Shown here one piece after another: positions 1-64,000 of a stretch of 64,000 nt of DNA (position 1 is the first letter of the stretch; each line of letters opens with the position of its first letter). The position numbers were made by a program, and so were the translations under genes. The stretch lies in contig CAVRJO010000001.1 of NCBI GenBank assembly GCA_963722255.1, positions 640,001 through 704,000 on the forward strand, given 5' to 3'. This DNA is from Candidatus Babeliales bacterium (lineage in GTDB: Bacteria > Babelota > Babeliae > Babelales > JANWKD01). The notes beneath the pieces were generated by a model, which saw nothing but the letters and a program-made list of their open reading frames with translations, was not told the DNA's origin and ran no database searches.

Positions 1-600
1 AATATCTGAAGCGCCACGCTTAACTGCTTGCACAAAAATATGATTCACCAATTTAATAATGGGTGCTTCGCCAGCCATGGTAAGAATATCTTTATCTTCA
101 ATATCCTCAAACTCCATCGCTTCAGGCATACCTTTTTCTTCTTCAAGCTCTTCAATCATTTGCTTGGTGCCTTCAAGCGGATAGTAGCGATTAATTCCAT
201 CAATGATGACTGATGCGGGGGCTACGGCTTTTTGAACATCTCCACCAAGCAACATAGTCAACTCATCAAGAGGTTGAAAGAGTGTGGGATTTGAGGTAAG
301 CAATGTTGTAACACCATCTATGACCACCGGCATTATACTATTTTGGCGCAAGAACTTAAGAGGAATTTTGCCAAGCAAGGCAGGGTCCGCCATCTTTTCA
401 GTAACTTTATCTATATAGGGAAGATTAGTTTGCTCTGCATAGGCACGAGCAATATCTTCTTGAGTAACAAACTGCATCTCAATTAAGCAATCAATAAGAG
501 ATTGACCCGAAGTTTCTATTTTTGTACTACATTCTTGCAGCTGTTCTTTGCTCATAATGCCTTTATCAAGCAAAATAGACGGTATATCTTTTTTTATCAT
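1..600 (-). CDS. gspE: GspE/PilB-family secretion ATPase, N-terminal part (runs off window start)
   Basis: Manual translation from ATG at 600: MIKKDIPSILLDKGIMSKEQLQEC...EAPIIKLVNHIFVQAVKRGASDI. The APII.LVN...A...ASDI motif is typical of GspE/PilB, with a degenerate MshEN-like N-terminus. Not in the ORF track. Confidence 0.85.
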   Translation of the reverse strand, partial: MIKKDIPSILLDKGIMSKEQLQECSTKIETSGQSLIDCLIEMQFVTQEDIARAYAEQTNLPYIDKVTEKMADPALLGKIPLKFLRQNSIMPVVIDGVTTLLTSNPTLFQPLDELTMLLGGDVQKAVAPASVIIDGINRYYPLEGTKQMIEELEEEKGMPEAMEFEDIEDKDILTMAGEAPIIKLVNHIFVQAVKRGASDI

Positions 601-830
601 TATCTGCCCCCACCACACATCAATTGAATAACCATTGTAGAAAACTTTCACTCTAAAACAATTTCTTTTAGCATACTACCTTACACAAATAAGATACCAG
701 ATTTTTTATTTTCTGTGTGAATGATGTGTATAAATAGTTTCAAATATTGGGTAGAAATGACGGCCTTGCCGCTTACCTGAAGGTATGCTAAGATAATAAA
801 GAGAATTCTCTGTTTATACTTTGAGGAATC

Positions 831-1715
831 ATGATATCATTAAAATCTAAAATCAACCATTTTCTAGCACTCCTACTCTTAGTTGCAATCCTGCCTTCAT
901 GCAAACAAGATCAACCTAAAAAAGCCACTCGCCGTATGCAACAGCGCCAAACAAAAGGTGTTCCGGATAAAAATAAGATTACACAACCGGCTGTTGCTCG
1001 TAAAAACCCTAAAACGCTCTCCATGGCGGAACTCCAAATAGCAAAAGAGTATAGCGAAGCCCTTGATAACAAAGCTCAAACCATCGTTTACCTTGAAAAT
1101 ATGGTAAAGCAATGTTCAGATCCGGCAATGCTTAAAGAAATTTATCTAGAATTAGCAGATTTGTATTTTGAACAAGGTTCTATGGATCTTGCTGCTAAAC
1201 TTTATTCTTCTTATGTTGCACTTTACCCTGGAAGCCCTGAAAGAGCGTATGTACATTACCAAGCAATCTTGTGTAGATTTTATACTACCTTTAGCCATGA
1301 TCGCGATCAGACAAAAACTGAAGAAACTCTACAACTCACACAATTGTATATGGATATGGCAACAAAACAGGGCGAACTCTATAAAGAATATTGTGATGAT
1401 GTGGCTTCAATACAAAAACAATGCTGTAAAAAACTCTATGCTCACGAACTCGATATTTTTAATTTTTACTACAAAAAAGGTAATTATAAAGCTGCACAAG
1501 TTCATCTTGATGAGATCAAAAGAGTATATCTTAGCCTCCTCAATGAAGAGATTGAACCGGACCTTCTTGCCCTAGAATGCAATTTAGCAACACGATTAGG
1601 CGACACAAAAATGGTTGTAACAAAGCAAGCTGAATTACAAGCAAAATATCCTCATTTGTCAACCTTAAAACTTGCAGCAAATAATCCTAAAACAGATCAT
1701 GTTACGCGATTCTAA
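831..1715 (+). CDS. bamD: Outer membrane protein assembly factor BamD (TPR lipoprotein)
   Basis: Lipobox LPSC; TPR helices; YP.S..., DRDQ..T and FY...G.Y.AA segments typical of BamD/ComL. Confidence 0.8.
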   Translation: MISLKSKINHFLALLLLVAILPSCKQDQPKKATRRMQQRQTKGVPDKNKITQPAVARKNPKTLSMAELQIAKEYSEALDNKAQTIVYLENMVKQCSDPAMLKEIYLELADLYFEQGSMDLAAKLYSSYVALYPGSPERAYVHYQAILCRFYTTFSHDRDQTKTEETLQLTQLYMDMATKQGELYKEYCDDVASIQKQCCKKLYAHELDIFNFYYKKGNYKAAQVHLDEIKRVYLSLLNEEIEPDLLALECNLATRLGDTKMVVTKQAELQAKYPHLSTLKLAANNPKTDHVTRF

Positions 1716-2094
1716 AATAGTGTCAACCAGATCAGTGTTAGGCAATGCGGGAGAGCAAGCCGTAGGAGATCTGTTACAAAAAAACGGATTTACTCTTATA
1801 TGTTATAATTTTCGTTCTCGTGGTGGTGAAGTTGACATTATAGCACGACGCGGTGAGCTTGTTTGTTTTGTTGAAGTAAAAGCACGTACGAAAGATTATT
1901 TTAACAGCTCCAATCTTATTACTCCCTCTAAGCAGAAAAAGATCATTTACACTGCACGATTATTTTGCCTCAAAAAGAAGATTTCCGATGCTATTCTTCG
2001 CTTCGATGTTGCTTTGGTAAGACCTGTTGGTACCACTTTTGATATTACTTATATTCCTAATGCATTTTGCCATGAAAGTATGAACAGCTTATGA
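1699..2094 (+). CDS. yraN: YraN/UPF0102 family putative endonuclease
   Basis: LG..GE..., N.R...GEVDIIA, FVEVKAR and RFDV motifs. Start uncertain (1672/1699/1720). Confidence 0.9.
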   Translation: MLRDSKIVSTRSVLGNAGEQAVGDLLQKNGFTLICYNFRSRGGEVDIIARRGELVCFVEVKARTKDYFNSSNLITPSKQKKIIYTARLFCLKKKISDAILRFDVALVRPVGTTFDITYIPNAFCHESMNSL

Positions 2095-2726
2095 AAAACG
2101 AACTTATTAAACGATGCATTACCGGTACTATGCTTGGACTTGGATTATGGTATCTATTCTTTTACGCACAACCAATAGTATTTTCTGCGCTATTGCTATT
2201 CATTCTCGTTCTGATTCTTTTTACCGAAATGCCGCGTATTTATAATTACAAAAAACCAATTGCCTGGATTGCCACACTGCTATATCCTATTGCTCCTTTT
2301 CTTATGCTCATAGGATTTAATCAACACAAACACACACGGATGCTTGTTTTTACTATTTTTGTACTCAGCTTTGCCAATGATGTTGGTGCCTATTTTATTG
2401 GAAAACTTTTGGGTAAGCATAAACTCTGCCCTTCATTAAGTCCTAAAAAAACAATTGAAGGTTTTATTGGCGGATGGATTGCCATCCTTATACTCTTTCC
2501 ATTCTTTTTCTCCACCTCAATGCCTTATGCAGTTCTTGGTAGTTTTATCTGCGCAGCTGTCGCCACTCTTGGCGATCTTTTTGAATCCTGGTTAAAGCGT
2601 AGAGCGCGCGTTAAAGATTCTGGGGCTCTACTTCCCGGCCATGGCGGACTACTTGATCGTTTTGATAGTATTTTGGCAGTAACAATCCTTATTTATTTGT
2701 GCAAAAATCTTTTAGCGTTCAGATAG
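2091..2726 (+). CDS. cdsA: Phosphatidate cytidylyltransferase
   Basis: SPKKTIEG and GDLFESWLKR...KDSG.LLPGHGGLLDRFDS signature. Confidence 0.95.
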   Translation: MKNELIKRCITGTMLGLGLWYLFFYAQPIVFSALLLFILVLILFTEMPRIYNYKKPIAWIATLLYPIAPFLMLIGFNQHKHTRMLVFTIFVLSFANDVGAYFIGKLLGKHKLCPSLSPKKTIEGFIGGWIAILILFPFFFSTSMPYAVLGSFICAAVATLGDLFESWLKRRARVKDSGALLPGHGGLLDRFDSILAVTILIYLCKNLLAFR

Positions 2727-3008
2727 TAAAGCGTAAGTAACAGAAATCAGGGTACTTAATTTAGGGTTTCCCGTTGCCGATAGCGTCTTATAAAGGCTTT
2801 CTCGACCCAGACCTGTTTTTATTGCCAATTTAGAGATCCCACCTTGCGCTTCTGCTATATTTTTAAGCGCTAAAAGTAAAAGCTTTTGAGCTTCTTGCTC
2901 ATCACAACTCTTACATTCTTCTAGAACCGCATTAAAGTAAGCTTTTGCTTCTTTAGGTTTTTTTATTGACTGAATTAATAGTTCATTTAAATTTTTACTT
3001 CTTGCCAT
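2712..3008 (-). CDS. Putative addiction module antidote protein (HI1420-like HTH antitoxin)
   Basis: ALKNIAEAQGGISKLAIKTGLGRESLYKTLSATGNPKLST matches the family pattern; lies directly downstream of the toxin gene. Confidence 0.9.
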   Translation of the reverse strand: MARSKNLNELLIQSIKKPKEAKAYFNAVLEECKSCDEQEAQKLLLLALKNIAEAQGGISKLAIKTGLGRESLYKTLSATGNPKLSTLISVTYALLSER

Positions 3009-3334
3009 AGTTTTTTCCTCTCACTTGATAATCATGTAAATATTCTTGAGCTTTCTCAATATCCCTTTTCTGTGTTCTTTTGGTTCCACTACACAAGAGT
3101 AAAAGAATAGTAGCACCTACTACACTATAATAAATTCGATAACCGGGCCCCGAATCTATCTTTATCTCACTAAATTCCATTTCCAAGTAATTTACAACAG
3201 CTGAAGTTGCCAAGCCCTACTCTTTCAAGCTTAGCAATAATTAAGTATTTAACCGTGCTATCTTGCTTTTCAAGCCATTCATAGAATGGCAAACTTTTAT
3301 TTTTTGTTTCATAAATTTTTATAGTATAACTCAT
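2995..3334 (-). pseudogene. RelE/ParE-type addiction module killer protein (HI1419-like), frameshifted
   Basis: ATG at 3334 gives MSYTIKIYETKNKSLPFYEWLEKQD...LERVGLGNFSCCKLLGNGI. One extra T near 3172-3175 separates it from SEIKIDSGPGYRIYY...QKRDIEKA. May be a sequencing indel. Confidence 0.8.
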
Positions 3335-3482
3335 TATGGCTCCTCACTCACCACCTATTGTATTCTAAAGGATACAATAACGCAATAGTTTTATTATAGG
3401 GGTAAAAAAATCGACAAATATGATATTTTTGATAGAATTATAGAGCAAATCATGATTTTTTATTTAAAATATAAGGAAAAAA

Positions 3483-3584
3483 ATGTTCACAGCTAAAAAA
3501 TTTCTTTTAATATTTTTTGCAACAACATCTTTTTTGCCTTTAAAAGGTATGGACGTATCTGAAAGGATGGTCAAGCCTTCATAA
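3483..3584 (+). pseudogene. Signal-peptide-only ORF remnant (MFTAKKFLLIFFATTSFLPLKG-MDVSERMVKPS)
   Basis: AAGGA upstream; Sec-like leader ending in G-M-D like other secreted proteins here; stop after 33 aa. Confidence 0.45.
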
Positions 3585-3594
3585 AAAGGCAACA

Positions 3595-4176
3595 ATGCTT
3601 AAAAACTTATTTTTAAGAATCTGCTTAACATTCATAATTGCGGTTAATTTTTCTCATTCACAAAGTATGAGTTTGAAAGAGTTGGCTACCAGTGAGCCTG
3701 CAAAAATTTTCTGCGCTACAACAGCACTTTTAGGAAGTTCATTACTTTGTCCTATTATTGCAAAATGTGAAATGAAAAGAATACAATTAGAATTTGAAGA
3801 TAAAACTTACACCCAAATTATACGTACAGAAGCTCCTAACCTATTATCAAGATTTCTTAAAGAAAGCCTTCCAATTAGTTTAGTAACAGCAGGTTATTCT
3901 TATTTTGATTTTTCACCAAAAATTACCCTTTTAAGCTTGATTACATCTGGAATAACTGTAGCCCTATTTTCTATATATGATCACGGAAACTCGTATCAAA
4001 AAGAAGCTCCTGACTATCCTGGTGGACTAGAAGCAAAAGTTAGGATGGTTGGTCACCTAATGAATTTTCCAGATAGACTTCATGAGGCTTTATCAATTAA
4101 CTTGTTTCTTTTTATCCCTTATCATCTATTTTCAAATTTAAAAAATAGAATAATTTTGCGTCTATCTGCTAACTAA
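3595..4176 (+). CDS. Hypothetical exported/membrane protein
   Basis: 193-aa ORF with signal-like N-terminus and several hydrophobic segments; layout loosely like 62099..62692. Confidence 0.7.
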   Translation: MLKNLFLRICLTFIIAVNFSHSQSMSLKELATSEPAKIFCATTALLGSSLLCPIIAKCEMKRIQLEFEDKTYTQIIRTEAPNLLSRFLKESLPISLVTAGYSYFDFSPKITLLSLITSGITVALFSIYDHGNSYQKEAPDYPGGLEAKVRMVGHLMNFPDRLHEALSINLFLFIPYHLFSNLKNRIILRLSAN

Positions 4177-4314
4177 TTCAAAAAATTATTCTCATTTTTT
4201 ATTCACGTGATCCTTCCCTCTGGCATAATAGAGCCGCCACTAAAGCGATGCCGAAGTAAATAGCTTCGTTGAGCAAGCTCTACCTATTTGGCTTAAAAGG
4301 AATTTAATATTACT

Positions 4315-4510
4315 TACTGGATTTCCGAGCCGACGCTTATCCAGGCTTTCCTACTTCGCTCTTATGGAGCTTCCGACGTCGCTTTATTACTTTGAGTATG
4401 CAAATCTCTAGTTATACAAGCTATGACAGACATGTCGAAGGACGTGTACGGCTTGGCAATCTATGGCGGACACGCACGCACTTCACTACGAGAAGCTCCT
4501 CTGAATGACA
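4315..4510. repeat. Palindromic element (CTGGAT...TGAC type) with nested mini-hairpin insertions
   Basis: TTACTGGATTTCC...CTCTGAATGACAA frame enclosing AGCCGACGCTTATCCAGGC.TTCCTACTTCGCTC, shared with 57422-57583. Confidence 0.75.
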
Positions 4511-4613
4511 ATGGTGTTTATAATATTGTTGTGTGCTTTGTGCTATAGCTACGCAATTGTTATTCATGTTTGATGCTATCGCCACAATAGAAAATGATGC
4601 TATAACCCTCGAT

Positions 4614-4772
4614 TGTCATTCAGAGCTCACGCTATTCGTGAGCGTGGAATCCAGTAATAAAAATTGAAAGTCCAAATAAATCTTTCAAGATTTTAAAACA
4701 TCAAAAAAATTAATTTTTTTTCATAGGATTTTATTATTTAACTGGATCCCACGCCTGCGGCTCTGGATGACA
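4614..4772. repeat. ~160-bp bipartite palindromic repeat (TGTCAT..GAG-hairpin-GG(A)ATCCAG / AT-rich spacer / CTGGATCC-hairpin-CTCTGGATGACA)
   Basis: Close copy at 18921-19077; half copies at 6184-6217, 51393-51430 and 57540-57583. Confidence 0.85.
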
Positions 4773-5166
4773 GTTTTGCTTTTATTATTTTTTTACAAGG
4801 CATACATTTATATGCTAAAAACAGGATTTAAATGAACCTCACATCTATAAATATCTCCGCGACATGGCGGATTGCTTGATAGTATTTTAGCCGTAACAGT
4901 TTTGGTGTATGTATGCAAAGCATATGTGAAAATCTAAAAAACAACATTCGCAAACTATGGAAATGTATTTAGCATTCATTGTAAAATAAAAAATATGGTA
5001 TAATAAAGCACTTAAATTCGATATGAAAACTACATTTAAAAATTAATTGCATAGTATTCTTGTAAAAGAAAAATAAACTAATAATGTCATTGGAAGCACA
5101 TGTATCCTGTCCATCAAAGCCTTACGCAAAGTCGAATGACAACCCAGTCATAAAAGAGAACAATCA

Positions 5167-5888
5167 ATGGTTAAAAATAATAATACCCACATAAAATCAA
5201 TATCATCGCAAGAATATACCAAAACCCTAGCTTATCTTAAAAAACAGATTCAAGAATCTCAAATAAAGGCTATGATCTCGGCCAATAAAGAACTCATTAA
5301 GCTCTATTGGACCATTGGGGAAACTATCGCAATAAAACAAGAAAAAGATGGTTGGGGAGCAAATGTTATTGAAAAACTGGCCAAGGACCTTCAAACTGAA
5401 TTCCCCGGTTTAGCAGGTTTTTCCAGATCGAATATCTTTCGAATGCAAGCACTCTTTGCAGCTTATGAAAAAGTCACACAAGCTGTGCGACAAATTTATG
5501 ACCTTCCGATATTTAATATACCTTGGGGACATAATGTAATTCTCATTCAAAAGATAAAGAATACTGAAGAAAGGTTATGGTATGCTCGTAAGATGTTGGC
5601 CAACTTAATTTTTATCTATCTGCAGTAGATGATTTAATTCGGAATCCAGAAAATAAACCAACTATTGGATTATTGTTATGTAAAACAAAGAAAAACTTTA
5701 CTGCTGAATATGCTTTACGAAATATCAGTTCACCAATAGGCATAGCAGAATATCAGACAGAGATAATAAAGAAGTTACCTAAAAATCTTAAGAGTAGTTT
5801 ACCAACAATTGAAGAAATTGAAGCCGAACTGGAAAAAACAGAAGCCATAGCAAAACTTGAGCAAAAATCTACAAAAGCAAAATTATGA
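5167..5888 (+). pseudogene. YhcG/DUF1016 family PD-(D/E)XK protein, internally deleted
   Basis: N-terminal A...N.EL..LYW.IG..I, WG..VI..LA.DL, GFS..N...M and IPWGHN are joined out of frame at ~5588 to C-terminal DVGQLNFYLSAVDD...PTIGLLLCK...EYAL...LPTIEEIE. The middle region is missing. Confidence 0.85.
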
Positions 5889-5964
5889 ACTTCTACAGCA
5901 ATGACAATCGTGAATCTATTGCTATTCAAAAGCATTTTTATTATCGAACTCACGTTAATTTATT

Positions 5965-6130
5965 TCCTTTGAGCCCAACCGTTGAAGGATTCGCAGCACG
6001 TACGTGCGCGTGTCCGTCGAAGCCTTGGCGAAGTCGGAAGAATCCGCCTTTTGGGCGACAGAGTGATACATAAGAGATTCTTCTCTTATGTGCCCTTGTT
6101 AAAGGTATTGGGCAAGCAATACCTTTATAA
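5965..6130 (+). repeat. Class II structured repeat copy (GCCCAA-CCGTTGAA-stem...GCCT-TTTGGGC-GACAGAG-hairpin...AGGTATTG/CAATACCT hairpin)
   Basis: Homologous to 51490-51733 (+) and 57192-57410 (-). Confidence 0.8.
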
Positions 6131-6183
6131 ATAAAAAATTTTAGTAATAATTTTTAACAAAAAAATAGGACTTTTATTTTAAT

Positions 6184-6217
6184 TACTGGATCCCACGCCT
6201 GCGGCTCTGGATGACAA
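6184..6217. repeat. Half copy of CTGGATCC...CTCTGGATGACA palindrome
   Basis: ACTGGATCCCACGCCTGCGGCTCTGGATGACA is identical to 4741-4772. Confidence 0.85.
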
Positions 6218-6291
6218 CTTTGCGATTACTATCATTTTTATCATTACAAAAAAGTGGGTATGCCTTAGTAAATATTATTATAAAAAAAATT

Positions 6292-7545
6292 TTATTGTTT
6301 TAAATAATCTGCAACTGCAACTTGATCAACAAGCTCTTCTTGTCCCGTTACCATCTTTTTAACCATAACTTTTCGTTGCGCTTGTTCTTCAGAGCCAATA
6401 ATAAGAACATGCGCAGCTCCCATTTTATTTGCTCGTTTCATCTTATTCTTCATTGAATCATCATCAACAAAAAGATCAACGCATATATCTTGCGCCTGCA
6501 ATTCATCAGCAAGCAATAGGGCAAGCGATTGTTGTTCAGCGCCCATGGGGATGATAACCTGTAATGGCGGTTCTTGCTCTAAAGGCAAACTATTCACCAT
6601 AGGCTCAAGAAGAAGAATTAAACGTTCAATACCACATGAGGCACCAACGGAAGGAACATCAGGTGAAGCACCTAATTGCGATGCAAGGCGATTATAACGT
6701 CCACCACCACAAAAGGCAGCTTGAGCGCCCAGATTAGCACTTGAGAACTCAAAAACTGTTTTATCATAATAATCAAGGCCACGGACTAATAACGGAGAAT
6801 AGCTAAATGAAATAGAAAGCGTGTGTAATGCATCCTGCACCTGGTGCCATTCATGCTCACATGAAGCACAAAGATTATCTGCAATATGAGGAGCTTTACG
6901 ATATTGCTCTTGGCATGTTTCTACCTTACAATCAAAAACTCGCATAAGATTATGTTCTTTGCGTATTAAACAGTTTTGACATAAAGCATCCTGCACTGAA
7001 CTTACATAATCATACAATATGGTTCTAAATCGTGCGCGATCATCAGCACAACCCAAAAAGTTAATCATTAATGCATAGGTGTCAAGATTAAACTTTTCTT
7101 GAAACATTCGATCTAACATTTTAATAAGTTGAACGTCTTGCGCCACACTCGAGGAACCAATAACCTCAAAAGTAGCTTGATGAAATTGTCGGAAACGACC
7201 TTTTTGAGGGCGTTCATAACGAAACATAGGCCCGATGGAAAAAACTTTCCAAGGAGTTACAATTTCTTGAGAATGCTCTAAATATGCCCGCATCATTGCT
7301 GCAGTTGCTTCCGGACGAAGGCAAAGTGAATCAGGTTCAGCTTGATTACCAACCAAAAACATTTCTTTACTCACCACATCAGTTTGCAGTCCCAAAGATC
7401 GTTTAAATAGTTCAGTATGCTCTAAAATGGGTGTCTCAATTTGTTTAAAATGGTAGATGCGCATCTGCTGCTGAATTATATTCGTTATAAAATTAAAAAG
7501 TCGTAAATCCAAAAAATCATGTGTTCCTTTAACGCGAGAAACCAT
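6292..7545 (-). CDS. hisS: Histidine--tRNA ligase
   Basis: KGTHDF, LRPEAT, FRYERPQKGRFRQFHQ, VRGLDYY, GGGRY, GIERL. Likely start MVSRVKG at 7545. Confidence 0.97.
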   Translation of the reverse strand: MVSRVKGTHDFLDLRLFNFITNIIQQQMRIYHFKQIETPILEHTELFKRSLGLQTDVVSKEMFLVGNQAEPDSLCLRPEATAAMMRAYLEHSQEIVTPWKVFSIGPMFRYERPQKGRFRQFHQATFEVIGSSSVAQDVQLIKMLDRMFQEKFNLDTYALMINFLGCADDRARFRTILYDYVSSVQDALCQNCLIRKEHNLMRVFDCKVETCQEQYRKAPHIADNLCASCEHEWHQVQDALHTLSISFSYSPLLVRGLDYYDKTVFEFSSANLGAQAAFCGGGRYNRLASQLGASPDVPSVGASCGIERLILLLEPMVNSLPLEQEPPLQVIIPMGAEQQSLALLLADELQAQDICVDLFVDDDSMKNKMKRANKMGAAHVLIIGSEEQAQRKVMVKKMVTGQEELVDQVAVADYLKQ

Positions 7546-7630
7546 ATCCAGAGCCTTTATTATAAGAGTATGAAAGCGCAGACAGTACACCTATAAGTTT
7601 ATCAGATTAAAAAAAAATTATAAATTTTTT

Positions 7631-7800
7631 AAAAAATAGTTGACATTGCTTCGAATAAACTGTTACAACACGTTCAAAGAGGTGTAATAAAATTATAAAA
7701 AAGGAGCGGCCTATGAAATAAATTGGTATCGCACTATACAACCTAAAAAAAAGAAATTTAAAAAATAGTTGACTCTTCATGATTAAAATTGTTAGTACAT
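7631..7800 (+). promoter_or_regulatory. Tandemly duplicated promoter-like block upstream of the Cys-rich OMP
   Basis: AAAAAATAGTTGACA...TGTTACAACA (7631-7670) and AAAAATAGTTGACT...TGTTAGTACA (7761-7799), with the same spacing. Confidence 0.5.
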
Positions 7801-7861
7801 ATAGTGAGAAAAAAGTAAGTAAGGTAATTTTCTTTTTAACACTTCCAAAAAAGGAGTATTT

Positions 7862-9610
7862 ATGAATAAAAAACTACTAAAAATCTCCCTGCTTTCGCTC
7901 GGAGCATTTTTTGCATCTGCTCAGGCAGCAGACTGCAATACACAATGTGTGACAAGCAACTCATCCTGCGACTCAAACAGCACATCATGTAAAGGTGATG
8001 TGGCAGGATCTTTCTTGTCTGTGCGTCCTAACTTTCAAGTTGGTATGCCTGAAGTAGAATCATTATGGCGCAGAAGAGCTAATAATGGTGAATGTGGCGA
8101 AGGCCGCGAATGTGGAATTGGCGGAGCAATTCAAATTGTTCCTTTTGGCGGACGTTCAACCAAATCCAGCCGTCTTGGAAGCTTCTTCATGTTTGGTGAT
8201 AACTCAAATGCATTAACCGTTGGCTACACCAACCCTCAATCAGCAACAACTGTTAAACAAGTTAACCCTATCAACTTTGGTATCGATTACCATAATGTTG
8301 ATTTGACAGGCAGCTATTCAAGTACCATTACCTTTAATCCACGTCAATCTTTTGCCGGTGTTGGATTTGAATGGAGACAATATCTTGGTTGGTGGAATGA
8401 TTGCGGAAGCAGCTGGTGGTTTGATATTTCTTTCCCATTTGAACACGTTCGCAATAAAATGAATCTTTGTGAAACAACTCCTGTTACTACAGGACCTCTT
8501 GTAACAAGTGCTGCAGCTAATATGATTCAAGCATTTGCCGGAAATGCAGTTTATACAAACGTCACAGGGGTTGGCCGCGGCAACGCAGTATCAATGCAAT
8601 TTGGCCTTATTCCTCTTTCAAGCGATTGTAATGATGATTGTAATAATTCATGTCCAACAACCTCATGCGTAACAACCTGCAGTTCAAACAGAACAACACG
8701 CGATGGTGTTGCTGATGTAACCCTTAGACTTGGTTATGATGCATTATGCACAGAGTGTTGTTATGTTAACGGTTATGTTGGTGTGTTAGCTCCTACCGGT
8801 AACAGACCTCGTGCTCGCGTTATGTTTGAACCTATAGTTGGTCACAACCGTCACGTTGGATTCGTGTTTGGTAGTTTGATGAGCTACGATATTTGGACAG
8901 ATTGCGATCGCGCACTTTCATGGGAAGTAAACTTTGACAGCCTCTACCTGTTTAAAGGTAAAGAAACTCGTTCATTCGATATTAATGGCCATGGACCATG
9001 GAGCCGTTACCTCTTAGTATATGCAAACGCAGCTGATGCAGCCGCTGGTAAAGTTTCTCCTGGTATCAACTTCTTTACTCAAGAAGTTAACGTTACCCCA
9101 CGCTTCTGGACTTCTATCAACTCAGCACTTGTGTATAACCAACGCTGTGGCTTTGCTGCTGAACTTGGTTGGAACTTCTGGGCTAAACAAGCTGAAAAAG
9201 TTAGCTTGAAAAACTCTTCATGCTTTACAGGCGTAACCCTAGTAGGATTAGGAGTAGACAACCAGCAATATGGTTCTATAACTGGCCTTGATAACCAAAC
9301 AAACTTGCTCAACACCATAGGTAATAATAATGCAATTGGACCTTGTGTTGTAGCAACTGTTAATACATTAGTAGCTAACACTTTCCTTGAAGATGTAGCT
9401 ATAGCACCAGCACTAACCGCAGCAAATCTTAATCTTTGTTCAGGAGCAAATCCTGCAGCAATGACCAATATGGTGTATGGTACACTTGGATGGAACTTTG
9501 ACTGGTGTGCTCCAATGTTTGTAGGTGTTGGTGGTTCATATGAATTTACTCCTATAAATACTGCATTGAACCGTTGGACTGTTTGGGGTAAATGGGGCGT
9601 TTCCTTCTAA
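7862..9610 (+). CDS. Cysteine-rich putative outer-membrane beta-barrel protein
   Basis: Signal peptide (AQA), strong AAGGAG RBS, about 22 Cys, aromatic amphipathic strands, C-terminal WGKWGVSF beta-signal. Confidence 0.7.
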   Translation: MNKKLLKISLLSLGAFFASAQAADCNTQCVTSNSSCDSNSTSCKGDVAGSFLSVRPNFQVGMPEVESLWRRRANNGECGEGRECGIGGAIQIVPFGGRSTKSSRLGSFFMFGDNSNALTVGYTNPQSATTVKQVNPINFGIDYHNVDLTGSYSSTITFNPRQSFAGVGFEWRQYLGWWNDCGSSWWFDISFPFEHVRNKMNLCETTPVTTGPLVTSAAANMIQAFAGNAVYTNVTGVGRGNAVSMQFGLIPLSSDCNDDCNNSCPTTSCVTTCSSNRTTRDGVADVTLRLGYDALCTECCYVNGYVGVLAPTGNRPRARVMFEPIVGHNRHVGFVFGSLMSYDIWTDCDRALSWEVNFDSLYLFKGKETRSFDINGHGPWSRYLLVYANAADAAAGKVSPGINFFTQEVNVTPRFWTSINSALVYNQRCGFAAELGWNFWAKQAEKVSLKNSSCFTGVTLVGLGVDNQQYGSITGLDNQTNLLNTIGNNNAIGPCVVATVNTLVANTFLEDVAIAPALTAANLNLCSGANPAAMTNMVYGTLGWNFDWCAPMFVGVGGSYEFTPINTALNRWTVWGKWGVSF

Positions 9611-9626
9611 TTAGGTAAGGAATTAT

Positions 9627-10019
9627 ATGATTAAAAACATAAAAATATTAGCATTTTTCATACTAAGCATGTTGCCTCTCAACTTGCTCTGTATGAATGA
9701 TGAAGCAAGACTTAAGAAAGAGATCGCTGAATTTACCGCAAGAGCTCAAAGCGCAAGACCAGGATCAAATGCACAAAAAGGCTTTTTGAAAATAGTCGAA
9801 AGCAAAAAAGCTGAACTTGCTAGTTTAACTGGCGGCGGTCGTGAAGAAGAGGAAGAAATAGAGAAAGAGCAGATTGAACCTGCTCGTGGCGAAGAACGCG
9901 GTAGACAAATTGACGCCTTAGTTGATGACGTTGCTCGTTTATTGAGAGAAATAAAAAACTCTTTGCAAGGTACCGAAAACGAAGGGCTACTTGATGATCT
10001 TCGAGGAGCTTTGAGATAA
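9627..10019 (+). CDS. Hypothetical secreted helical protein
   Basis: AAGGA RBS, signal peptide ending LLC-MN, charged helical body. Confidence 0.75.
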   Translation: MIKNIKILAFFILSMLPLNLLCMNDEARLKKEIAEFTARAQSARPGSNAQKGFLKIVESKKAELASLTGGGREEEEEIEKEQIEPARGEERGRQIDALVDDVARLLREIKNSLQGTENEGLLDDLRGALR

Positions 10020-10045
10020 CACATTTTTTGACTCGAACAATAATA

Positions 10046-10075
10046 AAGAGGTCCGGAACATTCCGGACCTCTTTA
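10046..10075 (+). terminator. Intrinsic terminator-like hairpin
   Basis: AAAGAGGTCCGGAA-CA-TTCCGGACCTCTTT inverted repeat after the ORF. Confidence 0.75.
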
Positions 10076-10144
10076 GCTTTCCATCAATTTTTTCTATACT
10101 GTAACTCAAATTTTTAATGAAGCATTAATAAAGGAGTTACACAC

Positions 10145-11152
10145 ATGCAAGCACCCACAATTCTCATTACCGGAGGAGCCGGATACATTGGCTCCCACAT
10201 AGCATACCTTTTTGCACAACAAGGCTATAAAGTCATTCTTCTTGATACCTTTATTTATAATCAGCATTGCAATCCTTCTTGGGCCACCATTATTAAAAAG
10301 GATTATGCCGATGCTGAAACATTAACTCATATTTTTACTCACTACAACATTAAAGCAGTTGTACATTGCGCTGCTCTTATTGAAGTCGGTGAATCGGTCA
10401 ATAACCCGGGTGCTTATTATGAAACAAATGTTGCAAAAACTATTATGCTTCTACAAGCAATGGTTAAACATGGCATAAAAAAATGTATCTTTTCATCCAG
10501 TTGCGCAGTTTATGGCATTCCTGAATTTTTACCACTTACTGAAGAGCATCCCAAAAAACCAATCAGCCCTTATGGAACAACAAAACTAATGGTCGAAACT
10601 ATTTTACAGGATTTTCAAAAAGCCTATGGCATTGAGTATGTTTGTTTGCGTTATTTTAATGCTGCCGGAGCATTACCTGAAGAAGGCCTTGGTGAACAAC
10701 ATGTTCCTGAAAGCCATCTTATACCAAGGGCATTGCATGCTGCATTAGAACAAATGCCATTTTTACTCTATGGAAATGATTATGCTACCAAAGACGGTAC
10801 CGCAATTCGAGATTTTGTTCATGTTCTTGATATTGCTCATGCCCACAGACTTGCTTTGGAACATTTAGATAAAGGTAATCCTTCGGATGCATTCAATTTA
10901 GGTACCGGCAAAGGATTTTCAATTAAAGAGATTATAGAAATGGTTGAAAAGGTTTGTCACACTTCGCTTAAAACTATTATTGAAAAACGGCGACAGGGAG
11001 ATCCTGCACTCTTAATAGCCGACCCAATGCGAGCAGAAACAATTTTAGGCTGGAAAACGTTATACAGCAATTTAGAATATATAATACAATCGGCTCATGC
11101 TTTTGCTCTCAGAACTGAAGAACATAAAGGCATACAAGAAAAATTGATTTAA
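10145..11152 (+). CDS. galE: UDP-glucose 4-epimerase
   Basis: TGGAGYIGSH, FSSS.AVYG, YGTTK (YxxxK), LRYFNAAGA, DGT.IRDFVHV.D. Confidence 0.95.
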   Translation: MQAPTILITGGAGYIGSHIAYLFAQQGYKVILLDTFIYNQHCNPSWATIIKKDYADAETLTHIFTHYNIKAVVHCAALIEVGESVNNPGAYYETNVAKTIMLLQAMVKHGIKKCIFSSSCAVYGIPEFLPLTEEHPKKPISPYGTTKLMVETILQDFQKAYGIEYVCLRYFNAAGALPEEGLGEQHVPESHLIPRALHAALEQMPFLLYGNDYATKDGTAIRDFVHVLDIAHAHRLALEHLDKGNPSDAFNLGTGKGFSIKEIIEMVEKVCHTSLKTIIEKRRQGDPALLIADPMRAETILGWKTLYSNLEYIIQSAHAFALRTEEHKGIQEKLI

Positions 11153-11157
11153 AAGAT

Positions 11158-11195
11158 AAGGGCGTAAAAACATCAAATGATATCTTTACGCCTTT
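11158..11195. terminator. Hairpin between convergent genes
   Basis: AAGGGCGTAAA...TTTACGCCTTT. Confidence 0.55.
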
Positions 11196-11219
11196 AACTA
11201 ATATATAAATATGACTTAA

Positions 11220-11831
11220 TTATGCTCGTGCAAATAATGAAGTTACATAATTGCAAGCAGGGTATACAAAATTATGTGCATAGAAAGATACCTCTGATTC
11301 ATTTGCAAAAGCTGCTGCAATTACAGGAGCCGCTAAAACGGTACCAACAACTGCTGCTTTTGTTACAAATTTTGCAGTAGCAACTGCTGCTTGTTTTACA
11401 GGATCTAGGGTTGTTGTGCATTGTACTGCTAATCTCTTACCATTAATTTTAGCACGCTCGAAAGCTGCTCCAATTTTGTCAGAATATTTGATTGCAACGG
11501 CAGTTGCACCAAGACCAAGAACAACACCCGCTGTAGCTAAACGATTGTTATTAGCAACGGCAAAAAGATTCTTACCTTGTTCAACAGCAAAATCTTTCAG
11601 AGCTATAGCTGCTCCTTTAGGATCTTGATACAGATTTTTTGCTTGTTCATAAACAAGTTCTTTACCTGCTTGAGCAAACTCTGAACCAGCTGCATAACCA
11701 TTCTTCAAACCATCTGTAATCATTGATACTGTAGCTGAACATGCCTTAGTTACTAAATTTTCTGCATGGACAGTAGAACCAACAGCCAAAACAGCAACCA
11801 ATGCGATTACGTTATATAATTTTGAGTTCAT
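11220..11831 (-). CDS. Hypothetical exported Ala-rich protein with two hydrophobic segments
   Basis: GGAGG RBS before MNSKLYNV; signal peptide ending VHA. Confidence 0.75.
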   Translation of the reverse strand: MNSKLYNVIALVAVLAVGSTVHAENLVTKACSATVSMITDGLKNGYAAGSEFAQAGKELVYEQAKNLYQDPKGAAIALKDFAVEQGKNLFAVANNNRLATAGVVLGLGATAVAIKYSDKIGAAFERAKINGKRLAVQCTTTLDPVKQAAVATAKFVTKAAVVGTVLAAPVIAAAFANESEVSFYAHNFVYPACNYVTSLFARA

Positions 11832-11923
11832 ATGAACTTCCTCCATTTAATAGATATAGAATACTACTTCTATATCTAAGTTTATATAAAATTATCAAAT
11901 TGTCAATTATTTTTTATTAAATT

Positions 11924-12553
11924 TTACTTTAATGCTGAAAATTTGTTCATTTCTGTCAAAAGACTGAGTAATTCAGCATATTTGATGAGCATTTTCTCAT
12001 AAAGATCTTTGTATTTGGGCTGATCGCTCAAAGAAAGGCAATCATTCATTGTATTCAATAATTCAACGAGTTTTATGCTTATTGCTTGCAAGTGTCTATT
12101 CTCGCCAAATCGTTCAATGCTCAATTCTAGGTTAAACTGCTGCAAAATATCAAAATAGCGTCCTAAGGCTTCTTGATTATTTTCTTCTAAGTGCATATTC
12201 AATAGTGCTTCATAAAGCCGCGTTTGAATATCATGATAGGGAGCTATAAAATGAACGGTTTTTCCTTCGGAAATTGTTTCTGATTCATCATTATTTTGTG
12301 CCGGCTTTACAATACGATAAAGACCATAAACAGCAGCTAAAGCGCAGAATGCAGTAAGTACCGGATGTTTCTTTACAAACTCCTTAACTATTTCTTGGCC
12401 ACTCTGAATAGTCCGCCAAGATGTTTGAGTCACCTGACCCAAAGAGGGAACAGATTGCTTCAATGATTCGCTCCAGGATTGACATGAAGTTAGTGATATC
12501 ATGCTCATTATTACAAAAGATACAGCAGCATAACGAATATATGAATGGTTCAT
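11924..12553 (-). CDS. Hypothetical exported/membrane protein
   Basis: GGAGG RBS before MNHSYIR; signal-like N-terminus (possible LTSC lipobox), one TM, helical C-terminus. Confidence 0.7.
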   Translation of the reverse strand: MNHSYIRYAAVSFVIMSMISLTSCQSWSESLKQSVPSLGQVTQTSWRTIQSGQEIVKEFVKKHPVLTAFCALAAVYGLYRIVKPAQNNDESETISEGKTVHFIAPYHDIQTRLYEALLNMHLEENNQEALGRYFDILQQFNLELSIERFGENRHLQAISIKLVELLNTMNDCLSLSDQPKYKDLYEKMLIKYAELLSLLTEMNKFSALK

Positions 12554-12589
12554 ATGTTCCTCCAAAAATAGTGAAATAACAAAAAATTT

Positions 12590-12799
12590 TTACAGAGAAT
12601 TTCTGCGTATAATAGTATAAATAACGTGATCCGGCTCTTCTTGAGTAGATTGAGACTCATCATCCGAATCAGGTGTGGCACTTTCGTATGCAGTAATAAT
12701 TGGCTCCTCAGCATCTGTCTCTAGATCCATTGAATACAAAGAAGGAATTACTAAAAATACGACATAGAGGCTTAGTTGAAAAGAGAGTTTTGAAATCAC
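12590..12799 (-). CDS. Small acidic secreted peptide
   Basis: GGAGG RBS, GTG start, signal peptide ending LYS-MD; upstream TTGACA-N16-TATACT at 12879-12852. Confidence 0.65.
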   Translation of the reverse strand: MISKLSFQLSLYVVFLVIPSLYSMDLETDAEEPIITAYESATPDSDDESQSTQEEPDHVIYTIIRRNSL

Positions 12800-12933
12800 A
12801 GAATTAACCTCCTACTTAAATGGTAGTGATACAAATACTTATGTATTCATGAGTATAAACAATGATGCTTTTTTGTCAAAACCCCCTGATTTTAAGAGAA
12901 GAATTGGGAATGAGCAATAATGCCCAAAGATAA

Positions 12934-12964
12934 AAAAATAGGCCCTGCGCACAGAGCCTATTTT
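12934..12964 (-). terminator. Terminator after paralog array
   Basis: AAAATAGGC.CTG...CAG.GCCTATTTT hairpin. Confidence 0.6.
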
Positions 12965-12972
12965 AAAATAGA

Positions 12973-13584
12973 TTAGTTTTGAATTATAATACCTGCTAAA
13001 ATTTCATTACAAGTACTTCCAACGTTTTCAGAAGCTTGATTGAATTCTTCCCTGCAAATATTTTTACTTTCTGCATTTTCTTTTTCTGCTGAAGCAGCAA
13101 GCAATTCTTTTAAGGCATTGTTATATGCAAGGACCGTTTCTTTTAAATCAGTCATTTGGAATTCATCCAACTGCCGAAGAAGAACGTTATCAATTAATAG
13201 TTCTCTTGCTATATATTTTTGTATATTTGCTGCAATTCCTTTTCTTGCAGTCTCGCGTCCATCATTATCATCATTTAAATCTTGATTTTGCGGCTCTTCT
13301 TGTGGATTTAATTGACCATCTTCTTCATAATCAACATCAAATGTTTGATTATCTGAACCAGCATTCTTTTTAGGCTTATAGTGTGAATACGCTATATAAC
13401 CTACAAAAATCGCAATCGCGCCAACAAGAGCACCCTTAATGCAGTTTTCAACGGTGATATAGTGCTTAAGAGAGTTTGCTGATTCGTTAACAATCTGATT
13501 TAGACTAAAGCCTTGAGCAACGGGCTGAGCAAAAAGCAATGCTGCAACCATGTATACTATACTTACTTGTGTTATTTTTTTCAT
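12973..13584 (-). CDS. MKKITQVS-leader family exported protein, paralog 4
   Basis: Leader MKKITQVSIVYMVAALLFAQPVAQG, then CIKGA-TM segment and a variable C-terminus. Confidence 0.8.
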   Translation of the reverse strand: MKKITQVSIVYMVAALLFAQPVAQGFSLNQIVNESANSLKHYITVENCIKGALVGAIAIFVGYIAYSHYKPKKNAGSDNQTFDVDYEEDGQLNPQEEPQNQDLNDDNDGRETARKGIAANIQKYIARELLIDNVLLRQLDEFQMTDLKETVLAYNNALKELLAASAEKENAESKNICREEFNQASENVGSTCNEILAGIIIQN

Positions 13585-13624
13585 AATTTCTCCATTTATT
13601 AAAAATTGATTACTATTTACACAT

Positions 13625-14215
13625 TTATTCTTGATTTAGATGAGCAATTATTTTGTTACGGCTATTTTTAATACGTAGTTCAGAAGCATCATCAGGAGTC
13701 TTACAATAGCTCTTGAAAGCTTCTTCAAATTCAACCAAATAATTCATAGTTGTTGAACTGTTTTCACAAAGAACTTTATAATTTTGTAAATAATTTAAAT
13801 ACAAATCTTTAAATGATACAATTCTATATAATTCTCTATACATACTCTCAATAAGCTTTATCAGCGTAGCTTTTATTTCATAATGAAGCTTTTGATCTTG
13901 ATTGATTGCAGACTGCGATGGTTCTTCTTTTTCTTCAAAAATGACCTCTTGATTTACCATTTCCTGCTCTGGCATCACTGATCTTTTATTATTCATAATC
14001 GAACTTTTTTTGTAATTCTGCCAAAATATGTATCCTACGAAAGCAACAAGAGCACTTACAACAGCTCCTTTTATGCAATTATCAAAAGTAATAAAAGACT
14101 TTGCAGACTGAAACATAGTGGGAAATTGATTCAAGGTTATGCCTTGAGCCACAGGTTGAGCAAACATTAATGCTGCTACCATATACACTATACTTACTTG
14201 AGTTATCTTTTTCAT
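13625..14215 (-). CDS. MKKITQVS-leader family exported protein, paralog 3
   Basis: Same leader and TM; C-terminus ends HLNQE. Confidence 0.8.
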   Translation of the reverse strand: MKKITQVSIVYMVAALMFAQPVAQGITLNQFPTMFQSAKSFITFDNCIKGAVVSALVAFVGYIFWQNYKKSSIMNNKRSVMPEQEMVNQEVIFEEKEEPSQSAINQDQKLHYEIKATLIKLIESMYRELYRIVSFKDLYLNYLQNYKVLCENSSTTMNYLVEFEEAFKSYCKTPDDASELRIKNSRNKIIAHLNQE

Positions 14216-14255
14216 AAATTCTCCATTTATTAAAAATTGATTACTATTTGCGCAT

Positions 14256-14828
14256 TTATTCTTGATTTAGATTATCAATTAATTCATTATATTTGTTACT
14301 AAGATATGTTTCGGCATTTCGATCGTTGTTGCAATATCCTTTAAAGGCACTTTGAAATTCACTTAAAAGCGTAAAAATCGTTGATCCTTGCGCACAAAGG
14401 TTCATGCATCCAAAAAGAACATTTAAGTGATCTTCTTGAAGGTGCTTTGACCACTTAATTGCAACTCTATTGGTATAAATACTATCAATAACTTCATTAA
14501 TAGCATTTATTGTTCCTTTAGGAATTTTTTCAGATCTTGTGGATTTTTCAAAAGCAGGACGCAACCAACCATCTGGATGACGATCACCATCCGCGATTTC
14601 ACTGATATTCTTGCCACCTTTATTCAAATTCCAAATAGCATACCCAACAAATGCAGCTAACGCACCAAAAAATGCACCCTTAATGCAATTTTCAACAGTA
14701 ACATATGGTTTAATAGAATCAGCTGATTCTTTAATAATTTGATTAAGACTAAAGCCTTGAGCAACTGGTTGAGCAAAAAGCAATGCTGCAACCATGTATA
14801 GTATACTTACTTGTGTTATTTTTTTCAT
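14256..14828 (-). CDS. MKKITQVS-leader family exported protein, paralog 2
   Basis: Same leader and TM; C-terminus ends NLNQE. Confidence 0.8.
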   Translation of the reverse strand: MKKITQVSILYMVAALLFAQPVAQGFSLNQIIKESADSIKPYVTVENCIKGAFFGALAAFVGYAIWNLNKGGKNISEIADGDRHPDGWLRPAFEKSTRSEKIPKGTINAINEVIDSIYTNRVAIKWSKHLQEDHLNVLFGCMNLCAQGSTIFTLLSEFQSAFKGYCNNDRNAETYLSNKYNELIDNLNQE

Positions 14829-14853
14829 AATTTCTCCATTTATTTAAAAATAA

Positions 14854-15177
14854 TTACTTTTGATTAGGTTGAGATTCATTCTTAGGAATTGGAGACCAAC
14901 TAGAAGGATCTTTAACCCATTTCGGAACTGCCTTAGATATATTATTATCAGACTCATCCGCATACTCTTCTTTGGCCTTCTCTATATTTTTTATTTTCCA
15001 TACGGCATACACAACAGCCACTAAAGCAACTCCTCCGATTGCAGCTTTAATGCAATCTCCGGCTGTAATATTGTATTTAAGTGAGTCATCGGCACAGCTA
15101 AGGTTTGAAAGAATCGGCTGAGCAAAAAGTAGTGCCCCAACCATATATAGTATACTTACTTGTGTCATTTTTCTCAT
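14854..15177 (-). CDS. MKKITQVS-leader family exported protein, paralog 1 (short)
   Basis: MRKMTQVSILYMVGALLFAQP...CIKAA-TM. Confidence 0.75.
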   Translation of the reverse strand: MRKMTQVSILYMVGALLFAQPILSNLSCADDSLKYNITAGDCIKAAIGGVALVAVVYAVWKIKNIEKAKEEYADESDNNISKAVPKWVKDPSSWSPIPKNESQPNQK

Positions 15178-15254
15178 AAATTCTCCATATATTTAAGAAT
15201 AGTTTACTCCTATAGCTTACCATGTTTACAAAATAATACAAGTAGAATTTATAA

Positions 15255-15301
15255 AAGATATTTTTCTGCTATAAAATCCCTATAACCCTAATTCCTTTTA
15301 A
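15255..15301 (-). repeat. Terminal repeat module (AAAAGGAATTAGGGTTATAGGGATTTTATAGCAGAAAAAT), minus-strand copy
   Basis: Reverse complement of the copies at 30177, 51689 and 57791; continues at ~15905 on the far side of the IS200. Confidence 0.85.
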
Positions 15302-15900
15302 TCTCTACGGGTACAATTCCCCGCGGCTTGCCGCGTAGTCAGATAAAAAAATGGAATAAATAAAAAGTCCTGATAAATTGGGAGAATGAGTAAATTAAGT
15401 AGGTTTATATGTATCATATAGTTTGTCCAGCAAAATATAGGCGAGCGGTTTTTACAGAGGAAGTAGACAAAGTATTGAGGTTGGTGTGTCTTGAGATAGA
15501 AAAACGTTATCAGATAGAGTTTCTAGAAATAGGAACAGATGGGGATCACGTTCATTTTCTTGTGCAGTCCGTACCGACGTATAGTCCTACGAATATCATT
15601 AGAAAAATAAAAAGTATAACGGCGCGGGAAATTTTCAAACGAGTTCCCGAAGTAAAGAGGCAGCTATGGGGTGGAGAATTTTGGTCTGATGGATATTTCG
15701 TAAACACGGTAAGTAAGCATGGAAGCGAAAAACGAGTGGCAGAATACGTAAAAAACCAGGGAAGGGATTACATGATGTTGCACAAAAAAGACCCTACTCG
15801 TACGCCAAGAGATCTGGGTCAGATGTTCTTCATGTAGATAGAAATCCTTAAAAAAATTCAATACCCCGCTGCTTGCTGCGGGTGAAATTTATTGTTAAAC
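15302..15900 (+). mobile_element. IS200-like element (tnpA only)
   Basis: Subterminal hairpins CCCCGCGGCTTGCCGCG (~15318-15335) and ACCCCGCTGCTTGCTGCGGGT (~15863-15883) flank a Y1 transposase. Ends approximate. Confidence 0.85.
15409..15837 (+). CDS. tnpA: IS200/IS605 family Y1 (HUH) transposase
   Basis: YHIVCPAKYRR, DHVH (HUH), FWSDGYF, YVKNQ. N-terminus looks slightly truncated. Confidence 0.92.
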   Translation: MYHIVCPAKYRRAVFTEEVDKVLRLVCLEIEKRYQIEFLEIGTDGDHVHFLVQSVPTYSPTNIIRKIKSITAREIFKRVPEVKRQLWGGEFWSDGYFVNTVSKHGSEKRVAEYVKNQGRDYMMLHKKDPTRTPRDLGQMFFM

Positions 15901-15904
15901 TTTC

Positions 15905-16000
15905 TTTTTAATAAGATTTTATTTATAAAATGCAATGCCTTTACTACAAATTTTTTTAAATTAGGTATTTTTGACATAAAAATACCTAATTTAAAAAAGT
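15905..16000. repeat. Remainder of modular repeat incl. AGGTATTTTTG/CATAAAAATACCT palindrome
   Basis: Similar to the reverse complement of 51600-51690. Confidence 0.75.
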
Positions 16001-16045
16001 GTATTAAAAATAATTTATAAGGAATGAACAATTTTCAAAAAAGTG

Positions 16046-18586
16046 TTATGTGCCAGCACCATGGCACTTCTTATATTTCTTTCCTGAACCACAAGGACAT
16101 AGATCATTTCTACCAACCTTCTCTTCTCGACGTTCAATAGGCTTATGTCCTTCTTGAGCTTCCATACTTGCTGAAATTAAATTCAACTCATCAAGCTCAC
16201 GTTGACGTTTACGTTCAAGCTCAAGCTGATCAAAGCGTTCAAGCTTTAAGTGGAAGATATGATGTACAATATCCCAACGAACTTGTTGCATCATCTCTTT
16301 AAACATATCAAAAGCTTCACGCTTATATTCAATAAGAGGATTCTTTTGTCCCCAGCTGCGTAAATTGATGCCCTCTTTTAAATGATCAAGGTTAAGCATA
16401 TGCTGCTTCCATGCATTATCAAGAATTTCAAGCATAAGCCATTTTTCAGCTTCTTGAATACGTTCAGCATCTTGGCTAGATCTCAATGTTTCATAACGCT
16501 TTAAAAGATACTCAGAAATCGAATTTTTTAATGCATCACTTGTCGCAGTGTTAAATTTCTGATCTTCAATTTCTTTAGGAGTTACTCCGATCATCGCACT
16601 CAACATGGTGCTAATCTTTTCAATTCCTTCTTGCGTCGGTCTTCCCGGTGCAAACTCATCGACCATATCATTGACTGACTGATTCATTAACTCGCGCACA
16701 AGATCGTAGATCTCTTCTTGCCCTTCAAGAATTGAACGACGATATTTATAGATAACAATTCGTTGCTGATTAAGCACATCATCATATTCTAAAAGATGGC
16801 GACGTGTTTCAAAATTGTGCTTTTCTACTTTTTCTTGTGAACGCTCAATTGTTTTTGAAATAAAGCCTGATTCAATTGATTCATCTTCAGTCATTCCAAC
16901 ATTTTTCATATTTTTATAAATTGATTCACCTGCAAAAATACGAATTAAATCATCTTCCAATGAAATATAAAAACGTGATTCACCGGGATCACCTTGTCGA
17001 CCGGAGCGTCCTCGTAACTGATTATCAATTCGACGACTTTCATGACGCTCAGTACCTAAAATGTATAAACCGCCTACATCGCGCGATTCAGGAGTTAATT
17101 TAATATCGGTACCACGACCTGCCATATTTGTTGCTATAGTAACTTGCCCCGGTTCTCCAGCATGAGCAACAATTTCAGCTTCACGTTGATGCTGTTTTGC
17201 ATTTAACACTTCATGCGGAACACCTTCAGCGCGCAAAACATCACTTAATAGTTCCGATGTTTCAATAGCAATTGTACCAATAAGTACCGGCTGCTTTTTT
17301 TGATAACGCTCTTTTATATCTTTTGCAATTGCTTGATATTTACCCTTTTTGGATAAAAAGATTAAATCAGGTTTATCACCACGTATCATCGGTTGATTGG
17401 TTGGAATCGAAACAACATCAAGTCCATATATTTTGTGAAACTCTTCAGCTTCGGTTAATGCCGTTCCGGTCATACCTGCCAATTTTTTATACAATCTAAA
17501 AAAGTTTTGCAAGGTAATAGAAGCAAGCGTTTGGCTTTCTCGCTCAACTTTAACACCCTCTTTAGCCTCTAGCGCCTGATGCAATCCATCACTGTAGCGA
17601 CGTCCGGGTAAAATACGGCCTGTAAATTCATCAACGATAAGAACTTCTCCATCTTTTACCACATAATCAACATCTATTTTAAAGAGCACATGTGCTCGCA
17701 ACGCCTGATTTACATGATGCAAAAGAGTTAAATGTTCAAGTGCATATAAATTTTCAATAGCAAATGCATGCTCAACCTTGTCAACGCCTGATTCGGTTAA
17801 TTGTACTGAGCGCTGCTTTTCATCAACTTCATAATCTTGCACTTTAACAAGACGTGGAATAACTCTATTTGCTTCAATATAAAGATTACTACTTTTATCA
17901 GCTGCACCGGAAATAATTAAGGGCGTTCGAGCTTCATCAATTAATATCGAGTCAACTTCATCAATAATTGCATAGTTCAAATCTCGTTGCACATAATCTT
18001 CGAGCCTAAATTTCATATTATCTCGTAGATAGTCAAACCCAAGCTCATTATTAGTTGCATAAACAATATCGGCGGCATAGACATTTTTACGCTCAGCATC
18101 ACTCATCTGATTTTGCAGAATGCCAACTTCAAGGCCTAAGCGATTAAAAATCGGCGCCATCCATGCTCCATCACGTCGTGCCAAATAATCATTTACCGTT
18201 ACTAAATGCGCACCCTTGCCTGATAATGCGTTAAGATATAAGGGCAGCGTTGCCGTCAATGTCTTTCCCTCACCAGTTTTCATTTCAGCGATTTTTCCTT
18301 GATGCAATACAATTCCACCAATCAACTGAACATCAAAATGGCGCTGGCCCAATTCTCGTTTACCAACTTCTCGCACTACAGCAAATGCTTCCGGTAATAG
18401 TTCATCAAGCGTCTTACCTTGTTTTATTTGCTCACGAAACTCATTGGTCTTTGCACTCAACTGTTCAATAGTTAATGCTGCTATTGCGGGCTCTAAACTA
18501 TTAATTTTCTCTACAATCGGCCGCAATTTTTTTAGTTGACGCACATTGGCTGTGCCAACTATTTTTGCTAAAATTTGCGCAATCAT
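16046..18586 (-). CDS. secA: Preprotein translocase subunit SecA
   Basis: MKTGEGKT, DEVDSILIDEARTPLIISG, NMAGRGTDI, QLRGRSGRQGDPG, C-terminal CPCGSGKKYKKCH. Confidence 0.99.
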   Translation of the reverse strand: MIAQILAKIVGTANVRQLKKLRPIVEKINSLEPAIAALTIEQLSAKTNEFREQIKQGKTLDELLPEAFAVVREVGKRELGQRHFDVQLIGGIVLHQGKIAEMKTGEGKTLTATLPLYLNALSGKGAHLVTVNDYLARRDGAWMAPIFNRLGLEVGILQNQMSDAERKNVYAADIVYATNNELGFDYLRDNMKFRLEDYVQRDLNYAIIDEVDSILIDEARTPLIISGAADKSSNLYIEANRVIPRLVKVQDYEVDEKQRSVQLTESGVDKVEHAFAIENLYALEHLTLLHHVNQALRAHVLFKIDVDYVVKDGEVLIVDEFTGRILPGRRYSDGLHQALEAKEGVKVERESQTLASITLQNFFRLYKKLAGMTGTALTEAEEFHKIYGLDVVSIPTNQPMIRGDKPDLIFLSKKGKYQAIAKDIKERYQKKQPVLIGTIAIETSELLSDVLRAEGVPHEVLNAKQHQREAEIVAHAGEPGQVTIATNMAGRGTDIKLTPESRDVGGLYILGTERHESRRIDNQLRGRSGRQGDPGESRFYISLEDDLIRIFAGESIYKNMKNVGMTEDESIESGFISKTIERSQEKVEKHNFETRRHLLEYDDVLNQQRIVIYKYRRSILEGQEEIYDLVRELMNQSVNDMVDEFAPGRPTQEGIEKISTMLSAMIGVTPKEIEDQKFNTATSDALKNSISEYLLKRYETLRSSQDAERIQEAEKWLMLEILDNAWKQHMLNLDHLKEGINLRSWGQKNPLIEYKREAFDMFKEMMQQVRWDIVHHIFHLKLERFDQLELERKRQRELDELNLISASMEAQEGHKPIERREEKVGRNDLCPCGSGKKYKKCHGAGT

Positions 18587-18920
18587 GTTTCTGTCTCCAT
18601 AACTATAACTTTTTATATCTGTTAAAAAATTTTTACTTTGTAGCGATTTTTTTTACACAATTAACGAGTTATACTCTTAATCACTACAAATACTCACCAA
18701 GTCTACCATGATAATCAAAATATCTCAATTTGCCCAAAATTGAGTAGTTAAAAATAATACGTAATGTATCTTAGAAAATTGAACCACTGAAAGCAATGAT
18801 TCACAGATTAGTTTTTGCAGTAGAAATGAATTCAATATAAGAAAAACTTAAAAAACAGAATAACCTTCATTAAGATATGCATATTTTTTGCAATGATAAA
18901 AATAATACTAATCGAAAGAA

Positions 18921-19077
18921 TGTCATCCAGAGAATTTTCACGAAGTGAAATTCGTGGGATCCAGTAATTAAAATTGAAAGTCCTAATAAATCTTTCAAGA
19001 TTTTAAACATCAAAAAAATTAATTTTTTCATAGGTTTTTATTATTTAACTGGATCCCACGCTGCGCTCTGGATGACA
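18921..19077. repeat. ~160-bp bipartite palindromic repeat
   Basis: Close copy of 4614-4772 with a different inner left hairpin. Confidence 0.85.
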
Positions 19078-19181
19078 GTTTTGCCTTTATTGTTTTTTTT
19101 AAATTCAAATATGCGCGGTTTAGCGCGGCACGCTATAAAGTAAATTGAGAAAGCTTTTGATTATCACCTAAAAAATAGCTC

Positions 19182-19919
19182 TCAGTGGAGCACAACGACC
19201 GTCACATTTCTGAATGGGCTCATTGACTCTCTACGATATGAACAAAAACGATCATTACATATGGTACATTGATTATAGTCACGATTAATTGATTTTGGCA
19301 AAACTCCCAGCTGCAACAAAATCAATTCATTGTACAACGGCAAATCAAAAAAATAGTCATTATTTCGTTTTTGAATAAATCGATCAAAACCACTAGATCT
19401 TCGCAAAGGTTCAATAAATTCTTCATCGACACGATAACAACAAATGCAAGCGCTGGGGCCAAAAAAAGCAGCAATATCAGAAAAATTTGTGCCAAATGCA
19501 TTTTTCATCGTATCAAAAACTGTTGCTACTATACCCGCGACTGATCCACGCCATCCGGCATGCACTAGAGCAGTTACCTTATTGTTTTTATCATAAAAAA
19601 CAAGAGGCAAACAATCGGCAGTTACAATACCCAATGCACTATAAGCATTTTGTGTAATGAGATAGTCTCCATCAATCGTAAAAGATATAAATCCATTGTT
19701 TGAGTGATTATTCTGAATTATCATTCCTGCAGTTCCATGCACTTGATGCAAAAAAAAGAGCTCAGGAGCTTTTAGTGTTTGTTGAATTTGATTAAAGGGA
19801 AAATGGTGTCCCAATCGAGTGCTTGTATATGAACGATATAATGAAGGATCACACCGTTCTTGAGCATCGCCAAAAAAAATTGAAAAAGAGTTATGACGAT
19901 AAAGTTTCATAGGGAACAC
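19182..19919 (-). CDS. pgeF: Peptidoglycan editing factor PgeF / YfiH family
   Basis: QVHG, TADCLP, HAGWRG, GPS...CCY, CT.C...F.SYRR. Confidence 0.92.
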   Translation of the reverse strand: MFPMKLYRHNSFSIFFGDAQERCDPSLYRSYTSTRLGHHFPFNQIQQTLKAPELFFLHQVHGTAGMIIQNNHSNNGFISFTIDGDYLITQNAYSALGIVTADCLPLVFYDKNNKVTALVHAGWRGSVAGIVATVFDTMKNAFGTNFSDIAAFFGPSACICCYRVDEEFIEPLRRSSGFDRFIQKRNNDYFFDLPLYNELILLQLGVLPKSINRDYNQCTICNDRFCSYRRESMSPFRNVTVVVLH

Positions 19920-20096
19920 TCTTAACTATGCATTTGCAAACCCTGACAATACAAACAGTTGCATGCTAATATACGTACACAGAGTATACATGATTTACGA
20001 TATAAACAACAAAGATTGTTCCCCCATGATAATCAAAAACGCGTAGAGCCTTTTTTCTACCAAATAATCAATTGAATTGACCTTTTGCAGATTATT

Positions 20097-21779
20097 CTAA
20101 ATTTTAGTAGACGCTCCACGTTCACTAAGAAGCTCCGCTATATGATTATGCAGTCTCATTGTAGCCATTTTATAAGCGGTCTCTCCTTTATTATTTTCTG
20201 CATCGATTGGAGCACCATTATCTAATAATATTTTAATAGTCTCCAAATCTGCACCATGATAAGAAGCAAAATGAAGCGCGGTATTGTTATCAATGGAAAC
20301 TGCATTAACAAAAGCGCCTCGATTTATAAGTTGCTGAACAACAGCTGGTCCCATTTTGTATGAAAACATCAATGGTGTCACGCCTTCTTTATTTTTTACA
20401 TTTACATCAACGGAAGTCTTATATTCAGTACCAAAAGGAAAACCTGATAAGAGTTTTTGCACACAACTTTCACGTCTTTCTAAAAGAAGATGCATCAATA
20501 AATTTACTTCAATTTTATACGGATTATAAAGTGTATCAATCGTATTTCCATTAGGAATAAGAGCCTTAAATAACTCCTCTTTATCTTTATCCAGCGCCTC
20601 CATCATTACATTAAGCCGAATTTTATTATCTAATTGATTGGCAAAACCATTGCATAAAACCGTTCCAACCATTTTTGGATTACCTGTTGCTAATAATGAA
20701 TGAATGGGTGACACAAAGCGGCCCTTTTCAATAAAAAAATAATAACGACTTGCTTTTTTTTCCCTTAATGCTCGCACCAATGATCTACTACCTGTAAGAA
20801 TTGCGTAACAAATTGGCGTCATATGATGCTTATCGTCTTGGTTACAATATTCTGGAGATCCTTTGCGTATAAGAGCATGCGCCGCTTTTGTATAATTTCT
20901 TTGAATCAAAGTGTGTAGAGGTGTTTCTCCTGCAACTGTCTGAGCATCAATATTTGCCTTCAATGCTAAAAGCTTTTTTACATCGCTTTCTGTTTTAGCA
21001 CAATGTAAATGAGTCATACCTGCTTGATTTATAGGTCTATTTACATATAGTTGAAGGGCTATTTTAGTTTTTTCATCAAGACTATGTAAGTAGTTCATAC
21101 TGTCATCAATTTCAGCAAGATTCATGTAGAATTGAAATGTTTTTTCAATAAGTTCATTTGAAGCTGATGGATTCCGACTACTAAATAATCGTGAAAAATG
21201 TGATGCAGTAGACTTCAGTACCCCTTGTTGTGCGCCAAGCTTAATGAGAAGATCTTTAATCTCATTTCTAATTTTTTCATCTTTTATAGTTCCAACAAGA
21301 TCTAAAGCACAAACACCATAATTATTTCTATGATTTACCTTACAAGGTACATTCTTTAACAATCCTAAAACGTTTTTAAGCTGATTCCGTTTTAAATACC
21401 ATAACGTTACTGTATCACCAAATGCATTACAGCAATTTATATTTGCACCAATTGCAAGCAATCGTGCAATTTTTGGCTCTGAAGTAGAACGGTGAAGCAA
21501 TGTTGACCCACATTTATCAACCGGCCTATTAATATGATGAACAATAACTTTATCCAATTCTTCAGGTAAACAATTAAGATCCTTTTGTATTTCAACGGGT
21601 TCCATTTTTAAAAATTTTTTAACAGTAGCTTTTGCACTAAATTCTACCAATGAAGCAGGAGTATAAATTTTTGTCTCATCCTTAGACAGCTCCATACCAA
21701 AAGCAGAAGAATAGATAAAAACCCCTATTAAAAAATTGACAAATATAGATTTTTTGTACTTTTTTATCATAAGACCCAC
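20097..21779 (-). CDS. Secreted ankyrin-repeat protein
   Basis: Signal peptide ending AFG-ME; repeated G.TPLH/TALH ankyrin motifs. Confidence 0.88.
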   Translation of the reverse strand: MGLMIKKYKKSIFVNFLIGVFIYSSAFGMELSKDETKIYTPASLVEFSAKATVKKFLKMEPVEIQKDLNCLPEELDKVIVHHINRPVDKCGSTLLHRSTSEPKIARLLAIGANINCCNAFGDTVTLWYLKRNQLKNVLGLLKNVPCKVNHRNNYGVCALDLVGTIKDEKIRNEIKDLLIKLGAQQGVLKSTASHFSRLFSSRNPSASNELIEKTFQFYMNLAEIDDSMNYLHSLDEKTKIALQLYVNRPINQAGMTHLHCAKTESDVKKLLALKANIDAQTVAGETPLHTLIQRNYTKAAHALIRKGSPEYCNQDDKHHMTPICYAILTGSRSLVRALREKKASRYYFFIEKGRFVSPIHSLLATGNPKMVGTVLCNGFANQLDNKIRLNVMMEALDKDKEELFKALIPNGNTIDTLYNPYKIEVNLLMHLLLERRESCVQKLLSGFPFGTEYKTSVDVNVKNKEGVTPLMFSYKMGPAVVQQLINRGAFVNAVSIDNNTALHFASYHGADLETIKILLDNGAPIDAENNKGETAYKMATMRLHNHIAELLSERGASTKI

Positions 21780-21914
21780 ATTTATTTTAAATTTAAAAAT
21801 TTAATATTACCCCTAGTAGTATACACAAACAATAAAAAAAGAACCACCCAAGTTCTACTTTGAGTGGTTCACATTTTAAACAGATTGACAATAGGAAACT
21901 AATGAAAGAAAAAC

Positions 21915-23117
21915 CTATTCCTCAATAGCCGGTCCCTCTATTTGTCTCATAAATGTAGGTATATCAAGATCATTGCTTGCATTATTAATTTCTGACTTTA
22001 GAGCATATTCTGAAGGCTCACTAGTTTCAATTTTAGCCTTCTGTTGCATAGGTTCTGAAGGCACAACACGAGGAGTAATAGCTTCACGCTCTTTTTTTAT
22101 CTCTTCAACAGCCGGCTGAAATGCAACAGTAGAAGCTTTTTTTTCAACTTCTTGCTCTAAAAACCCGGTTGCAATAACCGTAACAATTATTTCATCTTGG
22201 AGCGATTCATCAACAACAGAACCAACAATAATATTTGCGTGCTCAGCAGCTTCTTGAGTAATAATTTCAGCAGCATCACTTATTTCATACAATGCTAAAT
22301 CATTGCCTCCTGAAATATTGAGAAGAACACTTTGTGCTCCTTTTATGCTCATATTTTCAAGCAAAGGTGATGAGATTGCCTGATGCGCAGCAACTAAGGC
22401 ACGATCAACTCCACGAGCCTTTCCTGTACCCATTACTGCAAGGCCCATATCTTTCATAATGGTGCGAACGTCAGCAAAATCAACATTAATATGACCGGGC
22501 TTTGTAATAATATCAGAAATACCTTTAACGCATTGATTTAGAATGCCATTAATGAGAGCAAATGCATCAATCATCGATACATGCTTGTCAACCACATTTA
22601 ATAATTTTTGATTTGGAATAATGAGCAACGTATCAACTTCTTTTTTAAGAAGCTCAATTGCTTCCTGTGCTACCATAGCGCGTTTTTTTCCTTCAAAGTC
22701 AAACGGCTTAGTAACCACAGCTATAGAAAGAATATTTTTTTCTTTAAGAGCATGAGCAATGACCGGCAAAGCTCCTGAACCAGTACCACCACCTAATCCA
22801 CCGGTCAAGAAAACAATATTTGCATCTTCAAGATGCTCCATAAGGGTTCCCATATCCTCTTCTGCAGCCCGTTTACCTAAATCTGGGTTCGCTCCTGTGC
22901 CTAGCCCTTTTGTTGACTTAACACCTAGTTGAATCTTAATAGGCGCTTTTGATAAAGCAAGTGCTTGTGCATCAGTGTTTGCAACAATAAATTCAATTCC
23001 CTCAAATCGTGCATCAATCATACTATTGAGCGTATTGCCGCCGCCACCACCAATACCAATAACCTTAATACGAGTAAGCGAAGACCCATGATCTTTAATA
23101 GGTTCAAACTCCAACAT
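21915..23117 (-). CDS. ftsZ: Cell division protein FtsZ
   Basis: GGGGGN, NTDAQAL, GGGTGSG, INVDFADV, C-terminal LDIPTFMR. Confidence 0.99.
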   Translation of the reverse strand: MLEFEPIKDHGSSLTRIKVIGIGGGGGNTLNSMIDARFEGIEFIVANTDAQALALSKAPIKIQLGVKSTKGLGTGANPDLGKRAAEEDMGTLMEHLEDANIVFLTGGLGGGTGSGALPVIAHALKEKNILSIAVVTKPFDFEGKKRAMVAQEAIELLKKEVDTLLIIPNQKLLNVVDKHVSMIDAFALINGILNQCVKGISDIITKPGHINVDFADVRTIMKDMGLAVMGTGKARGVDRALVAAHQAISSPLLENMSIKGAQSVLLNISGGNDLALYEISDAAEIITQEAAEHANIIVGSVVDESLQDEIIVTVIATGFLEQEVEKKASTVAFQPAVEEIKKEREAITPRVVPSEPMQQKAKIETSEPSEYALKSEINNASNDLDIPTFMRQIEGPAIEE

Positions 23118-23232
23118 ATTCTTCTCCTTTTTTTACATGTAATAACACATTTATAGTAGGAGTATCATGTTTTTTTAACTAATAATGCAAGAGTATCGCC
23201 CTTTATAAATTCATACGAAGAGTTTTTTAAAA

Positions 23233-23270
23233 CAAAAAAAAACAAGGATTGTTACATCCTTGTTTTTTTG
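23233..23270. terminator. Intrinsic terminator
   Basis: AAAAAAAACAAGGAT-TGTTAC-ATCCTTGTTTTTTT. Confidence 0.7.
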
Positions 23271-23291
23271 TACTTGTGAAAATTAGAAAGC

Positions 23292-23765
23292 TTATTTTCT
23301 AACGTTTACAATTCTACCCGGTATTCCAGATATTTTGAATTCAGGTATCACGTTTGGATTTTTTTCGAAAGCTTCAAGCTCACCGTCATGTGCATCCATA
23401 ATGCTAACTTTTGCTTTGTAAATATCGTTCCAAAACTTTCTGTGTTCAGCTTTGTGCTTTTTATGTAATGCAATAGCTTCATCTAATTGATACTTAGTAA
23501 TTTTGCCATTACCAATCTCTTTGATAAGATTCGCTTTAAAATCAGCGCATTCATCATGATGACGTTTTTCCAAATTAATAAGTCCGGTTTCTTTGTTCAA
23601 TTTAAAATTAAACCAATCATCACAGTGTCTTTTTTCTAAAATAACAAAATTGCTAAATTCTTGTGCAATAATATCAGAACCAATTCTACGCCCTTCAATA
23701 GGTTCTGCTCCAAAAGCATTTGCTACTGATAAAAGCGCAACAATCATATATAATAAATTCTTCAT
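23292..23765 (-). CDS. Hypothetical secreted His-rich helical protein inserted between ftsA and ftsZ
   Basis: AGGAGG RBS, signal peptide ending AFG, internal repeat LEKRH.D. Confidence 0.75.
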   Translation of the reverse strand: MKNLLYMIVALLSVANAFGAEPIEGRRIGSDIIAQEFSNFVILEKRHCDDWFNFKLNKETGLINLEKRHHDECADFKANLIKEIGNGKITKYQLDEAIALHKKHKAEHRKFWNDIYKAKVSIMDAHDGELEAFEKNPNVIPEFKISGIPGRIVNVRK

Positions 23766-24042
23766 AAAACCTCCTTTAAGATTAAACTAACAATAAACAA
23801 TTTTATTCCAAGCGCATTTTTTATATTCAAATTTGTTTTTTTTATTAAAAAACAACCAAAAAGTACGTCCTGGACGATATTTTGCTTTTTTTGATGAGGA
23901 AAAATCATTTTTTTAGATTAACCCCCCTTAAAATAGCTATGATAGAGCTCTATATATTCAATGATAGCATCTTTGCACAGGGTAAATCAATGGTTTTTAA
24001 TTTCTATTTTTAACTTTTTTTAAACTTTTATAAGAAAAAAAT

Positions 24043-25272
24043 TTAAAAAAAATCGGTCATCCATGATTTCATACGCCCCATAATGCGCATAACCAAAGGA
24101 CCTGCCAATCGTGTAATAGTAGAATCACGCTTCTTAAGGGCATGTAAAATAAGACCATATCCTGTTGCATAGATTGGATTGTGTAAAATCGGTACACAAT
24201 GCGGCAAAAGATTTGGATTTCCAATTCGAACTGGCATATGAAATATAGACCCTGCAAGCTTTTCCATACCATTAAGCAAGGAACCACCACCGGTAATTAC
24301 CAAACCGGCTGCCATTGATTTTTGCATTGAATGGGTCTCGATATCTTTATTAATAAGAGTAAAAAGCTCATGAGCTCGTGCAAATAAAATTGCAATAATA
24401 TCTTTTTGTGCAACTAATTGTTTATTTATACCATTAATACAAACTATTTCATGATGATCAGCAAAACCGGATAAAGCATCAACAGCTCCAAACTCTTTTT
24501 TAATTCTTTCTGCTTCATTAAGCGTTGTATGTAATCCTATTGCTAAATCATGAGTAAAATGATTCCCTGCTACCGGCAACACCATCGTATGTCGAATAGC
24601 ATTATTATAAAAAATAGCCACATCAGAGGTGCCTCCACCAATATCAATCATCATGACGCCCAATTTTTTCTCATCATACGTCAAGACGGCGTCTGCTGAA
24701 GCTAACTGCTCAAGAACAATATCAGTAACTTTTATGCCAGCCAATTCACAACATTTGATTAAATTATGCACTGATGCAACTGAACCGGTTATAATATGTA
24801 CCTGGGCTTCTAAGCGAACTCCATACATTCCAATGGGATCGGTAATCTTTTCTTGATTATCAATAATAAAATATTGTGGCAAAACATGTAAGACTTGATG
24901 CCCTTCAGGAACTGCAACAGCTCGAGCTGCTGCCACAACTTGTGCAATATCCGATGAACGGATTTCTCCACGTTTCACCGGCACCATCCCTTGAGAAGAC
25001 ATTGATTTAATATGACCACCGGAAATACCAATACATGCTTCTTCAATTTTACATTGAGCCATAAGCTCAGCTTCACGTACTGCAGATTTAATCGATGCAA
25101 CAGTTCGATTAATGTCTACAACTACGCCCTTTGCCAATCCATCAGAGGGTGCTTTACCAATGCCAATAATTTCAAAAGAAGTCCCATTTCCTACTGCAAC
25201 AAGAACACAAATTTTTGTTGTTCCAATATCTATTGCTACTGTTATATGATCTGAAAAAACTGTTTTTTTCAT
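24043..25272 (-). CDS. ftsA: Cell division protein FtsA
   Basis: AIDIGTTKI, IDIGGGTSD, AE.IK, ITGGG. Confidence 0.97.
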   Translation of the reverse strand: MKKTVFSDHITVAIDIGTTKICVLVAVGNGTSFEIIGIGKAPSDGLAKGVVVDINRTVASIKSAVREAELMAQCKIEEACIGISGGHIKSMSSQGMVPVKRGEIRSSDIAQVVAAARAVAVPEGHQVLHVLPQYFIIDNQEKITDPIGMYGVRLEAQVHIITGSVASVHNLIKCCELAGIKVTDIVLEQLASADAVLTYDEKKLGVMMIDIGGGTSDVAIFYNNAIRHTMVLPVAGNHFTHDLAIGLHTTLNEAERIKKEFGAVDALSGFADHHEIVCINGINKQLVAQKDIIAILFARAHELFTLINKDIETHSMQKSMAAGLVITGGGSLLNGMEKLAGSIFHMPVRIGNPNLLPHCVPILHNPIYATGYGLILHALKKRDSTITRLAGPLVMRIMGRMKSWMTDFF

Positions 25273-26078
25273 AGACCCTCCACACCTTTTTGAGCTACTA
25301 CAATCTGATTTTTAAATCGTACATCAATGAGCCAAGATTTTTTTGCATACGATCGTTGACGCGCTATATCACTTTTAACTCTTTCATATTTGGTAAGCAG
25401 CGTATCATCTAAAATAGATTGAGCGTCTGCCCTTACAATGATATTTGGCAACTGCTTATCCTTTAAATAGATACAAGTATGATCAATCCAGCGTATAAAA
25501 AATTGGTCAAAGAGATGATATGATAATTTTTTAAGACAATTTTTGCATTCGTAAGAAAGTTCCACTGTACCCTCTTGGCACATAGTTATTATTGGTAAAT
25601 CACAAAGAGCAAAGGGAGCAAAGGTATCACTATTTTGGATCGAATTATCATTCATAAATAGATACTGATCATTGATAAGCATTAAAGGGCGCACTGCTTT
25701 AAAAGAACAGTGCAAAGATCCGGAAGGAGCATACGTACTCTCAAGGTGCTCAATAATAGGAAATTGCCGCTTAACTTTGACCAATGATAATGCTTGAAAA
25801 GATTTATTGACACTAGATTCTTCAATAAAGTTGACAATCGATTGCGCTATCCCGGGTGCCAACCTGGAATCGCCAACAATCGTGCATTTTTTTATTATAA
25901 AAAGATATGATGGGACTACAAACCATAGAAGCCCTCCTAATAGCAAACAAATAATAGCAACACCCATTTGACTATAGGTACCAACCTTCATATATCCCCC
26001 TACTTGTCCCTTTAAGATTATGCCTAACAATTTCAGACAATAATCTTTTACTATTTTAATACCTTTTTGCGGTTGCAT
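25269..26078 (-). CDS. ftsQ: Divergent FtsQ/DivIB-like protein
   Basis: Single TM then POTRA-like region, C-terminal IDVRF..QIVV motif, overlaps the ftsA start. True start may be ~25991. Confidence 0.6.
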   Translation of the reverse strand: MQPQKGIKIVKDYCLKLLGIILKGQVGGYMKVGTYSQMGVAIICLLLGGLLWFVVPSYLFIIKKCTIVGDSRLAPGIAQSIVNFIEESSVNKSFQALSLVKVKRQFPIIEHLESTYAPSGSLHCSFKAVRPLMLINDQYLFMNDNSIQNSDTFAPFALCDLPIITMCQEGTVELSYECKNCLKKLSYHLFDQFFIRWIDHTCIYLKDKQLPNIIVRADAQSILDDTLLTKYERVKSDIARQRSYAKKSWLIDVRFKNQIVVAQKGVEGL

Positions 26079-26245
26079 TAGTCAATAATTTTGTTAAAAA
26101 ATAGATAAAAGCGTTGAAGCACTCGAGCAGATCGTATTCCTTCATCTATTTATTTATTTCTAATAGAAATTATTATTGACAATTTCTTTATTTAGTATAA
26201 ACTATAAATATCTAATAAATATGACTAGTAACCAAGGAGCTTTAC

Positions 26246-28091
26246 ATGAAAATAAGCAATTCTATCAAAAAATTACTCTTATTTGCTATTTTACTTGGAA
26301 TCTTACCCGCACAGGCTGGATGGATGCCTCAATGGCTATCTCAACATTTACCTGAAATGAATATAAAAAATTCAGTTTTAATGGGCCTTAGTGCACTTAC
26401 ACTCACCGGCGCAGGCATAGCAACCTATCTTTGGTACCAAAAATATTATGCACCCAGAAAACAATTTAAAAAATTTGCATCCAGTAGAAGAAACAAAGGC
26501 AAAGAAAAAGAAATATATAATGAGCAGGATAATGACTTGTTTATACAATCTTTTGCTACATGGAAAACACAATGCGATCAATTAGAAGGCTACAAATTTC
26601 CAGAATTTCACCCACAGAAACAGATAATTCAGAAATGAAAGAAGGAGTGGATTCTCAACATTCTTGAAAATTATTGTGATCCGAGAAATATCCAGACAAA
26701 TATATCTGCACAAGATCTTGATAAAGCACTAACTACCTATTTTGAACTTCTTAATAACGATGAACAGAATTTTAAAAATCCAGAACATTGGGTAAATAAT
26801 GACCTACCTAGTGATCTCTTTAATTCACTCCAAGATAATAGTATGCCTACCTTTGATCCTTATGTTCAAAAATTAGTTTTAGATGAAAATTCTATCGTTG
26901 CCTTTCATGGTGATATTCATGGCGACGTTCATTCACTTAATGCATTTATTAATAAACTGCATGACGATGGCTATTTGAAAATTTCAAAATTACTCAACCC
27001 AATTTCTACATGGTATTTCTTGGCGATTATACTGATCGCGGTTGGTACGGGGCTGAAGTTATTTACACGATCCTTCAACTTAAATGCGCAAATCCTTCCC
27101 AAATGATTCTAGTACGCGGAAACCACGAAGATGCGGCACAAAATGATCCTCAAGCAGTATCTCCTGGTAATGCTAACAACTTTTTTGGTCAATTAGCAGT
27201 TAAGTTCCCGGATGATGCACAATATTTATTTGAAAAAATACAAAAAATGTACGAAACATTACCTCTTGCTTTATACCTTGGTTCAGGCGATGAAAACCAT
27301 AAAGATTTTATCATCTGCTGCCATGGTGGAATAGAACTAGGATTTGATCCTCAACAACTTCTCGGTCATCAACAATCAGTTTCATATACAAAACTTGGAG
27401 ATTTAGATAGATGGGCACAATTGCAGAAATATAAAAGACAACAAAAAATATTAGCATTTATTTAAACAAGCAAATAGCAAGATGAAACGATATATGACAC
27501 TCTCGAGAAAATATTAGCGTCAATTGGTAAATTCCGCATGACCCATATTTGAAAAAATTCAACCGGAAAGTATATTACTTATAAGAAAACATCATTTCAA
27601 ACAAGAAACGATGTAAATCTGTTTATTGGCTTCCAATGGAATGATTATGAAGTTGATCAAAACATGAAACTGGCAAAAACATTCCATGGTTTGTTAAAAA
27701 TGGGACAGGTCGTGGTTGGGCATTGGCAAAACATTTAACCATGCGGCTCTCAATTTACAAAGTAATCAACACACATCGTTCATGGTGTCTTTAGAGCACA
27801 TCAACACTCATACATATGCCCAAGACCCAATGATGCAAAGAATCTTTAATGCTGATAGGAAAGATCACATGGTCAATCGCGGCGTCGGCAAACTATGGAC
27901 TGAACAACGAGAACGATGAAGAAGATCCGCAAGCATTATGGGAAAATATTGTATGCACCTTTAACGTATGCCCGAATACGCCTTATAAAAATGCAGGATT
28001 TAATTTTGATACGTACGGTCTTTTACGCGTCGCTAGAGATTATTCAGATTGGCGTTTAGAAGTTATTCGACAAGAAATGTTTACCGAATAA
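26246..28091 (+). pseudogene. Exported PPP-type Ser/Thr metallophosphoesterase, split by multiple frameshifts
   Basis: Signal peptide plus TM; motifs GDIHG, GDYTDRG, RGNHE, HGG and FRAHQH in order across at least five frame segments. Confidence 0.8.
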
Positions 28092-28107
28092 TGTGAATAT
28101 ACAGTTA

Positions 28108-28149
28108 CGCAGAGATGTTTTTTAAGTAACTTTAAGAAACATCTCTGCT
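28108..28149. terminator. Bidirectional hairpin between convergent genes
   Basis: GCAGAGATGTTT...AAACATCTCTGC. Confidence 0.7.
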
Positions 28150-28174
28150 TTTGTTTACACTATTTACACAGGTA

Positions 28175-28711
28175 CTACCGATACTGATGCCAATTGGAAG
28201 AAAGTAGCTCGCAAGCTTCATAAAGAGGCAAACTAAATTGGGTGAGAACAATTTTTTCGTTACTCATTTTTTTAAAAAGTGCAAAAATCGTATTTTTTGT
28301 AGGCGCTGCTTTTAACGTAATGACTACTTTGTCAGGCATTCTAGGGCCTCCTTCAATAGCTTCAATAGTTTCAATCTCATGCCAAGGAATTACGCGATCA
28401 TCTGCTAAAAGCACTCCATCAGGCCTCATGCGCGCAACATAGCCTTTGCGTGCAAGAATGTACCATTCATACAACATTTTTATAAAATAGAAAATCATAC
28501 ATAACTGCAAAAAAAGCCAGTAAAAAGGTACCATAAAACTAGGTTTATATTTGGCTGAGTAGTTCATAACAAGCAATGGCCTTTGCGCATCAAACAGATT
28601 TATACTAAATCGCGTAAAGAGCGAATAGATCAGGATAGTTACAAAAAACAACCAAACAACACACCCGGTTCTTACTTTCCATTTCTTTATTTTAAGCTCA
28701 GTTGCTTGCAT
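28175..28711 (-). CDS. Hypothetical membrane protein (2 TM plus possible bacterial PH-like domain)
   Basis: Two hydrophobic segments followed by ..DG.....IPW.EI..I pattern. Confidence 0.65.
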   Translation of the reverse strand: MQATELKIKKWKVRTGCVVWLFFVTILIYSLFTRFSINLFDAQRPLLVMNYSAKYKPSFMVPFYWLFLQLCMIFYFIKMLYEWYILARKGYVARMRPDGVLLADDRVIPWHEIETIEAIEGGPRMPDKVVITLKAAPTKNTIFALFKKMSNEKIVLTQFSLPLYEACELLSSNWHQYR

Positions 28712-28725
28712 ATATCCTTCAATGT

Positions 28726-30042
28726 TTATCCAAAATAGTTCTTGATCATACCATATAACTCTATTACCGCATAAGCAGCAAGCGTAATAAATATTGGCTC
28801 AAGCATCATACGATAGCGACCACATCCATCAAATGCTGCTGCCAGCGTAATATAGCCAACATATGATCCCCAAAATAGGATTAAAAAATAGTTGCGCTTA
28901 TAAAGCAACAACAGAAGCGCATAACACAACAAAAAATAAAGAATAAAAAGCCAACACATCTCAAACAATGAAATTATTTGCAAGAATAATTGAGTCTGTT
29001 CCAAATTTAGTATAATTATAAAGACGCTCTAGCAAAGATGATCCTTGCACTGCAAAAAACGATAAACTACCACCAAGCAATGCTCTATTAAACATAACTT
29101 TTAAATGTGTTGAATAAAGCCCAAAAAATATCTTTATCATTCCTTCAATAACTGCGGAAACATACATAAACGGATATTTCTTAAAGCAATCGAAAAATAT
29201 CTGCGCAGAACGGTGTTCACGTTGCTTTTGGTCTTCGCTTGCATCAAGATAGCGCTGAATTTCATTACGTTCATTAGACTCTAAGCGAGGCATAATCCTT
29301 CGAGGAAAAAAATAATCAAATAAGTTACCCGTATGCAAGGTCGTAACCGCAAAATTACCAAACATACAATAGTTGTACATCATATAGCTGCTGAGCGGGA
29401 TGTAAAAAAAAAGCAAAAAAATAAGCACCATGCGCACATGATTTTTTAACGAACGACCATGAGCGCCCCAAACAAAAAAGGGCATAACAAGACCATAAAA
29501 TAATGCGACAGGCTTAACCATCACCGAAGAAACCAATAGCAGCGTTGCCACAATCAAATCTTTCAAATATCCCTTCTGAGAGAATAAAGCCATGGCATAT
29601 AAAAATCCACACAAGCATACTGCTAACAATATTTCTGCTAGAATAAGTTGCGTAAAAACCATAAAACCAATATTGCAATACAAGCGAGCATAAGCGCTAC
29701 AAGAGCAACCGGCAATCCAAATAAAAGAAGTGCAATTTTATAGATTAACCAAAAACAGACAAGGCTCAAAAGCCATTGTACAAAAAATACCCATGCTTGA
29801 TTTGGTGAAATAAACTTATAAACAAGTCCCATTAACCAATAATAACCGGCTGGATGCACGGGCATACCATATTTAGGATGCGCTAAGTGTCCGGTTTTTA
29901 CATACTCTCGGGCAATAAGCTCATACTCTTCCGAGTCAACTTCTTGATGCGCATCAAAATTCGATGCGGTGTAATATAAAAGAGATGAAAATAAAGTAAA
30001 AATCGATAAACTTAGAAATATAAAAAAATTTTTATGTAGCAT
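28726..30042 (-). pseudogene. GT-C (ArnT/PMT-like) membrane glycosyltransferase, frameshifted into three ORFs
   Basis: DS.EY..IA, HPAGY, Q..L, LAEIL, KP and RYR...EP motifs over a polytopic membrane protein. Confidence 0.7.
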
Positions 30043-30119
30043 ACTGCTCCTTTTTTAATGTGCTTCTATAATCTCCTAAAAGATACGTTACCAGATTTTT
30101 TTTGCAATAAAATCTAGGA

Positions 30120-30222
30120 TTTATTTATTAGCAGTATTTTGCGTGCCCAAAATACTGCTAATAAATAAATTATTATTAAAAGGAATTAGGGTTATAGGAA
30201 TTTTATAGCAGAAAAATACCTA
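30120..30222 (+). repeat. Long palindrome (TTAGCAGTATTTTG/CAAAATACTGCTAA) plus terminal repeat module
   Basis: Covariant version of the AGGTATTTTG/CAAAATACCT hairpin followed by AAAGGAATTAGGGTTATAGG.ATTTTATAGCAGAAAAATACCT. Confidence 0.8.
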
Positions 30223-30543
30223 TACGGTATTTTTGCAAATTTTTTAAAATAAGGTATTCTTATTAAAGAATATTATAGAAAACATTCATGTTAATTTCTA
30301 ATATAAAATAAAAACAACGATAGCCTCATAATTCTGCTCATTAAAAGTTGACATTAAATATGTTACAAAATCTTCTTTACATTTATTCATTATTCTACTA
30401 TTTTTATTAAGAAAATATGAGTCTTGTACTGTAGGTCTTGATTCCATAAGCTCATTGTTTATAAGGTATAATACAGATAAAAATGAGTTCTATAATGTGT
30501 AGTAATTTTTATAACTTATTATCATTTTTAAACAGGAGGAACC

Positions 30544-30832
30544 ATGTTTGAAAAAATGAAACCACTCGGTGACAAAGCGTTAGTAAAGCGCATTGAACAT
30601 GAATCAAAAACACCTGGTGGACTTTACATCCCTGATGCAGCAAAAGAAAAAGGGCAAGAAGGCATCGTAATTGCAGTTGGGCCTGGTACGCGTTACATCT
30701 GAAGGAAAAGTTATTCCTATGACCCTTAAAGATGGCGATCGCGTCATTTTTGGTAAGTATTCGGGAACAGAAGTTGATGATAAATATTTAATCATCCGCG
30801 AAAGTGAAATTTTAGGAATCGTTGAACGATAA
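30544..30832 (+). CDS. groES: Co-chaperonin GroES (apparent +1 frameshift near 30688, probably a sequencing error)
   Basis: [15 protein letters not shown]...[14 protein letters not shown]...VIAVGPG | [55 protein letters not shown]. Confidence 0.93.
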
Positions 30833-32503
<1,671 letters not shown>

Positions 32504-32510
32504 GAATTAA

Positions 32511-32639
32511 AAAATTCCGCGTACAAAACAAATAACCAACAGGGGCTCGCAGTAAAGTGCGGGCCTTTGTTGGTTTTATGCTAATAGTGTATACTGAGTA
32601 ATAATTGTAAACAGATATTTTCATGTAAATGGAGTTCCA
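32511..32639 (+). promoter_or_regulatory. Repeated terminator-promoter-RBS block, copy 1 (groEL terminator)
   Basis: AACCAACA.GG.C.CGCA...TGCGGGCC.TTGTTGGTT hairpin; TTGTTG-N17-TATACT; ATATTTTCATGTAAATGGAGTT RBS. Confidence 0.8.
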
Positions 32640-33506
32640 ATGAAAAAAATAATAACTTTAGCTTTAATAATTATTTGCGTGGCTCAAAATATTAGCGCCA
32701 ATCAAACAATGTTATATAACGCGTTGTTAAATAATTCTACAGCGGAGATCTGCGCAGCAGTAAAATTAGGAGCGGATGTAAATGTACCAATATATCATAA
32801 ATCTCCATTATTTATCGCAATATCTTTTGGTCATTTTGACGCTGTTAAATGCTTGCTTGAATATGGCGCACAAAGCACTCCTGAGCTTAGCGAATTAGCT
32901 TTAACTAAAGGAGATGCTAAGTCTTCTATTTTGCTTTTTACTTATTATGATACAAAGCTTAGTCATCTTGATAGTGTATTGATAGAAGAAGGGTTAATCG
33001 TTCATTTAGATTTTGAATCTATAGTATCGCTTATTAAAAGATCACCGGATTTTGCACTTTGTATCAGCAGGTCATCTCGAATAATGCAGTACATAATTAA
33101 TAAGATTGATGACTCTAAAGCCTTTTCCGAATTAATTCAACAGATATTAGATTCCGGGTATAACGTGAATGATCTTTGGAGTTTACTACTCTTTACTCAA
33201 GATATAAATATCACGGCTCTTAAGCTTATTATTGAAAAAGGAGCGGATATTAATATCACCTTTGAAGACGAAGACAAATATTGTTGTTCTTGTTGGACGC
33301 CTTTACTTGCAGCAATCGCTTTAGATAATGAAGAAACAGTGAGAATATTATTGGATGCCGATGCTGATATAAATAAAAGCGAGTATCTTTTCGAAAAAGA
33401 TTGTTCTTGTGTATTTCATGGTCAACATTCGCCTCTTGAATTGGCAATAAAAAAAAATAATAAATTTATAATTAAGCTTTTAATAGAGCATGGTGCTTGC
33501 ATTTAA
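32640..33506 (+). CDS. Secreted ankyrin-repeat protein
   Basis: Signal peptide; GADVN, SPLF.A, TPLLAA and SPLELA ankyrin motifs. Confidence 0.88.
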   Translation: MKKIITLALIIICVAQNISANQTMLYNALLNNSTAEICAAVKLGADVNVPIYHKSPLFIAISFGHFDAVKCLLEYGAQSTPELSELALTKGDAKSSILLFTYYDTKLSHLDSVLIEEGLIVHLDFESIVSLIKRSPDFALCISRSSRIMQYIINKIDDSKAFSELIQQILDSGYNVNDLWSLLLFTQDINITALKLIIEKGADINITFEDEDKYCCSCWTPLLAAIALDNEETVRILLDADADINKSEYLFEKDCSCVFHGQHSPLELAIKKNNKFIIKLLIEHGACI

Positions 33507-33600
33507 ATAATGTTGTAAAAGCACCTATTATTTCTATACAGAAATATAGAAATAATAAACACTGTAACTATATATTCATATAATCACAAAGGGACTCTTT

Positions 33601-34020
33601 ATGAAAAAACTCATAGTAACATGTATGTTTATAACAATCATTTCAACCTTTATAGCAATTGATGCTAAAACTAAAAAACAAATTTTAAATCGATGCAAAC
33701 TTTTAAGCCATATCAAAATTGCTACATTAAAAAATTTACAAAAATTGGAGCAAGAAGCACATGACGGCGATATTTCAAGCGCTCTTGCCTTATATGAAAT
33801 ATTTGAAATGGAGAAAGACGGAAGAGGGTTTTATCATTCTTCTAATGAAGTCTTTAAAAAATTAAGAGCAATTAACTATATAAATGAACTTGGAAAAGTA
33901 TATTCAACAATTCGCGAAAGCTTTAGCGAAGAAGTTTACGAAGAGTGCAAAGCTATATTTGAAGAAGATGAAGAAAGAAATAAAACCATAGAATATTTAC
34001 TTAATAATCCTATCAGATAA
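33601..34020 (+). CDS. Hypothetical secreted protein
   Basis: Signal peptide (IDA); upstream AAAGGGACT.TT.ATG shared with 37427. Confidence 0.75.
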   Translation: MKKLIVTCMFITIISTFIAIDAKTKKQILNRCKLLSHIKIATLKNLQKLEQEAHDGDISSALALYEIFEMEKDGRGFYHSSNEVFKKLRAINYINELGKVYSTIRESFSEEVYEECKAIFEEDEERNKTIEYLLNNPIR

Positions 34021-34154
34021 TAGCCAAACGTGCACCCGGAAACCTAATACGCAAGCATTAATGTTGAATTGGTGCATATTCGTGTGGGGAGAGGAATCCA
34101 AGGGAACATTGGTGTTCTTTTGGCTTTAGGTCTTTTGACATAAAAATACCTAAA
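34021..34154 (+). repeat. Class I multi-stem structured element, copy A
   Basis: TGCACC/GGTGCA, TAAT/ATTA, CCAA/TTGG and TTTAGGT/ACCTAAA stems; aligns with 34842, 36054 and 57601. Confidence 0.75.
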
Positions 34155-34169
34155 TAATAAAATCCACCT

Positions 34170-34285
34170 ACAGAACAAATAACCAACAGGGCCTCGCAGT
34201 AAAATACGGGCCGTTGTTGGTTTTATACTTGTAGTGTATACTGAGTAAGAATGGTAAACAGATATTTTTATATAAATGGAGTTAT
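34170..34285 (+). promoter_or_regulatory. Repeated terminator-promoter-RBS block, copy 2
   Basis: Highly similar to 32525-32639; TTGTTG-N17-TATACT; AAATGGAGTT. Confidence 0.8.
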
Positions 34286-34837
34286 ATGAGGAAGTTGTTA
34301 GCAATTTTATTATTCGTATATGCCCCAACGAATATTGTATATCCCAATGATTTAATCGAAGAATGGACTGCAAAAGATTTAGCTGAATATACCCTTAAAT
34401 ACATAAACCTGCTCTACATGGAAGAAAATCAATGTGCAGCAAATGATCAATGTAAAGCATATTATAAAGATGATATGTCCGAGTTTGAATCAACGCTAAA
34501 AAAAATTTCCAGTCAAAGACCTGAATTGATACCGGAAGCGCTTGATGAGCTCATTCCCAATGAAAAAAGTAGCAAATTCACTCGAGAACGGTCAGTTGCA
34601 GTTGTAAGCCTTTATTCACGTAATAGAGAAAATAGCAAAAAAAAAGTTAAAGACAAAAATTATACCATTGAAGAAAAACTCGAAGCGAAATATGGAATAA
34701 AAAAAATAGATGGCGTTGAACCAAGTTCAAGCAATTGTAACGCTTGGTCACTTCAAAACCTTTTTAGAACAGCAGATAATGAATGCACACATATTCATCG
34801 CTCTCTCAGGTTTATTCAGAAAATAAAAAATTTATAA
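34286..34837 (+). CDS. Hypothetical secreted protein
   Basis: GGAG RBS, signal-like N-terminus, 183 aa. Confidence 0.75.
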   Translation: MRKLLAILLFVYAPTNIVYPNDLIEEWTAKDLAEYTLKYINLLYMEENQCAANDQCKAYYKDDMSEFESTLKKISSQRPELIPEALDELIPNEKSSKFTRERSVAVVSLYSRNRENSKKKVKDKNYTIEEKLEAKYGIKKIDGVEPSSSNCNAWSLQNLFRTADNECTHIHRSLRFIQKIKNL

Positions 34838-34841
34838 AATA

Positions 34842-34971
34842 TTTCCGCTAGTGCGTCATGAGCCCAAAATCATGAGGCTGCTAAAGCCTCAATGATGTGT
34901 GGTCATATACGCATCCAGGGAACCATTGGTGCTCTTTTAGTTACGGTATTTTGGGTAAACAAAATACTGTA
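34842..34971 (+). repeat. Class I multi-stem structured element, copy B
   Basis: GTGCGT/ACGCAT, ATGA..CC/GGTCAT, TGAGGC/GCCTCA and TACGGTATTTTG/CAAAATACTGTA stems. Confidence 0.75.
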
Positions 34972-34977
34972 GTAAAG

Positions 34978-35100
34978 AATTCAGTCGTACAAAACGTAAA
35001 AAGGGCTCGCTTGATTGGCTGGCCCTTTTGTTATTTATATTCAAATAGTGTATACTGGGTAATATCAGTAAAAGCATATTTTCATGTAAATGGAGTTTTT
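34978..35100 (+). promoter_or_regulatory. Repeated terminator-promoter-RBS block, copy 3
   Basis: CGTACAAAAC...AAAAGGGC...GCCCTTTT hairpin; TTGTTA-N17-TATACT; ATATTTTCATGTAAATGGAGTT. Confidence 0.78.
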
Positions 35101-35979
35101 ATGAAAAAAATCTTATTATTATGCCTAATTCTGTTACCGCAGATATTAAAAGATACGCGATGTTCAGATAAACAAACAAAAGAAGCGACTTACAAAAAAG
35201 TTGAATTTCTTTTCTACCTTGATAAAGATCTAAAGCCCTGGGCCCAAACACAAAATGCCATCGCCGAATTAACAGAAGCATGCCTAGATAATCAACCTAA
35301 GATTCATGATAAAGATGCGATCGAGATACTAAAAAAATACGATATGGTTGATTCTGATGGTGTTATTAACAAATGGGTGTGTGAAGCTGTACAAAAAATT
35401 GAAAGATCATATATCAATTTTGAAAATTTCATAAATTCACTTTCAGACACTCAAGATAAAAACAAACTTTGCGAAGTTGCTGAAGCATTGTACGACTTAC
35501 ACCAATCATACCATTGTAACCCACACACCAAGTTAAACAATCAAATTTTGCAAAAATATGATTTAATTGAACCTGATGGAGCGTTAACCGAAGCTGTATA
35601 CATTAGACTCGAGGAGGCAAGCTCATTCTATGAAGACATTATAGAAAGGGCTCAGGATGATGATGAAGCGTATGATGGTTACCCCGATTTTGTAAAAATT
35701 AAAGAACCATTAATTAACATAATGATTTTAATAAACAATATTATTAATCCAAAATCAAAAGAAAGCGCTTTTGAGCATGCTCGCGCATGGTTTGACATTA
35801 ATAATGCCTATGCAACAAAAAACTTGTTTGTAGATAATACATTTTTACAAAACTACGGACTCATTGATAATAATGGGAAGATCACTCAAGAAGCATATAT
35901 CGCCATAAGTCATCTAAAAACATCAATGAAGATTTTTGATTTTGCACATGTACGACCCGATCGCGGATTTCGCTTTTAA
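35101..35979 (+). CDS. Hypothetical secreted protein with three L.KY.L(V/I)D..G repeats
   Basis: True start MKKILLL at 35101 (RBS GGAG). The track ORF from 34897 reads through the repeat. Confidence 0.78.
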   Translation: MKKILLLCLILLPQILKDTRCSDKQTKEATYKKVEFLFYLDKDLKPWAQTQNAIAELTEACLDNQPKIHDKDAIEILKKYDMVDSDGVINKWVCEAVQKIERSYINFENFINSLSDTQDKNKLCEVAEALYDLHQSYHCNPHTKLNNQILQKYDLIEPDGALTEAVYIRLEEASSFYEDIIERAQDDDEAYDGYPDFVKIKEPLINIMILINNIINPKSKESAFEHARAWFDINNAYATKNLFVDNTFLQNYGLIDNNGKITQEAYIAISHLKTSMKIFDFAHVRPDRGFRF

Positions 35980-36053
35980 AAAAGCAAGTTTATGAAGAAT
36001 GCAAAGAAATATTTGAAGCTGAAGACGATGAAAAATAAAAAATTTATAAAATG

Positions 36054-36195
36054 TTTCCGGTAGCGCGTTATGAATCTGGAATTTTGATGCGTCGGCATCA
36101 ACAATGGAATGGTTCATATATGCGCGGAAGAGCATTCCACCAGCATGGTGGTGTCCTTTTGGTTTTAGGTATTTTTGACATAAAAATACCTAAGG
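36054..36195 (+). repeat. Class I multi-stem structured element, copy C
   Basis: GCGCGT/ATGCGC, TATGAATC/GGTTCATA, TTGATGC/GCATCAA, CCACCA/TGGTGG and TAGGTATTTT/AAAATACCTA stems. Confidence 0.8.
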
Positions 36196-36244
36196 AAAAT
36201 AATTTGTGGCCAATAGAGAGATACATAAGAGAAGAATCTCTTAT

Positions 36245-36326
36245 GGGCCCTTTTGATATTTAAATTCTAATAGTGTAAACTAGGTAATATAAGTAATACT
36301 ATATTTTCATGTAATATGGAGTTTTT
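36245..36326 (+). promoter_or_regulatory. Repeated promoter-RBS block, copy 4
   Basis: GGGCCCTTTTG; TTGATA-N17-TAAACT; ATATTTTCATGTAATATGGAGTT. Confidence 0.7.
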
Positions 36327-36875
36327 ATGATGAAAAAACAGCTTTTTTCTTTCCTCGCTCTCTTAAGTTTAGCTACATTCTCTATTCATAGTTCAGTATT
36401 TGATAGATTAGATGAATTTATGGAAGCAGCATCTAAAAAAGGTACTGAATATTTAGAGAAAGAATTCGCACGAGAAAAGAAAAGAAAACATAATCAAGCG
36501 GTGCGCATTTTAACAAAGATAAATAGAAAGCATACTCGTGATTTTGAATGTCTTAACAAGACAACTGACATGTCTAAAAGAAACTGTCTTGCTTTCAATA
36601 CTCACACAAAAAAAGAAAATGATCCTTCAATCTATTTTGAACAAATTAAGGAACATCGCAAAAAAACTGAAAGTGCTGAGTTTGATCTCGATGAAAATGA
36701 AAATACCGATCCAAATTTAGATGCACAAATAATTAATGAAAAAATGAACCGTTTGCAAGAAGAATACAAACGACTCTTTAACGATGTAATTCATGCTACA
36801 CGGAGTAAAGAACGTAAAAAATCAGATAAAAAAACTACAGAAATAAGACAAGGTCGTACCATCATTATCAAGTAG
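36327..36875 (+). CDS. Hypothetical secreted charged helical protein
   Basis: Signal peptide (IHS); basic stretch REKKRKH. Confidence 0.75.
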   Translation: MMKKQLFSFLALLSLATFSIHSSVFDRLDEFMEAASKKGTEYLEKEFAREKKRKHNQAVRILTKINRKHTRDFECLNKTTDMSKRNCLAFNTHTKKENDPSIYFEQIKEHRKKTESAEFDLDENENTDPNLDAQIINEKMNRLQEEYKRLFNDVIHATRSKERKKSDKKTTEIRQGRTIIIK

Positions 36876-36879
36876 ATAT

Positions 36880-36943
36880 AAATAAAATGGGCTCGCAGTA
36901 ATAATGCGGGCCTTTTTTATTCTATTAATATATATGGAATTTT
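36880..36943 (+). terminator. Shortened copy 5 of the terminator-RBS block
   Basis: GGGCTCGCAGTAATAATGCGGGCCTTTTTT closely matches the groEL terminator core. Confidence 0.75.
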
Positions 36944-37372
36944 ATGAAAAAATTTATATTATTTACTTCTTTAATCTTACTTATTTTCCAACAAAATATA
37001 ATTTCTTCTGAACCACAAACAGATGCCTATGAAAATGCATGTAGAAATTATGAAATATTTGCACGCAATGCAATTATAATTCTAAATAACGTTTATGGAA
37101 CATCAACGTTTACTAACAAACATTATTTGGCAGCAGAAGAAGAATTAAAAGAAGCATGCAAAAAAAATGAGTGTACCATAACAAATCTAGAAAGCCGCAT
37201 TCTATTACAAAAACATGAATTAGTCGATGCTCACGGTAATGTCAAAGAAGAGGTATGTACAGTTTTTAACCATTTAGAAAATAACCAACTTGAATTAGTA
37301 GCAGAAGAAAATTCAGATACTACTTTTGAAATAAAACTAAAAAAAGCTAAAAATAAAAGAGAAGAATACTGA
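36944..37372 (+). CDS. Hypothetical secreted protein (one L.K..LVD..G domain)
   Basis: Signal peptide; ACKKNECTIT...LLQKHELVDAHG. Confidence 0.75.
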   Translation: MKKFILFTSLILLIFQQNIISSEPQTDAYENACRNYEIFARNAIIILNNVYGTSTFTNKHYLAAEEELKEACKKNECTITNLESRILLQKHELVDAHGNVKEEVCTVFNHLENNQLELVAEENSDTTFEIKLKKAKNKREEY

Positions 37373-37730
37373 AGATTAATTAATTATATAATCATATTAT
37401 TTCATATAACAATAAAGGGACTTTTCATGAAAAGACTTTTACTATTCACACTTTTATGCGCTTCGCACAATACTTTTTGTTTAAAACAAGAAGATGCACA
37501 AAGTAATAAAAAGTCCGATGAAAAAGTTGGTGCACTTTTAACGGATATGATTAGAGCTAAATCAAGAAAAGAATGTAAAGAAATTGGTATGGCATATTAT
37601 GATCTGCACAGAGCATGTGAAGACAATGAATGCAAGGTAACTGATGAAACAAGTAAAGACATATTACAAAAATATAATCTTGTTGACTCTGAAGGTGCTC
37701 TTGAAGATGAAACTTGCAACTCTTTAGAAT

Positions 37731-38642
37731 AGACCTCTTCTGAAACTCATTTAACCAACTCAAAATTATAGATACCCGCAATAAGATTGAAACGGAGCCC
37801 AAATCTTTTTCGTCGATTGCGATATTTGTCAGCAACTATTTTAAAACGTTTTATCATACCAATTACATGCTCATTTAAAACACGCTGGCTTGATAATTCT
37901 CTATTTCGTTGTTTATCTGTTAATGTTAAAGGATTTTTTTTACTTTTTTTCTTTGGCATAGAAGTATTATTATGAATTTTTTTTAGACCTAAATAACCTG
38001 TATCTGTAAGAACTTCAGTAGATTTTGCGAAGTGAATTTTTGAAGTTTTGAAGAGTTTAAAATCATGTCGTTTACCATCTGAAAAATTTGTACAAACAAT
38101 TTCTTTTGTTTTTTTGTTTACAACTACCTGAGTTTTTATAGTATGACGTTTTTTCTTACCGGAATAAAATTTCCGCTGTTTTTTTTAGGACGTTCAATAG
38201 GACTTTCAGTTGCATCTATTAAAATAACTTCAAATTCATTATCGCTTTTCAGTAGCGCTTTTCTGCCAGGCAATCTAAATTCTTTGCTTTGAATAAGAGT
38301 ATTTTCAACCCATCGTATTGCTTCAAATGCATTGCTTTCAGCAATGCCATAACTTGTCGCAATATGAAGATACGTTCGATATTCCCGTATATATTCAAGA
38401 GTCATCAAAAGCATTTCTTCAATACTGAGCTTATTTGGACGTCCTCCCTTTGCCTTTTTTATTTTTTGCGCTTCTTTTAAAATAGAAACCAATACTTCAA
38501 ATGTTTTTCGTTTTACTCCAGTTACTCTTCTAAAGTTTTTTTCTGATGAAATTTTTAATTTTTCATACTTCATAATCGCTTACCCTTTTTTTATAAATCG
38601 ATTATGATTATGCCATAAAATTTATAGTTTCAGAAGAGGTCT
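37731..38642 (-). mobile_element. IS5-family (ISL2-like) insertion sequence
   Basis: Perfect 17-bp TIR AGACCTCTTCTGAAACT / AGTTTCAGAAGAGGTCT; 3-bp AAT target duplication. Confidence 0.92.
37747..38573 (-). CDS. IS5-family DDE transposase in two frames (A8 run at ~38179-38186)
   Basis: HTH region and IDATESPIERPKK; a -1 shift continues QRKFYSGKKKRHTIKTQ...TDTGYLG...RVLNEHVIG.IK.F. Confidence 0.85.
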
Positions 38643-38905
38643 AATACATAAAAAACAACCCTGATAGCATAAAATTCGTTGGCTTCATCAGCTTTTTAGA
38701 CGTTCCCTTGGTTATGTTAATGATTGGCGGAAAACTTGCATCTATCCTATTAAGATAAAGAACAGCTTTGTAAAGTGCGAGCTTTTTTTATTCTCAAGTA
38801 AATAATGTAATCTATGTAAAGTACTATTTTTTACGAGCTTTTTCATGCTACCGTATAATCATCACTATCAAAATATTCGAAGAAATTGATTTTTAAGGAG
38901 CATGT

Positions 38906-40474
38906 ATGAAGAAGCTGCCAATAGGTATCAGCACATTAGCAACAATAGTTAACGACAACAATTTGTATATTGATAAAACAAAAGAAATCTACAACTTAAT
39001 TACACAAGGCAGCAGATATTTTTTTTCACGCCCGAGCCGCTTTGGCAAATCATTACTTATTTCAACATTAAAAGAGATTTTTTCAGGCAATAAAAAACTT
39101 TTTAAGCATCTCTGGATTGAAAACAGCAGTTATAACTGGAATCAGCACCCGGTCATTCATCTTGACTTTTCAAACATGGCGCATGCAACGGCGCAACAAT
39201 TGCAAGAGAGCATTGTTTTTTCTCTTACTTTAATCGCACAAGAATATGGTCTTGCACAAGAACAGTTTACAACAATGCAAGAATACCTCATTAGTTTGGT
39301 AAAAAATCTTCATCGATTAAAAAAACAAAAAGTTGTAATTTTAATCGATGAATCTGATTATCCATTGCTTCTTCACATAACTAATAAAGAAGAATTACAA
39401 AAACAACAAATGGTACTTAATGATTTTTATGCAACCATCAAAAGTTTAGATGAGGATTTGCATTTTATTTTTTTAACAAGCGTTACTAAATTTGCAAAAT
39501 CATCCGTTTTTTCCGGACTTAATAATGTAGTTGATATAAGTAATGCAGAATTCACAAATTCTCTTTTAGGTTTCACGCACCGGGAAATAGAATTATACTT
39601 TAAAGAAGATATTGAACAGCATGCAGTAACACACAAAAAAAAAGTAGCGGAAATAATGGATAATCTCAAAGAATGGTATAATGGCTACTGTTTTTCAGGC
39701 AATAAAAGTTCTATTCACAATCCATTCTCAATTCTTTTATATATGCAAAGCGGTATTCTTGAACCTTATAGCTTTGAAGCAAATGCGCCACAATCATTGT
39801 TAGTGGTATTAAAAAATGACCTTCCTCTCATACAAGAGATTGCAACCGATTCTTGTATGCTGAGTAGTTTAGCTCCTTGTCAAATTGATGCTTTTCAGTT
39901 GGAAAAATTATTATTTCAAGCAGGCTATCTTTCTATTAAAGATTTTGATCCTGAAACAGATGTATATCATTTGAAGCAACCAAACAAAGAAGCAGCACTT
40001 TCTCTTGCTCATGAGATCCTAACGGCGTTCTCGCGCTTGAATGCTGCAGAGATATCCTCAATATTTGATCGTATGCGTGAAGCATTAGAAGAACATACAA
40101 TGTATGATTTTTTTTCACAATTACATTTTTTTTGCATGCATATTGATTATCCTGTAAACATGCCTCGTGAACAATTTTATTGTATACTTTTTCATTTTAT
40201 TGGCACCATGCTTGGCATGACAATGCATTCAGAAGTTACAACAGATGCCAAAAAAATTGATCTTACCTTGATTACTAAAAAAGATATCTATATAGTTGAA
40301 TTCAGATTCAATACAACAGCACAAGAAGTATTACAACATATTGACCAGAAAAAATATTATGAAAAATATGTGCACACTGGTAAGCCAATTACTTTACTTG
40401 GCGTATCATTTAATTATTCACCAAAAATAGCATTAGAAATTGATTATACATTCAAAAAACACAATGACACGTAA
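38906..40474 (+). CDS. AAA-ATPase-like / PD-(D/E)XK nuclease family protein with altered motifs
   Basis: MKKLPIGI, YIDKT, SRPSRFGKSL, ILIDESD, WYNGY.F, NPFS, LFQAGYL, Y.EKY. Confidence 0.88.
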   Translation: MKKLPIGISTLATIVNDNNLYIDKTKEIYNLITQGSRYFFSRPSRFGKSLLISTLKEIFSGNKKLFKHLWIENSSYNWNQHPVIHLDFSNMAHATAQQLQESIVFSLTLIAQEYGLAQEQFTTMQEYLISLVKNLHRLKKQKVVILIDESDYPLLLHITNKEELQKQQMVLNDFYATIKSLDEDLHFIFLTSVTKFAKSSVFSGLNNVVDISNAEFTNSLLGFTHREIELYFKEDIEQHAVTHKKKVAEIMDNLKEWYNGYCFSGNKSSIHNPFSILLYMQSGILEPYSFEANAPQSLLVVLKNDLPLIQEIATDSCMLSSLAPCQIDAFQLEKLLFQAGYLSIKDFDPETDVYHLKQPNKEAALSLAHEILTAFSRLNAAEISSIFDRMREALEEHTMYDFFSQLHFFCMHIDYPVNMPREQFYCILFHFIGTMLGMTMHSEVTTDAKKIDLTLITKKDIYIVEFRFNTTAQEVLQHIDQKKYYEKYVHTGKPITLLGVSFNYSPKIALEIDYTFKKHNDT

Positions 40475-41510
40475 AACAAGACAATCTTTTTTATCTCTAC
40501 TCATAATTTTTTCATCACTTTATTGTTCGACAAGTTTGTCATGCGTCAAAATAGAAAATTTTAAAGAACTTGTTTCGTTTGTATTTACTGAACAATCTGA
40601 AGGATATTTAAAATATGCTCGTTATGCATCGGCTTTGCTGGTAGCAGCGTATCCACTCTATTATGGTTGTATAGGAATTAAAGAATGCATCCAAGATTCA
40701 CAAGAAGAAGGTTATACCATTGATGAAGTAGAGCAGATGAAAACTCTAGAAACAACAATTGACATTTCTCATTTAGGATCAATGGTTAATGAAGTAGCAC
40801 AAGAACTAAAAATATCAAAACAGAAGTTATCAAACATTAGATTTAATTTTTATGGAAAACATAAAGGTGGTTCCAATGCCTTCGCGACAAGTCGCACGCT
40901 TGGTTTTTATCTTTCTTTTTTTAGCTTAACAAAAGAAGAACAGGCGCATATACTAGGGCACGAATTTACTCATATAATCGAATATCATAAGTTTATTAAA
41001 GATATTTGTTCTCTTTTAATTCCACTAGGAAGTTATGGTGTAACACAACTCTATATTAAACTTCTAAAGCACAACTTTCATAACAAAAATTTCGAGCTAC
41101 CAACAATAAATAATATACTCATGCTTACCGCTATTGCACCATGCCTATCATTTTGTATAAGTCAAATAGCCTTAAACACAATAACCTGTTATTTAGAAAA
41201 AAGAGCAGATTTGCGCGCAGCACAATCTTTTAAGTATGCTTTGGGAGGCGTCATTGCCTATAATCCTTATGAAGTTAAGGACCCGACTGATGTTAACAAA
41301 CTAAATGAAATAGTTGAAAAAAAAGAGCTCAATGAAGAAAAAAATAAATCAAATTTTTTGCTGAAAAAAATTCCCGCGTTGGAAACAGTAAATTTTTTTT
41401 TAGAATCTCTTTATGGCCTCAATGCGCATCCAAGCAATAGCAAACGATTTTCCTATCTTGCTGAGAAACTTGTTGAATTAGAAAAACAAGAATATAAAAA
41501 AAGCCTTTAA
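40464..41510 (+). CDS. M48-like zinc metalloprotease, exported/membrane
   Basis: NAFA, ILGHEFTH (HExxH), EKRAD, HP...R. Likely start MTRKTRQ at 40464. Confidence 0.8.
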   Translation: MTRKTRQSFLSLLIIFSSLYCSTSLSCVKIENFKELVSFVFTEQSEGYLKYARYASALLVAAYPLYYGCIGIKECIQDSQEEGYTIDEVEQMKTLETTIDISHLGSMVNEVAQELKISKQKLSNIRFNFYGKHKGGSNAFATSRTLGFYLSFFSLTKEEQAHILGHEFTHIIEYHKFIKDICSLLIPLGSYGVTQLYIKLLKHNFHNKNFELPTINNILMLTAIAPCLSFCISQIALNTITCYLEKRADLRAAQSFKYALGGVIAYNPYEVKDPTDVNKLNEIVEKKELNEEKNKSNFLLKKIPALETVNFFLESLYGLNAHPSNSKRFSYLAEKLVELEKQEYKKSL

Positions 41511-41549
41511 GGATTTTCACTCTCTAAATACTCGACATGCCTGGCACAG

Positions 41550-41586
41550 AGTGACTTAAGCTGCATGGTTGCAGCTTAAGTCACTA
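41550..41586. terminator. Bidirectional hairpin
   Basis: AGTGACTTAAGCTGCA-TGGT-TGCAGCTTAAGTCACT. Confidence 0.75.
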
Positions 41587-41593
41587 TTTATAA

Positions 41594-44500
41594 TTAGAGC
41601 GGCGGGAAGGATAAATTTGAAAGATTATTTGGAACTGTACTTGATACATTTGCTAAAAATTGTTGATACGTATTTGTTACGAAAACATAATTAATATCAT
41701 TATTATATGCAGTATTTTGAATAATTAAATTAGTGTTTGACGATGCACTTAATCCTCTTCCTGAAGAAAAGCCAGGCAATCCTGCAGCAAGTGTAGGGCC
41801 TGCAACACCAAATATTTCATTGTTTCTTATTATACCATTTGAAGGGAATATATACGCTAAGAATGTTTCTTCATTAACTGTAGAACCATTAGGATTTGAG
41901 GCTACTGCAATATAACGACCACCTCGTGACCAGCTCACTGCATTATTAGTTGCCCCATGTGTAACATTACTAATTGAAGAAAGTGATGCACCCGTATACT
42001 TTAAAGCACGAATATCAAAGCCTCCTGTACCTGCAGCCCCAACAATTATAGCATATTGCGCATCTGAAGCCCATTTAACACCATTAACATTACCTCCGTG
42101 TGAAAATGATGTTATTGGAACCAATGAAGAACCAGTGAAACTTGCTACTTGAACTTCTGGGCCTGATCCCGTAGTAGCACCAAACAAAATTGTTCTGCCA
42201 TCAAGTGCCCAATTAACACTAGTAACTGCAGGAATTGAAAGTGATGCAACTATTGTTAACGTAGTACCTTTTGAGAACTGTAACACAACTGGTCCGGCAG
42301 CGATAAATTCACTATCCGGTGACCAATCTATTGCCGAAGCTCCAAGATTACCATTTGATGCTACGATATTTAGAGCTGACCCGGTAAACTCAAGAACAAC
42401 TACTTCAGGATCAGGAACTGCTGCAAAAGAACTTTGATTATCTGAATATGCAATAAACTCTCCACTATGAGACCAAGCCATCCCCCCCGTAAATACCAGT
42501 GTTGGCGCAGATGCAACAAAATTCAACGAGCTACCATTAAATTGGTAAACAGAAATTGTTCCCACTGTACCATTATTTACTCCAACTGCTAAATATTGTC
42601 CATCAGGCGACCAGGATACTGCTAAGGGCGTTCCTACAGTAGTCACTGATGCAACTCGAACTAAATCATTACCAACAAATTTAACGACAGCAACATTTGA
42701 TGGTAATGATGCTATTGCAAGAAATTTATCATTCGGAGACCATGCAATAGCTTGAAGAGTAGTAGTTCCGGATAATGATGGCAACCCACCACTCGTTAAT
42801 GTTGTAAATGTATATTGCATTTGAATACCAAATGGTTGTGCATTTGATGTAGTTGTTGAATTACTAATTTGATTGTTCATTATAACATCAGCCTGCTCAG
42901 TTGCACCAATTAGTAGCCCTGTTGCTGTATTTCCAGAAAAAGTTGCTGATGTACTTGTCGCATCAATAATATTATCTTCAAATCTATTATTACCACCTGA
43001 AACTGCACTAATACCAAATGCATTTCCATTAGTTGCTGCAGTATTATTTATCGTAGACATATTAATTATGTTTGAAAAACTATTTATTAAACTAATTCCG
43101 GCACTTGTATTATTTGAAAAAACTGAATTAGATACACTACCATTGCTTGCAGACAATAAGGTAAGACCTGTTCCATTCGCAACAAAATCCGATTCGGTAA
43201 TCGTAAAATTGATTATTGGAGAACCAACCGTACCATTGAAAAATGCACCTATACCAGAAGTACGTATCGTTACATTTTCTAAAATTACATCTGTTATAGT
43301 ATCATTAATTTCAATCCCATTAGCGGTAAAATTAGAAATAACCCCATTTTCAATAAGCACCGTATTTGTTCCAGGTCCCACAGCTATTCCATTTACCCCT
43401 GGTACACTATTTCCTTGAGTAAGTGTGGCACATTGCAAATTTAAGGTAACATTCGAAGCATTAATGGTAATTGCTGATGAAGCTATTAATGGACTAAAAA
43501 CAATATTATTTGCCAGAATATACACACCCGGTTGTGTAATAGTAAATCCTGTAGTATCTACCATAGCTTGCGTGATTAATACTGGAGAACAAACAGTCTG
43601 ATTCAATATAGCATTTAACACAGTAAATGTTCCATTAAAATCTATTGTCAACGTACTCTTAATATCAGTCAATGATGTAAACACACCATTGAAATCTACA
43701 AACGTTTGATTACAGCATGCATTCAATGCAGTAAATGTTCCATTAAAATCTATTGTCAACGTACTCTTAATATCAGTCAATGATGTAAACACACCATTGA
43801 AATCTACAAACGTTTGATTACAGCACGCATTCAATGCAGTGAATGTTCCATTAAAATCTATTGTCAACGTATTCTTAATATCAGTCAATGATGTAAACAC
43901 ACCATTGAAATCTACAAACGTCTGATTACAGCATGCATTCAATGCCGTAAAGGTACCATTAAAATCGGTGGTTATAGTTTGTTTGATATCAGCTAAAATA
44001 GTCCAAGTGAAATCAAAATCGTTTTGAATAGTAGCACAGCAGGTTGTTACCGTTGATTCAATGCTCGTTAACGTAGTATAAACACCAGAAAGATCACACG
44101 ATCCTGTAGAAATAGCAGCGATAGCAGTGAATGTTCCGTTGAAATCAGTGGTTATTGTTGTTTTGATATCATTCAATGTAGTGTAAACGCCTGAGAGATC
44201 ACAAGCGCCAGCGACGATTGCCGCGATTGCAGTGAAGGTGCCATTAAAATCTGTGGTGATAGTTTGTTTGATATCAGCTAAAATAGTCCAAGTGGAATCA
44301 AAATCATTTTGAATAGTAGCACAACAGGTTGTCAACGTATCATTAAGATCCGCTAAAATTGTCCATGTGTTTATAAAATCTGTCGATACCGTCACCTTGA
44401 TATCATTAAGAACTGTAAATGTGCCTTCAAAATCATTTTGAATAGTAGCACAACAGGTTGTCAACGTATCATTCAGGTCCGCCAAGATTGTCCATGTGTT

Positions 44501-45085
44501 TATAAAATCCGTCGATACCGTAATTTTAATATCATTCAAAACCGTAAATACACCCTGAAAGTCTTTTTGAATTATAGCGCAACATTGCACAACAATTTGT
44601 GTCAAACGATTAAGTAGTTGCAGCACTTCAGCAAAATCGCACTCTAAAACAGTACCTACGGGGGCTCCATCGGTATTTCCGGGTGCATCAGGACGCGGTG
44701 CTTTTCCAAATTTTGTTACCTGTATTAACTTTTCAATAACAACCGGTAAAGCTTCTGCCAAATCTTGAACATCTAACAATGTAGCGCCATTTTCTAATTG
44801 TTCATGACAGGTCAAAACACTGTAGGGCAATTCATCAACCGTATTATTTTCACAAGCATCATCAATAACAATCCTTAATAGTTCATCAAGGCGTAACCCC
44901 ATAAGATTTTCCGGGGCAACAAGCATCTGCATCGTAGTATCTTGACTGCTCTTTGATTTAGGTAGAGTTTCGTATCGTTCTCGTTGTGCATTATAAGAAA
45001 TGTGAGTTTTTGATAAAACCGGTTGCAATACAACTGAAATAAGTGCCAACAAAAAGACTTTTTTAGCAAATTTTGTACGATTCAT
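41594..45085 (-). CDS. Large secreted fibre-like protein: Cys-Cys coiled-coil repeats, right-handed beta-helix and WD40-like propeller
   Basis: Signal peptide (probable start MNRTKF after GGAG); DF.GTFT.L..I repeats with CC; ITQPGVYIL...ITINASNVTLNL beta-helix start; about seven WSPDG-like blades. Confidence 0.85.
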   Translation of the reverse strand: MNRTKFAKKVFLLALISVVLQPVLSKTHISYNAQRERYETLPKSKSSQDTTMQMLVAPENLMGLRLDELLRIVIDDACENNTVDELPYSVLTCHEQLENGATLLDVQDLAEALPVVIEKLIQVTKFGKAPRPDAPGNTDGAPVGTVLECDFAEVLQLLNRLTQIVVQCCAIIQKDFQGVFTVLNDIKITVSTDFINTWTILADLNDTLTTCCATIQNDFEGTFTVLNDIKVTVSTDFINTWTILADLNDTLTTCCATIQNDFDSTWTILADIKQTITTDFNGTFTAIAAIVAGACDLSGVYTTLNDIKTTITTDFNGTFTAIAAISTGSCDLSGVYTTLTSIESTVTTCCATIQNDFDFTWTILADIKQTITTDFNGTFTALNACCNQTFVDFNGVFTSLTDIKNTLTIDFNGTFTALNACCNQTFVDFNGVFTSLTDIKSTLTIDFNGTFTALNACCNQTFVDFNGVFTSLTDIKSTLTIDFNGTFTVLNAILNQTVCSPVLITQAMVDTTGFTITQPGVYILANNIVFSPLIASSAITINASNVTLNLQCATLTQGNSVPGVNGIAVGPGTNTVLIENGVISNFTANGIEINDTITDVILENVTIRTSGIGAFFNGTVGSPIINFTITESDFVANGTGLTLLSASNGSVSNSVFSNNTSAGISLINSFSNIINMSTINNTAATNGNAFGISAVSGGNNRFEDNIIDATSTSATFSGNTATGLLIGATEQADVIMNNQISNSTTTSNAQPFGIQMQYTFTTLTSGGLPSLSGTTTLQAIAWSPNDKFLAIASLPSNVAVVKFVGNDLVRVASVTTVGTPLAVSWSPDGQYLAVGVNNGTVGTISVYQFNGSSLNFVASAPTLVFTGGMAWSHSGEFIAYSDNQSSFAAVPDPEVVVLEFTGSALNIVASNGNLGASAIDWSPDSEFIAAGPVVLQFSKGTTLTIVASLSIPAVTSVNWALDGRTILFGATTGSGPEVQVASFTGSSLVPITSFSHGGNVNGVKWASDAQYAIIVGAAGTGGFDIRALKYTGASLSSISNVTHGATNNAVSWSRGGRYIAVASNPNGSTVNEETFLAYIFPSNGIIRNNEIFGVAGPTLAAGLPGFSSGRGLSASSNTNLIIQNTAYNNDINYVFVTNTYQQFLANVSSTVPNNLSNLSFPPL
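43623..43946. repeat. Three near-identical 108-bp coding tandem repeats
   Basis: Units start at 43623, 43731 and 43839 and encode TLTIDFNGTFTALNACCNQTFVDFNGVFTSLTDIK(S/N). Confidence 0.9.
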
Positions 45086-45263
45086 TTTTTCTCCTACTTC
45101 TTTTTTTTTAGTTAACAAACTATCCAGAAAATTAAAAAAAGCAACATTTTTTTCAAGGCTTTAAAAAATAAATTAAAAAAAGCTATACTTGAATAAAAAT
45201 ATTTTCTGTTATACTATTTATTAAAATTAGCATAGCTTTAATAACTATTTTTTGGAAAAATTT

Positions 45264-46013
45264 ATGCATCTATTTAAAATCTTACTTGCAAGCTTCATAC
45301 TTATTTCATCGGCCTTTTCAAGTAAGGCAATGGAACAACGAGAAATAATAGATCTTACCACCGATACTGATATGGAACTCAGTTCTGAATCAATACATAA
45401 GAAGTTAGATAAATTAGAACATTCCATTGTTAGAAAAAATAATCATAATTATGGGCAAAATCTTATAAAACTTATTCGATATTGCGAAGAATGCCTAGGA
45501 AAATATATACTTAATGAAGATTTTTATGATCTTATTGTAAGATTGCAAAGCAGTTATGTAGATGCATTTATCAAATATATACACTTTACTATCCCGGTGG
45601 AGCACAAACCTAAACGAATAAAGCCGTTACTACATCTACAAAATGTTATTGACTTTTGGGACAAGCAAAAATTGAATAACCTTACAAAAAAGGCAATAAA
45701 TAAATTTAATAAAAAACTTAAAGATGCCAAGGAGAGCCGATCTGCAGCAAAAAACAGGAGCTCTCTACTATGGTCAAAATTTACAGGCGATTTTTCCGGT
45801 CAACAACCGAATAATATTCTATCCGTCAACAAAACTACTGCTCCTACAATCGCTAATCAACTACCTCAACTTGACTCATTCGTGCTGCAAAGACCTAGAA
45901 GACCTTCACCCTTAACAAGCAACCCTTATAAGATGAGCCTTGCCTATATAACCGACCAAACTGATTCAGGAATGGATCTAGACTCACGACCTAATACATC
46001 AGAAGAAAATTAA
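45264..46013 (+). CDS. Hypothetical secreted protein
   Basis: Signal peptide ending SKA-ME; basic patches; disordered Ser/Pro-rich tail. Confidence 0.75.
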   Translation: MHLFKILLASFILISSAFSSKAMEQREIIDLTTDTDMELSSESIHKKLDKLEHSIVRKNNHNYGQNLIKLIRYCEECLGKYILNEDFYDLIVRLQSSYVDAFIKYIHFTIPVEHKPKRIKPLLHLQNVIDFWDKQKLNNLTKKAINKFNKKLKDAKESRSAAKNRSSLLWSKFTGDFSGQQPNNILSVNKTTAPTIANQLPQLDSFVLQRPRRPSPLTSNPYKMSLAYITDQTDSGMDLDSRPNTSEEN

Positions 46014-46104
46014 CAACTAAAAACATTTTTAGACAACAAAAAAAATTCTGATATGATTGTTATTAACAAATGAGCTTATGCGACGACTATAAAAAATTCC
46101 AGAG

Positions 46105-46719
46105 ATGCTATTCATGAAGATAAATTTTTGTGCGCTTTTTTTTTGTTTTTTAACGAGTTGTTGCATTAAAGGTATGCAGATAGAGAGCTCGGATCAAAAC
46201 TTTGATGAAGAAGCGCTAAAACGGTTTAATACAAATTCTGCTTTGCGCATAATAAAAGTACTGGAAGAAAAATTTACTCATACGCTCACTCTTGAAGAAT
46301 ATAGCCAATTTAAAAATCTTTGCGCAACATTGCTTAATCCGACGGGAAATTTTTTATACCAACCGGAATTTAGAACAACACTTTGTGAGATTGAACAGTT
46401 TCAAAAAAAGTTAGAAAATCAAATCACTAGACATCATACTACGACACAAATAAAATGCTCTGCAATTTCCAAATACAAATCACATAAAAAACAAACTCGT
46501 TTATATGTTCAATACAAAAAAAAGTCTGCTCTAAGGTTAGCTTCTCTTGAAAAAAAAGCTATTGTAACCTTATCCAAAATGAAAAGAAGTTCGAGCACTA
46601 TAAAAGTTCCTGATGCACATCATGACCGCTATTGGCATCATTTGAAAGATAGAAATACCATGCGAACTAATCTATTATTTCTTTCTGATACGGTTAAGTT
46701 CCATGCTAGTCATGGTTAA
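46105..46719 (+). CDS. Hypothetical secreted basic protein
   Basis: Signal peptide ending IKG-MQ; Lys-rich C-terminal half. Confidence 0.7.
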   Translation: MLFMKINFCALFFCFLTSCCIKGMQIESSDQNFDEEALKRFNTNSALRIIKVLEEKFTHTLTLEEYSQFKNLCATLLNPTGNFLYQPEFRTTLCEIEQFQKKLENQITRHHTTTQIKCSAISKYKSHKKQTRLYVQYKKKSALRLASLEKKAIVTLSKMKRSSSTIKVPDAHHDRYWHHLKDRNTMRTNLLFLSDTVKFHASHG

Positions 46720-46875
46720 TTGATAGTCTACAAAATATCTTGCACAAAACCTTTATCCTTTTTATACAATCATATATCTTCTCAAATCAGTTCTTATTAC
46801 AACTCTTGCATTGTAAACAGTGTAATCTATATTGTTATAGAAAAGATAGTTGTCAAATAAAAAAGGAGACTTTTT

Positions 46876-47625
46876 ATGAGAGTTGTAGCATTGCTCAATC
46901 AAAAAGGTGGCGTTGGAAAAACAACAACGACCCTTAATATCGGAGCAGGATTAGCAAATCTAAAAAAAAGAGTTTTACTCATTGATCTAGATCCTCAAGC
47001 GAGCTTGACGCACTCAATAGGCATTGAACAACAAGAAACTTCATCTACCATTTATGAGCTCTTAAAGCAGGAATGCTTATTTGAAGAAGCTGTTATAAAA
47101 AAAAATAATCTTACTATAATTCCATCGTCAATCAGCCTTTCAGGTTTTGAAAAAGAATATGCTTTAATTGAAAATAAAGAATATCTTTTAAAAAAAACTA
47201 TCAAAACATTTCCAAAATATGATTACATTTTGATTGATTGCCCACCAAGCTTAGGCTTTTTAACAATCAACGCTTTAGCAGCTGCACAAGAAGTTATAAT
47301 ACCAGTACAAACGGAATTTTTAGCATTACAAGGATTAAGTCAACTTCTTGATACTATTGCCGTCATTCAATCACACATCAATCCGAAACTAGAAATTTCA
47401 GGCATCATTGGAACACGGTTCAATAGAAGAAAAATGCATAAAGACGTCGTTGAATTTTTGCAAATACATTTTAGAGACATGACCTTCAACACCGTAATTC
47501 GTGAAAATATTGCATTGGCTGAAGCACCAAGCTTTGGCAAAACAATTTATGATCACAATCCATCAAGCAATGGCGCAAAAGATTATAAAAGCTTATGTAA
47601 AGAAATTTTAAAACAAGAACAATAA
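46876..47625 (+). CDS. parA: ParA/Soj family ATPase
   Basis: NQKGGVGKTT, LIDLDPQ, IDCPPSLG, EAPSFG; AAGGAG RBS. Confidence 0.95.
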   Translation: MRVVALLNQKGGVGKTTTTLNIGAGLANLKKRVLLIDLDPQASLTHSIGIEQQETSSTIYELLKQECLFEEAVIKKNNLTIIPSSISLSGFEKEYALIENKEYLLKKTIKTFPKYDYILIDCPPSLGFLTINALAAAQEVIIPVQTEFLALQGLSQLLDTIAVIQSHINPKLEISGIIGTRFNRRKMHKDVVEFLQIHFRDMTFNTVIRENIALAEAPSFGKTIYDHNPSSNGAKDYKSLCKEILKQEQ

Positions 47626-47647
47626 CCATACCTAGGAGAAAAATATA

Positions 47648-47948
47648 ATGAAAAAAGGACTTGGAAGTATTCCAAAAGGGCTTGCGTGGATTAATTCAAA
47701 AAAAGAACCTACAAAAGAGATTCCCAAAAAAAATAGTTCTAGTGCTCGTTCTAAAATAGTTAAAACATCACAACAAGGGCTTAATAGAAGGCTGGACACG
47801 CGCAACATTTATTATCAAACAACATCATTGTGAAAAATTAAAGGCACTAGCTTACTGGGATAGAAAGACGGTCAAAGAAGTTATTGAAGAGGCTCTTCAC
47901 GCTTATCTTAAAAATAAAAAGGTAAAGGCTATTCCTACTAAGAGATAA
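47648..47948 (+). CDS. Small ParA partner, putative ribbon-helix-helix DNA-binding protein (+1 frameshift near 47782)
   Basis: MKKGLGS...KTSQQGL | IEGWTRATFIIKQHHCEKLKALAYWDRKTVKEVIEEALHAYLK...; beta-alpha-alpha pattern at the C-terminus. Confidence 0.7.
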
Positions 47949-48068
47949 TTTTTTTAATTAGGTATTTTGCATGCCACAAATTTTTATTTATAAAGGTATT
48001 GGGCATGCAATACCTTTATAAATAAAAATAATCTTTACGGAATAATAATCTTTTATTATCATGTAATC

Positions 48069-49316
48069 ATGATAAACATTTATTACACAAACAATAATAA
48101 TTATAAAAAATTATTTTTTCTTTTCTGCACCGTGATAGCATTCACAGCTCATAACAGAAGTAACGCACTTTGGGTTGATCAAATTGCAGAACCACATATT
48201 TTGCATGAAAATTATCCGGGCTGGCCAATAATAAGTAAAAAAAGAGCTGCAAGCATAAGTGTGCTATTCTCAATCGCAGTAGCTTCTGGACTAAAAGTGG
48301 TACAAATATTTGATGATTATCTTGAAAAAAATGAATCAATTTCTTGGAAAAAAGCTGCTTTTTTTTCATGTTGTTGTATGGGGTGCGACTTCATAATCGG
48401 CTCTCTTATCGGAAGCATCAAAAGAAAAAGAAAATCTATGCAAGATGGGAAAGGACATGTTTATAATGCAACAACTCAAATGCGAGCTAAAAATCATCAT
48501 TTTGCTACCGCGCTGATTCTTCATAACAAAGATATTGCTAAAAAGAAAAATTCATGGCAAAAAATATCATTACGTGGTCTTGTCCAACTAGAGAGCATCG
48601 CATCTCAAACATATGAAAATAGACTCACAAAGTTTCAAAAGAAATGTCCTCGCATTCTTTCATGGCTTATTCCGCCTCAAAAATTTGAAACTGCAGCTTC
48701 ATTTACCTGTAATAACCATGACTTCCCCTTAAGAAAACCAGTTCAAGAAAATTGGTTCAAAGAAAAACTACGCATGCTTTTATCACCTCATTTTCCCAAA
48801 CGCTCTTTATCATTACAAAAAAAAATACAAACTTTAGAAACTATACAATTATTACAAAATCGATTAAATAATAATCCAACGGTAGAGAATATTGGAAACT
48901 TAGAAAAACTTCCTAATGAACTTGTAGAGTATATTTTCAGTTTTGTTAGTAGAAAAGAAATTGATATTACCAATGAAGAATTCTTTGTACATCTTTTGCC
49001 GTATATAACTATACGTGATACAGGCAACCGCCTTATAACTGATGATATTTACATTAATGATGTAAAGTTACCGCTAGATACAAAGCACTTAATTAAAAAA
49101 TTTTACGAGATTAATTTATTATTTCATAATGGCATCTATACAAGAGCTCAACAAACACTCGTTCTTGCAAATAAAATGGTAAAACAATTCAAAGGAAAAA
49201 ACATAACACGAAAAAAATTCATAAAAAAACTAGCTAAAACACTCAACTTACCAAAATCAAACATAACCATAGAGCCACTACATCGTAATGGCTATCATCA
49301 ATTTTTAGTTATCTAA
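48069..49316 (+). CDS. Exported membrane protein with F-box-like motif, paralog 1
   Basis: Signal plus 2 TM; LEKLPNELVEYIFSFV; shares LSWLIPPQKFET with 50319. Confidence 0.75.
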   Translation: MINIYYTNNNNYKKLFFLFCTVIAFTAHNRSNALWVDQIAEPHILHENYPGWPIISKKRAASISVLFSIAVASGLKVVQIFDDYLEKNESISWKKAAFFSCCCMGCDFIIGSLIGSIKRKRKSMQDGKGHVYNATTQMRAKNHHFATALILHNKDIAKKKNSWQKISLRGLVQLESIASQTYENRLTKFQKKCPRILSWLIPPQKFETAASFTCNNHDFPLRKPVQENWFKEKLRMLLSPHFPKRSLSLQKKIQTLETIQLLQNRLNNNPTVENIGNLEKLPNELVEYIFSFVSRKEIDITNEEFFVHLLPYITIRDTGNRLITDDIYINDVKLPLDTKHLIKKFYEINLLFHNGIYTRAQQTLVLANKMVKQFKGKNITRKKFIKKLAKTLNLPKSNITIEPLHRNGYHQFLVI

Positions 49317-49320
49317 CTTA

Positions 49321-50247
49321 GAGCCTGTCTGAAAACTAAATTTTTCTGAAAACGATGACTAGACAAGCAAATTGAACTAGCCCAAGAAAGTTTTTAGATA
49401 GCTTGTCATAACGAATGAAAACGCGTCTGAATCGATTCATCCAAGAAAATGTTCTTTGCAACAACCCACCGTATTGGATCTTTATTTGTTGTAACTCGAG
49501 GTTTATTTTTGGGTTTTTTTAATGGCATTACCGGCGTAAAGTTTCGTTTAATAGCTTCTTCCTTATTTTTTTTAGATACGAAGCCCTTGTCAGTGCGAAG
49601 ATAATGATTTCTTGATTGTGGGATTTGATACTGTAAATTATCAATAAGAGGAACAAATAATTGCGTGTCATGTCGATTTCCACCCGCAACGGTAGCGCTA
49701 AGAGGAAGTCCCAATTCTTCAACAACAAGATTTAATTTGGAGCCCAATTTTCTTCTATCAACAGGGCTAATTCCCGTTTTGTCTCCTCCAAGAGGCGCTT
49801 TTTTATGGCATGAATCTATAGATTGATTTTCAAGACGAAGTCCTTTTGTTCGATCATAGTGCATTAAAATTGATTTCCAAATTTTTTGAAAAGCATTTGC
49901 TTTAACTAGTTCTCTAAATCTGTGATAAACGGTTTTTGCTGGACCAAAGCATTTGGGCAGCGCATCCCACTGACATCCTGTCTTGAGTAAATAATATATT
50001 CCTGCTATTAATGGATCATTATCTGAACGTGGTCGACCTATTTTACTTGGTGGCATATAAAGACTGCAATAAAATTATGAAATTCTTGTAAAAGTTCTTT
50101 AGATATGACATATTTTGATGGTATAATTTCTTCGTAATTTAAATGCTTCATATGAAAAAATACTTTCTTTGTTTGTGTAGTAACAACAAGAGGGATTTTA
50201 TTTTTTTTATTTATTTTTTCAACTGCCTTGAGTTTTCAGACAGGCTC
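49321..50247 (-). mobile_element. IS5-family insertion sequence; transposase frameshifted
   Basis: 17-bp TIR GAGCCTGTCTGAAAACT / AGTTTTCAGACAGGCTC; TTA duplication; TG.QW..LP, IDS, DKG motifs. RWVVERTFSW is restored by removing one base near 49459. Confidence 0.92.
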
Positions 50248-50318
50248 TTAATCTTCAATAAGACCTTTATAAATAAAATATTCTTTACGGAGTAATAATC
50301 TTTTATTACCTTGTAATC

Positions 50319-51362
50319 ATGATAAACAATACTTACAAAAAACTATTTTTTCTTTTCTACATTTTGGCATTTCTAGCACCTTCGTACAATAAATGTGCTC
50401 AAGTTACTACAATCAAAGAACTACATATTTTAGATACGAATTGTCCACGCTGGCCTCAAAGAATTATAAGCAAAAGACATGGCCTTGGTGGAATTCTTGC
50501 TCTATCTCTTGCCTTTTTGTGTGAAATAAAATTATTAGGCATCTTCAATGATTGGCTTTATGACAACAAACCAATCGCTTGGACAAAGGCTATTCCTTTT
50601 GCGTGTTGTTCTGTGGGTTGTTTTGCAGGAAGCGTTTTGATGCTTACAGAGTTTTGTGAAAAATTAACCTCCGAAAAGAAAACAAGCCCAATGACCAGTG
50701 GCGCGGGAACAGAAGTTTATTGCTCAAGAATTCATATAAAAAAGTATAAAAAAGATTATCGCTTAAAAGTCTGTGACCCTTACAAAGATAGGAACATGCG
50801 CGAGGTTTCAATAGCAGGAGTTATTATATTAGAAAGTATCGCCTCTCAGTATTATGAACGCAAACTAACAGAACTTCAAAAAGAATGTCCATATCTACTG
50901 TCATGGCTCATACCGCCACAAAAATTTGAAACCGTAGCTTCATTTAAATATCATGGTCATGAATTGAACTTAAGAAGACCTGTTCAAGAGAGTTGGTTTC
51001 GAAAAAAACTACGCACACTTGTATCTCCCAACTTTCCTCAACGTTCTTTGTCGGTACAAGAAAAAATTCTCACGCTTTCAACGGTGCATACGTTACAAAA
51101 AAGAGTCTATGAAAATAAAGAATCGAAAGATATTGGAACTTTAAATAAACTTCCCAATGAAATTTTAGAAATAATTTTTAGCATGGCTTTAGATAAAACC
51201 TCATCAAAAATTAATGTTACCAAAAAAGAGTTTTTTATACATCTTTTACCTTATATATTTGTACGCGATCAAATGAAATACTTCATCACAGATTTTTCAA
51301 ATTATAAAAATGATGTGCAACCACCTGAAGACACCGTAGCATTAGTTAAAAAATTTTATTAA
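50319..51362 (+). CDS. Exported membrane protein with F-box-like motif, paralog 2
   Basis: LNKLPNEILEIIFSMA; ~60 bp upstream duplicated from 48010-48068; shorter C-terminus than paralog 1. Confidence 0.75.
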   Translation: MINNTYKKLFFLFYILAFLAPSYNKCAQVTTIKELHILDTNCPRWPQRIISKRHGLGGILALSLAFLCEIKLLGIFNDWLYDNKPIAWTKAIPFACCSVGCFAGSVLMLTEFCEKLTSEKKTSPMTSGAGTEVYCSRIHIKKYKKDYRLKVCDPYKDRNMREVSIAGVIILESIASQYYERKLTELQKECPYLLSWLIPPQKFETVASFKYHGHELNLRRPVQESWFRKKLRTLVSPNFPQRSLSVQEKILTLSTVHTLQKRVYENKESKDIGTLNKLPNEILEIIFSMALDKTSSKINVTKKEFFIHLLPYIFVRDQMKYFITDFSNYKNDVQPPEDTVALVKKFY

Positions 51363-51392
51363 GAATTCAATAAAATGATTTTTAATTTTTAT

Positions 51393-51455
51393 AACTGGAT
51401 CCTCGCGCATTCGCTCAGGATGACAGTTTTGCACTTTATTTTTTTTTACAAGGCC
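51393..51455. repeat. Half copy of CTGGATCC...GGATGACAGTTTTGC palindrome
   Basis: Matches 4740-4801 including TTTTTTTACAAGGC, with a different inner hairpin. Confidence 0.8.
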
Positions 51456-51489
51456 ACAATGCACCACAAGAGATATTTATATCATTATT

Positions 51490-51733
51490 TCCTTTAAGCA
51501 CAACCGTTGAAGGCTCTGCAGCATATCCCAGCGGGATATGGGAGGAGCCGCCTTTTGTGCGACAGAGATTCCTAAGATACTTCTTAGGTGTCCTTTTGGT
51601 TTTAGGTATTTTTGACATAAAAATACCTAATTTAAAAAAATGTATTAAAGGCATTGGGCTTACAATATCTTTATAAAAAAAATCTTATTAAAAGGAATTA
51701 GGGTTATAGGGATTTTATAGCAGAAAAATACCT
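51490..51733 (+). repeat. Full class II modular structured repeat
   Basis: GCACAA-CCGTTGAA-GGCTC..GAGCC-GCCT-TTTGTGC-GACAGAGATT-CCTAAGA/TCTTAGG-TGTCCTTTTGG-AGGTAT hairpin-terminal module. Confidence 0.85.
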
Positions 51734-51739
51734 TATAAA

Positions 51740-53095
51740 CTAATCTTCTACAATCCGTATTTCAACAACTAAATTATCCGGTTGATCAAAGTCTTTACCA
51801 TCTTTCCTTACATTTGCAATATAAAGATTTTTTATTCTATATACAGGCGTTAGTTTTGCTTCTTTGCCTGAAAACCCATCAGCAATCTTTTGATCGGTAA
51901 AAAACCTCTTTTTTTCCCAAAGTTCATAACTAATATTTTCATCAACTGGTTCTAATGATGTCGCACCTAACTCATCTTTTTTGAGACGCCCCATTCTCCA
52001 TTCTAAAAGTCTAATTCGTTTTGGAGGAGAATCAAACGTAAAATAACGACTATATTGTTTACTTTTTCTTAATTTTTTTGGCTTTTGCAAAGCAATAAGA
52101 TTGTTTTTTTGTCCTTCTATCTCAATCGGTTTTTTATGCGCTCCTTGATGCATAAATGCATTATAAAGAAAAGGAGATTCTGGAGAATCACCATGATAGG
52201 TAATGCCAAATTTTGATGCTTCAACTGAAGATCCCCAACGTCCCCAAAAGTTAATCCATTCTTGGCCCGCTTGAGGATGTAATAACGTTCCAATATATTT
52301 TCCGTGTTCCCAACCTTTCCATGAAGGCCCTTTAGCACTTGTCTGATCAACATCGCTACTTAATCGAGTAACATAGGGATAAGTCCCATGACTATTCTTT
52401 CCAACATATACAACAGGGTGCGTCCCATTTGGATCATTCTGCATAGCATCATTTACAAGCTCCAGATCATCACGTTTAACCAAATCACCTTTCTTCTGTT
52501 GATGCCGTGCAAAAAATAGTTGACTAATTTCATACCCAATTTCATGCTCATCGGATTTTTTTAAATAGATGTTTACATGCTCCCAATCACCTTCATGGTA
52601 ACCAATGTCTCGTAAAAAATAATCAAGCCCTTTGGCAATAACAATCGAACCTTGCCATGGATAAAAGCACCAAAATTGTAACACTACGTTACCATTTTCT
52701 CGCTCTACTGCATTCACATAACAATCTTGCTGACTTAGATTATGAGCATCATAACCAGGACCTTTTTTAAGCCCTTGTTTATCCCCTTCAAGATTAAGAT
52801 AATATTCACCTTCCGGATTTGGTGTAGTATAAGGAGCACTACCGACCAGTTGCGAATTTAATGAACCCCGATCAAGAAGCTTCACCGGAGATTTGCTCCT
52901 ATCATTATAACGAAGATTGAGAGAAGAATGTGCAAGCATCCAATCAACCGAAGCTGGTGATGATTCATCAGTGTGATGAATCCTAAAAAGTGGCCCAAAG
53001 GTTTTTATAAGCTTTGTAATAGTTTCAACCGATAACTCTGCATGGGCTTGATTCGTAACCAAAAAGCTCAATAACAACAGCGTGATTTTTTTCAT
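51740..53095 (-). CDS. Secreted Vps62/DUF946-like domain protein
   Basis: Signal peptide (AHA); P.FRIH..D...P, QFWCFYP, HEGDWEH, HPVVYV...SHG.Y, W..F.GRWG. Confidence 0.75.
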   Translation of the reverse strand: MKKITLLLLSFLVTNQAHAELSVETITKLIKTFGPLFRIHHTDESSPASVDWMLAHSSLNLRYNDRSKSPVKLLDRGSLNSQLVGSAPYTTPNPEGEYYLNLEGDKQGLKKGPGYDAHNLSQQDCYVNAVERENGNVVLQFWCFYPWQGSIVIAKGLDYFLRDIGYHEGDWEHVNIYLKKSDEHEIGYEISQLFFARHQQKKGDLVKRDDLELVNDAMQNDPNGTHPVVYVGKNSHGTYPYVTRLSSDVDQTSAKGPSWKGWEHGKYIGTLLHPQAGQEWINFWGRWGSSVEASKFGITYHGDSPESPFLYNAFMHQGAHKKPIEIEGQKNNLIALQKPKKLRKSKQYSRYFTFDSPPKRIRLLEWRMGRLKKDELGATSLEPVDENISYELWEKKRFFTDQKIADGFSGKEAKLTPVYRIKNLYIANVRKDGKDFDQPDNLVVEIRIVED

Positions 53096-53191
53096 AATAA
53101 ATAGGTCCTAAAAAAAATGATGCTCAATGATACCATTACTATTTTCATGGTACTCTAGAGCATCATTCAAAAACAACAAATTTTTTTATAG

Positions 53192-54574
53192 TTAACCTAT
53201 ATACTGCTCAAGCTCCCAATCAGTGACTGTGGTCATAAAAGAATCTAATTCCGCTTTTTTGTAATCTAAAATATTATTAAATAAATCATCACCTAATAAT
53301 TCTCGCATAAGCTCACTTCCTTCAAATGCGTTAAGAGCTTCTTGCATAGTTTTAGGAAGAAGAGTGATATTTTTTGCTCTAATAGTTTCATCATCAATTG
53401 TATAAAGATTTACATCAACTATTTCAGGCAGCTTGTACTTATTTTTAATGCCTTCCATACCGGCTTTTAAAAGCGCAGCAAAAACCAAATACGGATTGCA
53501 CATTGCATCCGGCGATCTAATTTCTGCGCGAACAAATTCTGCTTCCCCACAATAAGGCAAACGAATGAGCGCACTTCTATTGCGGCTACCACAACAAATA
53601 AATTTAGGCGCTTCATGGCCACCCAGTCTTTTATAGGAGTTCACGGTTGGATTCATAAGAAGAGTAAATTCAGCAACATATTTTAAGACTCCGGCTATAA
53701 ATGATTTTGCTACTGCGCTCAACTGATGCTCATCAGAATCATCATAAAATGCATTCGATGCATTTTGAAGATCAAAAAGACTAAAATTGATATGCATGCC
53801 ATTTCCCGGTTTACCGGTCATCGGCTTTGGCATAAAGCTGACTTTTTTATTATAATTTTCAAATAAAACGGGTAGCGCGTGCTTTGTAGACACTAAAGCA
53901 TCTGCTATGTGAAGCGCATTATCACATTCTAAATTAACTTCAAACTGACCTTCACCAACTTCATGATGAAGCGCTCTTACACCAAGACCAAGCTGATTGA
54001 GTACATGTACTATAGTTATTAATGAATTTTCTAAAGCAATATGATTCATGCCATCCGCATACGTACCATGATCTATCGGAACTAATCTATTATTTTTTAT
54101 TTTTTGTTCAAAAGCATAAAATTCAATTTCAGGACCAATCAAAAAATCATACCCCATTTGATGCAAAGACTCTAATTCGCGCTTCAAAATAGCGCGTGGA
54201 TCAGAACAATACGGTGTATTTTTATCAGAGTGCATAGTGCACATAACGCGGACCATATTAGTATGATCATAGGTCCAAGGAAGCTTTCTCACCGGCGATT
54301 CAAGATCAGGCATGAGAAGCATATCGCTCTTTGTGATTCGCGTACAACCTTGAATTGATGATCCATCAAAGCTAATGCCATTTTCTAAATCTTTTTCTAA
54401 ATATTCTATAGGACGTACTATTGCTTTACGTTTGCCTAAAAAATCAGAAAAACAGTATTCAATATATTGAACATGATGCGTCATACACGTATCAATGAGA
54501 CATTCTTTTTGTAGACCTGCCTTGAGTGGTATACATAATCCAATAATAAGCATTGGAACTATTCTTCGTATCAT
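53192..54574 (-). CDS. glnA: Type I glutamine synthetase with N-terminal signal-peptide-like extension
   Basis: FDGSSI, GPEIEFY, HHEV..GQFE, FMPKP..G..GNGMH, NSYKRL..HEAP, RNRSALIR, EIRSPD...NPY. Confidence 0.92.
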   Translation of the reverse strand: MIRRIVPMLIIGLCIPLKAGLQKECLIDTCMTHHVQYIEYCFSDFLGKRKAIVRPIEYLEKDLENGISFDGSSIQGCTRITKSDMLLMPDLESPVRKLPWTYDHTNMVRVMCTMHSDKNTPYCSDPRAILKRELESLHQMGYDFLIGPEIEFYAFEQKIKNNRLVPIDHGTYADGMNHIALENSLITIVHVLNQLGLGVRALHHEVGEGQFEVNLECDNALHIADALVSTKHALPVLFENYNKKVSFMPKPMTGKPGNGMHINFSLFDLQNASNAFYDDSDEHQLSAVAKSFIAGVLKYVAEFTLLMNPTVNSYKRLGGHEAPKFICCGSRNRSALIRLPYCGEAEFVRAEIRSPDAMCNPYLVFAALLKAGMEGIKNKYKLPEIVDVNLYTIDDETIRAKNITLLPKTMQEALNAFEGSELMRELLGDDLFNNILDYKKAELDSFMTTVTDWELEQYIG

Positions 54575-54733
54575 GCTGCTCCTTTTTTTTAGATAAGTTA
54601 TTATGTTCTACACCAAGTAATACCATGAGTATTTATAACTGACAAGGTGTAAAACAATAACAAATTTGTTGTTGTTTTACAGAAGCCGTGATAAGTTATG
54701 TAAGATTATTTTTTCAAGTAGGGAGTAATAACT

Positions 54734-55963
54734 ATGTTTAATAAAAAAGCAATAATCATCGTAGGTCTTGCAGTAGCATTTACTAATACTATACAAGCTA
54801 AAAATCCTAAGAAAAAAGTCCCTCAAGAAGGATATATTTCTAACTATGGCCCTCTTCAAAATCTTTGGCGATTTTACAACTATGCCTCAGGACATAATCG
54901 TAAAAAAGAAATCCTAGAAGCCATTAAAGGTAATGACAAAGAAGCTTTCAAAAAAAATTTTATGGAAGGCGATCTTGTTAATCAAACCGATATAGTCGTT
55001 GAAATCATTGTTAATAACAACCTTGAGCTTTTACAACTGGTTGATGAAGAATTACATATTGATATTAAAGCCGTTGTAGAGAAGCATATAGCTCACAAAA
55101 AAAATGCTGCTCATCAGATCCCTCATAAACTTGTGGAAAGACATGGATCAAAATCTATTGCAATGCTTTATTTTTTAAACGATCATGGAATAGAAATTGA
55201 TGTAAAAAATGAAGAGGGTAACACCATTGCACATACCGTCAAAGATAAAGTTTTAGTAGATGAGGTTGTCGGAAAAATTGTTGATGTAAATTCTCGCAAT
55301 AATCAAGGAGAAACTCCCGTTTTTATTGCAACAAAAAATAATGATTTTGAAAAAATAAAAATGCTAACTACTGCTCAAGCAGACGTCAATATTCCTAATA
55401 ACGAAGGTATAACACCGGGTCATATTGCTGCTTCAGGTAACTGTTCTGCAGCTTGCGCAAAAATTATCTTTGAATCAAACATGGACCCAAAGGCTGTTAA
55501 TCAAGAAGGGATCTCTGTAAAAAAAACTTTGGGAAATACACGACACAGAGAATGCATTAAAGGACTTGGAAAAATAAAAGACAAACAAACTTTTTCTACC
55601 TATAAAAAACGATGCACACATCTTACTACCATTGAACATTATTTTAAGCAGGGTTATTTAAAAGGGCTCGAACAAAGAATTAAAAAACTTAAAGAAGAAA
55701 AAAACCATTTAATAGATTTAGAAACAACATTAAGCGAAAAAGAATTAGCGCAACGTAAACAACTTCTAGAAGAACAACTTGCTCGTTTAGAATTGGAAAA
55801 ACAAAAGATTGAAGAAAATCGTAAAAATAGACAAGCTGAGCTTCATGAATTTGAGGAACTAGAGGAAGTTCTCAACCAAGAGATTCTACCACAAGAGGAT
55901 ACAACATCTGTTCATGAAATTGCAAAGAAAGAGCAAGAAAAAAATCCTGATGATTCTCATTAA
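54734..55963 (+). CDS. Secreted ankyrin-repeat protein with C-terminal coiled coil
   Basis: Signal peptide (IQA); GNTIAH, GETPVF and GITPGH motifs; Glu/Lys-rich tail. Confidence 0.82.
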   Translation: MFNKKAIIIVGLAVAFTNTIQAKNPKKKVPQEGYISNYGPLQNLWRFYNYASGHNRKKEILEAIKGNDKEAFKKNFMEGDLVNQTDIVVEIIVNNNLELLQLVDEELHIDIKAVVEKHIAHKKNAAHQIPHKLVERHGSKSIAMLYFLNDHGIEIDVKNEEGNTIAHTVKDKVLVDEVVGKIVDVNSRNNQGETPVFIATKNNDFEKIKMLTTAQADVNIPNNEGITPGHIAASGNCSAACAKIIFESNMDPKAVNQEGISVKKTLGNTRHRECIKGLGKIKDKQTFSTYKKRCTHLTTIEHYFKQGYLKGLEQRIKKLKEEKNHLIDLETTLSEKELAQRKQLLEEQLARLELEKQKIEENRKNRQAELHEFEELEEVLNQEILPQEDTTSVHEIAKKEQEKNPDDSH

Positions 55964-56402
55964 AAATACACAACGAAAAATTAAATTTTCTACTAAAAAG
56001 TTGGAACAAGATGCGCAAAAAATTTTGCGCATCTTGCATTACGATGAGTATGATCTTGGAATTTTGATCACCACAAATAAAACCATCCACACCTACAATC
56101 GAGAATACCGAAAGAAAGATAAACCAACTGATATTCTTTCTTTTTCCTACCATCCTACCCTTAAAGCAGGTGAACGTATTCTTCCAAAATCTGATGAGGA
56201 TAAAAATTTAGGCGATCTCATTATTTCTGCAGAATATGTACAAAAGGTCGCTTCAGAGCTTCATCAAACAATAGATAAACGCATGAGAATTTTACTTGTA
56301 CATGGCATTTGCCATTTGTTAGGCTATGACCATGAATTAGATGAAGATTACAAAATTATGCATAAAAAAGAAGTTGCTTTATTAAAAAAATTGAATGCTT
56401 AA
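55950..56402 (+). CDS. ybeY: rRNA maturation RNase YbeY
   Basis: N..YR.KDKPTDILSF, LGDLIIS, HGICHLLGYDH. Confidence 0.95.
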   Translation: MILIKNTQRKIKFSTKKLEQDAQKILRILHYDEYDLGILITTNKTIHTYNREYRKKDKPTDILSFSYHPTLKAGERILPKSDEDKNLGDLIISAEYVQKVASELHQTIDKRMRILLVHGICHLLGYDHELDEDYKIMHKKEVALLKKLNA

Positions 56403-56464
56403 TTTAATTTTTTATGAGCCCAAACCACGAATAAACAAAAAAGAGTCAATGAAGGAAACGTTGC

Positions 56465-56881
56465 ATGAGATTTTTATTCTTATTGTTTTTTTTATCCTTT
56501 TTTTCTCTGTATGCTATGGATGATAGCAGTTTAGTAAATGAACAATCCAATCAAGAAAATGCATCAAACTTAAAAACCAAGGGCTTCAAAATATGCTGTA
56601 GCTGCTTGGGCAAAACAAAATATTACATAATCAAAGCACGTAAAAAATATAATGATCATGAAGATCAAGAAGAACATCATGAAGTATACAATTTGGTATT
56701 TACCTCATTACAAAATGCTCAAGATCATACATCTTTTGTACAACTTTTAGATAGTTCGACTCGTTATGTTTCGAGCTATAAAGACAAATTCGATAAAAAA
56801 ACGAACCGTTATGAAGTCGTTAAAGAAATCTATTTATTAGCATTTATAGAATCAAATGAGCATGCTCTTATGAAAAAATGA
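56465..56881 (+). CDS. Hypothetical secreted protein
   Basis: Signal peptide ending LYA-MD; CCSC motif. Confidence 0.7.
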   Translation: MRFLFLLFFLSFFSLYAMDDSSLVNEQSNQENASNLKTKGFKICCSCLGKTKYYIIKARKKYNDHEDQEEHHEVYNLVFTSLQNAQDHTSFVQLLDSSTRYVSSYKDKFDKKTNRYEVVKEIYLLAFIESNEHALMKK

Positions 56882-56919
56882 AAACAGTAACACCACATCG
56901 TGCAACTTTCTAGGAAACT

Positions 56920-57156
56920 ATGGAAATACAAAAAATTAAACCTGGAATTTACAAACATTATAAAGGAAAAGAATACAAAGTTTTAATGATTGGAGTTAAT
57001 ACCGAATCTTTAGAAAAACAAGTTGTTTATCAAGCACTTTATAATGATGAGCATTTTGGCAACAATGCTATTTGGATTCGCCCTTTATCAATGTTTTGTG
57101 AAACCATCACTTTTGATGACAAAGAAGTACCACGTTTTATTAGAATTAACTCATAA
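56920..57156 (+). CDS. DUF1653 family protein
   Basis: G.YKHYKG..Y.V, E..VVYQALY, W.RP..MF, PRF. Confidence 0.88.
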   Translation: MEIQKIKPGIYKHYKGKEYKVLMIGVNTESLEKQVVYQALYNDEHFGNNAIWIRPLSMFCETITFDDKEVPRFIRINS

Positions 57157-57191
57157 CTATATTGACCAATATCATAACTACAAGTTTTTTT

Positions 57192-57410
57192 ACTAAGGTA
57201 TTTTGTTTGCCACAAAGTTTCTTTATAAAGGTATTGCATGCACAATACCTTTAATATATTTTTTTAACTTAGGTATTTTTATGTCAAAAATACCTAAAAC
57301 CAAAAGGACACCTAAGAAGTATCTTAGGAATCTCTGTCGCACAAAAGGCGAGCCCTCGCATATTCCTTCGGAATATGCGAGGGCTCTTCAACGGTTGCGC
57401 TCAAAGGACT
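57192..57410 (-). repeat. Class II modular structured repeat, minus-strand copy
   Basis: Reverse complement closely matches 51490-51680, with a different inner stem (GAGCCCTCGCATATTCC/GGAATATGCGAGGGCTC). Confidence 0.85.
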
Positions 57411-57421
57411 TTTCATTTTTA

Positions 57422-57583
57422 TTACTGGATCCCCCAGCCGACGCTTATCCAGGCCTTCCTACTTCGCTCCCATGAAGCTTCGAAGGACATGTCCGGCCTG
57501 TTCTTCGAAGTCTTGACGTAGTAGAACTTGGCAAGCTTTGTCATCCAGAGACCTTCACTTAGGTGAAGGTCTCTGGATGACAA
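57422..57583. repeat. CTGGATCC/GGATGAC palindromic element with nested mini-hairpins
   Basis: Shares AGCCGACGCTTATCCAGGC.TTCCTACTTCGCTC with 4328-4362; ends in the long palindrome TGTCATCCAGAGACCTTCAC-TTAG-GTGAAGGTCTCTGGATGACA. Confidence 0.82.
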
Positions 57584-57600
57584 TCGGCAATTTATAATAT

Positions 57601-57836
57601 TTCTCCGGTAGCTACACGTGGTCCCGAAAACTTAATGCTGTAAGCATTAATGTTGAAGTGGGCCATATTGGAGCGGGAGAGCAATCCAACAGCATGTTGG
57701 TGTCCTTGTAGTTAAGGTATATTGGACACACAATATACCTTTAATAAAAAAAATTTTGACATAAAAATACCTTAGTAAAAAAAATCTTATTAAAAGGAAT
57801 TAGGGTTATAGGGATTTTATAGCAGAAAAATACCTA
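57601..57836 (+). repeat. Class I structured element copy D plus terminal module
   Basis: TGGTCCC/GGGCCA, TTAATGCT/AGCATTAA, CCAACA/TGTTGG and AAGGTATATTG/CAATATACCTT stems, then AAAAGGAATTAGGGTTATAGGGATTTTATAGCAGAAAAATACCT. Confidence 0.8.
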
Positions 57837-57927
57837 AGAAAAAAATTCTTGTTACTTATCAAGAAAATTGTATACCATGTACTAACTAAAATAATCCACA
57901 ATGTTATTGTCTTATACAAGGAACAAA

Positions 57928-59565
57928 ATGATCGAAACACATATCAGGCCACACCTACAACCGGTATTTACAATAATCGCTCACAACCTATCAAAAAAAT
58001 TTTCTGCTACAAAAGTTACTGCATTTAGTTTTATATGCGGAATTGCTGCAGCATTTTGTATAGGATTCAATTTCACGATTTATGCATCTATATTTTTACT
58101 TCTTTCCGGCCTATTCGATATTCTTGATGGCACTCTTGCTCGTCTTACAAACACAGCAACAACATGCGGTGCGTTTTTTGATCTTATTTCAGATCGCTTA
58201 GTAGAATCTGCCCTTATAGCAGGATTTGCTTACGCACATCCAGAATATATGTGGGCGTATCTTGCATTCCACATTGCACTGATTTTTCATTTTTCAACCT
58301 TTTTGATGGCAAGTTCAATGTTTAAAAACACCGGAATAAAAAGCATTCATTACCACAACAGCATCATAGAAAGAGCAGAAGCATTTATTGCATTTTTCTT
58401 AATGATTTTATTTCCACAACATCTTTTTTTGATACTTATGACCTTGAATCTACTTATTGCTCTTGATGCTTGCAAGCGATTCTATGATGTTACTAAAGTT
58501 CACTATATACCGTGCTTTATGCTCTTATTTTTAATTTCAGGAGATATCATGTCGAATAATGAACTAAAAGTTTCAAATAATCCTCATCACGAAAAAGCTA
58601 CTTTTGCCGGTGGATGTTTTTGGTGCATGCAGCCTCCTTTTGAAAAACTGCCGGGCATCATCTCTGTTGTATCAGGATATACCGGTGGCACAGGTACCAA
58701 TCCAACCTATAAAGATTATGCGCAAAAGGGACATCTTGAAGCAGTTCAAATTATCTATGATCCAACAAAAATTAGTTATCAAATGCTCCTTGATACCTTT
58801 TGGCACCAAATAAATCCTACTGATAATGAAGGACAATTTGTAGATCGTGGACCTCAATATAAATCTGAAATATTTTATCATACTCCTGAACAACAAAAGA
58901 TAGCAGAGGCATCTAAAGAAGCTTTAGAAAAATCACATCAATTTGACAAACCTATCCTAACAGAAATCAAAGAAGCAATGCCTTTTTATGCTGCAGAAGA
59001 GTATCATCAGGATTATTATAAAAAAAATCCATTGCGCTACAAATTTTATCGCTATAATTCTGGACGTGATGCCTTTCTTGAAAAAGCATGGAAAAAAAAT
59101 CAAAAATCATCAGGACAAAAAAAAATTATAAAGCCAACTGATAATGAACTGCGCAAAAAACTTACGCCAATTCAATACGATGTAACTCAAAAAGGCAAAA
59201 CAGAAAAGGCTTTTGATAATGCCTATTGGGATAACAAAAAAGAGGGCATTTATGTTGATATTGTTTCAGGAGAGCCGCTTTTTAGTTCATTAGATAAATA
59301 CGATTCCGGCACCGGTTGGCCGAGTTTTAGTAAACCCCTTGAACCAAATAATTTAGTAGAAAAGAATGATTGGACATGGTTTACCAAAAGAAAAGAAATT
59401 CGTAGTAAACTTGGTGATTCACATCTTGGACATGTTTTTAACGATGGCCCGCCACCTACCGGTTTACGTTATTGCATGAACTCTGCAGCATTGAGATTTA
59501 TTCCGGTACAAGATCTTGAAAAAGAGGGCTTAGGAAAATATAAAAAATTATTTGCAAAAGCATAA
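57928..59565 (+). CDS. msrAB: In-frame CDP-alcohol phosphatidyltransferase plus peptide methionine sulfoxide reductase MsrA/MsrB
   Basis: DILDGTLAR...[15 protein letters not shown] (MsrA); GTGWPSF, HLGHVF.DGP and RYCMNS (MsrB). Internal AGGAG-N5-ATG at 58549. Confidence 0.88.
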
Positions 59566-59613
59566 AAAAATGAAGCACACGTTTTAATTTTTGATAACTA
59601 TGCATAAAGCAAT

Positions 59614-59645
59614 AAGCGGCACCTAGTTAATGAGAGATGCCGCTC
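59614..59645. terminator. Hairpin between convergent genes
   Basis: AGCGGCA...TGCCGCT. Confidence 0.5.
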
Positions 59646-59676
59646 TTCTACTTCTTAGAAATTTTGTTGTTTCTTA

Positions 59677-60312
59677 CTATTCTTTAGACCTTACCTCATA
59701 ATCTTGCCCATTACCCTCTTTATCTGATTTCGATGGTTGTGGTATCCATTTATGATAGTTATTCCAAACATACTTTCCGCCTACCCAAGTTAATGCAAGG
59801 CCTAACCCAGCAAGCGCTTGCTTATCTTTGATAAGTATATAATCATTTTGAAAATATTTTTTAGCTACAATAAAAATCGTTGGTACACCATAACAGGTGA
59901 TATAGGGATGATTAAGTATAAATTTAAACACAGGATTAAACTCTCTAAACCTCTTCTCAGGCATCGCATTTCTTATAACTGTTCCAATCGTACCGCCAAT
60001 AATAGTAGAGTTAACAACACCTTGCCGTAGCGCAGTAAGAATAGTACGGTAGTTCATTCCATTACCGTTATTATAAATTGTGTCCCAGTTTTGATCAATG
60101 TAGTAACCAACGGATATAGTTGGTAGTACGTACGTCGATGCACTTGTAAATGTTTCTTTACAGCCATTTAAAAAATATGCAAACTGCATTTGAGGACTCA
60201 TTGAGCCTCGTGATGGCTTAGCTTTAGGTCGTTTTTCCGCTTGCATTGCATAACTAGTACCAGAAATTACCATGCCTAAGAAAATTAAAATAAAATAATG
60301 ATTCTTTTTCAT
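59677..60312 (-). CDS. Hypothetical exported/membrane protein
   Basis: Signal peptide ending SYA-MQ; several Gly-rich hydrophobic segments. Confidence 0.72.
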   Translation of the reverse strand: MKKNHYFILIFLGMVISGTSYAMQAEKRPKAKPSRGSMSPQMQFAYFLNGCKETFTSASTYVLPTISVGYYIDQNWDTIYNNGNGMNYRTILTALRQGVVNSTIIGGTIGTVIRNAMPEKRFREFNPVFKFILNHPYITCYGVPTIFIVAKKYFQNDYILIKDKQALAGLGLALTWVGGKYVWNNYHKWIPQPSKSDKEGNGQDYEVRSKE

Positions 60313-60515
60313 AATATATACTCTTTTTGTATTTTTGCATTTGAAAGATAATCAAATACAAAAGTAATAGATGTTACAGTTCTTGTCAAAGTTCTATAGC
60401 TTTTACATATTTTCTAAGGCATAATGCCTTCGCAATTATGTAAAAAAATTTTATATATTTATTTAAAATAGAATATCAAATATTTTATAATGAGTAAAAA
60501 TTGTCTTTACTTTAT

Positions 60516-61965
60516 TGTTAGCGCAAAGTGATAAGTTCCTATTATAGCGCAAAGTAAAAAGTTCCGGTTTTTAGGGTAAACTTAATCTTGTAAACAAAAA
60601 GAAAAACTCTAAAAATGCAACGGAACTTATATGGAATATATTACCATGAATCGCAAAGAACGAGAACAGGCAAAAGTGTTTGTTCAGGTTAAAGAAGGAA
60701 AAATGACACAGGCAGAGGCTGCAGCCCGTCTGAGATTTACAGAGCGGTGGGTCAGAGAAAAATATGGAAGATATTGTGAATCTGACGACTTTGGCCTTGT
60801 ACATGGCAATAGGGGAAAAGAAAGCCCAAATAGATGGGATCAAGGAGAAGAACGATTGTTAATCTCATTGTTAGAAAGCGATTGGCAAGGCTTTGGGCCA
60901 ACCTTTGCGGCTGAAAAACTTAAAGAGTTGCATGGAATAAAGATAAGTCGAGAAGCTGTTAGAAAGGTCATGATTAAGGCAGGAATATGGCAACCTAAAA
61001 AACAGCGCAGCAAGCATCGCAAGCGACGAGAAAGAAGGCGTATGTTTGGCATAATGATTCAGCTTGATGGCTCTCCACATGACTGGTTTGAAGGGCGTGC
61101 TGGGGTATGTACCTTACTTGTTTTTATTGACGATGCTACTGGCCAAATCCTTTGGCTTGAGTTTGCCCCTTCTGAATCGATGCATGCTTTAATGACCGCA
61201 ACTAAAAATTACGTTGAAAAATATGGGATTCCTCAAACTTTTTATACTGACCACGGTTCTGTTTTCCATGTTAATTTGAGTAATCAAGAAAATATTAAAA
61301 AGACCCAATGGGAGCGCGCTTGTAAAGATTTGGGAATTGATGTTATACATGCCAATAGTCCTCAGGCAAAGGGCCGCGTTGAACGTTGCAATCAAACCCT
61401 TCAAGATCGCCTTATTAAGGAAATGAGACTTGCTGGGATATCATCAATAGATCAAGAAAATAATTATCTGCGAACAAGCAATTATATTGCAAAGCATAAT
61501 GCTGCATTTCAAGTTCCTGCTGCCCAAGAAGGCGATGCCCATGCTAGTGCTCAATCATTTGATTTAAACGATATATTTAGCACACAAGAGACTCGTATTC
61601 TTACGAATGATTTTACTATTACCTACCAAAAACAGATTTTTCAATTAAGCGATCAGCAAAAAACAATCATTTTTCCAAAAAATACCATTGTTGTTAAAGT
61701 ACATTTAAATGGAACCATAAAACTGTGGATTCGAAAAACAGAACTTTCTTTTAGCGAAATCTACCAACGACCAACCCCCCAAATTCAGGAGAAAAAAATA
61801 TCTGACTGTATACCAAGAAAGCCTTCAAAAAATAGCCAACGTTGGGCAGGCGGGTTGCCCCCTAGTGAGAGTAGGTTGAAGCCGGTCGCGCCGGCCGTGG
61901 AGGCGCTTTAATGTTAGGAACTTTTTACTTTGCTAAATACCGGAACTTTTCACGTTGCGTTGACA
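60516..61965 (+). mobile_element. IS1202-like (ISNCY/IS481-related) insertion sequence with 17-bp target duplication
   Basis: TGT...ACA ends; duplicated subterminal GCAAAGT.A.AAGTTCC boxes at both ends; AATTGTCTTTACTTTAT at 60499-60515 and 61966-61982. Confidence 0.9.
60631..61911 (+). CDS. ISNCY/IS1202-type rve (DDE) transposase
   Basis: HGNRG, GPTFA.EKL, IQLDGS.HDW, IDDAT, YTD, SPQAKGRVER...TLQDRL. Confidence 0.93.
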   Translation: MEYITMNRKEREQAKVFVQVKEGKMTQAEAAARLRFTERWVREKYGRYCESDDFGLVHGNRGKESPNRWDQGEERLLISLLESDWQGFGPTFAAEKLKELHGIKISREAVRKVMIKAGIWQPKKQRSKHRKRRERRRMFGIMIQLDGSPHDWFEGRAGVCTLLVFIDDATGQILWLEFAPSESMHALMTATKNYVEKYGIPQTFYTDHGSVFHVNLSNQENIKKTQWERACKDLGIDVIHANSPQAKGRVERCNQTLQDRLIKEMRLAGISSIDQENNYLRTSNYIAKHNAAFQVPAAQEGDAHASAQSFDLNDIFSTQETRILTNDFTITYQKQIFQLSDQQKTIIFPKNTIVVKVHLNGTIKLWIRKTELSFSEIYQRPTPQIQEKKISDCIPRKPSKNSQRWAGGLPPSESRLKPVAPAVEAL

Positions 61966-62098
61966 AATTGTCTTTACTTTATACCCATACTTATAGTCCG
62001 CTAATCTAACATTGACTAATTCTCTCAAACACTGTTTTATATTTATTATTGTTAAATATTATTTTTTTTTAAAAATCATCAAATGGTAGGTTATTTAT

Positions 62099-62692
62099 TT
62101 GTTTAAGGATTTTCTTATGCTTTTTATTCGTAAAAATATATATCTATTATTTCTTATTTTCTTCTGTAACAATTCCTGTTTATGTATGGAATATATCAAA
62201 TCATATATACCCGCTGTAGAGATTGCTGGTGGAACAGTTATAGCACTAGGTTGTTATAATGTTCTTATTGATTTAGGGGTAGCATATAACATTAATTTAA
62301 AGAACATACGCGAGACAAAATCAATATGCCCTGCCCAAGAAATTCAAAATTCTTTTAAAAAGACGGTAATGCTTATTTTAAAATCAAATTTAAAAAATTC
62401 AATTCAATATCTGGTACCCTTAGGAATAATAATAGCTGCATCAGCTCAATTAGGTTCAGGACCAAAAATAAATATTGAACAACTTATAAAACCTGCTGCT
62501 TATACAGCAAGTTTTATAAATCTTTGCGCGAGTAGCATTGGTATAATGGGTTATTATGGTATGATTAACCAAGATTTTGCACATTCGTCAGGTTTTGCTT
62601 TAGATTTGTTTAAAGCTACAGCTAAAATAGCGCAAGTAGCAACGCTTGGTATTCCATTATATTGTGTTACTAAACGATATTTGCAAAGCTAA
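62099..62692 (+). CDS. Hypothetical exported/membrane protein
   Basis: Signal peptide ending CLC-ME (start probably 62117); several hydrophobic segments. Confidence 0.7.
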   Translation: MFKDFLMLFIRKNIYLLFLIFFCNNSCLCMEYIKSYIPAVEIAGGTVIALGCYNVLIDLGVAYNINLKNIRETKSICPAQEIQNSFKKTVMLILKSNLKNSIQYLVPLGIIIAASAQLGSGPKINIEQLIKPAAYTASFINLCASSIGIMGYYGMINQDFAHSSGFALDLFKATAKIAQVATLGIPLYCVTKRYLQS

Positions 62693-62889
62693 AATTAAAA
62701 TTAATGCTGTATATCAAACAATCAATGTTAAAGGCTCCATGAGCACTACAGAAAACACCCTTGTTTTTTGGACAAAAATATTGCCACATCAAATTTAGTT
62801 TTTTCTCAATTGAGCAAAAATCTATATTAATCAAGAGTATTAGCACAAAATACATTCGTATATAAAAACTTTACAGGTTTTTAAAGTTA

Positions 62890-63525
62890 TAACGCCCCCG
62901 TAGACCGGGGGGCTTGACGGCTGTTAGCAGTCCCAAGGACTGCCAGATTATAAACTTTGACTATATTTTAAAATTGACCTTCTTCATCAAAACCTTAGGC
63001 TATCCAGCTGTTCTTGATTTTTCACGTAGGCTTTAACATTGCTCCAATTCATGATCCTACTGTTGAAACCGCATATCCCCTTGCCCAAAACTTCTCGCCA
63101 TTAAAATTTCTTTTGCCGACCGCCAAATTGTCGCGCAACTGCAATCGCACTTTTACCTTTTATATATCCAACTATCTCTGCTATTGAATATTTCGGCGGA
63201 ATACTTATCAGCATATGCACATGATCTTGTACCATGTGGCCTTCCAAAATCTTACTTTCCCTTTGTCCTGCCAATTCATGAAATATTGGTCCTAAGAATT
63301 TACGAATTTCTCCATAAAGTTTCTTTTTTCTATATTTTGGAACAAATACAATATGGTATTTGCAGTTAAATTTAGAATGGCTTAAACTTTTAAATGATGT
63401 TTCCATATATATTTTTTTTCGAGCCGTCACGCCCTAAAAAAATATATCATTGGAAACATTTTTTTTACACTTGAATCTAAAGGCCTAGCCTTGAAAGTCT
63501 CACTAGTCAAACTAGTGGTTTACCT
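62890..63525 (-). mobile_element. tnpA: IS200-like element with frameshifted tnpA
   Basis: SH...CKYHIVFVPKYR, DHVH, KGKS; downstream FWARGY.VSTVG and YVKNQ in shifted frames; end hairpins GCCCCCG..CGGGGGGC and CACTAGT..ACTAGTG. Confidence 0.85.
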
Positions 63526-63563
63526 ATCTTTCAATTATAAATGAAGCATAGGAGAGTTTTTTA

Positions 63564-64000
63564 CTATAATAGTATCGAATCCGCATTATTTAAACTAAAC
63601 TGCTTTTTAATTTTTCCGTCTCTCTCTGGTTCGCGATATATCGCTTTTAATAGTTTTTGTGTGTACTTTCCAAAACTATGTATCATTGAATGTTCCAACA
63701 ATGCCTCAACAGCTTGAAAATTTTTCTCTTTATAAGCTTGTGCAAGCATAAGCTTATACGCTAACTGTTTTACTGTATCTTTTTGCTTTATTAATAAAAT
63801 CCACTTATCTTGAGTTGCTTCATACATAAGGAATTTGGGAACCCAATTGCTTCGTTTTACAAATTTACGCGTATTTGATTTCTGCAAAATTGGTTGAGCA
63901 GATTCAAGCATAGGAACTTCCTCAAGAAGAGTGCCCTCAAAATTATAATGCCTAAAAACTGGTAATTGCGTTGGTATATTTTGAGCAGTTGAAGCTCTCG
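63564..64000 (-). CDS. Hypothetical protein, C-terminal part (starts beyond window)
   Basis: Reading frame appears open from the window end to the stop at 63564. Confidence 0.6.
   Translation of the reverse strand, partial: RASTAQNIPTQLPVFRHYNFEGTLLEEVPMLESAQPILQKSNTRKFVKRSNWVPKFLMYEATQDKWILLIKQKDTVKQLAYKLMLAQAYKEKNFQAVEALLEHSMIHSFGKYTQKLLKAIYREPERDGKIKKQFSLNNADSILL

Follow-up and report, generated by a model that had tools for sequence, protein, structure and literature searches.

REP sequences are single hairpins of ~25-35 nt, and in BIMEs they are combined into class mosaics of alternating orientation. ERIC/IRU, BOX, Correia/NEMIS and Rickettsia RPE repeats are modular repeats of 100-160 nt in transcribed regions that fold stably and are built as long imperfect palindromes or with terminal inverted repeats; some repeats of the ERIC/BOX/Correia/RPE type carry promoters or processing sites. 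The ends of IS200/IS605 elements and the PATEs depend on hairpins folded from one strand. HEARO/IscB RNAs, TnpB omega RNAs and IS110 bridge RNAs are multi-copy RNAs of ~150-200 nt with pseudoknots, some of them without a protein gene, and the orphan RNA motifs of comparative genomics combine a covariation-backed multi-helix fold and conserved junctions with a restricted lineage. Dependentiae, the bacteria treated here, are obligate parasites of protists and have small genomes. In the passages of PMC3337134 and PMC3116915 that define it, the REPIN is an inverted REP doublet, i.e., two inverted REPs with a spacer (PMC3337134).

A search of the literature on Dependentiae/Babeliales repeats, structured RNA, MITEs or noncoding RNA returned nothing relevant. 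The element described below is dispersed and multi-copy like these repeats, and it has a multi-helix fold with a covarying pseudoknot.

Copies in the window and distribution of the family

The window, i.e., the whole stretch of 64,000 nt analyzed from a Candidatus Babeliales bacterium, contains the following copies and fragments.

34021..34153, + strand: class I copy c1, 125.9 bits
34842..34970, + strand: class I copy c2, 118.1 bits
36054..36193, + strand: class I copy c3, 146.8 bits
57604..57741, + strand: class I copy c4, 176.3 bits
57261..57419, - strand: class II copy, 39.3 bits
51479..51638, + strand: solitary class II copy, 45 bits
5954..6136, + strand: class II-like copy with extended 5' hairpin, 28.9 bits
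30122..30208, - strand: fragment, solitary P7-type hairpin with GGGCA loop
47922..48027, + strand: fragment, solitary P7-type hairpin
15954..15988, + strand: fragment, solitary P7-type hairpin with TTGACA loop

A sequence-only reading of the window had proposed four class I copies that keep one architecture while their stem sequences swap, and all four were found where it placed them, all on the + strand. Every stem pair that it quoted is present, namely TGCACC/GGTGCA, TATGAATC/GGTTCATA and TGGTCC/GGGCCA in the middle stem, TGAGGC/GCCTCA, TTGATGC/GCATCAA and TTAATGC/GCATTAA in the apical stem, CCACCA/TGGTGG and CCAACA/TGTTGG in the next hairpin and both last hairpins, as are the linkers TCCG(G/C)TAG, GAGAG and TGTCCTTTTGG. 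Three copies follow stop codons, as had been noticed: the stop codon 34018-34020 directly abuts c1, where the end of ORF 33601-34020 stands in place of the usual 5' TCCGG; the stop codon 34835-34837 lies 5 nt upstream of c2; and the stop ~16 nt upstream of c3 belongs to a frameshifted paralogue. Each of c1-c3 has a stop codon before it and an intrinsic terminator behind it and should therefore be part of an mRNA. In c2 the GGGAGAG junction is deleted (13 columns). Copy c4 is 100% identical to the copy G000:C2:269075-269216 over a block that begins exactly at TCCGG, with flanks that are ~75% alike. The class II copy at 57261..57419 has the 3' module in common with class I and a different 5' hairpin domain; it stands head-to-head with c4, other repeats being inserted between their 5' ends. 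The hairpin 15954..15988 is outside the IS whose IS200-type transposase gene (15409-15837) lies ~120 nt upstream of it.

With nhmmer, 15 full-length class I copies were found in the 1.62 Mb genome, together with at least seven class II copies, the 3' half being common to both classes. Of the genomes sampled within the order, 10 of 41 and 25 of 151 carry related copies, with 5-25 copies per genome, and the architecture is maintained from 38% to 63% G+C and across several families of the order. The copies are intergenic, they occur in both orientations relative to genes and many are truncated. Short ORFs within the element were read by eye; a peptide would not survive the covariation of the stems. 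A scan of genome contigs with a loose pattern gave, among the 80 matches listed, 76 chance matches and at least four true ones, all four in Babeliales/Dependentiae MAGs, while viral contigs scanned with a 24-mer gave none. Within the searches run the family was found only in Babeliales (Dependentiae), and it is lineage-specific and previously undescribed.

Fold and covariation

The unit of ~140-175 nt consists of four parts and folds into seven helices and a pseudoknot. A class-specific 5' rod, formed by P1-P4 in class I and by hairpins of other kinds in class II and class III, is followed by a conserved purine-rich junction (CGGGAGAG..AUCC), by the short hairpin P6 and by a 3' module in which the stretch after P6 pairs with the loop of P7. 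An extra small hairpin, P8, occurs in several genomes. The positions in the four class I copies, all on the + strand, are as follows.

c1: P1 34023-34028/34080-34085; P2 34030-34037/34069-34077; P3 34041-34043/34063-34065; P4 34045-34050/34055-34060; purine-rich junction 34086-34097; P6 34098-34112; pseudoknot 34113-34116 with 34137-34140; P7 34126-34136/34143-34153
c2: P1 34851-34856/34909-34914; P2 34858-34865/34899-34906; P4 34873-34878/34886-34891; P6 34915-34929; pseudoknot 34930-34933 with 34954-34957; P7 34943-34953/34960-34970
c3: P1 36063-36068/36120-36125; P2 36070-36077/36109-36117; P3 36081-36083/36103-36105; P4 36085-36090/36095-36100; P6 36137-36151; pseudoknot 36152-36155 with 36177-36180; P7 36165-36176/36183-36193
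c4: P1 57611-57616/57669-57674; P2 57618-57625/57658-57666; P3 57629-57631/57652-57654; P4 57633-57638/57644-57649; P6 57686-57700; pseudoknot 57701-57704 with 57725-57728; P7 57714-57724/57731-57741

The evidence for this fold is strong. From 15 copies aligned with MAFFT, i.e., blind to structure, RNAalifold independently returned the same helices (39 pairs, 21 of them compensated). If the pseudoknot is included, 95.8% of 597 cells are standard pairs, compared with 79.4 ± 1.1% in shuffles and 33-50% with slid partners, and changes on both sides are seen in 22 of 40 pairs versus 14.3 ± 1.6 in shuffles, none of 500 shuffles reaching 22. Compensatory changes had been claimed from four copies, and the signal grew stronger in the larger alignment: among 108 copies from ~11 genomes 39 of 40 pairs covary and 92.3% of cells pair (66.1% shuffled, 35-40% slid), although these cell counts are not independent events, given the fitting of the alignment to the model and the relatedness of the copies. 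The same helices were recovered by an all-against-all mutual-information scan. Two further helices were rejected. P5, drawn by RNAalifold between GGG after P1 and CCC after P6, pairs in 77.7% of cells with slid controls at 74-80%, and a closing helix TCC(G)/(C)GGA shows no covariation because its columns are nearly invariant; the variants in genome G003 alter one side only, TCCGG varying there with no visible change in a partner.

The pseudoknot is a new feature of the fold and covaries as well. The 4-5 nt directly 3' of P6 (UGCCC and variants) pair with the P7 loop (GGGCA and variants) in 90.7% of cells, compared with 76.4% in shuffles and 24-49% with slid partners, and 57 cells are changed on both sides versus 16.5 in shuffles. 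At least ten pair variants can be read directly, e.g., TGTCC/GGACA, CGCCC/GGGCG, TGTAT/GTACA and TGCAC/GTGCA. The CCC after P6 that was proposed for P5 is used by this pairing. The pairing amounts to an H-type pseudoknot or else to an alternative helix; on geometric reasoning, the 4-bp stem with only 2-3 crossing loop nucleotides is sterically tight, so that P7 and the pseudoknot may alternate instead of coexisting.

Selection on foldability is strand-specific. With RNA parameters the sense strand has the lower minimum free energy in 51 of 51 copies (-53.7 versus -44.8 kcal/mol), and with DNA parameters it is the more stable one in 44 of 51. That mismatches read as G-T wobbles on the + strand is confirmed by the paired columns of the 108 copies, which hold 174 G-U and 41 A-C cells, and the pair 28/78 is G-U in 13 of the 15 copies of the own genome. 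The loops of P8 (GCAUA, GCGUA, GAGUA, GCACA) are all compatible with the GNRNA motif. Pairing, covariation, pseudoknot and strand specificity thus support the suggestion of selection for a fold on one strand.

Searches for known families and partner genes

The element had been called unannotated, and this agrees with the comparison to the 4227 families of Rfam 15: the covariance models gave no match at gathering score in the whole window, only chance-level matches below half of the cut-off when E values up to 10 were admitted for 33950-36300, and one unrelated 28-bit match outside the element in seven diverse loci. Hammerhead, twister, twister-sister, pistol, hatchet and HDV-like ribozymes are absent among the Rfam matches (E ≤10; E ≤0.1), and HEARO gave no match. 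Among the described REP, MITE and Rfam families searched, none matches the element. An attC assignment does not fit, as the element has several hairpins and a pseudoknot, and its copies are dispersed in both orientations.

Y1 transposases (PF01797) are encoded in 8 of 10 element-positive and 12 of 31 negative genomes, with 11 copies in the own genome; the two positive genomes without a match are 85% and 98% complete. Four Y1 proteins representing the 11 matches score 107-152 bits with the IS200 model NF033573 (cut-off 55) and 28-32 bits or nothing with the RAYT model NF047646 (cut-off 80). In a comparison of the element profile (nhmmer) with the 11 Y1 loci and their 700-nt flanks, a single P7 hairpin outside the IS was found, no Y1 gene is flanked by copies, and the IS200 end hairpins, read directly for two families, bear no likeness to the element. 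TnpB (PF07282) has no match in the own genome and occurs in 1 of 10 positive genomes. IS110 (PF01548) is likewise absent from the own genome and present in 2 of 10 positives, where most copies have no adjoining IS110. Reverse transcriptase (PF00078) occurs in the own genome alone among the 10 positives and never adjoins a copy. None of TnpB, RAYT, IS110 and RT tracks the element, and a partner protein was not found. Assignments to TnpB/IscB omega RNA, to IS110 bridge RNA and to retron or group II intron RNA do not fit these distributions.

Arrangement, flanks and inserted elements

Neighbouring copies within 500 nt are arranged head-to-head in 25 cases, tail-to-tail in none and in tandem in one. 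In six head-to-head pairs the starts lie 18-28 bp apart (18 and 19 in the own genome; 26, 26 and 28 in G032), and three pairs in a Dependentiae MAG have start spacings of 19, 19 and 7 bp. In its account of divergent transcription start sites in E. coli, bioRxiv 10.1101/2020.01.31.928960 gives distances of 7-29 bp, mostly 18 bp, arising from overlapping -10 elements. Genome G130 contains direct tandem arrays with periods of 300 nt and 393 nt, whose units lack a preceding AT-rich promoter-like stretch. These arrays sit between housekeeping genes, and no recurrent partner gene was seen in 21 flanking ORFs, those with Pfam matches being housekeeping genes.

Hexamers resembling -10 elements precede three of the four class I copies of the window and are putative promoters.

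34835..34840, + strand: -10-like TAAAAT before c2, overlapping the stop codon of ORF 34286-34837
36047..36052, + strand: -10-like TAAAAT, 3 nt upstream of the TCCGG of c3
57593..57598, + strand: -10-like TATAAT before c4

In 48 of the 108 copies, i.e., those with a TCCGGTAG-type anchor and sufficient flank, TANNNT hexamers begin at -11 to -8 in 33 occurrences, compared with 0-6 at each of the other 51 offsets, a peak that is partly inherited owing to AT-rich flanks and to flanks common to copies within a genome. Neither c1 nor the G130 array units have such a box, and the copies of G003 mostly lack TANNNT. No conserved -35 element was found upstream of the copies and no canonical terminator downstream. 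REP-like hairpins adjoin many copies; ATGACA, with which many of the upstream ones end, was considered as -35 element and rejected, being ~10 nt from the -10-like box and thus wrongly spaced.

Traces of mobility were looked for. Eleven pairs showed no target duplication at their outer ends, a weak test as the element boundaries are not sharply defined, and terminal inverted repeats are lacking in the single unit; a MITE of a DDE transposon would show both. No transposase lies between the arms of inverted pairs; the 4.2 kb interval in G004, which encodes RNase HII and unknown genes, was rejected as autonomous parent for this reason. An ORF splitting a copy in L026 was dismissed in the same role: it encodes an IS4/Tn5-type transposase, has inverted repeats of its own as well as a 9-bp duplication (CATATACGC), and represents an insertion into the element. 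In G003 and G004, IS110 and IS4 elements beside or inside copies are insertions into the element too. At the compared locus G001, a genome of the same genus, has overlapping convergent genes where the own genome has 535 nt of repeats, and this is not a clean empty site because the neighbour gene is only ~70% identical and the left neighbour differs. Replication-strand bias is not clear (15 copies on the + and 7 on the - strand, the + strand having negative GC skew almost throughout).

Proposed origin and alternative explanations

We give about even chances to the view that the element constitutes a dispersed, modular structured-RNA family whose sense strand is kept foldable, most likely as RNA, and it is a good candidate for a new, putative small RNA. 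Transcription could start from the -10-like TANNNT box ending 3-6 nt upstream of the conserved TCCGG, and in the tight head-to-head pairs a common AT-rich, near-palindromic TTATAA core might serve as bidirectional promoter. Alternatively, it could be passive, within 3' UTRs (c1-c3) or long array transcripts. The product would be a compact protein-binding or self-processing module, and at the DNA level the element would multiply in the way of selfish intergenic repeats, by duplication, conversion and array formation, with decay to fragments. The more specific proposal of a new class of functional Dependentiae RNA, which would act as self-processing ribozyme or as RNA subunit of a novel ribonucleoprotein, originate as divergent pairs from symmetric bidirectional promoters or by excision from arrays and 3' UTRs, and use the common pseudoknotted 3' module as handle and the class-specific 5' rods for specificity, is unlikely. 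The inconsistent orientation to neighbouring genes counts against reading the element as an RNA gene, and truncation, solitary hairpins, housekeeping-flanked arrays and patchy spread suit selfish DNA equally well.

The sequence-only reading offered a 3' element, a ribozyme, a MITE transcript or an ssDNA/HUH substrate, a choice that the data narrow and do not settle. A non-autonomous mobile element acting as folded ssDNA, similar to REP/REPIN/BIME sequences or to palindromic IS200/IS605 derivatives, is possible, if somewhat improbable; the same holds for its enzymatic side, in which a Y1 HUH transposase would recognize the sense hairpins in trans and selection for transposition would maintain the fold. 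G-T wobbles and hairpins would suit such a substrate too, G-T tolerance is confined to one strand, and the sense strand is the more stable one with DNA parameters as well. Dispersed, patchy, multi-copy and extragenic occurrence with truncated copies, inverted pairs that recall the REPIN, and arrays agrees with it, as do the higher frequency of PF01797 in positive genomes, the adjoining REP-like hairpins and the GTAG before the first helix, a feature of REPs. This GTAG precedes P1 in class I, yet it is variable in other classes (TGAG, TTAG, CTAG, GCAG). Moreover, the Y1 genes are of the IS200 type, none reaching the RAYT model, their end hairpins are unlike the element, none is flanked by copies and two of the ten positive genomes are without a Y1 match. 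Clear replication-strand bias and target duplications at pair ends were not seen, and no known HUH substrate requires seven helices, a pseudoknot, GNRNA loops, preferred G-U pairs and conserved unpaired linkers.

A self-cleaving or self-processing RNA, whose units would be cut from longer transcripts at or near TCCGG, with the conserved unpaired nucleotides and the pseudoknot as active site, would account for the G130 arrays without promoter-like stretches, for the sharp TCCGG 5' edge of the recently copied block, for the conserved junction and pseudoknot and for the position of c1-c3 within mRNAs. We nevertheless consider it improbable, as known ribozyme families remain unmatched even at E up to 10, the changes of TCCGG in G003 have no visible counterpart in a partner, and many non-catalytic orphan structured RNAs have like features. 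Just as little probability is assigned to cis-acting transcript punctuation of the REP, ERIC or Correia kind, i.e., a 3' structure that would block exonucleases or act as a weak two-sided terminator, some copies having an outward promoter. The notion of a 3' element fits c1-c3 only: in the own genome ~10 copies follow a gene end in the sense orientation and 9 are opposed by the end of a convergent gene, so that either orientation occurs genome-wide. In favour of punctuation, at least one gene 3' end adjoins 13 of the 15 own-genome copies. On a scan, P6 followed by UGUCCUUUUGG in c3 and the reverse strand of P4 in c2 are terminator-like, and the region's two top-scoring promoter matches (11/12), in c1 and c3, combine the P7-loop TTGACA with TAAAAT/AATAAT at 17 nt and point toward the next gene. 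However, promoter-like sites (13 versus 12.3 in shuffles) and terminator-like sites (3 versus 1.4) show no excess, the U-tracts are short, and the TTGACA loop is one among at least ten covarying variants. Conserved linkers, classes and a pseudoknot would be superfluous in a plain stabilizer, and the head-to-head rule (25 versus 0) would be left unexplained.

Significance and comparison with known systems

If the structured-RNA reading is correct, the element is a ready candidate for a new ribozyme or ribonucleoprotein and would illustrate how small RNAs are made in pairs from bidirectional promoters. As an ssDNA substrate, it would be far more elaborate than any other known. On the practical side, it accounts for inflated intergenic regions and marks hotspots of IS4/IS110 insertion, and the covariance model is usable for the annotation of Babeliales genomes.

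With the REP/BIME/REPIN group the element shares its extragenic, multi-copy occurrence, often behind gene ends, strand-specific hairpins with compensatory changes, class mosaics of alternating orientation, inverted doublets with spacer (25 versus 0) and its role as IS target. In contrast to the single short hairpin of REPs, it comprises 140-175 nt, seven helices, a pseudoknot and conserved unpaired linkers, and unlike in RAYT systems there is no RAYT here and the arms of a pair differ in the inner domain. As IS200/IS605 ends and PATEs do, it would depend on hairpins folded on one strand, and 11 IS200-type Y1 genes are present; however, it has no likeness in sequence or structure to the ends of the two resident IS200 families, a conserved arrangement of cleavage site and guide in the IS200/IS605 style was not found in it, and the genome is without TnpB. 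It resembles ERIC/IRU, BOX, Correia/NEMIS and RPE repeats in modularity, size, transcribed location and stable folding, and differs from their palindromes or terminal inverted repeats by several domains and a covarying pseudoknot. Length, pseudoknot and copy number recall the HEARO/IscB, omega and bridge RNAs, whereas HEARO gives no match and the own genome lacks TnpB and IS110. The covariation-backed multi-helix fold, the conserved junctions and the restricted lineage are those of orphan RNA motifs, from which the element is set apart by its repeat-like pairs, arrays, fragments and 5-25 copies per genome. Its covariation is unusually clean, its junctions are conserved and it has a pseudoknot, and yet it behaves like a repeat.

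Copies of the Element in the Window and in the Genome

The four class I copies of the window (c1 to c4) align over about 150 nt with a mean column identity of 69% and contain all stems and linkers named in the sequence-only reading, which confirms the common architecture claimed there. A profile of these four copies gave 21 matches at E ≤ 1e-3 in the genome under study, G000 (1.62 Mb, 34% G+C, two contigs, C1 and C2), 15 of which are full-length and served as the source of the covariance model R1. The window corresponds to G000:C1:640001-704000. With R1, 32 matches were found in G000 at E ≤ 1: 15 class I copies (118-179 bits), at least seven class II copies (29-49 bits) and a remainder including some fragments. 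Class II has the 3' half in common with class I (AGAG-AUUCC, a hairpin, GGUGYCCUUUUG and the last hairpin), while its 5' hairpin domain is unlike that of class I.

Element copies (R1 matches) and fragments in the window
34021-34153, class I, c1
34842-34970, class I, c2
36054-36193, class I, c3
57604-57741, class I, c4
5954-6136, + strand, class II
51479-51638, + strand, class II
57261-57419, - strand, class II
15954-15988, lone last-hairpin fragment
30122-30208, lone last-hairpin fragment
47922-48027, lone last-hairpin fragment

From the conserved start TCCGG through the A-run after the last hairpin (P7), copy c4 matches a copy on contig 2 with 100% identity, and the flanks of the two are only about 75% alike, indicating that the core was recently copied or converted as a unit. 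Two other repeat types lie between the neighbouring class II and class I copies at 57455-57580, one very like enterobacterial REPs (…CGACGCTTATCCAGGCC..CTAC) and the other a perfect 17-bp hairpin ending in GGATGACAAT; hairpins ending in ATGACA precede many copies by 20-80 nt in several genomes. Another repeat unit (AGGTATTTTTCTGCTATAAAATCCCTATAACCCTAATTCCTTTTAAT…), together with P7-like hairpins in chains, accompanies the 3' ends of class II copies (window 57750-57850 and 15870-15950; G000:C1:422440-422560).

Fold, Covariation and Strand Specificity

For a MAFFT alignment of the 15 copies RNAalifold predicted a long irregular hairpin (P1-P4), a short hairpin (P6) and the terminal hairpin P7, together 39 pairs, 21 of which show compensatory changes. 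Reading of 108 aligned copies revealed covariation between the 4-5 nt immediately 3' of P6 and the start of the P7 loop (UGCCC/GGGCA, UGUCC/GGACA, CUCC/GGAG, CGCCC/GGGCG, UGUAU/GUACA, UGCAC/GUGCA, UGCUC/GAGCA, UGUC/GACA, UUGCC/GGCAA, GUGC/GCAC). As this helix crosses P7, it constitutes an H-type pseudoknot or an alternative helix.

The sequence-only reading had proposed that selection acts on the fold, and the larger alignments bear this out. In the 15 MAFFT-aligned copies the whole fold with the pseudoknot has 95.8% of cells paired, compared with 79.4% after shuffling and 33-50% after sliding the partner columns, and 22 of 40 pairs covary, a number reached by 0/500 shuffles. In the 108 model-fitted copies, an alignment biased towards the model's own helices, 92.3% of cells are paired (shuffled 66.1%, slid 35-40%) and 39/40 pairs covary; since the copies are related, the cells in these counts are not independent events. 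The pseudoknot alone, which was never part of what R1 was fitted to, is paired in 90.7% of cells of the same 108 copies (shuffled 76.4%, slid 24-49%). The competing helix of RNAalifold, P5, was dropped because its pairing there (77.7%; shuffled 70.7%) was no better than the slid controls (43-80%, with 74-80% at shifts of +1 to +3). A mutual-information scan of all columns against all recovered the same helices and nothing further that was convincing. Four relatives (G003, G004, G032 and G037) carry a small extra hairpin, P8, 3' of P7, whose stems covary (GCCC/GGGC, GGCC/GGCC, GCGC/GCGC, GCAC/GUGC, CCAC/GUGG) and whose loops (GCAUA, GCGUA, GAGUA, GCACA) all match the GNRNA pentaloop pattern.

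The paired columns of the 108 copies contain 3142 Watson-Crick cells, 174 G-U, 41 A-C and 235 other mismatches. G-U is thus about four times as frequent as A-C, its opposite-strand counterpart, in agreement with the strand-specific G-T pairs noticed earlier. Under RNA parameters the sense strand folds with a lower minimum free energy than its complement in all 51 full-length copies (means -53.7 and -44.8 kcal/mol; shuffle z about -5), and under DNA parameters it does so in 44/51. Together with the G-U excess, this indicates selection on one strand, acting as a single strand.

Distribution

Of 41 relatives searched with R1, 10 carry the family, each with 1 to 25 matches, and these genomes span six families of the order. 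In a phylum-wide sample of 151 genomes, 25 were positive (E ≤ 1e-4), all labelled as the order of G000; this count is a lower bound owing to the stricter filters of that search. Among the matches listed when 185,579 species genomes were scanned with a loose pattern, 80 loci were checked and four proved true, all in 'Candidatus Babeliales' and 'Candidatus Dependentiae' MAGs; none was found in the viral contigs scanned. The suggestion that the element is unannotated held, as neither the window nor seven diverse element loci matched any Rfam family. Nothing on such elements in this phylum was found in the accessible portions of the literature.

Genomic Arrangement

All 15 class I copies of G000 are intergenic, and 13/15 are bordered by the 3' end of one or more genes. 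About ten follow a gene in sense orientation, nine run towards the end of a gene convergent with them and three are directed away from both neighbours. Copies c1-c3 lie among tandemly arrayed paralogous genes for small, exported-looking proteins, each between the stop codon and a homologous intrinsic terminator and hence inside a 3' UTR; in c1 TCCGG has been lost to coding sequence. In a neighbouring cassette that lacks the element (36875-36945) the terminator directly follows the stop. The array (33601-37732) consists of six or more small genes whose products begin like signal peptides and have C-terminal motifs in common, each gene with a near-identical TGTATACT-type promoter, a AAATGGAG ribosome site and a GGGCC..GGCCC terminator; its proteins gave no Pfam family above cut-off, and the paralogue at 35101-36038 seems to carry a frameshift in an A-run near 35975. 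The window also encodes eukaryote-like ankyrin and WD40/beta-propeller proteins (32640-33506, 41594-45118, 54734-55963), which are typical of intracellular parasites.

Among the 108 copies, neighbours less than 500 nt apart are arranged head-to-head in 25 cases, tail-to-tail in none and in tandem in one, the arms usually being of different classes (II and I in G000, III and I in G032). The starts are 18 and 19 bp apart in two G000 pairs; five G032 pairs have spacings of 26-44 bp, and three in a Dependentiae MAG have 19, 19 and 7 bp. In other pairs the distance is 70-380 bp, often with inserted repeats. Genome G130 (50% G+C) has direct tandem arrays instead, with 4.6 copies at a period of 300 nt and 2.9 at a period of 393 nt, whose units keep every feature at 63% G+C and whose four loci lie between unrelated housekeeping genes. 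At one G004 locus a 210-nt inverted repeat (G004:C6:27584-27793 and 31958-32167, 96% alike), consisting of an element copy and 50 nt of 5' flank, encloses 4.2 kb with RNase HII and five unknown ORFs; this segment may be invertible or recombined. No clear replication-strand bias was found (15 + and 7 - copies). On the + strand the only stretch with positive GC skew is C1:840-905 kb, the skew being negative throughout C1:0-840 kb and C2. This makes it probable that contig 2 is inverted with respect to contig 1 and that an origin or terminus lies close to C1:840 kb.

Promoter and Terminator Signals

A TANNNT box begins 8-11 nt before the T of TCCGG in 33 occurrences among 48 anchored copies and occurs 0-6 times at each of the other 51 offsets; 60 of the 108 rows had no TCCGG anchor or too little flank and were left out. 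The box reads, for example, TAAAAT in G000, TAAGTT in G004 and TATAAT in a number of G032 and MAG copies. Tight pairs are centred on a near-palindrome around TTATAA, placing a -10-like box on both strands. According to an E. coli study, -10 elements that overlap on the two strands produce divergent starts 7-29 bp apart, mostly 18 bp (bioRxiv 10.1101/2020.01.31.928960), and the geometry of the tight pairs agrees with such an arrangement. Against own promoters weigh the lack of a conserved -35 element before the copies, the box being mostly absent in G003 and absent at c1 and the G130 units, and the AT-rich, partly inherited flanks behind the TANNNT peak. No canonical terminator was found 3' of the element. 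A consensus scan flags P6 with a U-rich tail and outward TTGACA-17-TAAAAT sites in c1 and c3, with site counts no higher than in shuffles.

Mobility and Candidate Partner Enzymes

Enzyme families in G000, element-positive and element-negative genomes
TnpB (PF07282): G000 0; positive 1/10; negative 6/31
Y1 HUH (PF01797): G000 11 copies; positive 8/10; negative 12/31
Reverse transcriptase (PF00078): G000 present; positive 1/10 (G000 only); negative 3/31
IS110 (PF01548): G000 0; positive 2/10; negative 3/31

The 11 Y1 genes of G000 comprise two single genes and the members of two IS families, about 630 and 655 bp long; the window holds two of IS200 type, at 15409-15837 (+) and 63014-63373 (-, one in-frame TAA). 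All four Y1 gene types are IS200 transposases and not RAYTs, and the end hairpins of their elements are unlike the structured element. Three identical 448-aa reverse-transcriptase ORFs (G000:C1:85847-86467 and 189896-190516; C2:248930-249550), besides one decayed copy, are probably group II introns and were found in no other element-positive relative.

An IS4/Tn5-type IS of G004 (L026:1028-2478, on G004:C5) has a 462-aa transposase and perfect inverted repeats of 19 bp; it interrupts a copy precisely at CATATACGC, which forms its 9-bp duplication. The same junction recurs at three loci (L026, L032 and L033), suggesting that this IS targets the element. IS110-family recombinase genes adjoin copies at at least four loci in G003 and G004 (e.g., G004:C6:303342-305071 and G003:C1:534622-535427) and may insert site-specifically into or beside it. 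The element thus acts as a landing site for other IS, as REPs also do. Neither target duplications of the element nor a clean empty site in a same-genus genome were found.

Nature of the Element and Comparison With Known Systems

The fold, the strand specificity and the conservation across families and base compositions show that the element functions at the single-strand level, and its repeat-like behavior shows that it multiplies like selfish DNA. The G-U excess and the folding energies fit RNA and ssDNA alike. An ssDNA substrate of a trans-acting transposase is a rival reading that we regard as rather unlikely. Four further points lean towards RNA: one pair position prefers G-U (13/15 copies), and there are GNRNA-type loops, the pseudoknot and a conserved unpaired purine-rich junction. 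That the element is a structured RNA module is in our judgment an even call. Such a module could be transcribed either from a -10-like box of its own, which is often shared, or as part of a longer RNA; its mode of action would be protein binding, self-processing or self-stabilization.

The readings partly overlap. We consider a new self-cleaving RNA improbable, and simple transcript punctuation equally so. The proposal of a 3' element fits c1-c3, which lie inside 3' UTRs; genome-wide, the orientation to genes is inconsistent. The main value of the family would come with a demonstration of expression and of a function.

In the comparisons made, the element was distinct from Rfam families, REP/RAYT systems, IS200/IS605 derivatives and DDE MITEs, and likewise from omega RNAs, bridge RNAs, attC sites and known ribozymes. 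Closest in the way of working are the REP/BIME/REPIN mosaics, in comparison with which the modules of the element are far more elaborate, each constituting a pseudoknotted fold.
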